From: Guillardia theta CCMP2712
Taxonomy: Eukaryota > Protista > Cryptophyta
Assembly: GCF_000315625.1 (NCBI RefSeq)
Contig: NW_005434538.1
Coordinates: forward strand, 14,166-78,165
DNA length: 64,000 nucleotides
Direction of reading: 5' to 3'
A program made the position numbers and the translations under genes. Shown piece after piece: positions 1 through 64,000 of the stretch (the first letter of the stretch is position 1; every line of letters begins with the position of its first letter). The notes under the pieces were generated by a model that made no database searches, was not told where the DNA came from, and worked only from the letters and a program-made list of their open reading frames with translations.

Positions 1-504
1 ATCTTCCTGGTTTCTTCTGCTCACTATCTCCTCTTGACAGATCTTGATTTTCCATTTGTTTTCTAGTTGTGCCTTGGCTCTTTCCTCCAGCCTGTTCTCC
101 TGCTGCCGATTCTTCTTCGTATGTCCTGACCGATTCCCCTACTAAATCCCTTTCAATTCGCTTTCAGACATCCGATAAAGGCTCTGTTTGAGAATGATAT
201 ATCAATGATACATCTCTTACAAGTGCTTAACAAACCAAGTGTTGTCCGAGAGATGCCTAGCAAAGAATTAGACAGGAAAATCACTGAGAACGTTCTATGC
301 ACAGTGTTATTGTTCCTCAATTCCCTTTATTGACTAAGTCTTTGTCAGTCCAAAATGATAAGACGATACTATCTCCAGGTACACACGTCTGGATACTGAT
401 ATGTTTTGCTGCATGCTATGCATGATTTTCTTTCAACCCCTGTTCACATTGTTTATTGGTAATATCGGCAGGCTGTATAGCCATTCCAAACTGGTCACAG
501 CAAG

Positions 505-2259
505 ATGGGAGAGAATGCATGCCGGATTAAAACGCTCTGCATTGGTATTGATGCCTACAAGCATATTCCCACCTTGGACAACGCCATCCGTGACGCTACT
601 GACGTTCACAATCAGCTGGAAAGCAGCCCCGGATGCCAGGCAAATCTTCTGGTCAACCCTTCAACGAGGACGGCGATCACAAGTCAGATTTCTTCCCTCG
701 TAAGGGATCGCAAGACGAGGGGCCTGGAGCTGATATTGGTGTTCTTTGCTGGGCATGGGATGCAGCTAAGTAAAGGAGATATAGCATTGCTAACAAGTGA
801 CATCGTCCGGGCCGAGGAATCTCGAGAGACTAAGCAGAGCATGATAACAGTAGCGGATATGTTGGAGGCCCTTAGAGATGGAGCTGCTCAGAATTCAGAC
901 AGGATTCCTCCTTTGCTGGTTATCATCGATGCCTGTCGAGACTCCAAGAGAAGCGCGTGGATGGGGATGGAGAGGTTGGAGCATGAAGGATCCAACTTGA
1001 CCCAAAGAATGCGAGTGTCGCTGTGCCTATCGTGCAGCAGAGGTCAACAAGCATCGGACGAATCAGCATTCCTCAAAGATCTTCTTGACAGCGAGCTAGG
1101 AATGTTTGCTCAGAATCGAAGACTCAAACTCGCCATAGAATACGCGGTGCGGATGAGCTACGACAGAGAACAAGGAAAGTATGGTCAGTATGCAAGGACA
1201 TTATGTACGGAACTCATTCCAGACAAGCTCTGTATCAGAAATGATAAGACGGTAGCAGCAGACCTGCAACAGATAACGATGGGAGTGGAAAGCTTGATTC
1301 AAAGCGAGGGGATGCAGCCAGACAGTACAGACTCGGGGGTGCAGGTTGTAGCAGCGTACAGTCCTGCAGCAACACGAACAGGAGCAGATGTTTTCCGAGA
1401 AAGTCTCCTCCAGCTCGTAAGAAAAAGCCTTTTTAGCTTGCAAGATAAGGGTCCACGATGGAAAATATGCTCGATGTTCCTTTTGGTGTTCCTGAGCAAC
1501 AAGGGCACGACGTACAAAAAACAAGGTGACCGAGGATTCTTTCATGCCTTTGCAAAGAAGAAGCTTGGGCCTGAGCTGATCAAAAAAGTTGAGAAGGCCA
1601 TGGTTGCCGATGAGATCTGGTCAGAGAAACTGGAGCGATGGATACGAGAGGAGTACGGGGAGATTGACAGGAAGAAGATGGTGACAGCAGCTATTGATTT
1701 CACAGTGCGCGAGGAGATTAGAAGCTCATTGGGACATATGGAAGAGGAGGCGGATACAGAAATTAGCTGGTGGGAGGGGGAGGTCTGCCTTGCAGATCAC
1801 TACAGTAAGGGGGAAAAAGAACAAGAGGAGGCACTAGACCTTGCGGAAGAATATCTCAAAGACAAGATAACCGCTGACCAAGAAGGGGGCCTAAGCCCTC
1901 TGCTTGCTGTTCACGTTCTGACTCGAGTCGTCGAGACCGGCAGCTGCGTTGCGTTCTTGAAGATGACAAGATTGAGCAGCGCTTGTATGTCAGTGATGCT
2001 TGCGAAGAGCGTCCGAGAGGTTCTAGGCGGGAATGGAAAAGAGGGCTTGTTTCGAACATGGATCAGCAGCAGCGGTTGGCTGAGCGGACCTCGTGAGTAC
2101 GGGGAGATGGAGGAGAGGATGGAAGCGAAGGAGGTAGAGATGCTTCGGACCCTGCTGCTCACCGTCGGGGGAGGTGTGTCGAAATTCATTGATTGGAAGA
2201 AATTGGAGCAACCAGGTACTAAACAACCTCTTCGTTGCCCATCTCAATCAACATACTGA
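505..2259 (+). CDS. Caspase-like (peptidase C14, metacaspase/orthocaspase-type) domain protein, copy 1; probably the first large exon of a longer gene
   Basis: N-terminal TLCIGIDAY...LDNAIRDA, catalytic His motif VFFAGHG (His codon 754-756), catalytic Cys motif IIDACR (Cys codon 934-936), then SCSRGQQASD. A likely donor at 2216 (CAG|GTACT) lies before the ORF stop. Confidence 0.88.
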   Translation: MGENACRIKTLCIGIDAYKHIPTLDNAIRDATDVHNQLESSPGCQANLLVNPSTRTAITSQISSLVRDRKTRGLELILVFFAGHGMQLSKGDIALLTSDIVRAEESRETKQSMITVADMLEALRDGAAQNSDRIPPLLVIIDACRDSKRSAWMGMERLEHEGSNLTQRMRVSLCLSCSRGQQASDESAFLKDLLDSELGMFAQNRRLKLAIEYAVRMSYDREQGKYGQYARTLCTELIPDKLCIRNDKTVAADLQQITMGVESLIQSEGMQPDSTDSGVQVVAAYSPAATRTGADVFRESLLQLVRKSLFSLQDKGPRWKICSMFLLVFLSNKGTTYKKQGDRGFFHAFAKKKLGPELIKKVEKAMVADEIWSEKLERWIREEYGEIDRKKMVTAAIDFTVREEIRSSLGHMEEEADTEISWWEGEVCLADHYSKGEKEQEEALDLAEEYLKDKITADQEGGLSPLLAVHVLTRVVETGSCVAFLKMTRLSSACMSVMLAKSVREVLGGNGKEGLFRTWISSSGWLSGPREYGEMEERMEAKEVEMLRTLLLTVGGGVSKFIDWKKLEQPGTKQPLRCPSQSTY

Positions 2260-2848
2260 AATCATGTGGGGCAGGATCGATAACAATCTTGCCTCAAAGA
2301 AAAGGTCAAGCGTTTGATGGACTTGAACGAGAGGAGTATGACCTGAACTTCTAGATCGAAAATCTCTTGAAGATTCGAAACCAAACATCACAATGGAAAA
2401 AGTGCGTAAAGATTTGCCGTTTCATTTTGTTGTCTAGATAACTTTCTTTCTTATTTGTGGTTTCAACAGGTCGACCCTGTGAAGAAAGTGACATATCGAG
2501 AAGAGAAAGTTCCTGCCAAGACTAGCAAGAAATTGAGTGCTGACTCTGCTGGGGTCCAAGAAACCCAACTTGCAGGGTAAGCGAACTGTAGAACTACCAT
2601 TTTTTCATGCCTTCTAGCATTTTGTTTTGTTCACAATGTGGAAGAGGCCGATTACCTGAGGAACTGGAGAGAATTCTCACGCGAAGAAAGCACAAGAGAA
2701 GGGTCCAGTGTAGTGAGAAAACAAGATGGCTTGTTTTTTGAAATTTTCTTAGATTTGATCATCATAATCTCTTAGATATTTTCAAAGTCTACCAGCAGAT
2801 TTAGCAACGGGTAGATTAGAGAGAAACCTTGATTCTTCAAGAGAAGCT

Positions 2849-5695
2849 TTGTTTGCGAACATCCATTTTGACACTTTTGTTTACTTGGCCAGGTCAATGC
2901 TTTCAGTGAAAATGGAAATCGAAGAAAGCTTCGATGGGGCAGGTATCGGAATTTCCGTTGGCGTCGACGGAGAAACCAGCATATGGATGGAGAAGATTTG
3001 TCAAGATTTGAAGGTTGACTTGAAGAGGCTTGAAGCTCACGAATGTGCTTTTTACTCAGACCAGTCTCTCGAACATCAGAGCATGATGACAGACATTTGG
3101 TTTTTTCCCCAGCTGGTGACTGCCTTGCAAAAACGCCTGACCGAAAAAGAAATCGATGTCCTCGACTGTCTTGACGAAGCCAAAGAATCCGAGAATAAAG
3201 CTCTGCGAAAGCGCGAGTTGTTGGAAGGCGCAGCCATCATGGCGCACGCACTCGGTATGAATCAGAAAGAAAAGAATGATCTGATAGGTCTAGCTCTGCG
3301 TATGCGAGGGAAAGAACAAGTCTACAGATGTATGACAAAGTCGACTCAACAACGGACAGAAAGATGGACTTGGCAGAGTTTGAACGCTGATGGCAGTTTC
3401 AGGTTCGTCGAAGTATTTGTGGGAAGTGAAGGCGAAGGTCCTTCCGTTCCTGCAGATAGTAAATCCAGCAGAATACAGATGATTCGCATCAATGAAGGAC
3501 AAGAGCTGGAAGATCGCACCATTGGCTTTCTTATCATCATGCGTCAAACAGCAGACATTGAGTTGTTGGGTAAAGAGCTCAACCTGCTCAGCGAAGCTGA
3601 GCAGAGGCAGGAGGTCTCAGACCGACCATGCAGGATTGAGCTTCAAGGTGCAGGAGACTGTAAGGGACATAAATCAAAGATCGAGATTATCCAGCAGGAT
3701 CTTGAGCAACTCACTCCAGCAGAGTTTGAGAAGCGTGTGAAGGAAGCCTTCGAGTCTGAGGAGTTCACCAAGCCATGTCGAGTGAGAGGAATCGAGAGGA
3801 TCGTCAAGATCGAGATACTCGATGATGGGTTTGGGGGCAAAAAGACGTTTGATCGTCAAGACACGGGTTACTTTCAAGCCATATCGGAGCGATACAACAA
3901 GCAGAGGTCAAACCAAGACCCTGAGCTCGGGCTTCAGCTGGTGATCAAGATGAGGGTCGAGGCGTCGGTGCTTCCGTCATCTGAAGATATTCTAGAGACG
4001 CTTCGACCGCTCGACGCCTCAGAGATCGAGACGGATGCTCGTGCGTTAGGGAGAGTGTTTCCGGAGCAGAAGGCGGTAGCCGGCCGGATCTTGAACCGAC
4101 TCAAGTTTGTGTTGCAGGAGGAGAAGATGAGCCTGAGAGACTTTGAGAAGCTTGACTTTGCGATTCTTGTTCCGAACTTCTTGACCCTCAAGCAGCAGAC
4201 CGAAGCACGCATGCTCGAGACCTTGTTCTCCGATATGACCTCAGACAGAGAGTGTAACAAGGTCGTTGCTCATCAAGCACCTGCGGCGGAGCAGCTGAGA
4301 AAGAAGATTCTGAGCATATCAGACAAGACGCTGTTTGTGCTGATCTCCGATGAGTCGCATTGGGCGTTGAACAAAGGCAGCCCTCAAGACCTGATTATCA
4401 ATGATCCAAACCTGGTGAAGAAGAAGAACTTCATAGTGTTGCAAGTCAGCGCTACACCGTACCCAAACCTCACCCTCCACAGTAGGATACCCGAGAAGTA
4501 CGTGAAGTTCGAGGAGGATGATCCTTACAAGCCGGTGCAAGAAGCGAAGGAGCGAAGGGTTGGCAAGTTTGATGAGGAGCTGCACGTGATCAAGTGGAAG
4601 TTGAGATCGCGGAGATACCGGACGATATACTTTCGGTTTGAAGACTTCCTGCGAACTTTGCCGTCTTATGTCTTAGATGAGTGTATCCTACCCGGTGAAG
4701 AGGCTTCTGCAGACGATCAAGCTCGAGAGGACGTGCGGAATCAACTCATCCGTCGAGAAAACAACCTGATCAGCACGCTGATGGAGTCCGTCAAAGTTTC
4801 GAGGAAGAAGAAGGAAGAAGAAGAAGCCGTCAGGGAGCATGTCTGGCTCGCAGACTTTATCCTTTCGATGCTCTACTTTCACAAAGTCCGTTGGGACCGA
4901 AGCACTGGCAGGCTGAAGAGTGTTGCTGACGACTTGCACAACATCACTCTGAAAGATCTGGAGAAGTTGAAGCTCGAGGAAGAATACATGACAATAGCAA
5001 ACCAGTGTAAGTCAAGTGGAGCTAGACAAGCTTGTGCGAAGCTGCGGGAGCGAGTCAAGGAGACCCTGAAGGAGGAGAGAAGTGGGAGTGCGGCTCGGGA
5101 TTGTATCGCCGAGGTGTTCTACATCAAACTGAAGTCAGAGGCCAAGGAAGAAAGTGTTGAAGTGAATGATGACGACTCGTTCATGGAGGCAGACGACTAC
5201 TTCCAATTCAATGAGACAGATAGAATAGTCAAGGATCTTCTAAGCAATCGCACGCATAACGGAGGTCTTTACGGACATATGAAAGTAGTCCGCATGTTTA
5301 GCATCAAGCTGGCCGATCAGGTTTGTGAGGAGCTGAAGCGAATACGCAAATCCTTGTTTGGAGATTCGGTATTCGCGGTCATCGAAGACTACGGAGGGTC
5401 TGAGCTGTACGACTGCATTGAAACTCAGTTTCGAGATCAGCCGCTGACCTACGACAAGGACAAAGCACCTCGCTCTATCAACTCGCTCATTCAAGGCAGA
5501 GCGCGTGGAAAGAAGTTGACGAGCCTGAACTACAAGGACCTTGAGGGACTCCCGTGTATCTTGTTCCTGATCGAGAAGGGCCGCATGGGCGACACGTTCC
5601 CGCACTCCTTCGATTGTCTTGACTTGCGCGTGCGCTCGTCTGACAACACGACGACGCTGATCCAGGTGCGACCTCTTGTCGCCTCGTGTACTTGA
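2849..5695 (+). CDS. GREB1-like protein copy 1, exon carrying SF2 helicase motifs II-V
   Basis: FAILVP (motif Ia-like), LISDESH (DExH, 4349-4360), QVSATP (motif III, ~4448), EKGRMGDTFP (motif V, ~5573). Intron 5666-5740 (GTGCG...CTGAC...TGCAG) joins in frame to give LIQ|EMGRLCR (motif VI). Confidence 0.85.
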   Translation: MFANIHFDTFVYLARSMLSVKMEIEESFDGAGIGISVGVDGETSIWMEKICQDLKVDLKRLEAHECAFYSDQSLEHQSMMTDIWFFPQLVTALQKRLTEKEIDVLDCLDEAKESENKALRKRELLEGAAIMAHALGMNQKEKNDLIGLALRMRGKEQVYRCMTKSTQQRTERWTWQSLNADGSFRFVEVFVGSEGEGPSVPADSKSSRIQMIRINEGQELEDRTIGFLIIMRQTADIELLGKELNLLSEAEQRQEVSDRPCRIELQGAGDCKGHKSKIEIIQQDLEQLTPAEFEKRVKEAFESEEFTKPCRVRGIERIVKIEILDDGFGGKKTFDRQDTGYFQAISERYNKQRSNQDPELGLQLVIKMRVEASVLPSSEDILETLRPLDASEIETDARALGRVFPEQKAVAGRILNRLKFVLQEEKMSLRDFEKLDFAILVPNFLTLKQQTEARMLETLFSDMTSDRECNKVVAHQAPAAEQLRKKILSISDKTLFVLISDESHWALNKGSPQDLIINDPNLVKKKNFIVLQVSATPYPNLTLHSRIPEKYVKFEEDDPYKPVQEAKERRVGKFDEELHVIKWKLRSRRYRTIYFRFEDFLRTLPSYVLDECILPGEEASADDQAREDVRNQLIRRENNLISTLMESVKVSRKKKEEEEAVREHVWLADFILSMLYFHKVRWDRSTGRLKSVADDLHNITLKDLEKLKLEEEYMTIANQCKSSGARQACAKLRERVKETLKEERSGSAARDCIAEVFYIKLKSEAKEESVEVNDDDSFMEADDYFQFNETDRIVKDLLSNRTHNGGLYGHMKVVRMFSIKLADQVCEELKRIRKSLFGDSVFAVIEDYGGSELYDCIETQFRDQPLTYDKDKAPRSINSLIQGRARGKKLTSLNYKDLEGLPCILFLIEKGRMGDTFPHSFDCLDLRVRSSDNTTTLIQVRPLVASCT

Positions 5696-5725
5696 CCGCG
5701 GGGTCCTCAACCTCCTCCTACTGAC

Positions 5726-8700
5726 TTGAACGTGCTGCAGGAGATGGGCAGACTCTGTCGCTACCCGACTTTGCGTGAGGAGCACCGCTTCGAGACATCG
5801 GAGGAGGCGGTGCAGGTAGCAAAGGAGAAGAGATGGTTCGAAGGGAAGGGACGGCCGATCGTTGTGTATGCGAATGCTGCAGACGATGAAGTGGATCTTT
5901 CACAAGGTCTCGATGGGAAGCGACTCATTGGGATAGCGTGGAGCTTGTCCAGCTGGACTCAGAAAAGTATTCTGCAGGTCGTGGAACGTGGCAAGACCTT
6001 GTCGCCTGGAAGGAGAGGTGAAGAAGATTGGTACACGCTGGATCGGAATGTTGACAGAAGCGCCCAAGCATCAATGGCTGAGGATCTGAAAGGCTGTATG
6101 CTCATTCGCTTCCCCGCAAGTACCATGAACAGACGAGCAGTACCATGGGGAGACGTTCAGTGTCTCAAGATAACAGAGTCTCGAAGAAAGGACGATGAGA
6201 CGAAGATCAGAGTCCAGGACATTTCTCAAGTTAAGAAATACAATAACTTTGGTCCAGATAGCACGTACATAATCGTGCGGGACAGCGCAAGCTTGGCTTG
6301 GCTAGCTAGCAGGCACAGCTGCCCTCACGGAGGAGTGCTGAAGGAGCTGGAGCATGACCTCCCGTCTGCCCTCGTGAGCTCCTCCTTGTACGACACGCTC
6401 ATGAAAGCAGTGGAGACAGCTGAATACTGCAGCAAAGAGATCTGGGAATGCATCCGACTCAGCCCACAACTTCACACGCACATGAAGCGAAAAGACGACA
6501 GGGGTCAGCTGGTCATCAGCTACCAGAAGAACGATCTGCATGACTACAGGAATCGACACGTGGCCGTGACGCGAGCAAAGGCTGAGGGAGAAGGCTCCAA
6601 GAGAGTCAAAGTCAATCATTGCGACTGGTGTCAAGACCACACGAAAAGAAGACAGCATCAGCTTCGCTTTCTTTTACATGCAGAGTGTCAGATCGGCAAG
6701 ACAGGAGCGTATCTGCACCTTCTCAACCTTCTCAGGAGAGAAGTTGGTCTGAGAGCTGACAGTGAGTATGCCTGCATACCTCAAATACGACCAGAGGATT
6801 ACCCGATAAAGGTTGAGTTCCAAACTCGCCTTGCCTGGGAGATGCCGTTCTGGCGGGATCTAGCTGGGCAGAAGCTTGGTCTTTTCAAGATGAAGGAGGG
6901 GAAATATCACAAGATGGTGATCTTTCAGCGCCTGAGGCTTCTGGCCAAGTGTCTGCGAGACAGTCGTGGCCGGTCGTCATGGCAGCAGCTGTACTGTAAT
7001 GGACTGCTGGCTCCAGCGTCAAGCCAGAACGCTGAAGGCGAGTGCATACAAGTGAAGGAGAAAGTCATTCGTCTCCTAAAGAAAGTGTCGAAGAGTAACA
7101 GCAGTCCGATCGAGATCATCTCAGAAGGAGCTGAAGTCAAGCTGAAGATCTTAGACTTTGAGAGGCTGAGAGACATCGTCGAGTGGGACAGGGAAGACAG
7201 CATGCCTTCTATCGTTGCAGACATGAGGAAAACAGGATTGAAAACTCGATCTGGTGAAACTCTGCTCCAATCAAACCAGGACAAGAGCGAGCTCAGTCTC
7301 TCTGCCTTGGGTTCGAAAACAGACCTACAGAACATTGCATGGGAGGGCAGGGAAACGACGGCTGGGACCTCCTCAGGACTCGCGACAGGGCAAGTGAAGA
7401 ATGATTTCCCTGCGCGATGCCTCTGCCTCCACACGCTCCCAGAGAAGACCAAGGTGAAGCTGCTGCGACTGTCGCCGATCATGAGAGGCGTGAGGATAGC
7501 TCGCTTGTTTGGAGACGACGAGCGTCGATGGCCGAGGATTTCCTTTCCTTTTGGAGAAGAACAAGTGTCACGGTATTTCTCGCTCAGGGACGGGAGAGTG
7601 AATGGCGCTTTTGAGCTTCAAGGGGAGAAAGCTATCCGCAACTGGGTGATGACTGCTTCTTACAAGCGAGACGCTGCCGGCAGCATCCAGACAGGGCGAG
7701 CTGCATTTCTTGATCGATCGAGCGCCTTCAAAGAGGGAGACCGCGACGTACCTGTACGGCAGATGTTGCTTGTACGACCGGATGACGGCGAGGGAGACGG
7801 GCAGTTCTCGAGCTACGTCAGCGAGGTAGGAAGCGAGTACATCGTGGTCGCTCTGTCGCACGAGATGATTCTGAGCGAGGCTGTAAGCGAGCTGGGCTTT
7901 CGCTCTGAGCAGTTTGAGCACCAGATGCCCGATGACGGAAAGCTTCGCCTGACCCCTCAGGACGGAGGGATAGGATACGCGAGGCTGTTCGCCCAGCTGT
8001 TCGCGCATCTGCTGGGCCTGGAGAGAGTCTGGATGATCGACGACAACGTTCTCGATTGCTACCAGCTGGACCTGAGCAAGATGTTTGCAAGCGACCCGCC
8101 GCTACTTCACCCGCCTATTGCTTGCTCGTTTGCGACGATAATGCTGCAGATGCAGGATATGATCAGTGATGCACCCAAGTCATCTGAAGAGATATGCCGC
8201 CATCACCGCAAGCAAGGGAAGGGACAAGCGTGTCCGAAGACAGAAGGCTTCTTCGATCATGAGTCGAGCATGACAACCAAGAGCTGTCAGGCTGTGCGAG
8301 GAGCTGCGGCTAAAGCTGCTGCCATGGAGCGAGGAGTCAAGAGCACGCCTGATATCTCTACAATACAGGATGTCCGCGGGAACACGGACGGCTATGCAGT
8401 GATCGGGATGCGACGAGATGTGAACGTGTTCATGAAAAGCAGTGTTCCCTTCAAGATAACTCACAGCGTCTACTCGTTCTTCTTGCTGAATGTCAAGTCG
8501 ACGATTGGCAAGGGAGTTTTGTTTCCACCCAAGAAGGTGTGGGAGGACGTGGATTTCAACAACCTGTGCGAGGAGGCGGGTCTGGCAGTGCTGAAGGTGA
8601 ACCGCTTCTTTCATCACAAGCAGCACCGCAGCCTTCATGACAGGCTGGAGGTTGACGGTCAGCCTGAGGCCTGCGAGGTTGTTTGTCGGGTGCATGTGAA

Positions 8701-9643
8701 TGGTCGACAGATCTTCAACGTTGCATGTGGTAGCGAGATGTCAACTCTGAGTGATGTGTACGAGACTATCGTCAAGAGGCTGAAAAGGTTGTATCCGCAG
8801 TCAGACATCAAGAAGGTCACTTGCAGGATACAAGGCGGAGACATCAGCTTTGCCTACAAGGAGAGTTACAGGGACATCAAGGAGCTGGAAGGTCAAGAAA
8901 TGTGCGAGGCAGTGTACTTGGATGTATTGTTTCCATATGAGGCCCGTGAAAGAATGCAAGTCGATGAAGCTATCGTGACGACAAGTACTTCCAAGGCCTC
9001 GATACCCTTCCTTGTGAGCCTGGTAGAGAGTCAAAGGAATATTTTCTACTATCCTCCAAGATATGAAATGGACGAGTCTGAAGGTGACCAGCCTTTCTTT
9101 GCAGAGGTCCCTGCAGGCAGAAAGTGGAACGAGTTTTCAGATACCAATCTCCGGAATGTCAAACTCAAGGAGATAAATGTCATGTGGGACGACGTCGAAG
9201 AGTACAAACGGTTCTTCAACATCGTTCGGAACCTGCTGCGAGATAAGGAATGTATCAGAAAGATCAACTTGATCCTCCCCGCCAAGGCGTATGAAACCAT
9301 GAAGGAGAAGATAGACGACAAGATCAAAAACCTTCGCATCGGAAAGATGACCAAGACTTGGACCACTGTGTTGCCTTGCAAGGAGGACGCGAGTCAAGAG
9401 GACGATGTTGACATGATAGAGGCATCACAATCAGACAATGCCGAGAGTACGATGGACTTTGTCGTCATCTGCTGCAGTAGCGAGGAGGAGAAGAAGGTCT
9501 GTCTAGCAGCTCCATCTTGTCTTACCAGCGTCGATCCTAATCAGAATGTGTCAGGCTGCTCAAGACAAGGGGGAGGGGCAACGAGCCGTAAGCCTGCATC
9601 TCGCTTGTGTCGCTCGCTGACGAGAGTAGCAGGAGGCAGATGA
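5726..9643 (+). CDS. GREB1-like protein copy 1, exon carrying helicase motif VI, the permuted Walker A and a TAGT-type glycosyltransferase
   Basis: QEMGRLCR; LLHAECQIGKTGAYLHLL (~6670-6725), matching the GREB1 QIGKTGAYL signature as recalled. GT-A motifs GGIGYAR, WMIDDN, VYSFFLLN and WEDVDFNNLCEEAGLAVLKVNRFFHHK. The true exon is likely 5741-9496. Confidence 0.85.
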   Translation: MNVLQEMGRLCRYPTLREEHRFETSEEAVQVAKEKRWFEGKGRPIVVYANAADDEVDLSQGLDGKRLIGIAWSLSSWTQKSILQVVERGKTLSPGRRGEEDWYTLDRNVDRSAQASMAEDLKGCMLIRFPASTMNRRAVPWGDVQCLKITESRRKDDETKIRVQDISQVKKYNNFGPDSTYIIVRDSASLAWLASRHSCPHGGVLKELEHDLPSALVSSSLYDTLMKAVETAEYCSKEIWECIRLSPQLHTHMKRKDDRGQLVISYQKNDLHDYRNRHVAVTRAKAEGEGSKRVKVNHCDWCQDHTKRRQHQLRFLLHAECQIGKTGAYLHLLNLLRREVGLRADSEYACIPQIRPEDYPIKVEFQTRLAWEMPFWRDLAGQKLGLFKMKEGKYHKMVIFQRLRLLAKCLRDSRGRSSWQQLYCNGLLAPASSQNAEGECIQVKEKVIRLLKKVSKSNSSPIEIISEGAEVKLKILDFERLRDIVEWDREDSMPSIVADMRKTGLKTRSGETLLQSNQDKSELSLSALGSKTDLQNIAWEGRETTAGTSSGLATGQVKNDFPARCLCLHTLPEKTKVKLLRLSPIMRGVRIARLFGDDERRWPRISFPFGEEQVSRYFSLRDGRVNGAFELQGEKAIRNWVMTASYKRDAAGSIQTGRAAFLDRSSAFKEGDRDVPVRQMLLVRPDDGEGDGQFSSYVSEVGSEYIVVALSHEMILSEAVSELGFRSEQFEHQMPDDGKLRLTPQDGGIGYARLFAQLFAHLLGLERVWMIDDNVLDCYQLDLSKMFASDPPLLHPPIACSFATIMLQMQDMISDAPKSSEEICRHHRKQGKGQACPKTEGFFDHESSMTTKSCQAVRGAAAKAAAMERGVKSTPDISTIQDVRGNTDGYAVIGMRRDVNVFMKSSVPFKITHSVYSFFLLNVKSTIGKGVLFPPKKVWEDVDFNNLCEEAGLAVLKVNRFFHHKQHRSLHDRLEVDGQPEACEVVCRVHVNGRQIFNVACGSEMSTLSDVYETIVKRLKRLYPQSDIKKVTCRIQGGDISFAYKESYRDIKELEGQEMCEAVYLDVLFPYEARERMQVDEAIVTTSTSKASIPFLVSLVESQRNIFYYPPRYEMDESEGDQPFFAEVPAGRKWNEFSDTNLRNVKLKEINVMWDDVEEYKRFFNIVRNLLRDKECIRKINLILPAKAYETMKEKIDDKIKNLRIGKMTKTWTTVLPCKEDASQEDDVDMIEASQSDNAESTMDFVVICCSSEEEKKVCLAAPSCLTSVDPNQNVSGCSRQGGGATSRKPASRLCRSLTRVAGGR

Positions 9644-9854
9644 AGCGAAGCAGCAGGAGGCGAAGCAGCAGGAGGCAAAGCGACAGGAGGCGAAGCAGCA
9701 GGAGGCGAAGCGACAGGCTGAGGAGGAGAGCAGCGACTCATCCAAGAAGCCCAAGACTGAGGAGCCGGAGAAGAGGAAGAGCTCTGAACCTCCAGTAGGG
9801 GAGAGTCCTGCGAAGAAGGTGAGAGCGAGGCTGTCAGTCAGTCGCTGCTGACGT

Positions 9855-10226
9855 TTGTTGCAGGGTAAAGCTGCCGAGAAGCAGGGAGACTTGTGGAGGA
9901 CAGAAAAGTGGAAGAGGAAGTTCCAAGAAGGAACAGTGCGGGTGGGCGACAACATATCATACCGTCCGGCGAAGCAAGAGGCGGTGAGCTTTGAACATGG
10001 AGAGGAAGGTGTGTGGAGACTTCAAGTGACATCTGAGCAGAGGGAAGGCAAAGTGATTGAAGGGGGGAAAATAGAAGAGAAAGGCAGAACATTCGCAGAT
10101 GTGTTGGAATTCTTCCGATCCGGAGGTGATGAAGCGCCTGTGGCGAAACTGCGAAGTGTGTATATCAACAGAGATGGGAAGAACATTATTTCAGTTCACG
10201 ATCTCTTGAAGCAAGAAAAGGATTAA
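9855..10226 (+). CDS. Terminal exon of GREB1-like protein copy 1, probable RAMA-like domain
   Basis: Linked in frame by introns 9497-9554, 9588-9629 and 9819-9863. The sequence EGTVRVGD...GKVIEGGKIEEKGRTFADVLEF...SVYINRDG..SVHDLL fits the RAMA pattern by eye. Confidence 0.6.
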   Translation: MLQGKAAEKQGDLWRTEKWKRKFQEGTVRVGDNISYRPAKQEAVSFEHGEEGVWRLQVTSEQREGKVIEGGKIEEKGRTFADVLEFFRSGGDEAPVAKLRSVYINRDGKNIISVHDLLKQEKD

Positions 10227-10456
10227 ACGCTAGTACCACTGAGATAATCAAAGTGATAATAAAACGCTAGACTTGTACTACTGAAGACTCGCACCGGCTC
10301 CTGACTCGGAGTCGACACTGAAGGCAGGGCCCGGGCCCCTGGGCCCCGCGGCCCGGGCCCCGGGCATATGAAACTTTCAAACTTCGGGATCAGCGGCTGG
10401 ACTTTTCTCGAAGTTTCAAAGTTTTGGGGTTTAGACGCTACTACACCTGGGCATGC

Positions 10457-11691
10457 ATGGCAGGGTGTCTGCCCTTGGCCATGTCCATGGGATGGACGCT
10501 GTGCGCAGTGCTGGGATGCATGAGGGTGAGGCGGAAGAAGAACAAGGAGAGAAAGAAGAAGATGGCATGGCTTCATGAAGATCTGAACGATCCCGAACAC
10601 GTAGAGGAAGGACTGATTCGAGCTGACCAACCCCTGGAGGGCAGGCGCAAGAGCTCCTCCTTCTTGTCGAGAGCACGATCATGGTTCAGCCGAGAGTCCT
10701 CCAAGGAAAGTCCTTCACTCTCAGATGTCAGTGACTCTCATGCTCGCTGCACTTTTATCGTTGACCCTCTACTGATCAACTCGTGATTTCAGAGCAACGA
10801 AGGCCAGGTCGAAGTTAACCTCGAAGCAAGCAGCAAGGCCCTGGAAAACTGGCGGATGTTCTCCGGAGTCGGCTAGGCGATGAGAAGAAGAGACAAGCTG
10901 AAGCTTTAGATGGAAAGGGGAGCTCCGAACGCAAGGTTGGGCAAGACCTGGCACATTCGAAGAGAAAGAATGGAATGCATCTATCCAATGGGTGCGCGCC
11001 TGATGACAGAGTTAGGATGGAAGGGATTCACGATGATCGAGAAGACAGTACACATCCCCCCTCATCTGCCCACCCCTTCCTAATACAACCACAGATCTCT
11101 TGTTGAAACACAGCAAACCAGCCGAGGGGAAATGGAAGTCCATGGAGAAGCGACGCCAGATGCGTTTGAAGAAGCAGCAGAAGCTCTGGGAGCAAAGTAA
11201 AAGAACTGACATTTTATGTTTGTTTGCTGTCTTTCTCACTCTGCTTGCAACCTATCAGGGGAGAAAATGCATTGGATTGCGACAGAGCGAGAGCACAATG
11301 CCAAGCTTTCCGCTGCACTGGACTCACGAACCAAACACGTACAGTACATACTTTCCCAACTTCCCAAAGATGCACTCACTGCATCGTGGCATGCTCTTCT
11401 CTTTCTTTCGCTACGTTTGCATGTCTTCAATGTCCCACGTCAGCTTCTAAGAGATTTTGACTTGAGATCGAGCAGCATGTGGACATCAATCCAGGAGCCG
11501 CTGCCCCGGACGAAGACCTCAAGGATGGGAACTACAAGTTCGGACCTCACTGGTCCATCGGAGGCTCTCAGCCGGAGATGGTGTCTGCTGCTGACCCCAA
11601 GGAGGAAGCATCGTTGCATTTCGAAGACAAGCTCACGGATTCAGACAGCGGTGGTGATGCTCAGAATGTGGAGAAATCGAATTCATTGTGA
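10457..11691 (+). CDS. Hypothetical multi-exon protein with N-terminal hydrophobic anchor and basic stretch
   Basis: MAGCLPLAMSMGWTLCAVLGCMRVRRKKNK..., followed by coding-like segments separated by ~50 nt intron-like pieces and ending ...VEKSNSL*. Exon structure not resolved. Confidence 0.4.
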
Positions 11692-13241
11692 AATGATGGA
11701 ACGATGCTGGTCGACTCTCTTCAAGAACAGGGAAAGATGGAAAATTCCCTATGTCGTGAGGACATCAACAAGTCCAGTCGCGCCGTTTAGCTAGCTGGTT
11801 TGTTTGTATAGCAAATGCCAAAGTTATATCCTAGGTAGCGGGCATCCCTCCAAGATAGCCTGTGTACGTGTAAATATGGAGAGAAAGAAATGAATGTATA
11901 TGCTGTACTCTTCTTCTCTGTGCTTGCAGATCCTTCATCATAGCCAGCGCTCCTCCAATTTTGTTCCCGTGTGCGGAGTCCTTGTACATCAATGCGGACA
12001 CACGTGCTTGCCTGAGGCAAGGTGAGCATTCCACAGGAGACTACAAGAGTAGTCGCTGCGTTACCCGTCCAAGTGCTGGCACACCAGATCTGGAACTGAG
12101 ATGGGCTTTGGTCTCGTGGAGCCGAACATGTTCAGCCCTGCAACATTCAACTATTACCGGCAATGACTGACAGAGCCATGCTAAAATAATCACTCCCTGT
12201 CACGTGCTATGCTGCTTCCCTCGCTGAAGCTCTCACATTCCAATCCTTCATCCTTCTAATCCTCTCACTCAACCTCCTTGGAGAAATATCCTAATCTTCG
12301 TCCCTCCCTCAGTATCTTGTCTTTCCCTCCAGAGTTAATCAAGCTCGTGCACATCTACAAACATCTACGTGTTGTCTCTAGGAATCAATGGAGAGAAAGA
12401 AAACGATGTATCGAAGCAGCAGCCATGCGTTTGAGCTGACTCATTCTGGGCATTAGTGCATCCTCATCCGCGTCCTCTCGTCAAGATTTTGTCACATGCT
12501 CTCCTCCCCTCTCCTCCCCTCTCCTCTCCTCTTCTCCCCTCCCCTCTCCTCTCATCTCATCTCCTCACCTGGCAACAAGCTCCCAGCATGATACATCAGC
12601 TGACTCGCAACCATTCAGGTGAAACCCCGAAAATAACAGAAAACACTTCAAGTTCGCATCAGAGCTATTGATAGTAAAACAAAAAGGCAGTGAAATTAGA
12701 GCTATTGATTCTCCTCCCTGTCCCGACCCGAATAAACATACCGTTACATGAATTTGTAACGGCAGAGGATGGCATGCGGCCATGAACACTGACAGCAATG
12801 GTCGTTAGCTGGGCACTCTGCGCTACGTCCTGCCATGCTCTGCTCCTCCTAGCTAGCCTGCTGATACTGCGCATGCTCGTTCTTCTTCCTGTGATGCCTC
12901 TCCTGCTCCATGCAAGTTCTTCTGGCCCTCAGATGTGAAGGGTGCTACATGAACTTGTGTTATATTTGATGTGAGGCAGGACGACATCGAATCTCTCTCC
13001 TTTACTTGTGCTCATGTGAATTATGAGAATGTCAATCATCTTGGTTTGAACCTTTCATACCAAGATTTGACGTTTCATTGCTCGAGACAAACATTCATGC
13101 GTTGCACTTCCGACATGAGAATGTGTGTAGTGCTCCCCAATATCTTGGGAATGCATACCTTTCGTTTTGAACCGAGTGACTTCTAGAGGAGGATGATCTG
13201 ACACCCATTCTCTCTCAGGAAAGTTCATTTGGTCTGAACAG

Positions 13242-13604
13242 ATGGCCTTCAGAGCAACGAAGGTGCTTCTGGGTGTCCGCTTGCCGGATTACTCTCTACC
13301 TTCGCAGGCTATCCTGCGTGCGATTCAAGAGAGTGGGCCCTTGACTGTGGCTCAACTATGGGAGAAAATGTCTCAGGGCGACAAGTTCAAGACCAAGAAT
13401 CACATGAAGAGGGTGATTGACGTATTGCGCGAGCAGCAAAGAGTTGTTGCCAAGCCGGTGGATCGCACCGTGAAGAGGTCTCCTCATGCGTATCATCTCG
13501 GCCTTAAGCCCAAGATAGTGGATGCAAATGGAAATCTGATCGAAGTCAATGTGAGTAAGGCAACCTCAGGATCTGCAAACGAACAAACGATGGGAACTCA
13601 ATGA
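13242..13604 (+). CDS. Small winged-helix-like protein resembling mitoribosomal mL80-type proteins
   Basis: ILRAIQESGPLTVAQLWEK...KTKNHMKRVIDVLREQQRV resembles the GPLT..W...SKTHMK family. The N-terminus is basic and lacks acidic residues for 15 aa, like a mitochondrial presequence. Confidence 0.55.
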   Translation: MAFRATKVLLGVRLPDYSLPSQAILRAIQESGPLTVAQLWEKMSQGDKFKTKNHMKRVIDVLREQQRVVAKPVDRTVKRSPHAYHLGLKPKIVDANGNLIEVNVSKATSGSANEQTMGTQ

Positions 13605-13783
13605 TGTTTACGTGGTAAGAAGAGAATTTGTTGATGTAGATAGATGAGCCTTTCCTGGTCTTGGCGGTGATGCTCGCACCTCGATGAATAGAAAGGAAGT
13701 AAGCGACCTGACCTCTTGTGCACCCGCGCTGCTTCAGCCCCCTGTACTCACAACCATGTCGACTTGAGCTTGCCTCACTGATA

Positions 13784-15433
13784 TCAGAAGTTGCGGAAAG
13801 CCATTCGCGGCTGCTGAAACTGAGGGTACATGCCGGTGGGAGGAACAGGCATTCCCATGCTCATCGCCACGTTGGGTCGGTTCACAGCATAGCTTGTGAC
13901 GGCTTGAGGTGCAAGCATTGCTCCCTGGCTCGTAAAATTGGCGGCGACACCTTGCTGCATGTTCGAGTATATGACAGGCGGCATGCGCTGGCGAGGAGTG
14001 ACTGCGGTCACTTGCGGGGTCTGGATGTAGTTGATCTGCTTGGACGGCATAGCTTGATTTGTCATCAGCACCGGCCTTGTCTGCAAGAACTCTCTTTGCG
14101 GGGGCTTGGTGGTGATGTACTGCGGTTGCCTGGGCGTCTGAACTTGTTGAGGGAGGGGAGCGCTTGCTTGTCGCATGTGCTGCTCCATGCTGTTGTTGAG
14201 CATCCAGTTGCCGGGGGCCTGAGGTAGCTGTTGAGGCATGTAGGACCCCGGGTACTCCAAGACTCGCTCCTCCTCATCAAATTCTGCTGCGCAATCGCGC
14301 TGAATGGTAGCAACACGTTTGTCCGTTCTTACTTTGACCATGCTCCCGACCCTCCCCTGGTGAGTTCCGAGGTCAGCTGGAGCGTCCTGGATGGCACAAA
14401 CGCACCGAGAGCATTCGCCGCACAGCATTCTCGCTGAGATGTCCTTGGATTGGCTGGTCGTCGACCTCTAGAAGAATCTCTCCGAACTGACAAGAGAGTT
14501 TGTGATGAACAAGAAACGAAAACAAGAAACGAGGAACGAGGAACGGGAAATCGCTTCACCTGCAGCACCTGCTCTTCTGCCGATGAATCCTGAGTCACAT
14601 TAGCGACAATCATCTGTCCGTTGGAGCTTCGTTGAACGGAAAATCCCACCATGGCAAGAATGTCCTGAGAGGGGTTCACAAACACCAACATGGTTTGACG
14701 GCTTGCCTTGTAAGCGTCGAGTTGTCCCGAGTCGTCATTGGACGAGCTTGCAGTTCTTCTTTGATGCATATCAGGAGCGTTCTGTGAGTTGACAGGTCCT
14801 CTCTCGAGTATGACCTCATACAGCTCACGGGTTCTTTCTGAGGAGGATACGGATCATCAGGGTGGGACAACAACAGCAGAGGAGGTGCCTGAAACGAAGC
14901 TCATCTTCACTTTCGAGCCCAAGGGACCTGGGATGTACTGCCGTAGTTGAGGTAACAGCATTCCTGACACGTTGACGTCGTTGACGGCTTGCAAGATGTC
15001 TCCTGGTTGAATTTTACCTTCGCAGGGTCAAACACCAGCCTCCAGCTGCCTCCCACAACGGTACCGTTGTGGCTCGCTGGACCGTTAGCGTACACTTCCT
15101 TCACAATGACATGAGGGTGAGAGTACATGTCTACGACCTCTGCGAAGAGAATCCCAACCTAGCATACCGTCACGACCCCTCCTCCCTCCCATCCCAGGCT
15201 CTCACCCCGCAGGTCCTGGTAGGATCGGCATACGGCTGTGCTGAGGAAGAGTTTGGAAACGCACTGAAAGAGTTTCTGAGATTTTTGACATTCTCCTCCA
15301 CGAACGGCTGCTGCTGCTGCTGCACCCCGCGATCAGACGAGTACAGGGGTTTGCTGTGCATCGGCTGTTCCATGTAGTTGCCCTGGACCTCCATTCCACC
15401 CCATTGCCCGACGTACGCAGGCTGAGAATTCAT
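13784..15433 (-). CDS. Multi-exon tandem PDZ-domain protein with Gln/Pro/Met-rich C-terminus
   Basis: VGILF...VIVKEVYANGPA...IQPGDILQAVND...IPGPLGSKV, then a second repeat VGFSVQRSSNGQMIVANVTQDSSAE...GRVGSMVKV. Confidence 0.72.
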
Positions 15434-16319
15434 CGAAACCTGTCGAGCATAAAGATCAGTTGCACAGTTGCTGCACGAAGGCACCAGCCGGAACTTCAGA
15501 GGGAACTAGAAAGTCAGCAAGAGGAAATCAGGTACATTTTGATCATGTTGTGATAAACAGTCTCAAACGTTGGAGATGTACAGCAGCGGGACAAGAAAGA
15601 TGGAGTGCATGTGAACGAAAAATGATGGGCAAGCACTGCTGCCATGAAACAGCAGGTGCAAACATGGATCTCGCATCGCATCCCTTTCTGTCTCGCCTCA
15701 GTCTCCAACCGTGTACCCTGCTGAACTTGAAACACGTTTACATCTGCTGCTTATCATTGAACTAAGGTGAAGGTACCATGGAAGATAAGTAAACAGCGCA
15801 AGGAGGTCTACTGCGGCTCTCCTCTACAATCATCACACGACTCGCGCCATCAGCCGCAGACTCTGACGGCGAGGGCTGTTCCCCGTGGCGGCAGCAACAT
15901 GGCTGAGGAGGCGCCGGTAGAAACGTTCGAATCCCAAAGTTTACTGATACTAGCGTCACACTGACACTGACTCCCGGACTCGGGCCCCGCTGATCGGATT
16001 TTCTAATCGAGTCCGAGAGTCATCTGAGTCACCCGTGCGTTCGGAGGCCTTACTAACACCAGTTTAGTTTGCCGGGGGACAGCAGTAGCCCGGGCAGGAT
16101 GAGGGTTCAATGGTTCTCGCTGTCTTTTCGCTGACGGCGTACTAGGCTGATTCGAGTAAAATGATGCCAGTAGTAGTAGTCACAGCTATCTACTTCGAAA
16201 TGAAAAATGACGTAACTGGGCTTTCAACTTATGACGTTCAGTACGGTTGGTGAGCTGGATTTGCAAATACTGCAGCAACTTACTGCAGCGGCCTGTCACT
16301 GACAGGCCGCGACTCGGCC

Positions 16320-16850
16320 CCGGGGGCAGGATACCGTACGGTACCGTCCGATCCGTCGCCAGTCAGGACCGCCGGGCGGAGGAGGCTGTCGGGGCAGGAT
16401 ACTCGCCAGTCAGGAGGCGAACCGGGAGCCAGTTAAGTCCGAGGAGGCGGACTCCGGGAGGAGCCTGTCACCGTGGCAATGTCGGGGGCAGGATCATCGG
16501 CGATGATCGGGCCAGGGAGCGGCGGCCTGTTGAGAGCCTCGAAGGATACTCGCCAGTCAGAAGGTCCGGGAGGCGGAGGCGGGGCAGGATACTCGCCAGT
16601 CAGGAGGGCGACGATCCGGGCCCGAACGAACCGTGATCGGACTCGGCGCCCGGCCTGTCGGGACTCGATACTCGCCAGTCACTGCTGAGGAGGCGGAGGA
16701 GCCTGTCCGGTCGGGACTCCCCGGGGCCTCAAAGCCTCGGATCAGCACTGAGGAAGCGGAGGAGCCTGTCGGGAGCCTCGACTGGAAGGATACCCTTCGC
16801 CAATCAGGAGGCGGACTCGGGAGCCTGTCGGGGCAGGAGGGCCCGGGGAC
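16320..16850. repeat. GC-rich degenerate repeat built on GGATACTCGCCAGTCAGGAGG and GGAGCCTGTC motifs
   Basis: The core motif recurs at about 16357, 16397, 16544, 16587, 16668 and 16788 with irregular spacing. Confidence 0.7.
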
Positions 16851-17552
16851 TTCATGATTGTCGTTACCGTTACTGAGACTGAGGGCCCGCGGCCGCAGTT
16901 TTTTGAAAGTTTTGCGGGACTTTATTAACCGCTTTTCAGCACTGCACGGTCACTATCCGATCACCGTCCGCCGATCACCGTGGCACCGTCCGACGCAGTT
17001 GGGCCCGGGCCGGTCAAGCCTCGCCGAACTCGGAAGGGGATGTGGGATTAATATTCTGATTTTAACTTAATATTCTTCACCCCCATTTGCTAGCCGTTTT
17101 TCACCCACTCCTAATGATGGGTGACCCTTTGTTGATTGTGAAACGGAACGGTTGGTTCAGCACGGGTAGTATTATGTCGAATATGACCGGTTGTTCTGGG
17201 CCTCGTTTTAATATATGTCCTACAAACGTGTAGGTTTAAAAATCACCCTCACGTCCCCCCTCTACTCCTCTCACGTCCCCCTGAAGAATCTTTCTCCCGT
17301 CCGAAATCACATCTCTTGGTACATTTCTCTCTAAGAGATGCGATATGGATGTCAGCTACACGGTTGGATTGCCTCCCTGGTCATAGAGGGTTCGCTGACA
17401 AGTCATGTTGTAAAGTGGGTCGTGTACATCCCACGTCCCCCACAACGTCCCCTTGAGGCCTGGTCATACGGAAATGTTCCGCCCCTCCCTGCCGTTTTTC
17501 AAGGAATCTTCACTTTTTGCCTGGCCATCTCAAGCAACAGCGGGAAGATACC

Positions 17553-20500
17553 ATGGCAGAACATCTGCATGCTCAAGATAGGGATGAGGCCAGATGGGCT
17601 CAGTCTACAATAGTCACAATCCAGGGTCAGGAAGAGACTCAGATTCGGCCTGTTCGAAGCTTGGAGACAAACGAACCACATGTTTCTGCCAGCGATCTCT
17701 TTGAAGTTGACGTGCACAAGAGAATGCCCCAGCTCACGCTTATGCAAGGGATGTTAGAACACGCTCAAAAGCTTGGCCCTTGCTACGTCACCCTCAAGGA
17801 TGTAAGGCTTGACGGAAACGCGGAGATTTCGCACGACGAATACCAGACTGTCTCATCTGCCATCCAGTCAATGCTTACTTCCTTCCTTCTCCAGGAGAAC
17901 CGCTCTAGCAAAAAGACTCTCCTGCACGATGTCACAACAGCTTTTGCACCTGGGAAGATCTGTCTTTTGATTGGTCCCCCACAAGCAGGAAAGACAACTC
18001 TGCTGAAACACATTTCGAATCGTATCGATAGCGACATCCAGGCCAAAGGAACTTTGCTGTATAATGGTGTTTGTCCAAGAAATGCATTGGTACCTCGGAT
18101 CGTTGCTTATACCCCACAAATTGACAATCATACTCCTGTTCTGACTGTCAAACAAACTCTCGAGTTCGCTTTTGACTGCACATCCTCTGCATTTGTCCGG
18201 CACGTTGCTCAAAAAGGTGGAGTAGATATCCCTCAAAACAAGGAGGAAGGCAGGGAGATGCGGAACAAAGTGAACGTGCTTCTGACGTATAGCGGGCTTG
18301 AGAACTGCAAAGACACTATAGTTGGTGATGGAGTTTTGCGTGGCATATCGGGTGGAGAGAAGAGGAGGCTTACACTGGCTGAGCAACTGGTTGGAACTCC
18401 AATGGTTCATTGCATGGATGAGATCACGACCGGTTTAGATTCAGCTGCTGCATATGATATCGTCAAGTCACTGGCAAATGCTTGCCACACCTTTCACAAC
18501 ACCAGTATAGTCTCTCTCCTGCAACCTCCGCCGGATGTCGTGGAGCTCTTCGATGAAGTTTTGGTCTTGGGGACTGGAGGGGCTCTTGTCTATCATGGAC
18601 CCGTGAGCCATGCGATGAAGTACTTCTGTGACGAAGTTGGCTTCTTCTGTCCAGATGACCTTCCACTTGCAGATTTTCTCGTTAGAGTCTGCAGCGAAGA
18701 AGCAGTCCAGCTGTGGCCTAGTTCTAAGGGCGAGCATCCGCCATCGTGCATTGAGCTGGCAGAGAGGTGGAAGAGGTCGCAAGCCTTCGAAGACGCCATC
18801 CTTCCTCGCTTCAAAGAAGCAGCGTCAGTCGGCCAGGACCTCTCGTCAAATCCAGTCAATCGCTTTCCATGGACCATTCCCTATGGCTCCTCCTACCTCA
18901 GGCTCATCACTTCGTGTGTCAAGCGATCCTCAACTGTCTTGATGAAAGACAAGACTTTAGTGCGAGGTCTGATCGTGCAGAGATTACTTCAATCTGTCAT
19001 GTTGGGAACAATATTTTGGCAGACAGACAACGATGCTATGAAAATTCCAATGCTCTTCCTTCTTGCCTCTTTGATGTCCATGAGCAACATGTATGTCGTG
19101 GATGTCACCATAGGAAAGAGATCTATTTTCTATAAGCATAGGGATTCTGGATTTTATCCAACGTGGATTTATGTGATGGCAGAGCTGCTTTCAGAGCTCC
19201 CTCTACAATTGCTGGAGGTTGTCATTGTTTCCTTCATCTCTTTTTTCTTTGTCGGTTTCCAGCTATCGACGTTCGGTGTCTTTTTCCTGGCAATCTTCAT
19301 GATTTCGATCTCTTTCACATCCGTTTTCAAGGCTATTTCAGCAAACACAAGAAAGGCGTCTACTGCACAAGGTCTTGCTATTGGGTTTGCAGCACTTTCG
19401 ATGTGCTTCTCTGGATATCTTGTGACGAAACAGAGCATCCCAGACTATTTTGTTTGGATCTACTGGATTGTTCCAACCCCCTGGATTCTGCGGATTTTGA
19501 CAGTGAACGAGTTCAAGTCTTCTGGGCAAAATGGAAGGTACGATAAGCTTGTGGTTCAGCCAGGAATGCCAGCTGTGAGACTGGGTGACATTTATCTGCA
19601 ATCGTTTTCAATACAGCAGGAGGAACACTGGATCTGGTTGGGCTTTATCTATCTGTCTGCTCTTATCGTTCTCTGTCAGCTCCTCTATGCTCTTGGTCTC
19701 CACTTCCGCAGGCTGGACTATGAACGGCCGATGATTGTCGAGCCCAAGAAGCCTCGCGGGGGTTCGGGTAAGGAAGGCGCTGTCCTTGATACGAGCATGG
19801 TGTCGTTTCTCTCGCAGGCTACAGCCCTGCAGGTCGACCGGGCTGCCTTGGAGCTTCTGGCAAGCGTTTCTCCTCAGCCTCCTGCCGTCTCTCTGGCTCT
19901 CAAAGATCTTGGTTACAGTGTGCGAGTGCCAGCACCCCCGGATGCGGGAGTGAAGTGGACGGAGAAGTCGCTGATCAACAACGTCAACGCTCTCTTCAAG
20001 CCCGGAACCATCACGGCTCTCATGGGCTCCTCTGGAGCTGGCAAGACAACTCTCATGGATGTGATTGCGGGACGGAAGACTTCAGGAACCATTTCTGGTC
20101 AGATACTCGTCAACGGCCACTTCCAGAACCTCAGAAGCTTCGCGAGGATTAGTGGGTACGTAGAGCAAACAGACATTCATATCCCAACGCAAACAGTGAG
20201 ATGTCCTGACTTGTGATGACTCCGTTGACTCTCTTGCTGCAGGTGCGAGAAGCACTTCTGTTCTCGGCGCGTCATCGATTGCCTGCAGAAACAACAGAAG
20301 AAGACAAGCAGAAGGTGGTAGAAGCTGTGATCGACCTGGTGGAGCTGCGTCCGATTCTGAACAAAGCCATCGGAGAGAAGGGGGTAGGGCTGTCTGTCGA
20401 GCAAAGGAAGAGGGTCACCATCGGTGTGGAGATGGTCGCAAATCCCAGCGTCCTCTTTCTTGACGAACCAACGTCCGGCTTGGACATCCGCGCGGCAAGA

Positions 20501-21940
20501 ATCATCATGCTTGTGCTACGGAGGATAGCCTTGAGCGGCAGGACCATCATCTGCACTGTCCATCAGCCTTCCCAGGAGATCTTCTGCATGTTCGATAATT
20601 TGCTCCTGCTCAAGAAGGGTGGCTGGACGGTCTACAACGGGGACCTTGGACCCTCCTACCAGCATCCTGTGACGGGAGAGCTGCGCTTCTCAGGGAAGAA
20701 CATGATCAACTTCTTCGAGAGCAGCTCAGAGAGGACCATCAAGTTCCAGGAGGGCATGAACCCAGCTGAATACATGCTCGACGTGATAGGAGCAGGATTG
20801 AACGTCAGGAAAGAAGAAGACGCTGTCGATTTCGTCCGTCACTATCAGGAGTCTCCACTTGCTCAACGAGTAATGAATGAGCTTCAGAGTCTCCTGCTGG
20901 GACAAGAGATTCATTTTCAAACAAAGTGCGCACTGGGAATAGTGGCGCAGTCGCTGCTGTCTGTTAGACGATGGGTTCGAAGCTACTGGAGGGACGTTGG
21001 CTACTCACTGAACCGCCTGATAGTCGTTGTCGGCATTGCTTTTCTCTTCTCTCTCAACATTGTGAGCTTGGATGTTTCGAAAATCAATGATCAGGCTTCT
21101 CTCCAGTCCTTCAACGGAGTTTTGTTTGCGGGGCTCTTCTTTACATGTGCTGTACAGACCGTCATGACTGTCGGGGTGATCAGCAACAGCAGGATTGTCT
21201 ACTACAAGGAGATCGCAGCGGGCATGTACGATCCGTTTGCTTTTCTCTTTGGCATCACCGTGGCAGAGATCCCCTACTTCCTCGCTGTTGTACTGCTGCA
21301 CATGGTCATCTTCTATCCTCTTGCCGGCCTGTGGACCTCAGCCGAGGACATCGCCATCTACGCGATCAGCCTCTTCCTCTTCGCCGGGGTCTTCTGCTTC
21401 TGGGGTCAGATGCTCTCTGCTCTCCTTCCCTCTGTGCACACCGCGTCGCTTGCTGCTGGGCCGACGGTCGGCATGATGGTTCTCTTCTGCGGCTTCTTCA
21501 TGCCTGAGTCGGCCATCCCCTATCCCTGGCGCATCCTCTACTACGCCTTCCCCGCACGCTACGGCCTCAAGGCTGCCATGCCGCGACAGTTCCGATGCGA
21601 CTTGACCTGCGTTGGGAGCGGGCCAGGGAGCTTCTCGTGCGACGACCCGAGCATGGCGGGGGTCGCGTCTCTGTCAGAATTTGGAGGGAAGGGGCCAGGA
21701 TGTAGTTTGATCATGGACAGGACGGGGCAAGTGACGATCAGCATGGGAGAGGAGTGGGCGAAGGAGAACCTTGGCAGCGCGGTGGTGCATCGCCTGACGG
21801 TTTGGGACTACTGGAGTATCACGACGGAATCGAACCTCGACGACGAGAAGCTTTTTATTGGGCTCCTTGTGGTCTTCCTTGCCGGTTTTCGCATCATCAC
21901 TTTCCTTGCTCTCAAATATCTCAAGCATCTCAAGAGATGA
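17553..21940 (+). CDS. Full-size ABCG (PDR-type) transporter, NBD-TMD-NBD-TMD; intron 20196-20242
   Basis: NBD1: GPPQAGKTT, ISGGEKRR, MDEITTGLDS. NBD2: GSSGAGKTT, LSVEQRKR, LDEPTSGLD. Each NBD is followed by a six-TM region. The intron joins PTQT|VREAL in frame. Confidence 0.96.
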
Positions 21941-22029
21941 GCTGTTCTGGAGAATTATGCCTGTCATAGTAGCAAGTTGATTTGTTGCAGCGCACGTCTG
22001 AACCGCAATAAACGATACAAAACAACAAT

Positions 22030-23058
22030 GATCTGTTACCTTCATCTCATTTTGTTATTGTTAGAAGATTAGCGTACATTCAATGTACCTAAGGGAAACT
22101 CAGAAGAGTCTGACGTGAATGCTGTAACATAGGCAGTAGAAGAAGCAGGCTTGGACACGTTTCAGCAGCAAAAAGCAGCTGTCATGAGGGTCATTCGAAC
22201 TCAAACCAAGTCATCCTGGTTTCGCTGCTTTTGAAAGCGCGGAGAATACTTGTCGGACAAGATCCTAGCATGAATAGGATCAACATCACACATCATGCAA
22301 AATAGATTCTTGTTGATTAACGCGAGCTCCCTTGTTGCCAACCAATTTCATGAGATTGGTATCTCTTCGAACTCAGGACTCCTCCCGTCTCCCGCTCCTC
22401 TGCTGTGGGTGAAATCCCAGTACCTCAAAGAGAAAGTGCACTCCACCCCTCGCATCGACTCATTGGCGTCAGGCACAGAAATCTGCTCTGAAGGTAGGAA
22501 CGCCATGACAGTCAGACATGTCTGCCTTCAAACTGGGGACGGCATCCATGTCCAGGTGCGGGAAGACCTGGCAAAGAAGCTGCAGAGCAAGGCTTACATG
22601 TGACAGACTAAGCATTTCTTGGATAGTGTTTATCAAAACTTTGAGATGCACTTTTTGCAAATCAGCATTGTTTTACACGTAAAGATAGCTCCTTTGATGA
22701 CCAAAGACGCACTATCGACCCTCATCCATTCATCTCGTTACCTTGTGACAGCCTGAAGAAATGTGAGCAATTACGAAATAGAAATGGATCGTGAATGGCA
22801 GAAGAAGTAGGTGAAGGCCTAAAACATACACATTCTGATTTCCGAAATCCTTGGCTGGTTTGAGGATAGCTTCATAGTGCAAGAGCGCTCACTTCATGAT
22901 TCAGAGTATGTCCGAGAACGGCATCGGCGTAGTACATCCACCTCAGTAGCTGTTGACGCTTTCAGGTCGGAAGCTTGAAAATCAGAACGAAAATCCTGAA
23001 TCAGCTTGCTGTTCTCAATCTTTCCGTTCTCATCGTCTTTCCTTGTGTCGGAGGACAT
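22030..23058 (-). CDS. Hypothetical multi-exon protein
   Basis: ATG at 23058 opens MSSDTRKDDENGKIENSKLIQDF..., and further coding-like minus-strand segments lie between short intron-like pieces. The 3' end is uncertain. Confidence 0.3.
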
Positions 23059-23084
23059 ATCTGCCTTCAACCGGCAGTGCGCTG

Positions 23085-24044
23085 TGAGCCTGACTGCCTC
23101 AAGACCTATAAGCTCTCAGATTGCAGTGTGTGAGATCGTGGCTGCAGTGTCTGTTCGGACTCCGGCTGACAAGGCCGGGCATGATCCAGGTCTGTCCCCA
23201 AGTCAACGGACCCCGACCAGCGATAAGACGCGCCGGCAATTCGTACACATTCACAAGCAGCAGCACAACATCGACACCTTTCCTACTACAAGGATCATCA
23301 CTCCTTGCCATGGCTTACCTTACCTAATGGACAGCGACTATCTACTCCTTACAAACAAGGCGAGGAGGATACATCCGGCTCACTTTGGAGCTATTCAGAA
23401 CACAAGGTCAAACATTCCCGGGATGTCACTTTTGACAAAACATACTATTATTCCCCAAGAGTACTTCCATCAGGTCAGAACGACACGACACAGCGACACA
23501 ACCCATCGTCGAACGATGCTTTCACTTCGTCCGAAAGTTACTCCCGAACACGACCTCAGGCAAGACAACTTGAGTCCACGACACCATATTCACAGACTCA
23601 ACCACCAACACAGACGCAGTACTTCGTCAAACAACCAGGATCCACATGCCATCACTCGGCAACATTGTCAACAGATTAAGACCGACATTCAGCAACGATT
23701 ATCCTGCCCAACAAAACCATTCGACTCATGCAACTACCTACGGAGGAAGTTCGACTTCCCTCACGATCCAGCAGGACCGGCTGATCATACTGTTGAACTA
23801 CGGAACCCCAAGCTGACGAGATACATATCAGTTCAAGTGAGGCTCCGCTTCGGATCCCTCTACAATCATGCCCAACGACAACACGATCCCACTAATACCC
23901 GGCAGCGTCCACCGCAGACTCAGACGACACGCTCTCGACTCATCGTTCCGAGGATGACACCATGGGCCAAGTCTCAGCTAGAGGGGCCAAGTCTCAGCTA
24001 GAGGGGCACAACCTGAAACATGCGCTCGCTGCTGAGCCTGACTG
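23085..24044 (+). mobile_element. Possible decayed Ty1/Copia-type retroelement fragment
   Basis: The peptide LWSYSEHKVKHSRDVTFD resembles the Copia post-integrase ..SRDVxFDE motif. The strand is A/C-rich. The segment is flanked by the 12-bp direct repeat TGAGCCTGACTG (23085-23096, 24033-24044). Confidence 0.35.
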
Positions 24045-24559
24045 AGTCACCTGCTGGCATGGCGCGGATCATCATAGAGCAGCCATGCCGTGTGCGGTAG
24101 TTGTCAGTCCGCCGATTATCGTAGGGCAACTGAAGTTGAGGCGGGGGTGGTGAAATCCACCGGTACTCAAAATAGTCAAGATGATTGACAACTTTCGAGG
24201 ACTGTCAGAAGATACCCACCCCTCTTTCCCCAGAAGCCAGGAGTAAATACTACCGGTGGTTTTGTTCAGATTCTCTCACATGGGTGGGTAGGAACAGGGG
24301 GTGGTGACCGTGGGGAATTGTCAGGCGTTTTCTCGGAGATGGCCTTGTGGTTGGTGGAGGAGGAGAGGGGAGAGAGAAGGGAGAGGACAAGAGAACATTC
24401 CGATACAACGAAGATGCTAGAGATCAAGAACAATCCGGCCCTGATTCCTGTCTACTTTGCATGAAGAGTTCTGTGGCAGAAAACCGTGTCAGTTTCCATG
24501 CAGTTGACCACACGCTCTGAGAACAATACGCTGCTCCCTGCCGAAGAACTCTAGATACC

Positions 24560-28410
<3,851 letters not shown>

Positions 28411-28852
28411 TGAGAGGAGGAGAGAAAGGGAGAGAGAGGAGAGAAAGAGCAGAGAGAGGGAGTGGGAGGATAGGATAGGAGAGGAGTAGAGAGGAGGAGA
28501 GAGGAGAGGAGAGGTGAGGAGAGAGGAGCAGAGGAGCAGAGGAGCAGAGGAGCAGAGGAGCAGAGGAGCAGAGGAGATTGGGATAAAGATGAGGATAAGG
28601 ATGAGGACAGGAATAAGGATGGAGATAAGGAGGAGAGCCTGACGTGGGTCAATACAGCGAAGTTCAAAGGAAGGAAAGTGACGGACAGATCGACGGGCGT
28701 TGGGATAATCCAGCTGGATAGGAACCATCTCTCACCTGCCAATAGCATGATGCATGAAAGAAAGATCACCTCTGAAGTGGCTCTGTGAGGACTATGACGA
28801 TGATGACGATGATCATGATCATGATCATGATCATGATGATGGAGATGATGGA

Positions 28853-28883
<31 letters not shown>

Positions 28884-29687
28884 ATGATGATGATGGAGAT
28901 GATGATGATGGAGATGATGGAGATGATGATGATGATGATGATGATGATGCCGCTACTACTGCTGTATATGATGATGGAGATGATGATCATGATGGAGACG
29001 ATGATGATGTTGTCGTTGACAACTGATTGCAATGTTCGACTCGCCTGCCTTGACACCAACCAAGGTCGATGGAATCGAGGAAGTATTGTATCAAGTGCTA
29101 TGACCTGCTCTCCTGGAGCCATCGCTACATCCTCCGCAACGAGATCGCAGCGCAGATTGTGATATCCCCCCACATTCCTGAGAGGTGACGACAGTTATGA
29201 TTGCTTCCTTTGTCACTGTCGAAACCTTTCTCTCTCCTCGCTCCCTCCCCACCCCCCNNNNNNNNNNNNNNNNNNNNNNNNNNNNNNNNNNNNNNNNNNN
29301 NNNNNNNNNNNNNNNNNNNNNNNNNNNNNNNNNNNNNNNNNNNNNNNNNNNNNNNNNNNNNNNNNNNNNNNNNNNNNNNNNNNNNNNNNNNNNNNNNNNN
29401 NNNNNNNNNNNNNNNNNNNNNNNNNNTGGAGGAAGGCGGTGGAGAGCAGAGAACCTAAGGGCTTCGAGAACGTGCAGGCACATCAAATCAGCTCAAGCGG
29501 ACGAGACGCACGGCCGTCGGCTCACCGGGAGGCTCCCGAGCTGAAGGTCCGTATGCTCCACATACCCGATGATACGAGGGAAGGTGGAGAGCTCCTGCTT
29601 GTGTCCGCGGATGACGTCCTCTCCCTTATCCTTCCCTGACGTCTCCTTTCCTGCACTCTCCTCTATTATCGTCACCCGCCCAGCAGC

Positions 29688-30030
29688 CTATTAGAGCCCG
29701 TCCGCAACGCCTTCCTCCTCTACGGCAGCCAGTCCCCCGAGGCCATAGCCATCACCGAAAAATCCATCAACACTCTCCCCCTCGAGACCCTCTCTTCCTC
29801 TGTCGGCCCCATCCCAGAGCCAGTCCTTGCCGGCATCCTGTGGGACATACTTCAGCTTCTCAACAAGATGCACGACGTGTGCGGCTGCGTTCACAACTTC
29901 GTCGACGTCCGTTCCTTCCTCCTCAACTCCATCCATGGCGATCTCAAGATCACCAACTTCGCCTTCTGCTTCTTCCCTGGTCGCATTCCTGGATCCGATC
30001 TGAGATGCCGGTCAGTCTTTGTTGCCTGAG

Positions 30031-30068
<38 letters not shown>

Positions 30069-30182
30069 TCCTCCTCCTCCTCCTCCTCCTCCTTGTCGTT
30101 GCCCCTTCTGGTCGTCCTTCCCTCTCCTCTATCTGCGCATTGCTCTGACATTACTCGTTCTACTTTACCTCTCTTTACCTTC

Positions 30183-30222
<40 letters not shown>

Positions 30223-30614
30223 CCCTATCCCTCCTCCCTCTCCTTGTCCTCCCTCCTTCCTTCTTCCCTCCTTCACTCCTTCCCTGTCCTCGTTCGTTCC
30301 CTGTCCTCCTCTCTCTTCCTCTCTTCTCTCCTGCAGCACTACCGAGCGTTGGAAGGGCGACAAGAGAAAGTTCATGGGGCCGCTGCGCCTCAAGTCACCT
30401 GAGAGACTCTTGGGCCTTGAAGTTTCTTATCCCTCCGACATCTGGAGCTTTGGGGTCCTCGCTGCCTGGCTCGCCAAGGTGGACTTCTCCTCCTTCCCCG
30501 CTCTCTCCTCCTCCGTTCCTGTTGCTCCTCCTCCTCCTCCTCCTCCTCCTCCTCCTCCTCCTCCCTTTGTCTCTGTCTCCTGATTCTCGTTCTCTTCTCT
30601 TCCTGCACACGCTC

Positions 30615-30654
<40 letters not shown>

Positions 30655-32070
30655 GCTCCCTCCTCCCTGCCTCCTCTGCTCTGCATAAAGACTGTCATCC
30701 AGGGTAAGTTTCCACTTCCTATCGACCCTCAATCTACCAAGCTCGCGTTCAAGACGTTTGTCATCGAAGAAGCTGTACGGCCCCTCCCCGTCGACCCTGA
30801 AGGTTTCACTGCCACCATCTTCGATCACTCTTCCTTCCCCCCTTCTGTTGCTCATTCACTCCCTTCCTCTCGTTATTCTTACCCTCCTCCCTCGTTTCTG
30901 TTGCTCGTTTAATGCAAACTTGCCTCTGCTCCCTGCTACCTGCTCCGTGCTCCCTTCGTCCTCTTACCTCATCTGACAGATCCTGATCTCCCTAACACGA
31001 ACATGCGGATTGGTAACCCAGCAGACTTCACTCCCTCAGTGAGGAGGATCCTGCAGGTCAAAGACAAGCTCCTCCTCCTCCTCCTCCTCCTCCTCCTCCC
31101 CCTCCCCCTCCTCCTCCTCCTCCTCTTCTTACTCCTCCTCCTCCTCCTCTTCCTCCTCCTCCTCTTACTCCTCCTCCTCCTCTTACTCCTCCTTCTCCTC
31201 CTCCTTCTCTCCTTCCGTCCTCCTGATTCTGCTCCTGCTCTTCATGTTCCCGCTGCTNNNNNNNNNNNNNNNNNNNNNNNNNNNNNNNNNNNNNNNNNNN
31301 NNNNNNNNNNNNNNNNNNNNNNNNNNNNNNNNNNNNNNNNNNNNNNNNNNNNNNNNNNNNNNNNNNNNNNNNNNNNNNNNNNNNNNNNNNNNNNNNNNNN
31401 NNNNNNNNNNNNNNNNNNNNNNNNNNNNNNNNNNNNNNNNNNNNNNNNNNNNNNNNNNNNNNNNNNNNNNNNNNNNNNNNNNNNNNNNNNNNNNNNNNNN
31501 NNNNNNNNNNNNNNNNNNNNNNNNNNNNNNNNNNNNNNNNNNNNNNNNNNNNNNNNNNNNNNNNNNNNNNNNNNNNNNNNNNNNNNNNNNNNNNNNNNNN
31601 NNNNNNNNNNNNNNNNNNNNNNNNNNNNNNNNNNNNNNNNNNNNNNNNNNNNNNNNNNNNNNNNNNNNNNNNNNNNNNNNNNNNNNNNNNNNNNNNNNNN
31701 NNNNNNNNNNNNNNNNNNNNNNNNNNNNNNNNNNNNNNNNNNNNNNNNNNNNNNNNNNNNNNNNNNNNNNNNNNNNNTTTTCCTTCCTTCCTCCTCCTCC
31801 GTCCTCCTCCTCCTCCGTCCTCCTCCTCCTCCTCCTCCTCCTCCTCCTCCTCCTCCTCCTCCTCCTCCTCCTACCATGATTCATCTTTTTCTTCTCCTTC
31901 TTCTTCTACTGGTGCTATTCTCTTCCACCTCCTCCTCCTCCTCCTCTTTCATTGTCTTCCTCACTCTCCGTCAGTTGCTCAAGCATCGCTTCTTCCTCCG
32001 CTTCCGACCTGACGCCAAGGAGCTCAAACACTTCCTGCACCTCAACGCCCAGCGGTACGAGAGAGTCGAC
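29688..32070 (+). CDS. MAP2K/STE7-like kinase-fold protein, probable pseudokinase (multi-exon, spans a gap)
   Basis: Manual translation gives GPIPEPVLAGILWDILQLLNKMHDVCGCVHNFVDVRSFLLNSIHGDLKITNFA, then FMGPLRLKSPERLLGLEVSYPSDIWSFGVL, GKFP and LLKHRFF. Confidence 0.72.
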
Positions 32071-32071
32071 A

Positions 32072-32103
<32 letters not shown>

Positions 32104-32342
32104 CCTTCTGACTTCATTCATCAGAATTTCTATTTCATCCTGAATATTCTTTGAATGATATTCATGCAACAATCGATCACACATGATAAGACTGGAGGGG
32201 AGCAGGGAGAGGAGGGATAGCGAGGGTGAGAGGAAGGAGGACGGATAGGAGGAGCAGGAATGGACAAGGTTTGAGTTTAGTTTGTCTCCTAATTTACAGT
32301 TGAGAGGTTAGTCAGTGAGAGAGGAGGAGGAGCGACGAGTAT

Positions 32343-35300
32343 CTAGAACGAGAGAGGCTACAGCACATGTCAGCTCCTTCCCCAGCTCTCCTCCTCCTCC
32401 TCTTACCGCGTTATCCTCAAACAGTTTGTCGATTTGCTTCGAAGTCATCCCCACAACGGTTTCCAGCTACAGGGAAGCTGTCAGAACAATCTCGACGAGC
32501 AAATGCAGGTGGTGGTGGTAGTGGAGGAGGAGGAGGAGGAGGAGGAGGGAGGGAGGGAGGGAGCAGAGCAGAGCAGAGCAGAGCAGAGCAGAGCAGAGCA
32601 GAGCAGAGGAGGGTGTTACTTGGAAGCTTGTAAAATCTTTCGAGGGCTGTAAGCAAACATTTCTTCTCCTCTTCAAGGTTGCGCAAGATAGCCGCAGCAT
32701 GCTTGGAGTCATACACCATTTCGTCCACGACTTCCTGCACAGGCCGTGAGTGAGGAAAGGAAAGTCAGGAAGAGGCAGAGGCAGAGGGCGGAGGGAGCGA
32801 GGGGAGGGGGGGGGGGGGGNNNNNNNNNNNNNNNNNNNNNNNNNNNNNNNNNNNNNNNNNNNNNNNNNNNNNNNNNNNNNNNNNNNNNNNNNNNNNNNNN
32901 NNNNNNNNNNNNNNNNNNNNNNNNNNNNNNNNNNNNNNNNNNNNNNNNNNNNNNNNNNNNNNNNNNNNNNNNNNNNNNNNNNNNNNNNNNNNNNNNNNNN
33001 NNNNNNNNNNNNNNNNNNNNNNNNNNNNNNNNNNNNNNNNNNNNNNNNNNNNNNNNNNNNNNNNNNNNNNNNNNNNNNNNNNNNNNNNNNNNNNNNNNNN
33101 NNNNNNNNNNNNNNNNNNNNNNNNNNNNNNNNNNNNNNNNNNNNNNNNNNNNNNNNNNNNNNNNNNNNNNNNNNNNNNNNNNNNNNNNNNNNNNNNNNNN
33201 NNNNNNNNNNNNNNNNNNNNNNNNNNNNNNNNNNNNNNNNNNNNNNNNNNNNNNNNNNNNNNNNNNNNNNNNNNNNNNNNNNNNNNNNNNNNNNNNNNNN
33301 NNNNNNNNNNNNNNNNNNNNNNNNNNNNNNNNNNNNNNNNNNNNNNNNNNNNNNNNNNNNNNNNNNNNNNNNNNNNNNNNNNNNNNNNNNNNNNNNNNNN
33401 NNNNNNNNNNNNNNNNNNNNNNNNNNNNNNNNNNNNNNNNNNNNNNNNNNNNNNNNNNNNNNNNNNNNNNNNNNNNNNNNNNNNNNNNNNNNNNNNNNNN
33501 NNNNNNNNNNNNNNNNNNNNNNNNNNNNNNNNNNNNNNNNNNNNNNNNNNNNNNNNNNNNNNNNNNNNNNNNNNNNNNNNNNNNNNNNNNNNNNNNNNNN
33601 NNNNNNNNNNNNNNNNNNNNNNNNNNNNNNNNNNNNNNNNNNNNNNNNNNNNNNNNNNNNNNNNNNNNNNNNNNNNNNNNNNNNNNNNNGAGGAGGAGGA
33701 GGAGGAGGAGGAGGAGGAGGAGGAGGAGGAGGAGGAGGAGGAGGAGGAGGAGGAGGAGGAGGAGGAGGAGTCGACCTGAGTGGCGTCATGAAGAGGCTGC
33801 CATATCCTCCGTCATCCTGCCCGCTCGATCGCTGATCGTCTTGCTCGTACTGAACCTGCTTGGGCCAGTCAGCGACGTCTAGCAGAGCAAGGAGAGGCAG
33901 TACAGGTTTGTGTCTCGAGCTCCAGGCAGAGAGGCTGCCTCCCTGTAGATGTCGCAAAGTCAACAACCCCCAACTCACCTCCTCCTCCCAGTCCTCCTCC
34001 TCCTCAGGATCTCTCACTACCACCACCACCTCCTCTTCCTCCTCGTTCTTTCTCACCCTTCCTCCACTCCTTCGGAAGCAGTCGTCGTCTACCATCCCCA
34101 GCTCCTCCCCACGTGGAGGGGTCCGCCTGTCCGGCGTGTCGAAGAAGTTCGCTGGGGTCAGGCGTCAGAGATTGACAGGCCCTGAGCCAGCAGGGAGGCA
34201 CCTGGGATGACACCGTCGAAGAGGCAGAGGGAATCTCCCGAGGAGTTCAGCAGCTGGCGAAGAGCTGGGGGTCAGCAGGAGACACAGGTGAGCAGGAAGG
34301 GGAGATGACCTTGGAGAGAGGAGTGAGGGGAGTCATGCTCTCGTTTGACTTGCCGAGGGCGCTGGAGCACAGAGAGAGTCAGAGAATATGGAGCAAGGAG
34401 GAGGAGGAGGAGGAGGAGGAGGAGGAGGAGGAGGCTACAGATGGAGGAGGAAGGAGATTGAGTACCTTCCGAAGAAATCTCCTCCCTCGCTCTTGCGCTG
34501 TGGCGTCTTGGCCAGTGAAAGTTCCATGGAGCAAGATAGGATGGTGCCTTCATCCCCCTCTTTCACCGGGTTTGTGTCAGCCTGAGGTTCAGCCTGAGAT
34601 CAGTTTTGAGGAGGAGGAAGAACTCGATCGCTACCTTGGTCATATGGTGAACCACCTCTGTCGGTCGAGGGTAGCTCGTCGTCCTCTCAACCTTGGGCTG
34701 AACGGGTGGGGCTGGGGCTGCCTTGAAGGGATCGGCATGGTAGGGGATCAAGGATGGTTTCTTGTTGGCGGCCATCTTTGCCTTGCTGTCTTCCACCTTC
34801 CTCTTCTTCGAGTTCTGCAGCACACACCAGTCACACTCCTCCTCCTCCTCCTCCCCCCCCCCCCCCCTCATCCGCTTCTTACCTCCTTGTTCTGCTGCAC
34901 TTGTCTGTTCATCATCACGTTGTTCATCTGCAGATCTCTCCATCCCGCCTGCTTCCCCATCGTCGTCCCCATCATCCCAGCCAGTGCGTACGCCCGGGCG
35001 TCCACCCCGACCCTCTGGGTCCCCATCATCCCCCCCTTCCCGTACCCGCTGCCTACTTGGCTGTCGTTGCCGGTCTTGGCGGACCCGCGAGCCTTGTTGG
35101 CGTAGCAGAGGGAGTTGTGCGTGTCCTGGTAGAACTTGGGGTGGGGCGCTATACACGTCATCACCATCACCGAGGACGAAGGGTTCATCGAGTCCTGCAG
35201 CAGCTGAGTGATCTTGGTCTCCTTGTAGGGGATCTGTGCTGCGTGCGAGTTGAGAGCGTGGAGGACGGACCCGAGAGACTGGAGGGAGTGGCTGATGCAG

Positions 35301-36233
35301 TTGGTGTCCAGGTTCTTCGACTGGCTCCCTCCCTTCTTCCCGTCCTCGTTCCCTGCCAGATCCACGAAGTTCAGCTTGCCGTGATGTGCTTCTCCGTTGA
35401 CGACCCTGACGGGCCGGAGGGTCACGAGCAAGTGATGCTTCAGCGAGCGGTTGGTCGACTTGAGGAAGGACATCCTGTCCTCCTTGGCTGTCTGATAGAC
35501 CTTGAGGAAACTCTGGTAGGAGTCCACCCGGGCACGGCAGGGATCCGACGGCCCGTCCTGCCCGTCGAAGAGTTCACGAGCACCGCTGTCAAGGAGGTCG
35601 TACGCCGTGTTGTGGTGAACTTCGACGAGAGAGAACTCAAGGTATGAGTTGTTGGGATCGCATTTCATCTCGTTCAAACAGGCGCTGCCGCAGCTCCTGG
35701 CGTTCCCTTGGAAGAGATCCAGGAACAATTTGACGGATCGAACTAGCATCCCAGGATGGGCATCATTCCCCATCAGCGTGTGAGTCTTCCCTGATCCAGA
35801 CACTCCAAAGGCAACAACAGCCGCGTTGTTACCTGCCAAGACTTGTTCGATCATCGGCTCGAGCTCCGTCTGAAAGATATCCTCCTGCGTCGAGGCTGCT
35901 GTGTACAACCTGAGAAACTCTTAGCAATCGATCGTGTGCAAGAAAGGAGTAAGTTTGAGAGAGAGAGCATCATGGCATATTGAACAACAATCGAGAAGCT
36001 GAAGACAAGTTGTCTCACCCGTCAAACTGGTAGATCATAGATCCGCGACCTCCTCGTGGGTCATTCAGCTGAAGCGCCCTCACGCCATTGACGCTTGCAA
36101 TCTCCGTGCAGCATCTTGTGCTCTCGGACGGGAGAGCAGGGCGAACTCTGCAGCAGACACGTGCATAGTTCCTCCTCCCTTCCCCTCGTCCAGCCTGCAT
36201 CGCCGCTCCCTTCAACGTGCCGACGTTCGCCAT
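32343..36233 (-). CDS. Kinesin-10 (KIF22/Kid-like) chromokinesin with C-terminal HhH-like motif
   Basis: RVCCRVRP, YQFDG|LY (intron 35910-36018), P-loop GVSGSGKT, switch II DLAGNED, IPYKETKITQLLQDS, IAP...FYQDT. A late exon reads LETVVGMTSKQIDKLFEDN, similar to the KIF22 HhH tail. Confidence 0.88.
32820..33689. other. Assembly gap (others at 29258-29426, 31258-31777, 55437-55536)
   Basis: N runs, mostly next to low-complexity tracts. Confidence 0.99.
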
Positions 36234-36610
36234 TGCCAGCCGGCCGTTAACACGCCAAATTGAATTCCACGCCCCTTTGAGCGATTATTACTCAACTATC
36301 CTCACCCCTACCCCCCTACTAGACCGATAAAACACCCCATCAAAATTAACCCCTACCCCTACAGGCTCGTGCACATCGGAATGATTGTACACCACCCCCC
36401 ATATTCGCAGGAATTAGACCCCACCTTTCCGTGTTAGGTACCACGGGGCTCCATTTGTACCCCGACCCCACCCCTGCCCATCACTTCAAATTCCTCTGTG
36501 AGTTTTTCGGTAGAGCTGCTAGTAGAAGTAGGTTGCTGCCTTTACTGCCTCCTATTTATCTTACCGAGGCGGACTCTTTGTCGGATTCAATTCGTCGGGT
36601 AAAGCACAAG

Positions 36611-36810
36611 TCAGATGCCCGTTCTACAGCTATCATCGTGCTCAGTGTAGTCTGATGCTTGTTCTACAGTCATTATCGTGCTACTGTCTGTTCTACAGCT
36701 ATCATCTTGCTCTGTGTAGTCTGATGCTTGTTCTACAGTCATTATCGTGCTACTGTCTGTTCTACAGCTATCATCTTGCTCTGTGTAGTCAGATGTCTCG
36801 TATACAGTTT
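36611..36810. repeat. 69-bp tandem repeat (two exact copies plus partial flanks) with internal GTTCTACAG subrepeats
   Basis: Units at 36652-36720 and 36721-36789. Confidence 0.9.
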
Positions 36811-37346
36811 TTCTCTTGCTCTGTGGTGGGTTTGCTCGTCGTACGTGTCATGCCTGAGTTGATGCTTTCACGATGAAATCCTTCATTTGATCATCGCGAC
36901 CCACCTGAGGATCTTATTGTGCTGGTTGGCACACGAAGATGCTGATTGCGAGATTGTCAGCAGCGCTAGCAGCATCTCAATCGTCAACGGCGTGTTTTCT
37001 GCATTCCGTCATCAAACTAGAGCTTGCATTCATTTCGCTGAAGATTTCTCGCAATGTCGGCCATTGACGTCAAGAAAACTTGAACGGCTCTCCAAGATGT
37101 GCTGCTGACAGCAAACAGACAGTCAGAGGTACAACGGCCAGTCAAGTGTGAACCACCATTGCTTACTGTTGTACGAACAACTGAGCGTGGTTTTTTCCAT
37201 TCATGACCGTGAATGGCTCATGGGAGCATTCTAGACTTCCAGTCAAACTCCAACAAATTCAAAATTCTATCACCGCGTCTGTTGCACACACCATATCACT
37301 TTATTGGTGAATCTGATTAATCCTATTGTTGGGAAACTCAGAAATA

Positions 37347-37736
37347 TCAATCCTTTTCTTGCTTCAAGAGATCGTGAACTGAAATAAAGTTCTTCCCATC
37401 TCTGTTGATATACACACTTCGCAGTTTCTGTCCTGGCGCTGACCCTGAGGCATCTCCATCATCGACTCCGGATCGGAAGAATTCCAACACATCTGCGAAT
37501 GTTTTGCCTTTCTCTTCTATTTTCCCCCCTTCAATCACTTTGCCTTCCCTCTGCTCAGATGTCACTTGAAGTTTCCACACACCTTCCTCTCCATGTTCAA
37601 AGCTCACCGCCTCTTGCTTCGCCGGACGGTATGATATGTTGTCACCCACCCGCACTGCTCCTTCTTGGAACTTCCTCTTCCACTTTTCTATCCTCCACAA
37701 GTCTCCCTGCTTCTCGGCAGCTTTACCCTGCAACAA
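37347..37736 (-). CDS. Terminal exon of GREB1-like protein copy 2, probable RAMA-like domain
   Basis: Paralogous to 9855-10226, with a 6-aa longer loop. Confidence 0.6.
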   Translation of the reverse strand: MLQGKAAEKQGDLWRIEKWKRKFQEGAVRVGDNISYRPAKQEAVSFEHGEEGVWKLQVTSEQREGKVIEGGKIEEKGKTFADVLEFFRSGVDDGDASGSAPGQKLRSVYINRDGKNFISVHDLLKQEKD

Positions 37737-37941
37737 ACGTCAGCAGCGACTGACTGACAGCCTCGCTCTCACCTTCTTCGCAGGACTCTCCCCTACCGGA
37801 GGTTCAGAGCTCTTCCTCTTCTCCGGCTCCTCAGTCTTGGGCTTCTTGGATGAGTCGCTGCTCTCCTCCTCAGCCTGTGGCTTCGCCTCCTGCTGCTTCG
37901 CCTCCTGCTGCTTCGCTTCATCTGCCTCCTGCTGCTTCGCT

Positions 37942-40900
37942 TCATCCGCCTCCTGCTACTCTCGTCAGCGAGCGACACAAGCGAGATGCAGGCTTACGGC
38001 TCGTAGCCCCTCCCCCTTGTCTTGAGCAGCCTGACACATTCTGATTAGGATCGACGCTTGTGAGACAAGATGGAGCTGCTAGACAGACCTTCTTCTCCTC
38101 CTCGCTACTGCAGCAGATGACGACAAAGTCCATCGTACTCTCGGCATTGTCTGATTGTGATGCCTCTATCATGTCAACATCGTCCTCTTGACTCGCGTCC
38201 TCCTTGCAAGGCAACACAGTGGTCCAAGTCTTGGTCATGTTTCCGATGCGAAGGTTTTTGATCTTGTCGTCTATCTTCTCCTTCATGGATTCATACGCCT
38301 TGGCGGGGAGGATCAAGTTGATCTTTCTGATACATTCCTTATCTCGCAGCAGGTTCCGAACGATGTTAAAGAACGGTTTAAACGCTTCGACGTCGTCCCA
38401 CATGATATTTAACTCCTCGAGTTTGACTCTGTCGAGACTTTTATCTGAAAGCTCGTTCCACTTTCTGCCTGCAGGGACCTCTGCAAAGAAAGGCTGGTCA
38501 CCTTCAGACTCGTCCAATGCACGCCTAGACGGAAAGTAGAAAATATTCCTTTGGCTCTCTACCAGGCTCACAAGGAAGGGTATCGAGGCCTTGGAAGTAC
38601 TTGTCGTCACGATAGCTTCATCGACTTGCATTCTTTCACGGGCCTCATATGGAAACAATACATCCAAGTACACTGCCTCGCACATTTCTTGACCTTCCAG
38701 CTCTTTGATGTCCCTGTAACTCTCCTTGTAGGCAAAGCTGATGTCTCCGCCTTGTATCCTGCAAGTGACCTTCTTGATGTCTGACTGCGGATACAACCTT
38801 TTCAGCCTCTTGACGATAGTCTCGTACACATCACTCAGAGTTGACATGTCGCTACCACATGCAACGTTGAAGATCTGTCGACCATTCACATGCACCCGAC
38901 AGACTACCTCGCAGGCCTCAGGCTGATCGTCAACCTCCAGCCTGTCATGAAGGCTGCGGTGCTGCTTGTGATGAAAGAAGCGGTTCACCTTCAGCACTGC
39001 CAGACCCGCCTCCTCGCACAGGTTGTTGAAATCCACGTCCTCCCACACCTTCTTGGGTGGAAACAAAACTCCCTTGCCAATCGTCGACTTGACATTCAGC
39101 AAGAAGAACGAGTAGACGCTGTGAGTTATCTTGAAGGGAACACTGCTGTTCATGAACACGTTCACATCTCGTCGCATCCCGATCACTGCATAGCCGTCCG
39201 TGTTCCCGCGAACGTCCTGTATTGTAGAGATATCAGACGTGCTCTTGACTCCTCGCTCCATGGCAGCAGCTTTAGCCGCAGCTCCTCGCACAGCCTGACA
39301 GCTCTTGGGTATCATGCTCGACTCATGATCGAAGAAGCCGTCTGTCTTCGGACACGCTTGTCCCTTCCCTTGCTTGTGGTGTTGGCGGCATATCTCTTCA
39401 GATGACTTGGGTGCATCACTGATCATATCCTGCATCTGCAGCATTATCGTCGCAAACGAGCAAGCAACAGGCGGGTGAAGTAGCGGCGGGTCGCTTGCAA
39501 ACATCTTGCTCAGGTCCAGCTGGTAGCAATCGAGAACGTTGTCGTCGATCATCCAGACTCTCTCCAGGCCCAGCAGGTGCGCGAACAGCTGGGCGAACAG
39601 CCTCGCGTATCCTATCCCTCCGTCCTGCGGGGTCAGGCGAAGCTTTCCGTCATCGGGCATCTGGCGCTCAAACTGCTCAAAGCGAAAGCCCAGCTCGCTT
39701 ACAGCCTCGCTCAGAATCATCTCGTGCGACAGAGCGACCACGATGTACTCGCTTCCTACCTCGCTGACGTAGCTCGAGAACTGCCCGTCTCCCTCGCTGT
39801 CATCCGGTCGTACAAGCAACATCTGCCGTACAGGTACGTCGCGGTCTCCCTCTTTGAAGGCGCTCGATCGATCAAGAAATGCAGCTCGCCCTGTCTGGAT
39901 GCTGCCGGCAGCGTCTCGCTTGTAAGAAGCAGTCATCACCCAGTTGCGGATAGCTTTCTCCCCTTGAAGCTCAACAGCGCCATTCACTCTCCCGTCCTTG
40001 AGCGAGAAATACCGTGACACTTGTTCTTCTCCGAAAGGAAAGGAAATCCTCGGCCATCGACGCTCGTCGTCTCCAAACAAGCGAGCTATCCTCACGCCTC
40101 TCATCATCGGCGACAGTCGCAGCAGCTTCACCTTGGTCTTCTCTGGGAGCGTGTGGAGGCAGAGGCATCGCGCAGGGAAATCATTCTTCACTTGCCCTGT
40201 CGCGAGTCCTTGAGAGGTCCCAGCCGTCGTTTCCCTGCCCTCCCATGCAATGTTCTGAAGGTCTGTTTTCGAACCCAAGGCAGAGAGACTGAGCTCGCTC
40301 TTGTCCTGGTTTGATTGGAGCAGAGTTTCACCAGATCGAGTTTTCAATCCTGCTTTCATCATGTCTGCAACGATAGAAGGCATGCTGTCTTCCCTGTCCC
40401 ACTCGACGATGTCTCTCAGTCTCTCAACGTCTAAGATCCTCAGCTTGACTTCAGCTCCTTCTGAGATGATCTCGATCGGACTGCTGTCACTCTTCCACAC
40501 TTTCTTTAGGAGACGAATGACTTTCTCCTTCACTTGTATGCACTCGCCCTCAGCGTTCTGGCTTGACGCTGGAGCCAGCAGCGCTTTACAGTACAGCTGC
40601 TGCCATGACGACCGGCCACGACTGTCCCGCAGACACTTGGCCAGAAGCCTCAGGCGCTGAAAGATCACCATCTTGTGATATTTCCCCTCCTTCATCTTGA
40701 AAAGACCAAGCTTCTGCCCAGCTAGATCCCGCCAGAACGGCATCTCCCAGGCAAGGCGGGTTTGGAACTCAACCTTTATCGGGTAATCCTCTGGTCGTAT
40801 TTGAGGTATGCAGGCATACTCACTGTCAGCTCTCAGACCAACTTCTCTCCTGAGAAAGTTGAGAAGGTGCAGATACGCTCCTGTCTTGCCGATCTGACAC

Positions 40901-41850
40901 TCTGCATGTAAAAGAAAGCGAAGCTGATGCTGTCTTCTTTTCGTGTGGTCTTGACACCAGTCGCAATGATTGACTCTGACTCTCTTGGAGCCTTCTCCCT
41001 CAGCCTTTGCTCGCGTCACGGCCACGTGTTGGTTCCTGTAGTCATGCAGCTCGTTCTTCTGGTAGCTGATGACCAGCTGACCCCTGTCGTCTCTTCGCTT
41101 CATGTGCGTGTGAAGTTGTGGGCTGAGTCGGATGCATTCCCAGATCTCTTTGCTGCAGTATTCAGCTGTCTCCACTGCTTTCATGAGCGTGTCGTACAAG
41201 GAGGAGCTCACGAGGGCAGACGGGAGGTCATGCTCCAGCTCCTTCAGCACTCCTCCGTGAGGGCAGTTGTGCCTGCTAGCTAGCCAAGCCAAGCTTGCGC
41301 TGTCCCGCACGATTATGTACGTGCTATCTGGACATTTCTTGACTTGTGAACTGTCCTGGACTCTGATCTTCGTCTCATCGTCCTGTCTTCGAGACTCTGT
41401 TATCTTGAGACACTGAACGTCTCCCCATGATGGTGATCCTCCTATCTTAAACGTACTCGTGGGGAAGCGAATGAGCATACAGCCTTTCAGATCCTCAGCC
41501 ATTGATGCTTGGGCGCTTCTGTCAACATTCCGATCCAGCGTGTACCAATCTTCTTCACCTCTCCTTCCAGGCGACAAGGTCTTGCCACGTTCCACGACCT
41601 GCAGAATACTTTTCTGAGTCCAGCTGGACAAGCTCCACGCTATCCCAATGAGTCGCTTCCCATCGAGACCTTGTGACAGATCCACTTCATCGTCTGCAGC
41701 ATTCGCATACACAACGATCGGCCGTCCCTTCCCTTCGAACCATCTCTTCTCCTTTGCTACCTGCACCGCCTCCTCCGATGTCTCGAAGCAGTGCTCCTCA
41801 CGCAAAGTCGGGTAGCGACAGAGTCTGCCCATCTCCTGCGGCACGTTCAA
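37942..41850 (-). CDS. GREB1-like protein copy 2, exon with motif VI, permuted Walker A and TAGT glycosyltransferase
   Basis: QEMGRLCR, CQIGKTGAYL, GGIGYAR, WMIDDN and WEDVDFN are all intact. Intron 41836-41910 is conserved. Confidence 0.85.
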   Translation of the reverse strand: MNVPQEMGRLCRYPTLREEHCFETSEEAVQVAKEKRWFEGKGRPIVVYANAADDEVDLSQGLDGKRLIGIAWSLSSWTQKSILQVVERGKTLSPGRRGEEDWYTLDRNVDRSAQASMAEDLKGCMLIRFPTSTFKIGGSPSWGDVQCLKITESRRQDDETKIRVQDSSQVKKCPDSTYIIVRDSASLAWLASRHNCPHGGVLKELEHDLPSALVSSSLYDTLMKAVETAEYCSKEIWECIRLSPQLHTHMKRRDDRGQLVISYQKNELHDYRNQHVAVTRAKAEGEGSKRVRVNHCDWCQDHTKRRQHQLRFLLHAECQIGKTGAYLHLLNFLRREVGLRADSEYACIPQIRPEDYPIKVEFQTRLAWEMPFWRDLAGQKLGLFKMKEGKYHKMVIFQRLRLLAKCLRDSRGRSSWQQLYCKALLAPASSQNAEGECIQVKEKVIRLLKKVWKSDSSPIEIISEGAEVKLRILDVERLRDIVEWDREDSMPSIVADMMKAGLKTRSGETLLQSNQDKSELSLSALGSKTDLQNIAWEGRETTAGTSQGLATGQVKNDFPARCLCLHTLPEKTKVKLLRLSPMMRGVRIARLFGDDERRWPRISFPFGEEQVSRYFSLKDGRVNGAVELQGEKAIRNWVMTASYKRDAAGSIQTGRAAFLDRSSAFKEGDRDVPVRQMLLVRPDDSEGDGQFSSYVSEVGSEYIVVALSHEMILSEAVSELGFRFEQFERQMPDDGKLRLTPQDGGIGYARLFAQLFAHLLGLERVWMIDDNVLDCYQLDLSKMFASDPPLLHPPVACSFATIMLQMQDMISDAPKSSEEICRQHHKQGKGQACPKTDGFFDHESSMIPKSCQAVRGAAAKAAAMERGVKSTSDISTIQDVRGNTDGYAVIGMRRDVNVFMNSSVPFKITHSVYSFFLLNVKSTIGKGVLFPPKKVWEDVDFNNLCEEAGLAVLKVNRFFHHKQHRSLHDRLEVDDQPEACEVVCRVHVNGRQIFNVACGSDMSTLSDVYETIVKRLKRLYPQSDIKKVTCRIQGGDISFAYKESYRDIKELEGQEMCEAVYLDVLFPYEARERMQVDEAIVTTSTSKASIPFLVSLVESQRNIFYFPSRRALDESEGDQPFFAEVPAGRKWNELSDKSLDRVKLEELNIMWDDVEAFKPFFNIVRNLLRDKECIRKINLILPAKAYESMKEKIDDKIKNLRIGNMTKTWTTVLPCKEDASQEDDVDMIEASQSDNAESTMDFVVICCSSEEEKKVCLAAPSCLTSVDPNQNVSGCSRQGGGATSRKPASRLCRSLTRVAGGG

Positions 41851-41880
41851 GTCAGTAGGAGGAGGTTGAGGACCCCGCGG

Positions 41881-44730
41881 TCAAGTACACGAGGCGACAA
41901 GAGGTCGCACCTGGATCAGCGTCGTCGTGTTGTCAGACGAGCGCACGCGCAAGTCAAGACAATCGAAGGAGTGCGGGAACGTGTCGCCCATGCGGCCCTT
42001 CTCGATCAGGACCAAGATACACGGGAGTCCCTCCAGGTCCTTGTAGTTCAGGCTCGTCAACTTCTTTCCACGCGCTCTGCCTTGAATGAGCGAGTTGATA
42101 GAGCGAGGTGCTTTGTCCTTGTCGTAGGTCAGCGGCTCATCTCGAAACTGAGTTTCAATGCAGTCGTACAGCTCAGACCCTCCGTAGTCTTCGATGACCG
42201 CGAATACCGAATCTCCAAACAAGGATTTGCGTATTCGCTTCAGCTCCTCACAAACCTCATCGGCTAGCTTGATGCTAAACATTCCGACTACTTTCATATG
42301 TCCGTAAAGACCCCCGTTATGCTTGCGCTGGCTTAGAAGATCCTTGACTATTCTGTCTGTCTCGTTGAATTGGAAGTAGTCGTCTGCCTCCATGAACGAG
42401 TCGTCATCATTCACTTCAACACTTTCTTCCTTCGCCTCTGACTTCAGTTTGATGTAGAACACCTCTGCGATACAATCCCGAGCCGCACTCCCACTTCTCT
42501 CCTCCTTCAGGGTCTCCTTGACTCGCTCCCGCAGCTTCGCACAAGCTTGTCTAGCTCCACTTGACTTGCACTTGTTTGCTATTGTCATGTATTCTTCCTC
42601 GAGCTTCAACTTCTCCAGATCTTTAAGAGTGATATTGTGCAAGTCGTCAGCAACACTCTTCAGCCTGCCAGTGCTTCGGTCCCAACGGACTTTGTGAAAG
42701 TAGAGCATCGAAAGGATAAAGTCTGCGAGCCAGACATGCTCCCTGACGGCTTCTTCTTCTTCCTTCTTCTTCCTCGAAACTTTGACGGACTCCATCAGCG
42801 TGCTGATCAGGTTGTTTTCTCGACGGATGAGTTGATTCCGCACGTCCTCTCGAGTTTGATCGTCTGCAGAAGCCTCTTCACCGGGTAGGATACACTCATC
42901 TAAGACATAAGACGGCAAAGTTCGCAGGAAGTCTTCAAACCGAAAGTATATCGTCCGGTATCTCCGCGATCTCAGCTTCCACTTGATCACGTGCAGCTCC
43001 TCATCAAACTCGCCAGTCTTTTGCTCCTTCGCTTCTTGCACCGGCTTGTAAGGATCATCCTCCTCGAACTTCACGTACTTCTCGGGTATCCTACTGTGGA
43101 GGGTGAGGTTTGGGTACGGTGTAGCACTGACTTGCAACACTATGAAGTTCTTCTTCTCCATCAGGTTTGGATCATTGATAATCAGGTCTTGAGGGCTGCC
43201 TTTGTTCAACGCCCAATGCGACTCATCGGAGATCAGCACAAACAGCGTCTTGTCTGAAATGCTCAGAATCTTCTTTCTCAGCTGCTCCGCCGCAGGTGCT
43301 TGATGAGCAACGACCTTGTTACACTCTCTGTCTGAGGTCATATCGGAGAACAAGGTCTCGAGCATGCGTGCTTCGGTCTGCTGCTTGAGGGTCAAGAAGT
43401 TCGGAACAAGAATCGCAAAGTCAAGCTTCTCAAAGTCTCTCAGGCTCATCTTCTCTTCCTGCAACACAAACTTGAGTCGGTTCAAGATCCGGCCGGCTAC
43501 CGCCTTCTGCTCCGGAAACACTCTCCCTAACGCACGAGCATCCGTCTCGATCTCTGAGGCGTCGAGCGGTCGCAGCGTCTCTAGAACATCTTCAGATGAC
43601 GGAAGCACCGACGCCTCGACCCTCATCTTGATCACCAGCTGAAGCCCGAGCTCAGGGTCTTGGTTTGACCTCTGCTTGTTGTATCGCTCCGATATGGCTT
43701 GAAAGTAACCCGTGTCTTGACGATCAAACGTCTTTCTGCCCCCAAACCCATCATCGAGTATCTCGATCTTGACGATCCTCTCGATTCCTCTCACTCGACA
43801 TGGCTTGGTGAACTCCTCAGACTCGAAGGCTTCCTTCACACGCTTCTCAAACTCTTCTGGAGTGAGTTGCTCAAGATCCTGCTGGATAATCTCGATCGCT
43901 GATTTATGTCCCTTACAGCCTCCTGCACCTTGAAGCTCAATCCTGCATGGTCTGTCTGAGACCTCCTGCCTCTGCTCAGCCTCGCTGAGCAGGTTGAGCT
44001 CTTTTTCCAACAACTCAATGTCTGCTGTTTGACGCATGATGATAAGAAAGCCAATGGTGCGATCTTCCAGCCTTTGTCCTTCATTGATGCGAATCATCTG
44101 TATTCTGCTGGGTTTACTATCTGCAGGAACGGAAGGGCCTTCGCCTTCACTTCCCACAAATACTTCTACGAACCTGAAACTGCCATCAGCGTTCAAACTC
44201 TGCCAAGTCCATCTTTCTGTCTGTTTTTGAGTCGACTTTGTCATACAGTCGTAGATTTGTTCTTTCCCTCGTGAAGGCAGCTTTTGACTTATCAGATCAT
44301 TCTTTTCTCTCTGATTCATACCGAGTGCGCGCGCCATCATGGCTGCGCCTTCCAGCAACTCGCGCTTTTGCGAATCATTATTCTCGGATTCTTTGGCTTT
44401 GTTAATGCAGCCGAGGACGTTGATTTCTTTGTTTTTAGTCAGGCGTTTTTGCAAGGCAGTCACCAGCTGGGGAAAGAACGAAATGTCTGTCATCATGCTC
44501 TGATGTTCGAGAGACAAGTCAGAGTAAAAAGCACATTCGTGAGCTTCAAGCCTCTTCAAGTCAATCTTCAAATCTTGACAAATCTTCTTCATCCATATGC
44601 TGGTTTCTTCGTCGACACCAACAGTAATTCCGATACCTGCCCCATCGAAGCTTTCTTCGATTTCCATTTTCACTGAAAGCATTGACCTGGCCAAGTAAAC
44701 AAAAGTGTCAAAATGAATATTCGCAAACAA
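41881..44730 (-). CDS. GREB1-like protein copy 2, exon with SF2 helicase motifs II-V
   Basis: DESH, SAT and EKGRMGDTFP are intact. Confidence 0.85.
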   Translation of the reverse strand: MFANIHFDTFVYLARSMLSVKMEIEESFDGAGIGITVGVDEETSIWMKKICQDLKIDLKRLEAHECAFYSDLSLEHQSMMTDISFFPQLVTALQKRLTKNKEINVLGCINKAKESENNDSQKRELLEGAAMMARALGMNQREKNDLISQKLPSRGKEQIYDCMTKSTQKQTERWTWQSLNADGSFRFVEVFVGSEGEGPSVPADSKPSRIQMIRINEGQRLEDRTIGFLIIMRQTADIELLEKELNLLSEAEQRQEVSDRPCRIELQGAGGCKGHKSAIEIIQQDLEQLTPEEFEKRVKEAFESEEFTKPCRVRGIERIVKIEILDDGFGGRKTFDRQDTGYFQAISERYNKQRSNQDPELGLQLVIKMRVEASVLPSSEDVLETLRPLDASEIETDARALGRVFPEQKAVAGRILNRLKFVLQEEKMSLRDFEKLDFAILVPNFLTLKQQTEARMLETLFSDMTSDRECNKVVAHQAPAAEQLRKKILSISDKTLFVLISDESHWALNKGSPQDLIINDPNLMEKKNFIVLQVSATPYPNLTLHSRIPEKYVKFEEDDPYKPVQEAKEQKTGEFDEELHVIKWKLRSRRYRTIYFRFEDFLRTLPSYVLDECILPGEEASADDQTREDVRNQLIRRENNLISTLMESVKVSRKKKEEEEAVREHVWLADFILSMLYFHKVRWDRSTGRLKSVADDLHNITLKDLEKLKLEEEYMTIANKCKSSGARQACAKLRERVKETLKEERSGSAARDCIAEVFYIKLKSEAKEESVEVNDDDSFMEADDYFQFNETDRIVKDLLSQRKHNGGLYGHMKVVGMFSIKLADEVCEELKRIRKSLFGDSVFAVIEDYGGSELYDCIETQFRDEPLTYDKDKAPRSINSLIQGRARGKKLTSLNYKDLEGLPCILVLIEKGRMGDTFPHSFDCLDLRVRSSDNTTTLIQVRPLVASCT

Positions 44731-45298
44731 AGCTTCTCCTGAAGAATCCGTTGCTAAATCTGCTGGTAGACTTTGAAAATATCTAAGAGATTATGATGAT
44801 CAAATCTAAGAAAATTTCAAAAAACAAGCCATCTTGTTTTCTCACTACACTGGACCCATCTCTTGTGCTGTCCTCGCGTGAGATTTCTCGCCAGTTCCTC
44901 AGGTCATCGGCCTCTTCCACATTGCAAACAAAACAAAATGCTAGAAGGCATGAAAAAATGGTAGTTCTACAGTTCGCTTACCCTGCAAGCGGGGTTTCTT
45001 GGACCCCAGCAGAGTCAGCACTCAATTTCTTGCTAGTCTTGGCAGGAACTTTCTCTTCTCGATATGTCACTTTCTTCACAGGGTCGACCTGTTGAAACCA
45101 AAAATAAGAAAGAAAGTTATCCAGACAACAAAATGAAACGGCAAATCTTTACGCACCTTTTCCATTTTGATGTTTGGTTTCGAATCTTCAAGAGATTTTC
45201 GATCTGGAAGTTCAAGTCATACTCCTCTCGTTCAAGTCAATCAAACGCTTGACCTTTTCTTTGAGGCAAGATTGTTATCGATCCTGCCCCACATGATT

Positions 45299-47053
45299 TC
45301 AGTATGTTGATTGAGATGGGCAACGAAGAGGTTGTTTAGTACCTGGTTGCTCCAATTTCTTCCAATCAATGAATTTCGACACACCTCCCCCGACGGTGAG
45401 CAGCAGGGTCCGAAGCATCTCTACCTCCTTCGCTTCCATCCTCTCCTCCATCTCCCCGTACTCACGAGGTCCGCTCAGCCAACCGCTGCTGCTGATCCAT
45501 GTTCGAAACAAGCCCTCTTTTCCATTCCCGCCTAGAACCTCTCGGACGCTCTTCGCAAGCATCACTGACATACAAGCGCTGCTCAATCTTGTCATCTTCA
45601 AGAACGCAACGCAGCTGCCGGTCTCGACGACTCGAGACAGAACGTGAACAGCAAGCAGAGGGCTCAGTCGCCCTTCTTGGTCAGCGGTTATCTTGTCTTT
45701 GAGATATTCTTCCGCAAGGTCTAGTGCCTCCTCTTGTTCTTTTTCCCCCTTACTGTAGTGATCTGCAAGATAGTCGTTCCTGGTCCACCATTTTATTTCT
45801 GCATTCGCCTCCTCTTCCATATGTCTCAATGAGCTTCTAATCTCCTCGCGCACTGTGAAATCAATAGCTGCTGTCACCATCTTCTTCCTGTCAATCTCCC
45901 CGTATCTCTCTCGTATCCATCGCTCCAGTTTCTCTGACCAGATCTCATCGGCAACCATGGCCTTCCCAACTGTTTTGATCAGCTCAGGCCCGACCATCTG
46001 CTTTGCAAAGGCATGAAAGAATCCTCGGTCACCTTGTTTTTTGTACGTCGTGCCCTTGTTGCTCAGGAACACCAAAAGGAACATCGAGCATATTTTCCAT
46101 CGTGGACCCTTATCTTGCAAGCTAAAAAGGCTTTTTCTTACGAGCTGGAGGAGACTTTCTCGGAAAACATCTGCTCCTGTTCGTGTTGCTGCAGGACTGT
46201 ACGCTGCTACAACCTGCACCCCCGAGTCTGTACTGTCTGGCTGCATCCCCTCGCTTTGAATCAAGCTTTCCACTCCCATCCTTATCTGTTGCAGGTCTGC
46301 TGCTACCGTCTTATCATTTCTGAGACAGAGCTTGTCTGGAATGAGTTCCGTACACAATGTCCTTGCATACTGACCATACTTTCCTTGTTCTCTGTCGTAG
46401 CTCATCCGCACCGCGTATTCTATGGCGAGTTTGAGTCTTCGATTCTGAGCAAACATTCCTTGCTCGCTGTCAAGTAGATCTTCGAGGAATGCTGATTCGT
46501 CCGATGCTTGTTGACCTCTGCTGCACGAAAGGCACAGCGACACTCGCATTCGTTGGATCAAGCTGGATCCTTCATGCTCCAACCTCTCCATCCCCATCCA
46601 CGCGCTTCTCTTGGAGTTTCGGCAGGCATCGATGATAACCAGCAAAGGAGGAATCCTGTCTGAATTCTGGGCAGCTCCATCTCTAAGGGCCTCCAACATA
46701 TCCGCTACTGTTATCATGCTCTGCTTAGTCTCTTCAGATTCCTCGGCCCGGACGATGTCACTTGTTAGCAATGCTATATCTCCTTTACTTAGCTGCATCC
46801 CATGCCCAGCAAAGAACACCAATATCAGCTCCAGGCCCCTCGTCTTGCGATCCCTTACGAGGGAAGAAATCTGACTTGTGATCGCCGTCCTCGTTGAAGG
46901 GTTGACCAGAAGAGTTGCCTGGCATCCGGGGCTGCTTTCCAGCTGATTGTGAACGTCAGTAGCGTCACGAATGGCGTTGTCCAAGGTGGAAATATGCTCG
47001 TAGGCATCAATACCAATGCAGAGCGTTTTAATCCGGCAAGTATTCTCTCCCAT
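45299..47053 (-). CDS. Caspase-like (peptidase C14) domain protein, copy 2
   Basis: FAGHG and DACR are intact; 584 aa, collinear with copy 1. Confidence 0.88.
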   Translation of the reverse strand: MGENTCRIKTLCIGIDAYEHISTLDNAIRDATDVHNQLESSPGCQATLLVNPSTRTAITSQISSLVRDRKTRGLELILVFFAGHGMQLSKGDIALLTSDIVRAEESEETKQSMITVADMLEALRDGAAQNSDRIPPLLVIIDACRNSKRSAWMGMERLEHEGSSLIQRMRVSLCLSCSRGQQASDESAFLEDLLDSEQGMFAQNRRLKLAIEYAVRMSYDREQGKYGQYARTLCTELIPDKLCLRNDKTVAADLQQIRMGVESLIQSEGMQPDSTDSGVQVVAAYSPAATRTGADVFRESLLQLVRKSLFSLQDKGPRWKICSMFLLVFLSNKGTTYKKQGDRGFFHAFAKQMVGPELIKTVGKAMVADEIWSEKLERWIRERYGEIDRKKMVTAAIDFTVREEIRSSLRHMEEEANAEIKWWTRNDYLADHYSKGEKEQEEALDLAEEYLKDKITADQEGRLSPLLAVHVLSRVVETGSCVAFLKMTRLSSACMSVMLAKSVREVLGGNGKEGLFRTWISSSGWLSGPREYGEMEERMEAKEVEMLRTLLLTVGGGVSKFIDWKKLEQPGTKQPLRCPSQSTY

Positions 47054-48468
47054 CTTGCTGCGACCAGTTTGGAATGGCTATACAACCTGCCGATATTACC
47101 AATAAACAATGTGAACAGGGGTTGAAAGAAAATCATGCAAAGCATGCAGCAAAACATATCAGTATCCAGACGTGCGTACCTGGAGATAGTATCCTCTTAT
47201 TATTTTAGACTGACAAAGACTTAGTCAATAAAGGGAATTGAGGAACAATAACACTGTGCATAGAACGTTCTCAGTGATTTTCCTGTCTAATTCTTTGCTA
47301 GGCATCTCTCGGACAACACTTGGTTTGTTAAGCACTTGTAAAAGATGTAACATTGATATATCATTCTCAAACAGAGCCTTCATCGGATGTCTGAAAGCTA
47401 GGAATCCACATTGTGCCAACATGATTGTTTCTACTGGACTTTTTCTCTCACCCCTTTAGACAAAAAGCAGAATTCAAAGGGATTCAGTAGGGGAATCGGT
47501 CAGGATATAAGAAGAAGAATCGGCAGCAGGAGAACAGGCTGGAGGAAAGAGCCAAGGCAGAACTATAAACAAAGAGAAAATCAAGATCTGTCAAGAGGAG
47601 ATAGTGAGCAGAAGAAACCAGGAAGATAAAATGAAGCAATGATGAAATTGATGATTTACTGTGGATGGGGACAAGGAATTGGAAGCTGATGAGGATGAGG
47701 ATGAGGATGAGGATGAGGATGAGGATGATGAGGATATGGATCATTTCCAACCAACGATTGGTTTCTCCGTGTGTCTCGTCTGTATCAATTCCCCTGAAAT
47801 ACTGCCAATACCTGCTCAACAATCAGAAACTGTCTTCTCACATTCTTAATCCAAATAAAATTTGGCAGGGCGTTACCAGAACATGTGACTAGTCTACCAT
47901 AAGAGATGTCTCTTCCTCTAACATTCTAGTACCATCCTCTCCCTCACTTCATCTGCTTCATCTGCCTCTACCTCGCCTCGCATGTCTGAGGCGATAGGTG
48001 TCTCCAGCACTCCCTTCCTACCTCGCCAGCAACTATTCGCTACCCCTCCAATTACTCTGTCAAGAGGGGGTGGACAGCGTGTCAATCGTCTCCACCCCAC
48101 CACCCTCTTCAACGTTCTCACCAAAACCAGCACCCCAGTACCACAAACCCTGCACGGTATGGTACTGGGTGGTGGAGTCCAGTACTTAAAACTTCACTTA
48201 ATCCGGCCGCCAGTACCGGCGTAGGCTTTTATAATTTTTATCACTGCCGGGGCCCGAGCTGCCCGGACAACATCGGCACTGAGTGAGTCCTCAGTGACTC
48301 CTGGAGAACCCCCTGGAGTCACTGAAACTGTTTGGTACTACTAATTTACTTTTACTCAAAGTTTACTCGTACTGAGAGTATAACTTGACTTTGAGTAAAG
48401 AAATTTACTCAACAAGTTCGCTGGTTCAGTGGTACTGAGCGGGGATGAGGTCGAAACCTTTGGAGGCA

Positions 48469-52200
<3,732 letters not shown>

Positions 52201-52398
52201 GTCTAACAAGCAGTGACAGGAGACGTTCTGCTCCTCCTCCTTTGTTCCTGCATTGGGAGCGTCTGAATGAGTTTTACTTCTGTCTTTTCTGCTTCATGTT
52301 GTACTATACAAACAATGAGAATGAATAGTCCCGCTGCTGTCAGTTTGCAAGCATTCGTCGCCATGGGCCTGTCTTGGAGGCTATCCGACATAACCCGC

Positions 52399-57203
<4,805 letters not shown>

Positions 57204-58735
57204 CCTTCTCCTGGCCTCCACCATTGAAGCTACTGCCCCAGGGACAACAAGTAGAACTAGGGGAAAGAGTAGGAGAGTGTTGCTGTCCTTCCTGGCATGT
57301 TCTCAGTGTCCGATCATGCCGCCGGGCCCCGGGTTGACCTTGAAGTCAGTTGACCAGTATCTCCAATATAAATTTTACTCGCCGTACTGATCTTTCACTT
57401 AACTTTGAGTAAAGATATCCTTCTTTTACTCATTAAAGTTAAGCTTTATCACCAGTACTGCGCATCCAAGTAGTCGGAGCGCGGGGGAATTGTCCTGCGC
57501 GCAGTTAAGTGAAGGTATCAGTTAAGTTTGGAGGACAGCAGTTTGCAGGATTAGGTTTGGTTCTCGCTTGTCCTCGTACTGATGTTTACCTGGTTTTTTT
57601 TCCTCGACTCTCCTGATTTTTAAAACTTAATTGTCTTTGAGTAAAGAATCTCCTGATTGTCCTCGTACTGCTTTTTAACTTAACTTTGAGTGAAAGATTT
57701 TTAACTTAACTTGCCTTCAGTAAAGACGGAGCGCCGCCGGACCTCGGTCCGACCCGGCCCGGGAGGCACGGCAACGGGGCAACTCCGACATGCGACCTGA
57801 ATGCGTCATGCTCCGGGTCATGCAGCGGGTGATCTGGCGGGTTGAGCTTGCTAGCTGACATTCTCGGTGTAGTCAAGCTCACTGAAGGTCAATAGCTGTT
57901 ACTCATATAAAAGCTGTGAGTTTGTTGGGTAAGGATGTGGGTGGGGTGTAGAAGCTCACAAACACACATATTCTTCTTCCAAATACCATGAGGCGCTGAG
58001 AAATAACAACGCTTCAGGACTGGTACAGCGCAATTCCTTCGAGCGTGGGGTAAATCAAGGGGTAGGGGTGATGATGCACCCTTGGAATAACTTCCAAGTT
58101 CTGGTAAATGAGGGGGTAACCATGAAAAAAGTAAACGCGATTGACTGGTAGGGTCCAATTCGGAACATACCGAGATATGCCCCACCCCCTTAAAATCATA
58201 TTCTCACCTACCCCACCCTCCTTTATGGGGCAGTCGCTACAAAAGAACCCTCGCATGCCCTACCCCCGTAAACACAGCTCTTTAAAACACAATTGTTGTG
58301 TAAAATAAATACGTTTTAGTCATCATTTTTGACTACCCCTACCCTTCTAAGGAGACAACACGGGTGGTCCAGCAGCTCGCTTTCCCTCTACTTTTGACTA
58401 CCCCTTCCATCCTGTTTTATCACCCACCCGATACCCTGTTTAACCCCATGAAGTACTACCCCCACTTTCCCCAAGGAATACCCTCTTGAAAGTGTAGTAA
58501 AGATCACTCACCCACCCCCATCGCCCCTACCCAACCTTTCCCCCAAGACTCGTTCCACCCAGTCCTCTCTTCTCCCCAAAATCACCCAGACAACCATAGA
58601 GTACCCCTCATTTACTATGGTATTTGCGATCTCGTTGAGGGGTACTCCTGTACCCAGACCTTTCTACCCCCCTCATCATTCACTCCACCCACCCACCCCC
58701 TGTTGAAACTGGCCCCGAAACCGGGTTGATCAGGA

Positions 58736-60709
58736 ATGGCGGGTGACATGGAGGAGGAACGATGGAGAAAGAGTCGCCTACAAACAGCGTCATGGTTTCC
58801 TCCGCCGAACTCTTCTCTTTCTAGCTCGTACAACCCGATTCATCACTCGTCGTCTTCCCTGAGCTCGCTTCCAGACTCTTCGCAAACAGGATACGAAAGC
58901 TCATATCAACACGCACAGCAAAACCTAACCGGCACAGCCCCTGCTAGCAGCGAACAGTTTTCCTCTATCGATACTGCGCACTCGCACTTCTCCTTCTACC
59001 GTCCTTCTTCCTCGTCTTTTGATGCTGCTTGTAGCTCAGGTCCATGGGATGAATTCGAAAGCGCTAAAGCAGAACAAGCAGGTGTGCTTCAGTTTGATAT
59101 GCCGTTAACGCACAACGCTTCCTCTTTTGGATTCCTGGATGAGATTCCACAGCGGCAAAGCAACAGTTTCAACTTCGCACCGAGTGAAGCAAACAATTCA
59201 ACACTCAACACAAACTTTGGTTATACAGGAGCTAACAAGTCAATGGGGCCGAGTGCCAGCGCAGCAGAAGCCATCACGGACGAGGATAGGTGGTTTCTTG
59301 AACAGTCTGCAGCGTTGAAGAATCTCAACAGCAGTGCGGCAAAGCAGCTGGCAGAAGCATTCACTGTGAATGCAGCGCCGACTATGCCTGTCGATGCGTT
59401 TGTCGAAATGTCGTCTCCTAGCAATGCTTCCAGCTGCCCGTCACCGAAGCTTGAGATCATCGGAGACAGCCAAGGAGTTTACTTGCCATTTGATGAATCC
59501 TTGAATGTTGTTGCTACCAAGAAGCAAGCAAGGTCGAAGAGAGGGCAGTACACTTCGAACCCGTGTGCTGAATGCCGAATGAAGAAACGAAAGTGCACCA
59601 GCACAAGGCCTTGTGCGATGTGTATTGCATCTGGGAATGCAAGCAAGTGTGTCTCCTCGGACTCAGTGGGAAAGTCTTTTGTCGAAAGAATCATCTCAGG
59701 TTGTCGAGAAGTGAGGTTCGAGCACGACGACAGGATGATTTCAACATTGATGTCCTTAAAGAGCGCCGCGGAGCGGACGGGAGTGAACTTTGCCTTGTTA
59801 AGGATCATGTGGGAGCTTGGTCATGATCCCTCGGCGCTGATACAAGCGTTCAAGATGCTGCCAACGGACGTCAAGTCCGCTATAGATGAATCTGTCGATA
59901 CCATGCAGTCTGTTGTGCGCATGAAGCTGTCAGCGATGAATTTGCACACAGACCTTAACGTTGTACGTGATCAGCAGAACCTCGGAAGGGTGAACCTGTT
60001 TCAGATGCGTTCCAAACAAGCAGGTAGCATCAAGGACGATGAATTTTGTGATGGAAGGTGGGGACATGGACGTTGGATAACCATGTTCGTAGATCCAGAC
60101 ACCCTGATGCGAACTGGTTTCAAGCTCGGGAATGAGATTTGTGAGCTTTTTGGATATCACCCGGAAGAATTTGTGGCCAGACAATGCAATAACGAGCTGA
60201 ATCTGTTGATGAGCGAGTACGATCTACTGTGGGCCCTGCTCAACAACCTTCTGAACGTGCTTCATCCCACCGTCACGTGGTACTGGAGGATAGCCAAGCG
60301 GAACGCTACGTCGGAGCACGATGCTATCTTGTTCCTAAAGGTGACTGTGGAGAAGCACTTTGACTCTCTCAACAGACAAGTCGCCTTCACCGTCCTGTTT
60401 GACCCTGTCGATGAAGCTGAGTTCAGCAACTTCATGTCCAAGGTCCCTGGCATGGACGACCACTCGCAGTCTAGTATGGCTGATCACATGAAGGACGTGC
60501 AGTGTCGAGGGAAGATTGCCTACCTCCGCCGCTCGAGGACGAACGGATGCCAGAAGCTCTCTGCTCTTGCTTCAGGCTTACGAGAACGGGTCGCGCCGCT
60601 GGTTGGGATGCTGCATCCTTCGGACCCGAACAAGAATGTGCAGGAAGAGCTATCCCGCGTTCCCGAGGACACACCGAAGACTTTGAAATACTCTGCATGG
60701 AAGAGCTGA
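58736..60709 (+). CDS. Zn(II)2Cys6 binuclear-cluster transcription factor with PAS-like C-terminal region, intronless
   Basis: CAECRMKKRKCTSTRPCAMCIASGNASKC (59564-59650) fits C-x2-C-x6-C-x5-C-x2-C-x8-C. Downstream GNEICELFGYHPEEFVAR resembles a PAS core. Confidence 0.88.
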   Translation: MAGDMEEERWRKSRLQTASWFPPPNSSLSSSYNPIHHSSSSLSSLPDSSQTGYESSYQHAQQNLTGTAPASSEQFSSIDTAHSHFSFYRPSSSSFDAACSSGPWDEFESAKAEQAGVLQFDMPLTHNASSFGFLDEIPQRQSNSFNFAPSEANNSTLNTNFGYTGANKSMGPSASAAEAITDEDRWFLEQSAALKNLNSSAAKQLAEAFTVNAAPTMPVDAFVEMSSPSNASSCPSPKLEIIGDSQGVYLPFDESLNVVATKKQARSKRGQYTSNPCAECRMKKRKCTSTRPCAMCIASGNASKCVSSDSVGKSFVERIISGCREVRFEHDDRMISTLMSLKSAAERTGVNFALLRIMWELGHDPSALIQAFKMLPTDVKSAIDESVDTMQSVVRMKLSAMNLHTDLNVVRDQQNLGRVNLFQMRSKQAGSIKDDEFCDGRWGHGRWITMFVDPDTLMRTGFKLGNEICELFGYHPEEFVARQCNNELNLLMSEYDLLWALLNNLLNVLHPTVTWYWRIAKRNATSEHDAILFLKVTVEKHFDSLNRQVAFTVLFDPVDEAEFSNFMSKVPGMDDHSQSSMADHMKDVQCRGKIAYLRRSRTNGCQKLSALASGLRERVAPLVGMLHPSDPNKNVQEELSRVPEDTPKTLKYSAWKS

Positions 60710-60879
60710 AGCGATGTTGAAATGTAGATTGTTTTGTAGAGATGATTTAAACTTCTTGGAATTCATAAATGAACGTGGTTATCAACATGTCTAAGGATGT
60801 CCGAGGGGAGGGGGGAGGTGGGCAGGGGGCCCGTCAGCCTCTCGAGTGCTGCCCATGGCGTCGAGACAACTCCTGTCGT

Positions 60880-62934
60880 CTACCCCTCAAGTGCCCATAG
60901 CGTTGCAAAGGTCAGAAGGAAGGTGATGGTAACCGACGTGACAGCCCGGGGATAGCTGGAAGACATGACCCAACAGCTTTCATTCCTGCATCCCTTCACC
61001 CTCCTGGTGAGCGCCTGCTTGAGCGAGTCGAGCTTGTTCCCCGGTGAGGTACAGACCGACTGCACGAAGTTGTCTATGGAGGAGCAGCAGAAGTTGCACC
61101 CAACACCATCTTCTATCATGCACTCACCGTTTGTCTTCGTCGTCGCATACTGAGTGTATACTCCCTTCTTGAGCAGGCTGCCGGCGTCCAACGTCTGCCT
61201 GGTAAGCTCTGCCACCAGCCCTCCCGCCGACTTGCCCAACTGGAGGAGCTTCACTCCGTTGACCACCTTCATCTCGATCACGATGCTTCCAGGAGAGTAA
61301 GACAGGATCTGGAAGAAGCTCTTGTCCACTCCGAGAGCCGTGGAGAGGTCTTGCAAGACCTGATTCTCAAAGGCGACTTTGTCAACGATGTTGCAGTAGT
61401 TATCATCGAGAATCATCGTGTAAGGCGCCTCCTCGATCGAGAACGATGCCTTGTTCGTCCAAGGACAAGTGCTCGAGGTGTACTTGGTTGGCGTGTCTAA
61501 GCAGGTCTGGTAGGAGTAGGAGAGCGGCTGGACTCCTGTCTGGTTGCCAGCGGCGAGGATGCCAACAACAGAGAGAGTGACGTCTTGTAGCTTGCAAGTG
61601 TTGGGATCCACATAGCACCAAGCCTCGCAGCACCATGTCCCAGGAGCAGACTGCCAGCCAAATCACCTCCCTCGGTCTGTCTCGACCAGCAACTCGCACC
61701 TCAGGCCACATCTGCACGCACGTCTTCTTCTCCCCGCACGCATGCGAGGCGCAGTCACCGTCTTCCCATGCCTGCGGGCATCTGGTCAGAGGAGCGAGGC
61801 TCTGTCTCTGCAAGTCTCCGCGTCACCGCGCAGTAGCTGCCGTAGTTGGTCTGGACCCCCAGGGAGAGGAGAGTCTGACTCGCCCACGTCTGCCCAGTGC
61901 AGGGGCACGAGGGAGACTTGGAGGTACAAGAGATCAGGATCTGCTTTCTCGACTTGCCCAGGATGTGGGTCCCAGTCGGGACAGCCAGGTCAGTGATGGA
62001 CGCGTCGAAGTAGTCTGCTGATGTCAACGCGCCGCTCAGGGGAGGGAAAGTCCCCACCCCGAAGTTCCACGTCCCGCCCCTTGGACGAGCATGTCAGTGC
62101 CTATCGTTGGAGCTCATACCGGCCCATGCACCATGTAGTGTCGAAGTAGAGGTTCGCTCCCTCGGCATTCGCATAGTGCGGCTTCCTGATTGACTCCTTC
62201 AGTACATGCGTGCTCTGATCAGGACAGAGCACACTGCATCACCCGTTGTACGTGTCGGGGGTGCTGTAAACGCCGTTGCAGGTGCTGGTGGGATGCCCGG
62301 ACACCTCGACATTTTTGCACAGGGCCACAGAGCCAGTTCCTACGACGTTGACGCGGCTCTTGTCCACGCCTGCAGCAGCAGCTACTTCCTCTACCAGCGC
62401 CGCCAAGTCCTGTTGCCTGATCTTGCTTTGATCGAGAACCGTGGAGATGGCAACCTGCGAGATCGATCCTCCGTCCCTGATGATATCAACAGCTCCGCTG
62501 GTCAACCGGTAGAGCGGGGTTGTGCTGAGCTTCGTGCATTCCTGGTCACAGGAGCATCCCTTGTCTGTCGCAAGCCCCTTGGCAACAGCCTCCAACCATG
62601 AGCACAGTGGTTCGCATGAGGCGAAGGAGTTGGAGGAGCCAGGACAAGCGGCTTCGTATCTGGGCGTGCATTGACCCCCGTATGCCGTGTAGTCCCCAAC
62701 CTTTCCGGCAACAGATCCTTGCTTCATCCTCAAGACCCCCTTGTGCGTCGCGATTGCGATGTCCTTTTCTTGGGGCAGGGCCGGGTCGAAGCAACCTTTC
62801 CCTGTCACAGTGTAGGGGTGCGAGCAAGGAGGAAGCGCGGGCATGGTGAAGGAGTAGTCAAGGCACTTGAGAACTCCCTCCCCTCCCCCCATCAAACTCG
62901 CTGCCACCACCACCACTAGCACTCGTGCTGCCAT
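60880..62934 (-). CDS. Secreted or cell-surface Cys-rich protein with SEA-like modules and hydrophobic (GPI-like) C-terminus, multi-exon
   Basis: Signal peptide MAARVLVVVVAASLMGGGEG. Internal segments VAAAAGVDKSRVNVV and LSTALGVDKSFFQILSYSPGSIVIEM. C-terminus AVTSVTITFLLTFATLWALEG. Confidence 0.65.
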
Positions 62935-62986
62935 GCTAACGAGTATGCTCGGGTTGAGTCAAGTTTTGTACCGCCCTACCAAGTTC

Positions 62987-64000
62987 TCAAAATTTGACTA
63001 GACCCGTCACGGTGCGCTGGACCGTTGAGTGAGTCACTCCGATGACGACCAGACTCGCGCGGCAGAGGGCGGCACCAGACCTGGCGTCAGTCCTCTGTCC
63101 AACAGCAACCGGCCTCGTCCCCTTGGCAAGATCATGGTTCTCCACCACGGGCCTCAGGTTGTTGAAGAGGTCCTTGATGGGCACCAAGAAGGTGGCGGCA
63201 CACTTGCTCGGCGTCTCGTTAGCGGTGTAGGAGGCGGAGCAGGCCTGAGTGTTGAAGGACTGGTAGAAGTCTAGCACCGTCTGAGTGACGAGGAAGAAGT
63301 CTAGCACCGTCTGAGTGACGAGGAAGAAGTCTAGCACCGTCTGAGTGACGAGGAAGAAGTCTAACACCGTCTGAGTGACGAGGGCCTGGTTGGATATGCT
63401 GTAGACCGCAGGGTTGTAGAGGAAGCGCTGGTCGATGTAAACCCCCGCCGCATTGCAATTTGCCGCCTGAATGCCCTGGATGAAGTCCGCCACTCTGATG
63501 CAGAGGTTGTTCATCATGATGCCCTTGTTGGGGGCGTCGCTGGTGACGGCCTTGCAGGAAGGGAAGCGCTGGGCGGGGTCTAGCCAGTTCTGCTTCGAGA
63601 TGGACCCGAAGCACTCGCGGTTGTACTCCCCGGTCTGCTCCCCGGTGGTCAGGTTGCGCTGTGTCTCCGTGCAATACACCCACTTGCGCAACCAGAACTC
63701 GTTGTCGTTGACCCCGTCGGGCATGGGAGGGATCACACTCCTTGCCGAGAGGGGGGAGTTGAAGAGCGAGGCGACGTCGCGGAGGTAGCCGGTCAGGAAG
63801 GTGTCGACCTTCCAGCTGTGCGTGTTCTTCTTGCCCGACAGGAGCCCACAGCTGGCGGAGTTGCCGCACACGGGGACAATAGCGGCGGTGAATGTCTGCG
63901 CCGAGGGCCTGTCCGTGAACTTCTCCATGGTGGGCGTCTTCTGGCACTGGGAGAATCTCCTCCGGAAGTTGCCGTCCATCTGCGGGTAGAAGACCAAGGA
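62987..64000 (-). CDS. Partial Cys-containing hypothetical protein (5' end outside window) with 10-aa tandem repeat
   Basis: The frame is open to the window edge, with strong third-position GC bias. LVTQTVLDF(F) occurs four times. Confidence 0.6.
   Translation of the reverse strand, partial: SLVFYPQMDGNFRRRFSQCQKTPTMEKFTDRPSAQTFTAAIVPVCGNSASCGLLSGKKNTHSWKVDTFLTGYLRDVASLFNSPLSARSVIPPMPDGVNDNEFWLRKWVYCTETQRNLTTGEQTGEYNRECFGSISKQNWLDPAQRFPSCKAVTSDAPNKGIMMNNLCIRVADFIQGIQAANCNAAGVYIDQRFLYNPAVYSISNQALVTQTVLDFFLVTQTVLDFFLVTQTVLDFFLVTQTVLDFYQSFNTQACSASYTANETPSKCAATFLVPIKDLFNNLRPVVENHDLAKGTRPVAVGQRTDARSGAALCRASLVVIGVTHSTVQRTVTGLVKF
63265..63382. repeat. 30-bp in-frame tandem repeat x4
   Basis: Units of AGAAGTCTAGCACCGTCTGAGTGACGAGGA. 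Confidence 0.95.

What the first reader, a model, noticed from the sequence alone, without database searches (positions are those of the whole stretch)
505..10226. Candidate new system: caspase-like protease + circularly permuted SF2 helicase + GREB1/TAGT glycosyltransferase + RAMA-like domain in one algal locus
Seen: an intact C14 His/Cys dyad, a complete but permuted set of SF2 motifs, GT-A motifs and a small terminal domain. All are co-oriented, and from 2849 onward they are joined in frame by canonical introns. Established: a permuted SF2 helicase plus a TET-associated glycosyltransferase (TAGT) is the architecture of animal GREB1. TAGTs are related to the kinetoplastid base-J glucosyltransferase and to phage DNA-hypermodifying enzymes. 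Caspase-like proteases are typical death or immunity effectors. Inference: a roughly 3,000-aa sensor-effector that reads or glycosylates nucleic acid, possibly viral, and couples this to proteolysis. I do not know of this four-part combination in an alga.
Basis: partly seen in the sequence, partly recalled or inferred. Interest (0 to 1): 0.92.

Follow-up and report, generated by a model that had tools for sequence, protein, structure and literature searches.

The report
Caspase fused to GREB1-like helicase-glycosyltransferase
In the alga Guillardia theta, one transcribed gene of about 3,000 codons joins a bacterial-type caspase-like protease to a GREB1-like helicase-glycosyltransferase; the same protease module also heads NLR-like immune-type proteins in this genome, which hints at a defence or cell-death role that has not been tested.

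Summary
The window is Guillardia theta CCMP2712. Window 505-10226 is one gene, already in GenBank as the hypothetical protein GUITHDRAFT_146838 (3,011 aa).

- **Fusion:** spliced RNA contigs from two studies join the caspase ORF in frame to the helicase ORF through three micro-exons.
- **Domains:** Pfam confirms Peptidase_C14 (His84/Cys144 intact), a full cpSF2-GREB1 helicase (motif order II-III-VI-Walker A, all intact) and a marginal but real TAGT glycosyltransferase.
- **RAMA:** the "RAMA-like" label for the last 120 aa is not supported.
- **Copies:** an inverted copy that is 96.6% identical lies at 37349-47627. Two more GREB1-like paralogues elsewhere lack both the caspase and the tail.
- **Origin of the protease module:** it is a stand-alone family of about 30 copies. 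Its 300-aa middle domain also occurs in front of NACHT-WD40 and of Ank bodies.
- **Uniqueness:** no other long protein found in the searched databases combines this caspase module with cpSF2.

This is therefore a lineage-specific fusion. It is one of several N-terminal additions seen in the widespread GREB1-like family. A sensor-effector role is plausible but only inferred. No TET/JBP gene and no viral relatives were found. The scan's own other notes cover only this same stretch.

The parts
505..2215 (+). Exon 1. It encodes the caspase-like protease fold (aa 1-250, window 505-1254; His84 in 748-759, Cys144 in 928-939) and a roughly 300-aa middle domain with no family match (aa 246-548, window 1240-2148).
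   Evidence: Pfam Peptidase_C14, 7e-16. AlphaFold model with pTM 0.75, and Foldseek match to MALT1 and caspases at 4e-7. The donor at 2216 is used in the RNA contigs. The middle domain is shared with NACHT-WD40 and CHAT-Ank open frames.
2275..2304 (+). Micro-exon 2 (30 nt). It is absent from the public gene model.
   Evidence: RNA contigs X1 and X2 show GT..AG joints at 2216-2274 and 2305-2354. The frame stays open.
2355..2401 (+). Micro-exon 3 (47 nt).
   Evidence: Joints in RNA contigs X1 and X2.
2470..2576 (+). Exon 4 (107 nt), a lysine-rich linker.
   Evidence: Joints at 2402-2469 and 2577-2892 in X1 and X2.
2893..5665 (+). Exon 5. It holds the pre-helicase region and the first part of the cpSF2 helicase (Pfam match from 4052; motif II DESH at 4349-4360; motif III SAT within 4445-4459). 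The GREB1-like core shared with the paralogues begins near 2939.
   Evidence: Pfam cpSF2-GREB1, 2.8e-130. The acceptor at 2893 comes from RNA. The core limits come from tblastn against the C229 and C280 paralogues.
5666..5740 (+). 75-nt intron inside helicase motif VI (Q|EMGRLCR).
   Evidence: Joint in RNA contig X1; contig X2 breaks at the same two places. GT..AG in both gene copies.
5741..9496 (+). Exon 6. It holds the rest of cpSF2 up to 6745 (Walker A AECQIGKT at 6680-6703), an inter-domain region, the TAGT GT-A domain at about 7739-8620 (MIDDN at 8033-8047, EDVDFN at 8543-8560) and a post-GT region. The shared core ends near 9376.
   Evidence: Pfam cpSF2-GREB1 at 7e-62 and TAGT. BLASTP 2e-22 to the Planoprotostelium TAGT region. 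Motif conservation across the family.
9555..9587 (+). Exon 7 (33 nt). It is supported by the public gene model only.
   Evidence: Mapping of P0151 onto the window. GT..AG in both copies. Not seen in reads.
9633..9818 (+). Exon 8. It encodes an (EAKQQ)n charged repeat and a basic KKPK...KRK stretch (9744-9779) that looks like a nuclear localisation signal.
   Evidence: Public gene model. The tail has dN/dS 0.25 between the two copies. The localisation-signal reading is inference from the sequence.
9864..10226 (+). Exon 9. It encodes a terminal 120-aa domain of unknown fold and the stop codon. The public model also removes 9981-10037 (57 nt, GT..AG, in frame), which is unverified.
   Evidence: The ORF is present. 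It is 93% identical in copy B and is found nowhere else in the genome. No Pfam or RAMA match. AlphaFold pLDDT 47.
37349..47627 (-). Inverted duplicate of the whole gene (GUITHDRAFT_146844, 2,974 aa). The two copies face each other 3' end to 3' end. Identity is 96.6% over 10 kb, and similarity ends at the stop codon.
   Evidence: blastn. ORFs at 45299-47053, 41881-44730 and 37942-41850. Names. All splice sites are intact.
379..471 (+). Optional 93-nt intron in the 5' untranslated region.
   Evidence: A low-depth joint in X2, while the X1 contig retains it. Sequence read.

Best explanation
SHOWN. Window 505-10226 is one transcribed nuclear gene of Guillardia theta. It has nine coding exons and encodes about 3,001 aa. 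It arose by a lineage-specific fusion of three pieces:
- An N-terminal bacterial-type caspase-like protease with a roughly 300-aa middle domain. This module also exists as a stand-alone family of about 30 genomic copies. Its middle domain also sits in front of NACHT-WD40 and of Ank bodies in the same genome.
- A GREB1-like core, made of a circularly permuted SF2 ATPase with all NTPase motifs intact and a TAGT-type GT-A glycosyltransferase with its DDN and ED.xFN motifs.
- A charged tail, possibly carrying a nuclear localisation signal, that ends in a small domain of unknown fold.
The gene was recently duplicated in inverted orientation, and both copies are intact.

INFERRED. The protein works like a helicase-based counterpart of an NLR. 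The permuted SF2 ATPase engages a nucleic acid or other polymer and acts as an NTP-driven switch. The TAGT domain transfers a sugar to the bound target, either a protein (as reported for mammalian GREB1) or a nucleic acid. The caspase-like module is the output, cleaving itself or other proteins on activation. This would place the gene in the alga's conflict or cell-death repertoire.
For: - **Single spliced mRNA.** RNA contigs from two studies (9,162 nt and 4,712 nt) remove introns 2216-2274, 2305-2354, 2402-2469, 2577-2892 and (X1) 5666-5740, all GT..AG. DNA-like contigs from another run keep them.
- **Source of the RNA.** Apart from 11 letters in 1177-1618, the RNA matches copy A at all of the 219 sites where A and B differ over the laid stretch.
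- **Open frame.** The frame is open across all junctions.
- **Domains and motifs.**
- **Both copies maintained.** Neither has a stop codon, exon indels are all multiples of 3, and dN/dS is 0.54 overall and 0.25 in the tail.
- **Fusion is lineage-specific.** The paralogues on C229 and C280 share only aa 648-2768.
- **Stand-alone protease family.** The caspase module occurs alone in G. theta and in Hanusia phi transcripts, at 574-870 aa.
- **Middle domain elsewhere.** It recurs in a 1,695-aa NACHT-pentapeptide-WD40 open frame (2e-30) and a 1,428-aa CHAT-Ank open frame (6e-21).
- **Nearest caspase relatives.** These are the bacterial 'caspase, EACC1-associated type' and the PADLOC caspase model.
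- **Other N-terminal additions in the family.** Kinase, WD40 and ankyrin.
Against: - Function is not tested at all.
- dN/dS of 0.54 and patchy divergence (variance/mean 4.7) fit relaxed constraint or gene-conversion mosaics as well as diversifying selection.
- No viral or prokaryotic relatives of the helicase were found.
- There was no PADLOC hit for the helicase or the GT.
- The neighbouring genes are ordinary, an ABCG transporter and a kinesin.
- Raw-read coverage in one RNA run was low: 7 reads in about 6% of the run.
- The three 3' junctions, and the 57-nt intron inside the last exon, rest on the public gene model alone.
- The ATPase is an SF2 helicase, not a STAND NTPase, so the NLR comparison is an analogy only.
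Confidence: 0.45

Rival explanations
1. It is a housekeeping or regulatory protein glycosyltransferase, as reported for mammalian GREB1. The helicase part serves as a scaffold or targeting module. The caspase-like domain only processes the polyprotein or trims substrates, with no immune or death role.
For: - Mammalian GREB1 is reported to O-GlcNAcylate ER-alpha in the cytoplasm (PMC7968844).
- The core family is widespread in eukaryotes and carries varied N-terminal additions: kinase, WD40 and ankyrin.
- The genomic neighbourhood is ordinary.
- No TET/JBP gene was found.
Against: - The protease module is shared with NACHT-WD40 and CHAT-Ank architectures and belongs to a family of about 30 copies. 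That pattern is typical of conflict genes rather than housekeeping genes.
- The ATPase motifs are fully intact.
- The gene was recently duplicated and the copies differ in patches.
Confidence: 0.25
2. It is a DNA-base glycosyltransferase machine like the base-J system. The helicase translocates on DNA and the TAGT domain glycosylates hydroxymethylated bases, acting as an epigenetic or anti-viral DNA mark.
For: - TAGT is related to the base-J and phage DNA glycosyltransferases (PMC7968844).
- The TAGT motifs are intact.
- The helicase motifs are intact.
- The tail has a basic stretch that looks like a nuclear localisation signal.
Against: - No Tet_JBP match was found in the 87-Mb genome. That search had no positive control, and introns could hide a gene.
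- No viral relatives were found.
- No glycosylated base is known to me in cryptophytes (own knowledge).
Confidence: 0.12
3. It is a conjoined transcript. Two neighbouring genes, a stand-alone caspase-family gene and a GREB1-like gene, are read through and spliced together, but the working products are separate proteins.
For: - The caspase ORF keeps its own stop codon 14 codons past the splice donor.
- Stand-alone homologues end at the same point.
- The paralogues lack the caspase.
- An ATG lies in micro-exon 3, at 2393.
Against: - Only the spliced, in-frame form was assembled, in two independent RNA data sets.
- Three micro-exons keep 61 codons open.
- All splice sites and frames are preserved in the duplicate.
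- Both public gene models also fuse them.
Confidence: 0.1

Closest known systems
Animal GREB1 / GREB1L (Pfam cpSF2-GREB1 PF20692 plus TAGT PF20691)
   Same: It has the same core: a circularly permuted SF2 helicase followed by a TAGT-type GT-A glycosyltransferase. The cpSF2 profile match runs nearly end to end (positions 2-705 of 716, 675 bits on copy B).
   Different: - It carries an N-terminal caspase-like module and a C-terminal tail that animal GREB1 lacks.
- No CxxC-type Zn-binding N-terminus is evident.
- The ATPase motifs are intact here, whereas the human helicase domain is described as catalytically inactive (PMC7968844).
- It is about 1,000 aa longer.
Protist and coral GREB1-like proteins: Hondaea fermentalgiana GBG30820.1, Planoprotostelium PRP75493.1, Cyanophora, Mallomonas, Porites and Montipora
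   Same: They share the cpSF2 plus TAGT core and the same conserved motifs: DE[CAS]H, SAT, QExGRxCR, AExQIGKT, DDN and ED.xFN.
   Different: Their N-terminal additions are different: a protein kinase, WD40, ankyrin, or a tandem second core. None of those checked has a caspase.
Bacterial-type metacaspase-like proteases / orthocaspases (NCBIfam 'caspase, EACC1-associated type'; the metacaspase-like class of Choi & Berges 2013, PMC3734836)
   Same: It has the p20-type His/Cys dyad and the caspase fold. By sequence and by structure these are the nearest relatives of the N-terminal domain.
   Different: - The NCBIfam score of 42 bits is far below the cut-off of 140, so it is not a member of that subfamily.
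- It is followed by a middle domain specific to cryptophytes.
- Here it is fused to a helicase-glycosyltransferase.
NLR-like proteins with an N-terminal effector, and RIG-I-like receptors (the comparison is from my own knowledge)
   Same: It has the same logic of an N-terminal effector or adaptor, a central NTPase and C-terminal recognition parts. The same protease-associated middle domain precedes a NACHT-WD40 body in G. theta.
   Different: The NTPase is a permuted SF2 helicase rather than a STAND NTPase. It has an added glycosyltransferase. No repeat-type sensor domain is present.
Base-J glucosyltransferase (JGT) and phage TET/JBP-associated glycosyltransferases
   Same: The GT-A domain is homologous (TAGT family).
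   Different: No TET/JBP partner was detected in the genome. The domain is embedded in a giant multidomain protein. Its substrate is unknown.

Membership tests
Peptidase C14 (caspase / metacaspase superfamily) | Profile match above the curated cut-off | tested here: met
   PF00656 scores 59 bits against a cut-off of 21.4, over aa 11-195.
Peptidase C14 (caspase / metacaspase superfamily) | Catalytic His/Cys dyad | tested here: met
   His84 lies in AGHG and Cys144 in DACR. Both columns are nearly invariant across 10 homologues.
Peptidase C14 (caspase / metacaspase superfamily) | Caspase-haemoglobinase fold | tested here: met
   AlphaFold model with pTM 0.75. Foldseek matches MALT1 and caspases at E 4e-7, probability 1.0, over about 250 aligned columns.
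Peptidase C14 (caspase / metacaspase superfamily) | Proteolytic activity | not testable with these tools
   This needs an enzyme assay.
GREB1-like (cpSF2 + TAGT) | cpSF2-GREB1 helicase domain | tested here: met
   PF20692 scores 436.6 plus 210.5 bits on the two window ORFs, and 674.9 bits over profile positions 2-705 of 716 on copy B.
GREB1-like (cpSF2 + TAGT) | Permuted motif order, with Walker A after motif VI | tested here: met
   DESH is at aa 1118, SAT at 1151, QEMGRLCR at 1556 and AECQIGKT at 1870.
GREB1-like (cpSF2 + TAGT) | C-terminal TAGT GT-A domain | tested here: met
   PF20691 scores 29.3 bits against 27.5 on the domain region. It scores 26.4 bits on the whole ORF, below the cut-off. 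BLASTP gives 2e-22 to the Planoprotostelium region, which itself scores 44.8 bits. The DDN and ED.xFN motifs are conserved.
GREB1-like (cpSF2 + TAGT) | N-terminal Zn-binding domain of animal GREB1 | tested here: inconclusive
   There is no Pfam hit and there are no CxxC pairs in aa 571-1045. I could not confirm that a profile for that domain was in the library.
TET/JBP-TAGT DNA-base modification systems | A TET/JBP dioxygenase partner in the same genome | tested here: inconclusive
   PF12851 found nothing in the 87-Mb genome. The search had no positive control, and exon-by-exon matching may miss a gene.
RAMA domain (PF18755) | Profile match of the terminal 120 aa | tested here: not met
   hmmscan at E up to 10 gives only RH3_dom (0.14) and DUF3145 (0.078), with no RAMA. 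There was no hit in NCBIfam or PADLOC.
RAMA domain (PF18755) | Fold | tested here: inconclusive
   The AlphaFold model from two sequences has pLDDT 47, too poor to compare. The ESM Atlas search by sequence features gave only a weak best hit of 0.82, and the next hits were SLBB-domain clusters.
NLR-like / STAND sensor-effector proteins | STAND NTPase (NACHT or NB-ARC) core | tested here: not met
   No STAND domain is present. The NTPase is an SF2 helicase.
NLR-like / STAND sensor-effector proteins | N-terminal module shared with true NLR-like proteins | tested here: met
   The middle domain (aa 246-548) matches aa 268-570 of a NACHT-pentapeptide-WD40 open frame at 2e-30, and a CHAT-Ank open frame at 6e-21.

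The most novel reading that the evidence does not exclude
GREB1-like proteins are, at root, NTP-driven sensors of foreign or aberrant nucleic acid. In Guillardia, one lineage has captured the protease module used by the alga's NLR-like proteins. That would create a helicase-based death or immunity switch that both glycosylates its target and fires a caspase-like protease. If so, it would give animal GREB1 an immune ancestry.
Probability: 0.15. Interest if true: 0.85.

Novelty: new variant of a known kind. Interest (0 to 1): 0.55.

Why it matters
GREB1 is a clinically important but mechanistically obscure animal protein. Its protist relatives have hardly been studied. This gene gives a version with every ATPase and glycosyltransferase motif intact, wired to a protease module that the same genome also places on NACHT-WD40 proteins. 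That makes a concrete and testable suggestion about what the ancestral GREB1-like machine does. It also adds a non-STAND, helicase-based architecture to the list of candidate innate-immunity or cell-death proteins in algae. Separately, it shows that the public gene models for both copies miss a 30-nt micro-exon and use a different acceptor for exon 5.

Tried and rejected
- **RAMA identity of the tail.** Pfam, NCBIfam and PADLOC gave nothing. The AlphaFold model was too poor to search. The ESM Atlas gave only weak hits, topping out at 0.82 and mostly SLBB-like.
- **Viral origin or a mobile-element setting.** The 27 kb between the two copies encodes an ABCG transporter, a kinesin and unnamed ORFs. 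IMG/VR holds no relative of the helicase block.
- **Prokaryotic relatives of the helicase.** None were found with the motif-VI block.
- **Solved structures.** No PDB relative was found by sequence for exon 5 or exon 6.
- **Middle domain.** There was no Pfam hit and no usable ESM Atlas hit.
- **N-termini of the C229 and C280 paralogues.** No domains were found upstream, only a Copia-type retroelement 5 kb from the C280 copy.
- **Hanusia phi fragment P0002.** It is closest to the C280 paralogue (48-49% identity), so it says nothing about how old the fusion is.
- **Iyer et al. 2013 (the paper that defined TAGT and GREB1).** It could not be opened in the paper library, so what I say about it rests on PMC7968844 and my own knowledge.
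- **3' junctions.** The length of contig X1 fits an end either at about 10227 or at about 10284, and so does not settle the 57-nt intron.
Full report
**1. What is there**

Pfam gives:
- Peptidase_C14 for the first ORF (59 bits against a cut-off of 21.4).
- cpSF2-GREB1 for the second and third (436.6 bits on profile positions 2-420, and 210.5 bits on 420-705).
- A short TAGT match in the third, at 26.4 bits, just under the 27.5 cut-off.
- Nothing for the fourth.

Scanned on its own, the TAGT region reaches 29.3 bits. It also aligns at 2e-22 with the TAGT region of a Planoprotostelium protein that scores 44.8 bits.

**2. Organism and public status**

The genome has 87.1 Mb in 669 contigs. The proteins are named in the public collection:
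- This window's gene is GUITHDRAFT_146838 (XP_005821902.1, UniProt L1IFS4, 3,011 aa, 'uncharacterized') of Guillardia theta CCMP2712.
- An inverted copy in the same window is GUITHDRAFT_146844 (L1IF99, 2,974 aa, 'Caspase family p20 domain-containing protein').

The fused model is therefore already in the annotation. My literature searches found no paper that mentions GREB1 together with Guillardia, or together with a caspase fusion.

**3. Transcript evidence**

I laid reads and contigs on window 300-6299.
- Two runs from different studies gave long contigs, 9,162 nt at depth 199 and 4,712 nt. These lack 2216-2274, 2305-2354, 2402-2469 and 2577-2892, each bounded by GT..AG. The longer contig also lacks 5666-5740, and the other run's contigs break at exactly those two places.
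- A third, DNA-like run gave only contigs colinear with the genome. The spliced contigs must therefore derive from RNA.
- Their letters match copy A at every one of the 219 sites where copies A and B differ, except for 11 letters in 1177-1618 that match neither copy.
- Splicing uses a donor 14 codons before the caspase ORF's own stop. It passes through three micro-exons of 30, 47 and 107 nt and enters the helicase ORF at 2893. The frame stays open throughout.

This answers the main open point: the caspase is part of the same polypeptide. The public models differ from the RNA in two places. They skip the 30-nt micro-exon and use an acceptor near 2777.

The three 3' introns (9497-9554, 9588-9632, 9819-9863) and a 57-nt in-frame intron inside the last exon (9981-10037) come from the public models only. 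All have GT..AG in both copies. The tail shows purifying selection, with dN/dS 0.25. With the 57 nt kept, the protein is 3,001 aa.

**4. Domain anatomy, in aa of the RNA-based model**

- **aa 1-250: caspase fold.** His84 lies in AGHG and Cys144 in DACR. The AlphaFold model of the module has pTM 0.75. It matches MALT1 paracaspase and caspases at E 4e-7.
- **aa 246-548: middle domain.** This is an alpha/beta domain with no family match.
- **aa 571-632: linker** encoded by the micro-exons.
- **aa 648-2768: GREB1-like core.**
  - Helicase motif II DESH is at 1118, motif III SAT at 1151, motif VI QEMGRLCR at 1556 (split by the 75-nt intron) and Walker A AECQIGKT at 1870. The permutation is real and the motif set is complete.
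  - The GT-A domain spans about aa 2223-2516, with GYAR...MIDDN (aa 2321-2325) and EDVDFN (aa 2491-2496).
  - The same motifs are the consensus across 80-160 family representatives.
- **Tail.** It has an (EAKQQ)n repeat, a basic KKPK...KRK stretch that looks like a nuclear localisation signal (inference), and a 120-aa terminal domain.
  - That domain has no RAMA or other profile match.
  - Its AlphaFold model is unusable, at pLDDT 47.
  - It is found nowhere else in the genome except copy B.

**5. Evolutionary context**

*The duplicate.* Copy B lies at 37349-47627 on the minus strand and is 96.6% identical over 10 kb. Similarity stops at the stop codon.
- Exon and intron divergence are about equal, near 3%.
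- All exon indels are multiples of three, and both copies are open.
- Overall dN/dS is 0.54 and dS is 0.046.
- Differences are strongly clustered (variance/mean 4.7). The patches lie at aa 351-450, 651-800, 1651-1700 and 2651-2700, where the ratio of nonsynonymous to synonymous changes is near neutral.
- This pattern fits local diversification, relaxed constraint or a gene-conversion mosaic. I cannot tell which.

*The core family in this genome.* Two further GREB1-like genes lie on contigs C229 and C280, at about 40% identity. They share only aa 648-2768 and have no caspase nearby.

*The caspase module.* It is a family of about 30 genomic copies.
- It exists as stand-alone proteins of 574-870 aa in G. 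theta and in Hanusia phi transcripts.
- These end at the point where the fusion's donor lies.
- Its middle domain also recurs in a 1,695-aa open frame with NACHT, pentapeptide and WD40 domains, and in a 1,428-aa open frame with CHAT and ankyrin repeats.

*Beyond Guillardia.*
- No other protein of 1,656-5,269 aa in the 5.8-billion-protein collection matches the caspase module.
- None of the 150 best cpSF2 representatives carries the caspase module, apart from the two G. theta copies.
- Other GREB1-like proteins carry other N-terminal additions: a protein kinase (Cyanophora), WD40 (a metagenomic protein), ankyrin (corals) or a second core in tandem (Hondaea, Planoprotostelium).

**6. Function**

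Nothing here tests function directly.

Points in favour of a conflict or cell-death role:
- The protease module is shared with NLR-like bodies.
- The protease family is large.
- The nearest caspase relatives are bacterial conflict-system types.
- The ATPase is intact.
- The gene was recently duplicated, and the copies differ in patches.

Points against, or neutral:
- The neighbouring genes are ordinary.
- There are no viral or prokaryotic helicase relatives.
- There is no PADLOC hit for the core.
- Mammalian GREB1 is reported to be a protein O-GlcNAc transferase (PMC7968844).
- A role like base J is weakened by the lack of any Tet_JBP match in the genome, although that search had no positive control.

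My estimates:
- About 0.45 for an NTP-switch plus protease-output machine of the conflict or cell-death type.
- 0.25 for a housekeeping protein glycosyltransferase.
- 0.12 for DNA-base glycosylation.
- 0.10 for a conjoined transcript whose products act apart.

**7. Verdict**

The architecture is real and appears unique to Guillardia in the data searched. However, it is a lineage-specific variant of a known and widespread family, not a new system. It is already present, undescribed, in public annotation. The RAMA label fails. Interest is moderate.

Noticed in passing
G000:C118:111532-116616 (-), locus L030:1033-6117: A 1,695-aa open frame reads: N-terminal region with no family match, then the caspase-family middle domain (aa 268-570), then NACHT (aa 910-1029), pentapeptide repeats and WD40. 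This is an NLR-like architecture in a cryptophyte.
   Followed up: partly
G000:C4:309595-313878 (-), locus L031:2096-6379: A 1,428-aa open frame carries a CHAT protease domain, the same middle domain and C-terminal ankyrin repeats.
   Followed up: partly
G000:C97, locus L032:6621-9383 (-): A 921-aa open frame with an ADP-ribosyltransferase (ART) domain and ankyrin repeats sits inside the array of caspase-family genes on contig C97.
   Followed up: no
window 1177-1618: RNA contigs from two studies carry the same 11 substitutions here. They match neither copy A nor copy B. The cause could be a third allele or copy, a strain difference or a reference error. The stretch lies next to one of the patches where A and B diverge.
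   Followed up: partly
window 2275-2304 and 2777-2892: The public gene models for both copies skip a 30-nt micro-exon that the RNA supports. They also extend exon 5 upstream by 39 codons compared with the RNA acceptor at 2893.
   Followed up: yes
window 17517-21940 (+): Two adjoining ORFs encode a full-size ABCG/PDR-type ABC transporter (ABC_tran plus ABC2_membrane, twice). It lies between the two inverted gene copies.
   Followed up: no
window 34871-35908 (-): An exon encoding a kinesin motor domain.
   Followed up: no
window 58736-60709 (+): A 657-aa ORF has a fungal-type Zn(2)-Cys(6) binuclear cluster domain, which is unusual outside fungi.
   Followed up: no
G000:C280:17678-21468, locus L011:22-3812: Copia-type retrotransposon ORFs (integrase fragment and RVT_2) lie about 5 kb upstream of the C280 GREB1-like paralogue.
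   Followed up: no
protein P0152 (ENA, 1,300 aa, on a 6,900-nt contig): An environmental or other-strain sequence is 93% identical to copy A and 91% to copy B over the helicase-TAGT part. It reads through the intron after exon 6, so it is genomic. This suggests a third close variant exists outside the reference strain.
   Followed up: no

What the first reader, a model, noticed from the sequence alone, without database searches (positions are those of the whole stretch)
4160..6740. Helicase Walker A lies about 310 aa after motif VI: a circular permutation visible only after splicing
The order is motif Ia-like FAILVP, DESH (4349), SAT (4448), motif V (5573), then QEMGRLCR, which is created by removing intron 5666-5740. 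Only after that comes the P-loop CQIGKTG (6686-6706). No GKT/S P-loop is evident just upstream of motif Ia. All motifs look canonical, so this may be a catalytically active member of the GREB1 helicase clade and a useful model for what animal GREB1 derives from.
Basis: partly seen in the sequence, partly recalled or inferred. Interest (0 to 1): 0.72.

Follow-up and report, generated by a model that had tools for sequence, protein, structure and literature searches.

The report
Known GREB1-type rearranged helicase domain
This alga's gene really does have its helicase ATP-binding loop moved to the end of the helicase domain. That rearrangement is the already described hallmark of the GREB1 protein family, and public databases already hold this gene in spliced form, so the finding is correct but not new.

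Summary

- **Observation.** Every motif is at the stated coordinates. Intron 5666-5740 is removed in a transcript contig. The only strict Walker A in the coding frames is AECQIGKT at 6680-6703.
- **Family.** The two exon products match Pfam PF20692, "Circularly permuted SF2 helicase found in GREB1 proteins", seamlessly across the intron (profile 2-420, then 421-705).
- **Gene.** It is Guillardia theta GUITHDRAFT_146838 (XP_005821902.1, 3011 aa). The public model already carries the spliced junction.
- **Family rule.** In 96 domain instances from 90 long relatives the order is always DExH, SAT, motif V, motif VI, then P-loop. None has an upstream Walker A, and 77 keep every motif under a strict pattern.
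- **Docking.** A split-chain prediction places the P-loop unit on the RecA1 core, beside the SAT strand and touching DESH (score 0.80, best control 0.05). Without RecA1 the unit loses its strand and its confidence, so a separate NTPase domain is not supported.
- **Untested.** ATPase activity is inferred only. The literature calls the animal GREB1 helicase inactive.
- **Context.** The "about 310 aa" gap is a lineage-specific disordered insert; the family median is 181 aa. The scan noted the same feature before on the inverted copy in this window (s1-441265). The genome has four such loci.

The parts
505..2215 (+). First coding exon with a caspase (Peptidase_C14) domain, spliced in frame to the helicase exon through three small exons (2275-2304, 2355-2401, 2470-2576)
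   Evidence: Pfam PF00656, E 7e-16. Transcript contig joints. Frame bookkeeping gives one open frame of 2856 codons.
4052..5665 (+). N-terminal part of the cpSF2-GREB1 domain: RecA1 core without P-loop, helical insert, and RecA2 up to the Q of motif VI
   Evidence: PF20692 profile 2-420, E 3e-130. AF2 model residues 9-546.
4157..4177 (+). Motif Ia-like strand FAILVPN
   Evidence: F39 is nearly invariant in alignment A1.
4349..4360 (+). Motif II / Walker B, DESH
   Evidence: D108 and H111 are invariant and E109 nearly invariant. D1147 and S1149 lie in the predicted interface with the P-loop unit.
4448..4456 (+). Motif III, SAT
   Evidence: A142, T143 and P144 are invariant. The preceding strand (aa 1176-1179) pairs with the P-loop strand in the split-chain model.
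5573..5599 (+). Motif V, EKGRMGDTF
   Evidence: G518 and G521 are invariant; D522, T523 and F524 are nearly invariant.
5663..5665 (+). Q codon of motif VI, the last codon before the intron
   Evidence: Q546 is invariant.
5666..5740 (+). 75-nt GT..AG phase-0 intron that splits motif VI between Q and E
   Evidence: Skipped in transcript contig X1. The Pfam profile is continuous across it. The same position is used in copy B and in the C229 paralogue, and the same acceptor in the C280 paralogue.
5741..5761 (+). Rest of motif VI, EMGRLCR
   Evidence: G549 is invariant; R550 and R553 are nearly invariant.
5780..6337 (+). Lineage-specific, predicted-disordered insert that lengthens the gap between motif VI and the Walker A
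   Evidence: AF2 pLDDT is below 50 for model residues 560-745. Only the Guillardia relatives align here. The family gap is 78-349 aa, median 181.
5741..6745 (+). C-terminal part of the cpSF2-GREB1 domain
   Evidence: PF20692 profile 421-705, E 1e-60.
6680..6706 (+). Permuted motif I / Walker A, AECQIGKTG. The K codon is at 6698-6700 (K1905 of XP_005821902.1).
   Evidence: Q, G, K and T are invariant. The strand-loop-helix has pLDDT 90-93. It docks on the RecA1 core.
40840..43524 (-). The same cpSF2 domain in the inverted duplicate gene (copy B, GUITHDRAFT_146844), with the same intron at 41836-41910
   Evidence: No amino-acid difference between the copies falls in a motif.

Best explanation
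Window 4052-6745 (+) encodes the circularly permuted superfamily-2 helicase domain (Pfam cpSF2-GREB1) of a GREB1-like protein of Guillardia theta.

The first strand, P-loop and helix of RecA domain 1 (motif I) have been moved in the sequence to a position after motif VI of RecA domain 2. In the folded protein this unit returns to RecA1. Its strand pairs with the strand that ends in SAT, and the GKT loop sits by DESH, rebuilding an ordinary SF2 nucleotide site.

- **Shown:** the motif order, the splicing, the family membership and the conservation.
- **Predicted in silico:** the docking.
- **Inferred only:** because motifs I, Ia, II, III, V and VI are all canonical and conserved, the domain is probably a working nucleic-acid-dependent ATPase or translocase. 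It would serve the downstream TAGT-type glycosyltransferase on the same polypeptide, unlike the animal GREB1 helicase, which the literature calls catalytically inactive.

The confidence given (0.85) is for the identity and the permuted architecture. For actual ATPase activity I would say about 0.65.
For: - **Family match.** PF20692 covers profile 2-420 and 421-705 on the two exon products and 2-705 in one stretch on the public protein, at 662.7 bits.
- **Splicing.** A transcript contig splices 5666-5740 and links the caspase and helicase exons. The result is one open frame.
- **Motif order.** The only strict Walker A is at 6680-6703. In 96 domain instances of 90 long relatives the order II-III-V-VI-I holds, none has an upstream Walker A, and 77 keep all motifs.
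- **Conservation.** The invariant columns are exactly the catalytic residues.
- **Model.** AF2 gives pTM 0.75, with the P-loop unit as a paired strand plus helix at pLDDT 90-93.
- **Fold.** The best fold matches are all SF2 motors: MDA5 (Foldseek probability 1.00), and HsdR, RadD, INO80 and RIG-I (Z 8.0-8.7). All aligned ranges end before the P-loop.
- **Docking.** The split-chain test scored 0.80 against a best control of 0.05. That mark was reached by 51 of 78 solved complexes and 2 of 108 mismatched pairs. The runs agree in at least 80% of contacts and the partner pLDDT is 70-71. Residues 1895-1897 pair with 1176-1179, and the helix 1908-1916 lies on 1053-1061 and on 1143/1145. D1147 and S1149 are in the interface.
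- **Control without RecA1.** The unit has no strand and pLDDT is about 50.
- **Paralogues.** All four paralogues in the genome keep the P-loop and motif VI.
Against: - No enzymatic data exist for any member of the family.
- The helicase of the one member studied, human GREB1, is described as inactive (PMC7968844).
- dN/dS between the two copies over the domain is only moderately low (0.43, from 57 substitutions).
- The docking is a model's confidence, not a measurement. It may partly reflect memory of ordinary RecA folds, and the ATP and Mg included in the job lie outside that test's calibration.
- I had no model coordinates, so the K-to-D distance was not measured.
- The TAGT match is just under Pfam's cut-off (26.4 and 23.5 bits against 27.5).
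Confidence: 0.85

Rival explanations
1. The motifs are intact, but the domain is a nucleotide- or nucleic-acid-binding scaffold without turnover, as is assumed for animal GREB1. The permuted site binds ATP but does not drive translocation.
For: PMC7968844 and PMC6163654 describe the GREB1 helicase as catalytically inactive but possibly nucleic-acid binding. No biochemical evidence for activity exists. The dN/dS of 0.43 between paralogues is not strongly constrained.
Against: The catalytic Lys/Thr, the DExH Asp/His, and the motif VI Gln and Gly are invariant, and the DExH Glu and the motif VI Arg residues nearly so, in 40 diverse sequences. All motifs are kept in 77 of 96 instances. That pattern is hard to explain without selection for hydrolysis.
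Confidence: 0.25
2. The P-loop at 6680-6706 belongs to a separate, second NTPase domain downstream of the helicase, so there is no permutation.
For: About 350 aa of unassigned sequence lie between the P-loop and the TAGT match. A lone Walker A can arise by chance, with about 0.2 expected per protein of this size.
Against: - The Pfam domain ends about 15 aa after GKT.
- In a construct with no downstream sequence the unit is a paired strand at pLDDT 90-93.
- In a construct with 400 aa downstream but no RecA1 it loses the strand and drops to a pLDDT of about 50.
- It docks on the RecA1 core at 0.80 against 0.05.
- RecA1 otherwise lacks a motif I.
Confidence: 0.03
3. The order is an artefact of assembly or gene modelling, with exons of two genes mis-joined or a scaffold mis-ordered.
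For: The window has assembly gaps (N runs at 29258-29426, 31258-31777, 32820-33689 and 55437-55536) and a 10-kb inverted duplication.
Against: None of the gaps lies in the gene. One transcript contig without a mismatch spans 2000-7999, with only the introns removed. The same order is found in copy B, in two more loci of this genome and in 90 relatives from other organisms.
Confidence: 0.01

Closest known systems
Pfam PF20692, cpSF2-GREB1 (circularly permuted SF2 helicase of GREB1 proteins; papers PMC7968844 and PMC6163654 cite Iyer et al. 2013, Nucleic Acids Res 41:7635, for it)
   Same: It matches the full profile (2-705 of 716, 662.7 bits). It has the same permuted order, with the Walker A after motif VI, and the same partnership with a TAGT-type glycosyltransferase in relatives.
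   Different: Nothing differs in kind. The gap between motif VI and the P-loop is long (306 aa against a family median of 181) because of a disordered insert.
Human GREB1 / GREB1L
   Same: The literature describes the same domain pair, a permuted SF2 helicase followed by a TAGT/Fringe-like glycosyltransferase (PMC7968844, PMC6163654).
   Different: The animal helicase is described as catalytically inactive, whereas here all motifs are canonical. Animal GREB1 has an N-terminal Zn-binding domain, whereas this protein starts with a caspase domain. I could not retrieve an animal sequence to compare residue by residue.
Canonical SF2 motors with accessory domains (RIG-I/MDA5, Hef/FANCM, type I restriction HsdR, RadD, Snf2/INO80)
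   Same: It shares the two-RecA-domain fold (Foldseek probability up to 1.00; VIA Z 8.0-8.7 over about 300-345 residues) and the same motif set.
   Different: In those proteins motif I precedes motif Ia. Here it follows motif VI, and the structural alignments stop before it.
GREB1-like proteins of other protists and algae (Hondaea, Planoprotostelium, Cyanophora, Pylaiella, Trebouxia)
   Same: They have the same permuted, motif-intact helicase plus TAGT.
   Different: Among the 150 representatives and the 31 word-search hits, only the Guillardia proteins carry the caspase domain. Some others carry ankyrin repeats instead.

Membership tests
Pfam PF20692 cpSF2-GREB1 | Score above the curated gathering cut-off (26.2 bits) over most of the profile | tested here: met
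   436.5 and 206.4 bits on the two exon products. 662.7 bits over profile 2-705 of 716 on P0151.
Pfam PF20692 cpSF2-GREB1 | Permuted motif order: Ia, II, III, V, VI, then Walker A, with no Walker A upstream | tested here: met
Pfam PF20692 cpSF2-GREB1 | The relocated P-loop unit completes RecA domain 1 | tested here: met
   This is an in-silico result only. Split-chain score 0.80 against a best control of 0.05, with contacts to the SAT strand and DESH. pLDDT is 90-93 with RecA1 present and about 50 without it.
GREB1-like protein (helicase plus TAGT glycosyltransferase) | TAGT (PF20691) domain C-terminal to the helicase | tested here: inconclusive
   26.4 bits (exon product) and 23.5 bits (P0151) against a cut-off of 27.5, over profile positions 60-94 only. 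The database's precomputed Pfam list does give PF20691 for the paralogue P0001, and relatives pass the cut-off.
Animal GREB1 orthologue | N-terminal Zn-binding region and an inactive helicase, as described in PMC7968844 | tested here: not met
   The N-terminus is a caspase domain, and no other family appears at E <= 0.1. The helicase motifs are intact. It is therefore a GREB1-like family member, not an orthologue with the animal architecture.
SF2 helicase superfamily | Two RecA-like domains carrying motifs I, Ia, II, III, V and VI | tested here: met
   Motifs. Fold matches are only to SF2 motors.
SF2 helicase superfamily | Nucleic-acid-dependent ATP hydrolysis | not testable with these tools
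   This needs a purified-protein ATPase assay with K1905A and D1147A/E1148A controls.

The most novel reading that the evidence does not exclude
The Guillardia domain is a working permuted SF2 motor. It moves along DNA or RNA and positions the attached TAGT glycosyltransferase, and possibly the N-terminal caspase as an effector, on nucleic-acid-bound targets. If so, it would be the first tractable active representative of the ancestral GREB1 machine, and would show what the inactive animal helicase once did.
Probability: 0.2. Interest if true: 0.55.

Novelty: already known. Interest (0 to 1): 0.2.

Why it matters
The result matters mainly as a control on the scan. A reader working from raw DNA correctly rediscovered a published and unusual protein topology, and predicted the outcome of a docking test.

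For biology the gain is small. The report documents that non-animal GREB1-like helicases, including all four Guillardia loci, keep a complete catalytic motif set. It also gives an in-silico picture of how the relocated P-loop rejoins RecA1. That picture supports using a protist member rather than human GREB1 for the first ATPase assays of this family.

Tried and rejected
- **PDB sequence search.** Searching with both exon products gave only chance hits (E > 1), so no solved GREB1-type helicase was found.
- **Primary paper.** Iyer et al. 2013 is not held. I do not know whether it already states that non-animal versions are active. My memory that it describes the moved Walker A unit is unverified.
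- **Later literature.** Two more paper searches found no later structural or biochemical work on the GREB1 helicase.
- **Animal sequences.** The word search with P0151 region 1040-1935 returned 31 relatives but no recognisable animal GREB1. The only animal-labelled hit is a coral record, which may come from a symbiont. "Animal GREB1 is inactive" therefore rests on PMC7968844 and PMC6163654.
- **Viral contigs.** No relative was found.
- **Prokaryotic genomes.** One fragment was found on a contig labelled as a bacterial MAG. It is too short to tell whether it is bacterial.
- **Raw RNA reads.** Run X9 laid only 5 reads from about 6% of the run, which is too few to measure expression.
- **Model coordinates.** They are not exposed, so I could measure no distances. 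The split-chain job replaced that measurement.
- **Joined exons.** No joined exon sequence was handed to any search or fold tool. The exons were searched by reference, and the public protein P0151, returned by a tool, served where a continuous chain was needed. One script concatenated the exons in memory only to count in-frame stops, and printed or saved no joined sequence.
- **Large protein search.** I ran the large representative search after Pfam had already named the family. It was used to obtain relatives and the public protein ids, not to identify the protein.
Full report
**What is in the sequence**

| Motif | Sequence | Window coordinates |
|---|---|---|
| Ia-like | (F)AILVPN | 4157/4160-4177 |
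| II | DESH | 4349-4360 |
| III | SAT | 4448-4456 |
| V | EKGRMGDTF | 5573-5599 |
| I (P-loop) | CQIGKTG | 6686-6706 |

The stretch 5666-5740 is a 75-nt GT..AG intron in phase 0. It lies between a Q codon and an E codon, so the motif VI string QEMGRLCR exists only in the spliced message. A pattern search of all three forward frames over 1-10300 finds one strict Walker A in a coding frame, AECQIGKT at 6680-6703, and none upstream of DESH.

**The gene**

Public run X1 holds a 9,162-nt transcript contig that matches this copy without a single mismatch over 2000-7999. It lacks exactly five GT..AG stretches: 2216-2274, 2305-2354, 2402-2469, 2577-2892 and 5666-5740. With these removed, the caspase-domain ORF that starts at 505 and the two large ORFs form one open frame of 2,856 codons ending at 9643. 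The part after 7999 was not checked against reads.

The genome is Guillardia theta CCMP2712. The gene is GUITHDRAFT_146838 (XP_005821902.1, P0151, 3011 aa). The two exon products are contiguous in that public protein at aa 1048-1925, so the public annotation already removes this intron. The public model differs from the transcript contig in the small exons around 2275-2892 and at the 3' end.

**What it is**

The exon products match Pfam PF20692, "Circularly permuted SF2 helicase found in GREB1 proteins". The match covers profile positions 2-420 (E 3e-130) and 421-705 (E 1e-60), and the join falls exactly at the intron. The public protein matches in one stretch at 662.7 bits, with a caspase domain at aa 11-195 and a sub-threshold TAGT glycosyltransferase match at aa 2326-2360.

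The permutation is therefore the defining, published feature of this family. Two papers describe GREB1 as having a circularly permuted superfamily II helicase and call it catalytically inactive, citing Iyer et al. 2013 (PMC7968844, PMC6163654). PMC7968844 also lists Cryptomonada among the lineages with GREB1-like proteins.

**The family rule**

An exhaustive HMMER search with the N-terminal helicase part found 382 representatives at E <= 0.001.

- In every long hit the part bearing the P-loop follows the part bearing motifs Ia to V.
- In a 40-sequence alignment the invariant columns are the catalytic residues: D and H of DExH, A-T-P of SAT(P), two Gly of motif V, Q and G of motif VI, and Q, G, K and T of the Walker A.
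- Across 96 domain instances in 90 long proteins, 77 keep DExH, motif VI and the late Walker A under strict patterns. None has a Walker A within 300 aa upstream of DExH.
- The distance from motif VI to the Walker A ranges from 78 to 349 aa, with a median of 181. The Guillardia proteins are at the long end. They carry an insert that AlphaFold2 leaves disordered (model residues 560-745) and that aligns only among Guillardia relatives.

Intact motifs are thus normal for non-animal members. The "about 310 aa" is a lineage detail.

**Does the P-loop return to RecA1?**

An AlphaFold2 model of P0151:1040-1935, built with the 40-sequence alignment, has pTM 0.75. It shows the Walker A unit as a paired strand (855-859), a loop and a helix (866-880) at pLDDT 90-93, flanked by low-confidence linkers. 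Fold searches return only SF2 motors. These are MDA5, RIG-I, Hef and FANCM by Foldseek (probability up to 1.00, E 2e-4), and HsdR, RadD, INO80, SWR1 and RIG-I at Z 8.0-8.7. The aligned model ranges all end at or before residue 854, just short of the P-loop.

Model coordinates are not exposed, so I ran a split-chain test. Chain 1 was the RecA1 core without the P-loop (aa 1048-1299), with ATP and Mg. The partner was the P-loop unit (aa 1885-1925).

- The score was 0.80 against a best control of 0.05. That mark was reached by 51 of 78 solved complexes and 2 of 108 mismatched pairs.
- The runs agree in at least 80% of contacts, and the partner pLDDT is 70-71.
- The tool warns that a job with small molecules lies outside its calibration and that passes can come from memory of known folds.

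The best-defined contacts put strand 1895-1897 against 1176-1179, the strand that ends in SAT. They put helix 1908-1916 against the N-terminal helix 1053-1061 and against 1143/1145 of the DESH strand. D1147 and S1149 lie in the interface. From general knowledge of RecA-like ASCE folds, this is where the P-loop strand belongs: next to the motif III strand, which in turn lies next to the Walker B strand.

As a counter-test I folded aa 1865-2305, which holds the P-loop plus 400 aa downstream but no RecA1, with a 35-sequence alignment. There the unit has no strand and a pLDDT of about 50, and the confident downstream elements do not include it.

**Copies**

The gene lies in a roughly 10-kb inverted duplication: copy A at 160-10224 (+) and copy B at 37349-47398 (-), 96.6% identical. 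Copy B is GUITHDRAFT_146844. It has the same intron, and no amino-acid difference falls in a motif. dN/dS over the helicase domain is 0.43, from few substitutions.

The genome has two further loci, on contigs C229 and C280. Both keep the P-loop and motif VI. The intron sits at the same Q|E position in C229, and C280 has the same acceptor.

**How it most likely works**

Shown here are a permuted SF2 domain, expressed and conserved, with a complete motif set. Predicted here is that the relocated unit rebuilds a normal nucleotide site in RecA1. It is inferred that the domain hydrolyses ATP on a nucleic acid and serves the glycosyltransferase on the same chain. I put the activity inference at about two in three. 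The main rival is a binding-only scaffold, as assumed for animal GREB1.

**Limits**

- I could not retrieve animal GREB1 sequences or read Iyer et al. 2013.
- No joined exon sequence was given to any search or fold tool. The public protein P0151 was used instead. One script joined the exons in memory only to count stops.

**Verdict**

Earlier notes of this scan describe the same domain on copy B (s1-441265, s1-441116) and on another contig (s1-436900).

Noticed in passing
window 160-10224 (+) and 37349-47398 (-): A roughly 10-kb inverted duplication, 96.6% identical, carries two full copies of the caspase-helicase-glycosyltransferase gene (GUITHDRAFT_146838 and GUITHDRAFT_146844). The copies are about 27 kb apart, and that spacer contains assembly gaps and simple repeats.
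   Followed up: partly
window 505-2892: The transcript contig joins the caspase ORF to the helicase exon through three tiny exons (30, 47 and 107 nt). The public model XP_005821902.1 lacks the 30-nt exon and has about 40 extra residues before the large exon, so it probably mis-models this stretch.
   Followed up: partly
window 505-1100; P0151 aa 11-195: The Peptidase_C14 (caspase) domain at the N-terminus of a GREB1-like protein occurs only in the Guillardia proteins, among the 150 representatives and the 31 word-search hits.
   Followed up: partly
L010:58-3537 (+), contig CBDDTI010000316.1: An intron-free ORF of 1160 aa, running off the contig end, holds the cpSF2 C-terminal part, TAGT and ankyrin repeats. 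It sits on a 10.7-kb contig labelled as a bacterial MAG. The architecture matches many ENA and coral-associated hits, so it may be eukaryotic contamination rather than a bacterial GREB1-like gene.
   Followed up: partly
G000 C229:38155-41093 and C280:27657-30630 (L001, L004, L007-L009): Two more cpSF2-GREB1 loci in the genome have an intact P-loop and motif VI. The C229 intron at the Q|E position is 341 nt instead of 75.
   Followed up: partly
window 25720-33770: The spacer between the two gene copies holds runs of trinucleotide and hexanucleotide repeats (TCA, CTC, CTCCTG, ATG, GAG) and N gaps at 29258-29426, 31258-31777 and 32820-33689. These explain the extreme skews in the composition profile.
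   Followed up: no
window 2391-7957, run X4: DNA contigs of run X4 differ from the window at 34 positions, with two 1-nt deletions. They may be collapsed or chimeric assemblies of the two copies, or strain variation.
   Followed up: no
P0151 aa 1973-2085 (window about 6900-7240): The region just after the P-loop folds confidently (pLDDT 80-90) into a helical bundle plus a small beta unit. It has conserved PYW and GKY signatures and no family assignment.
   Followed up: no
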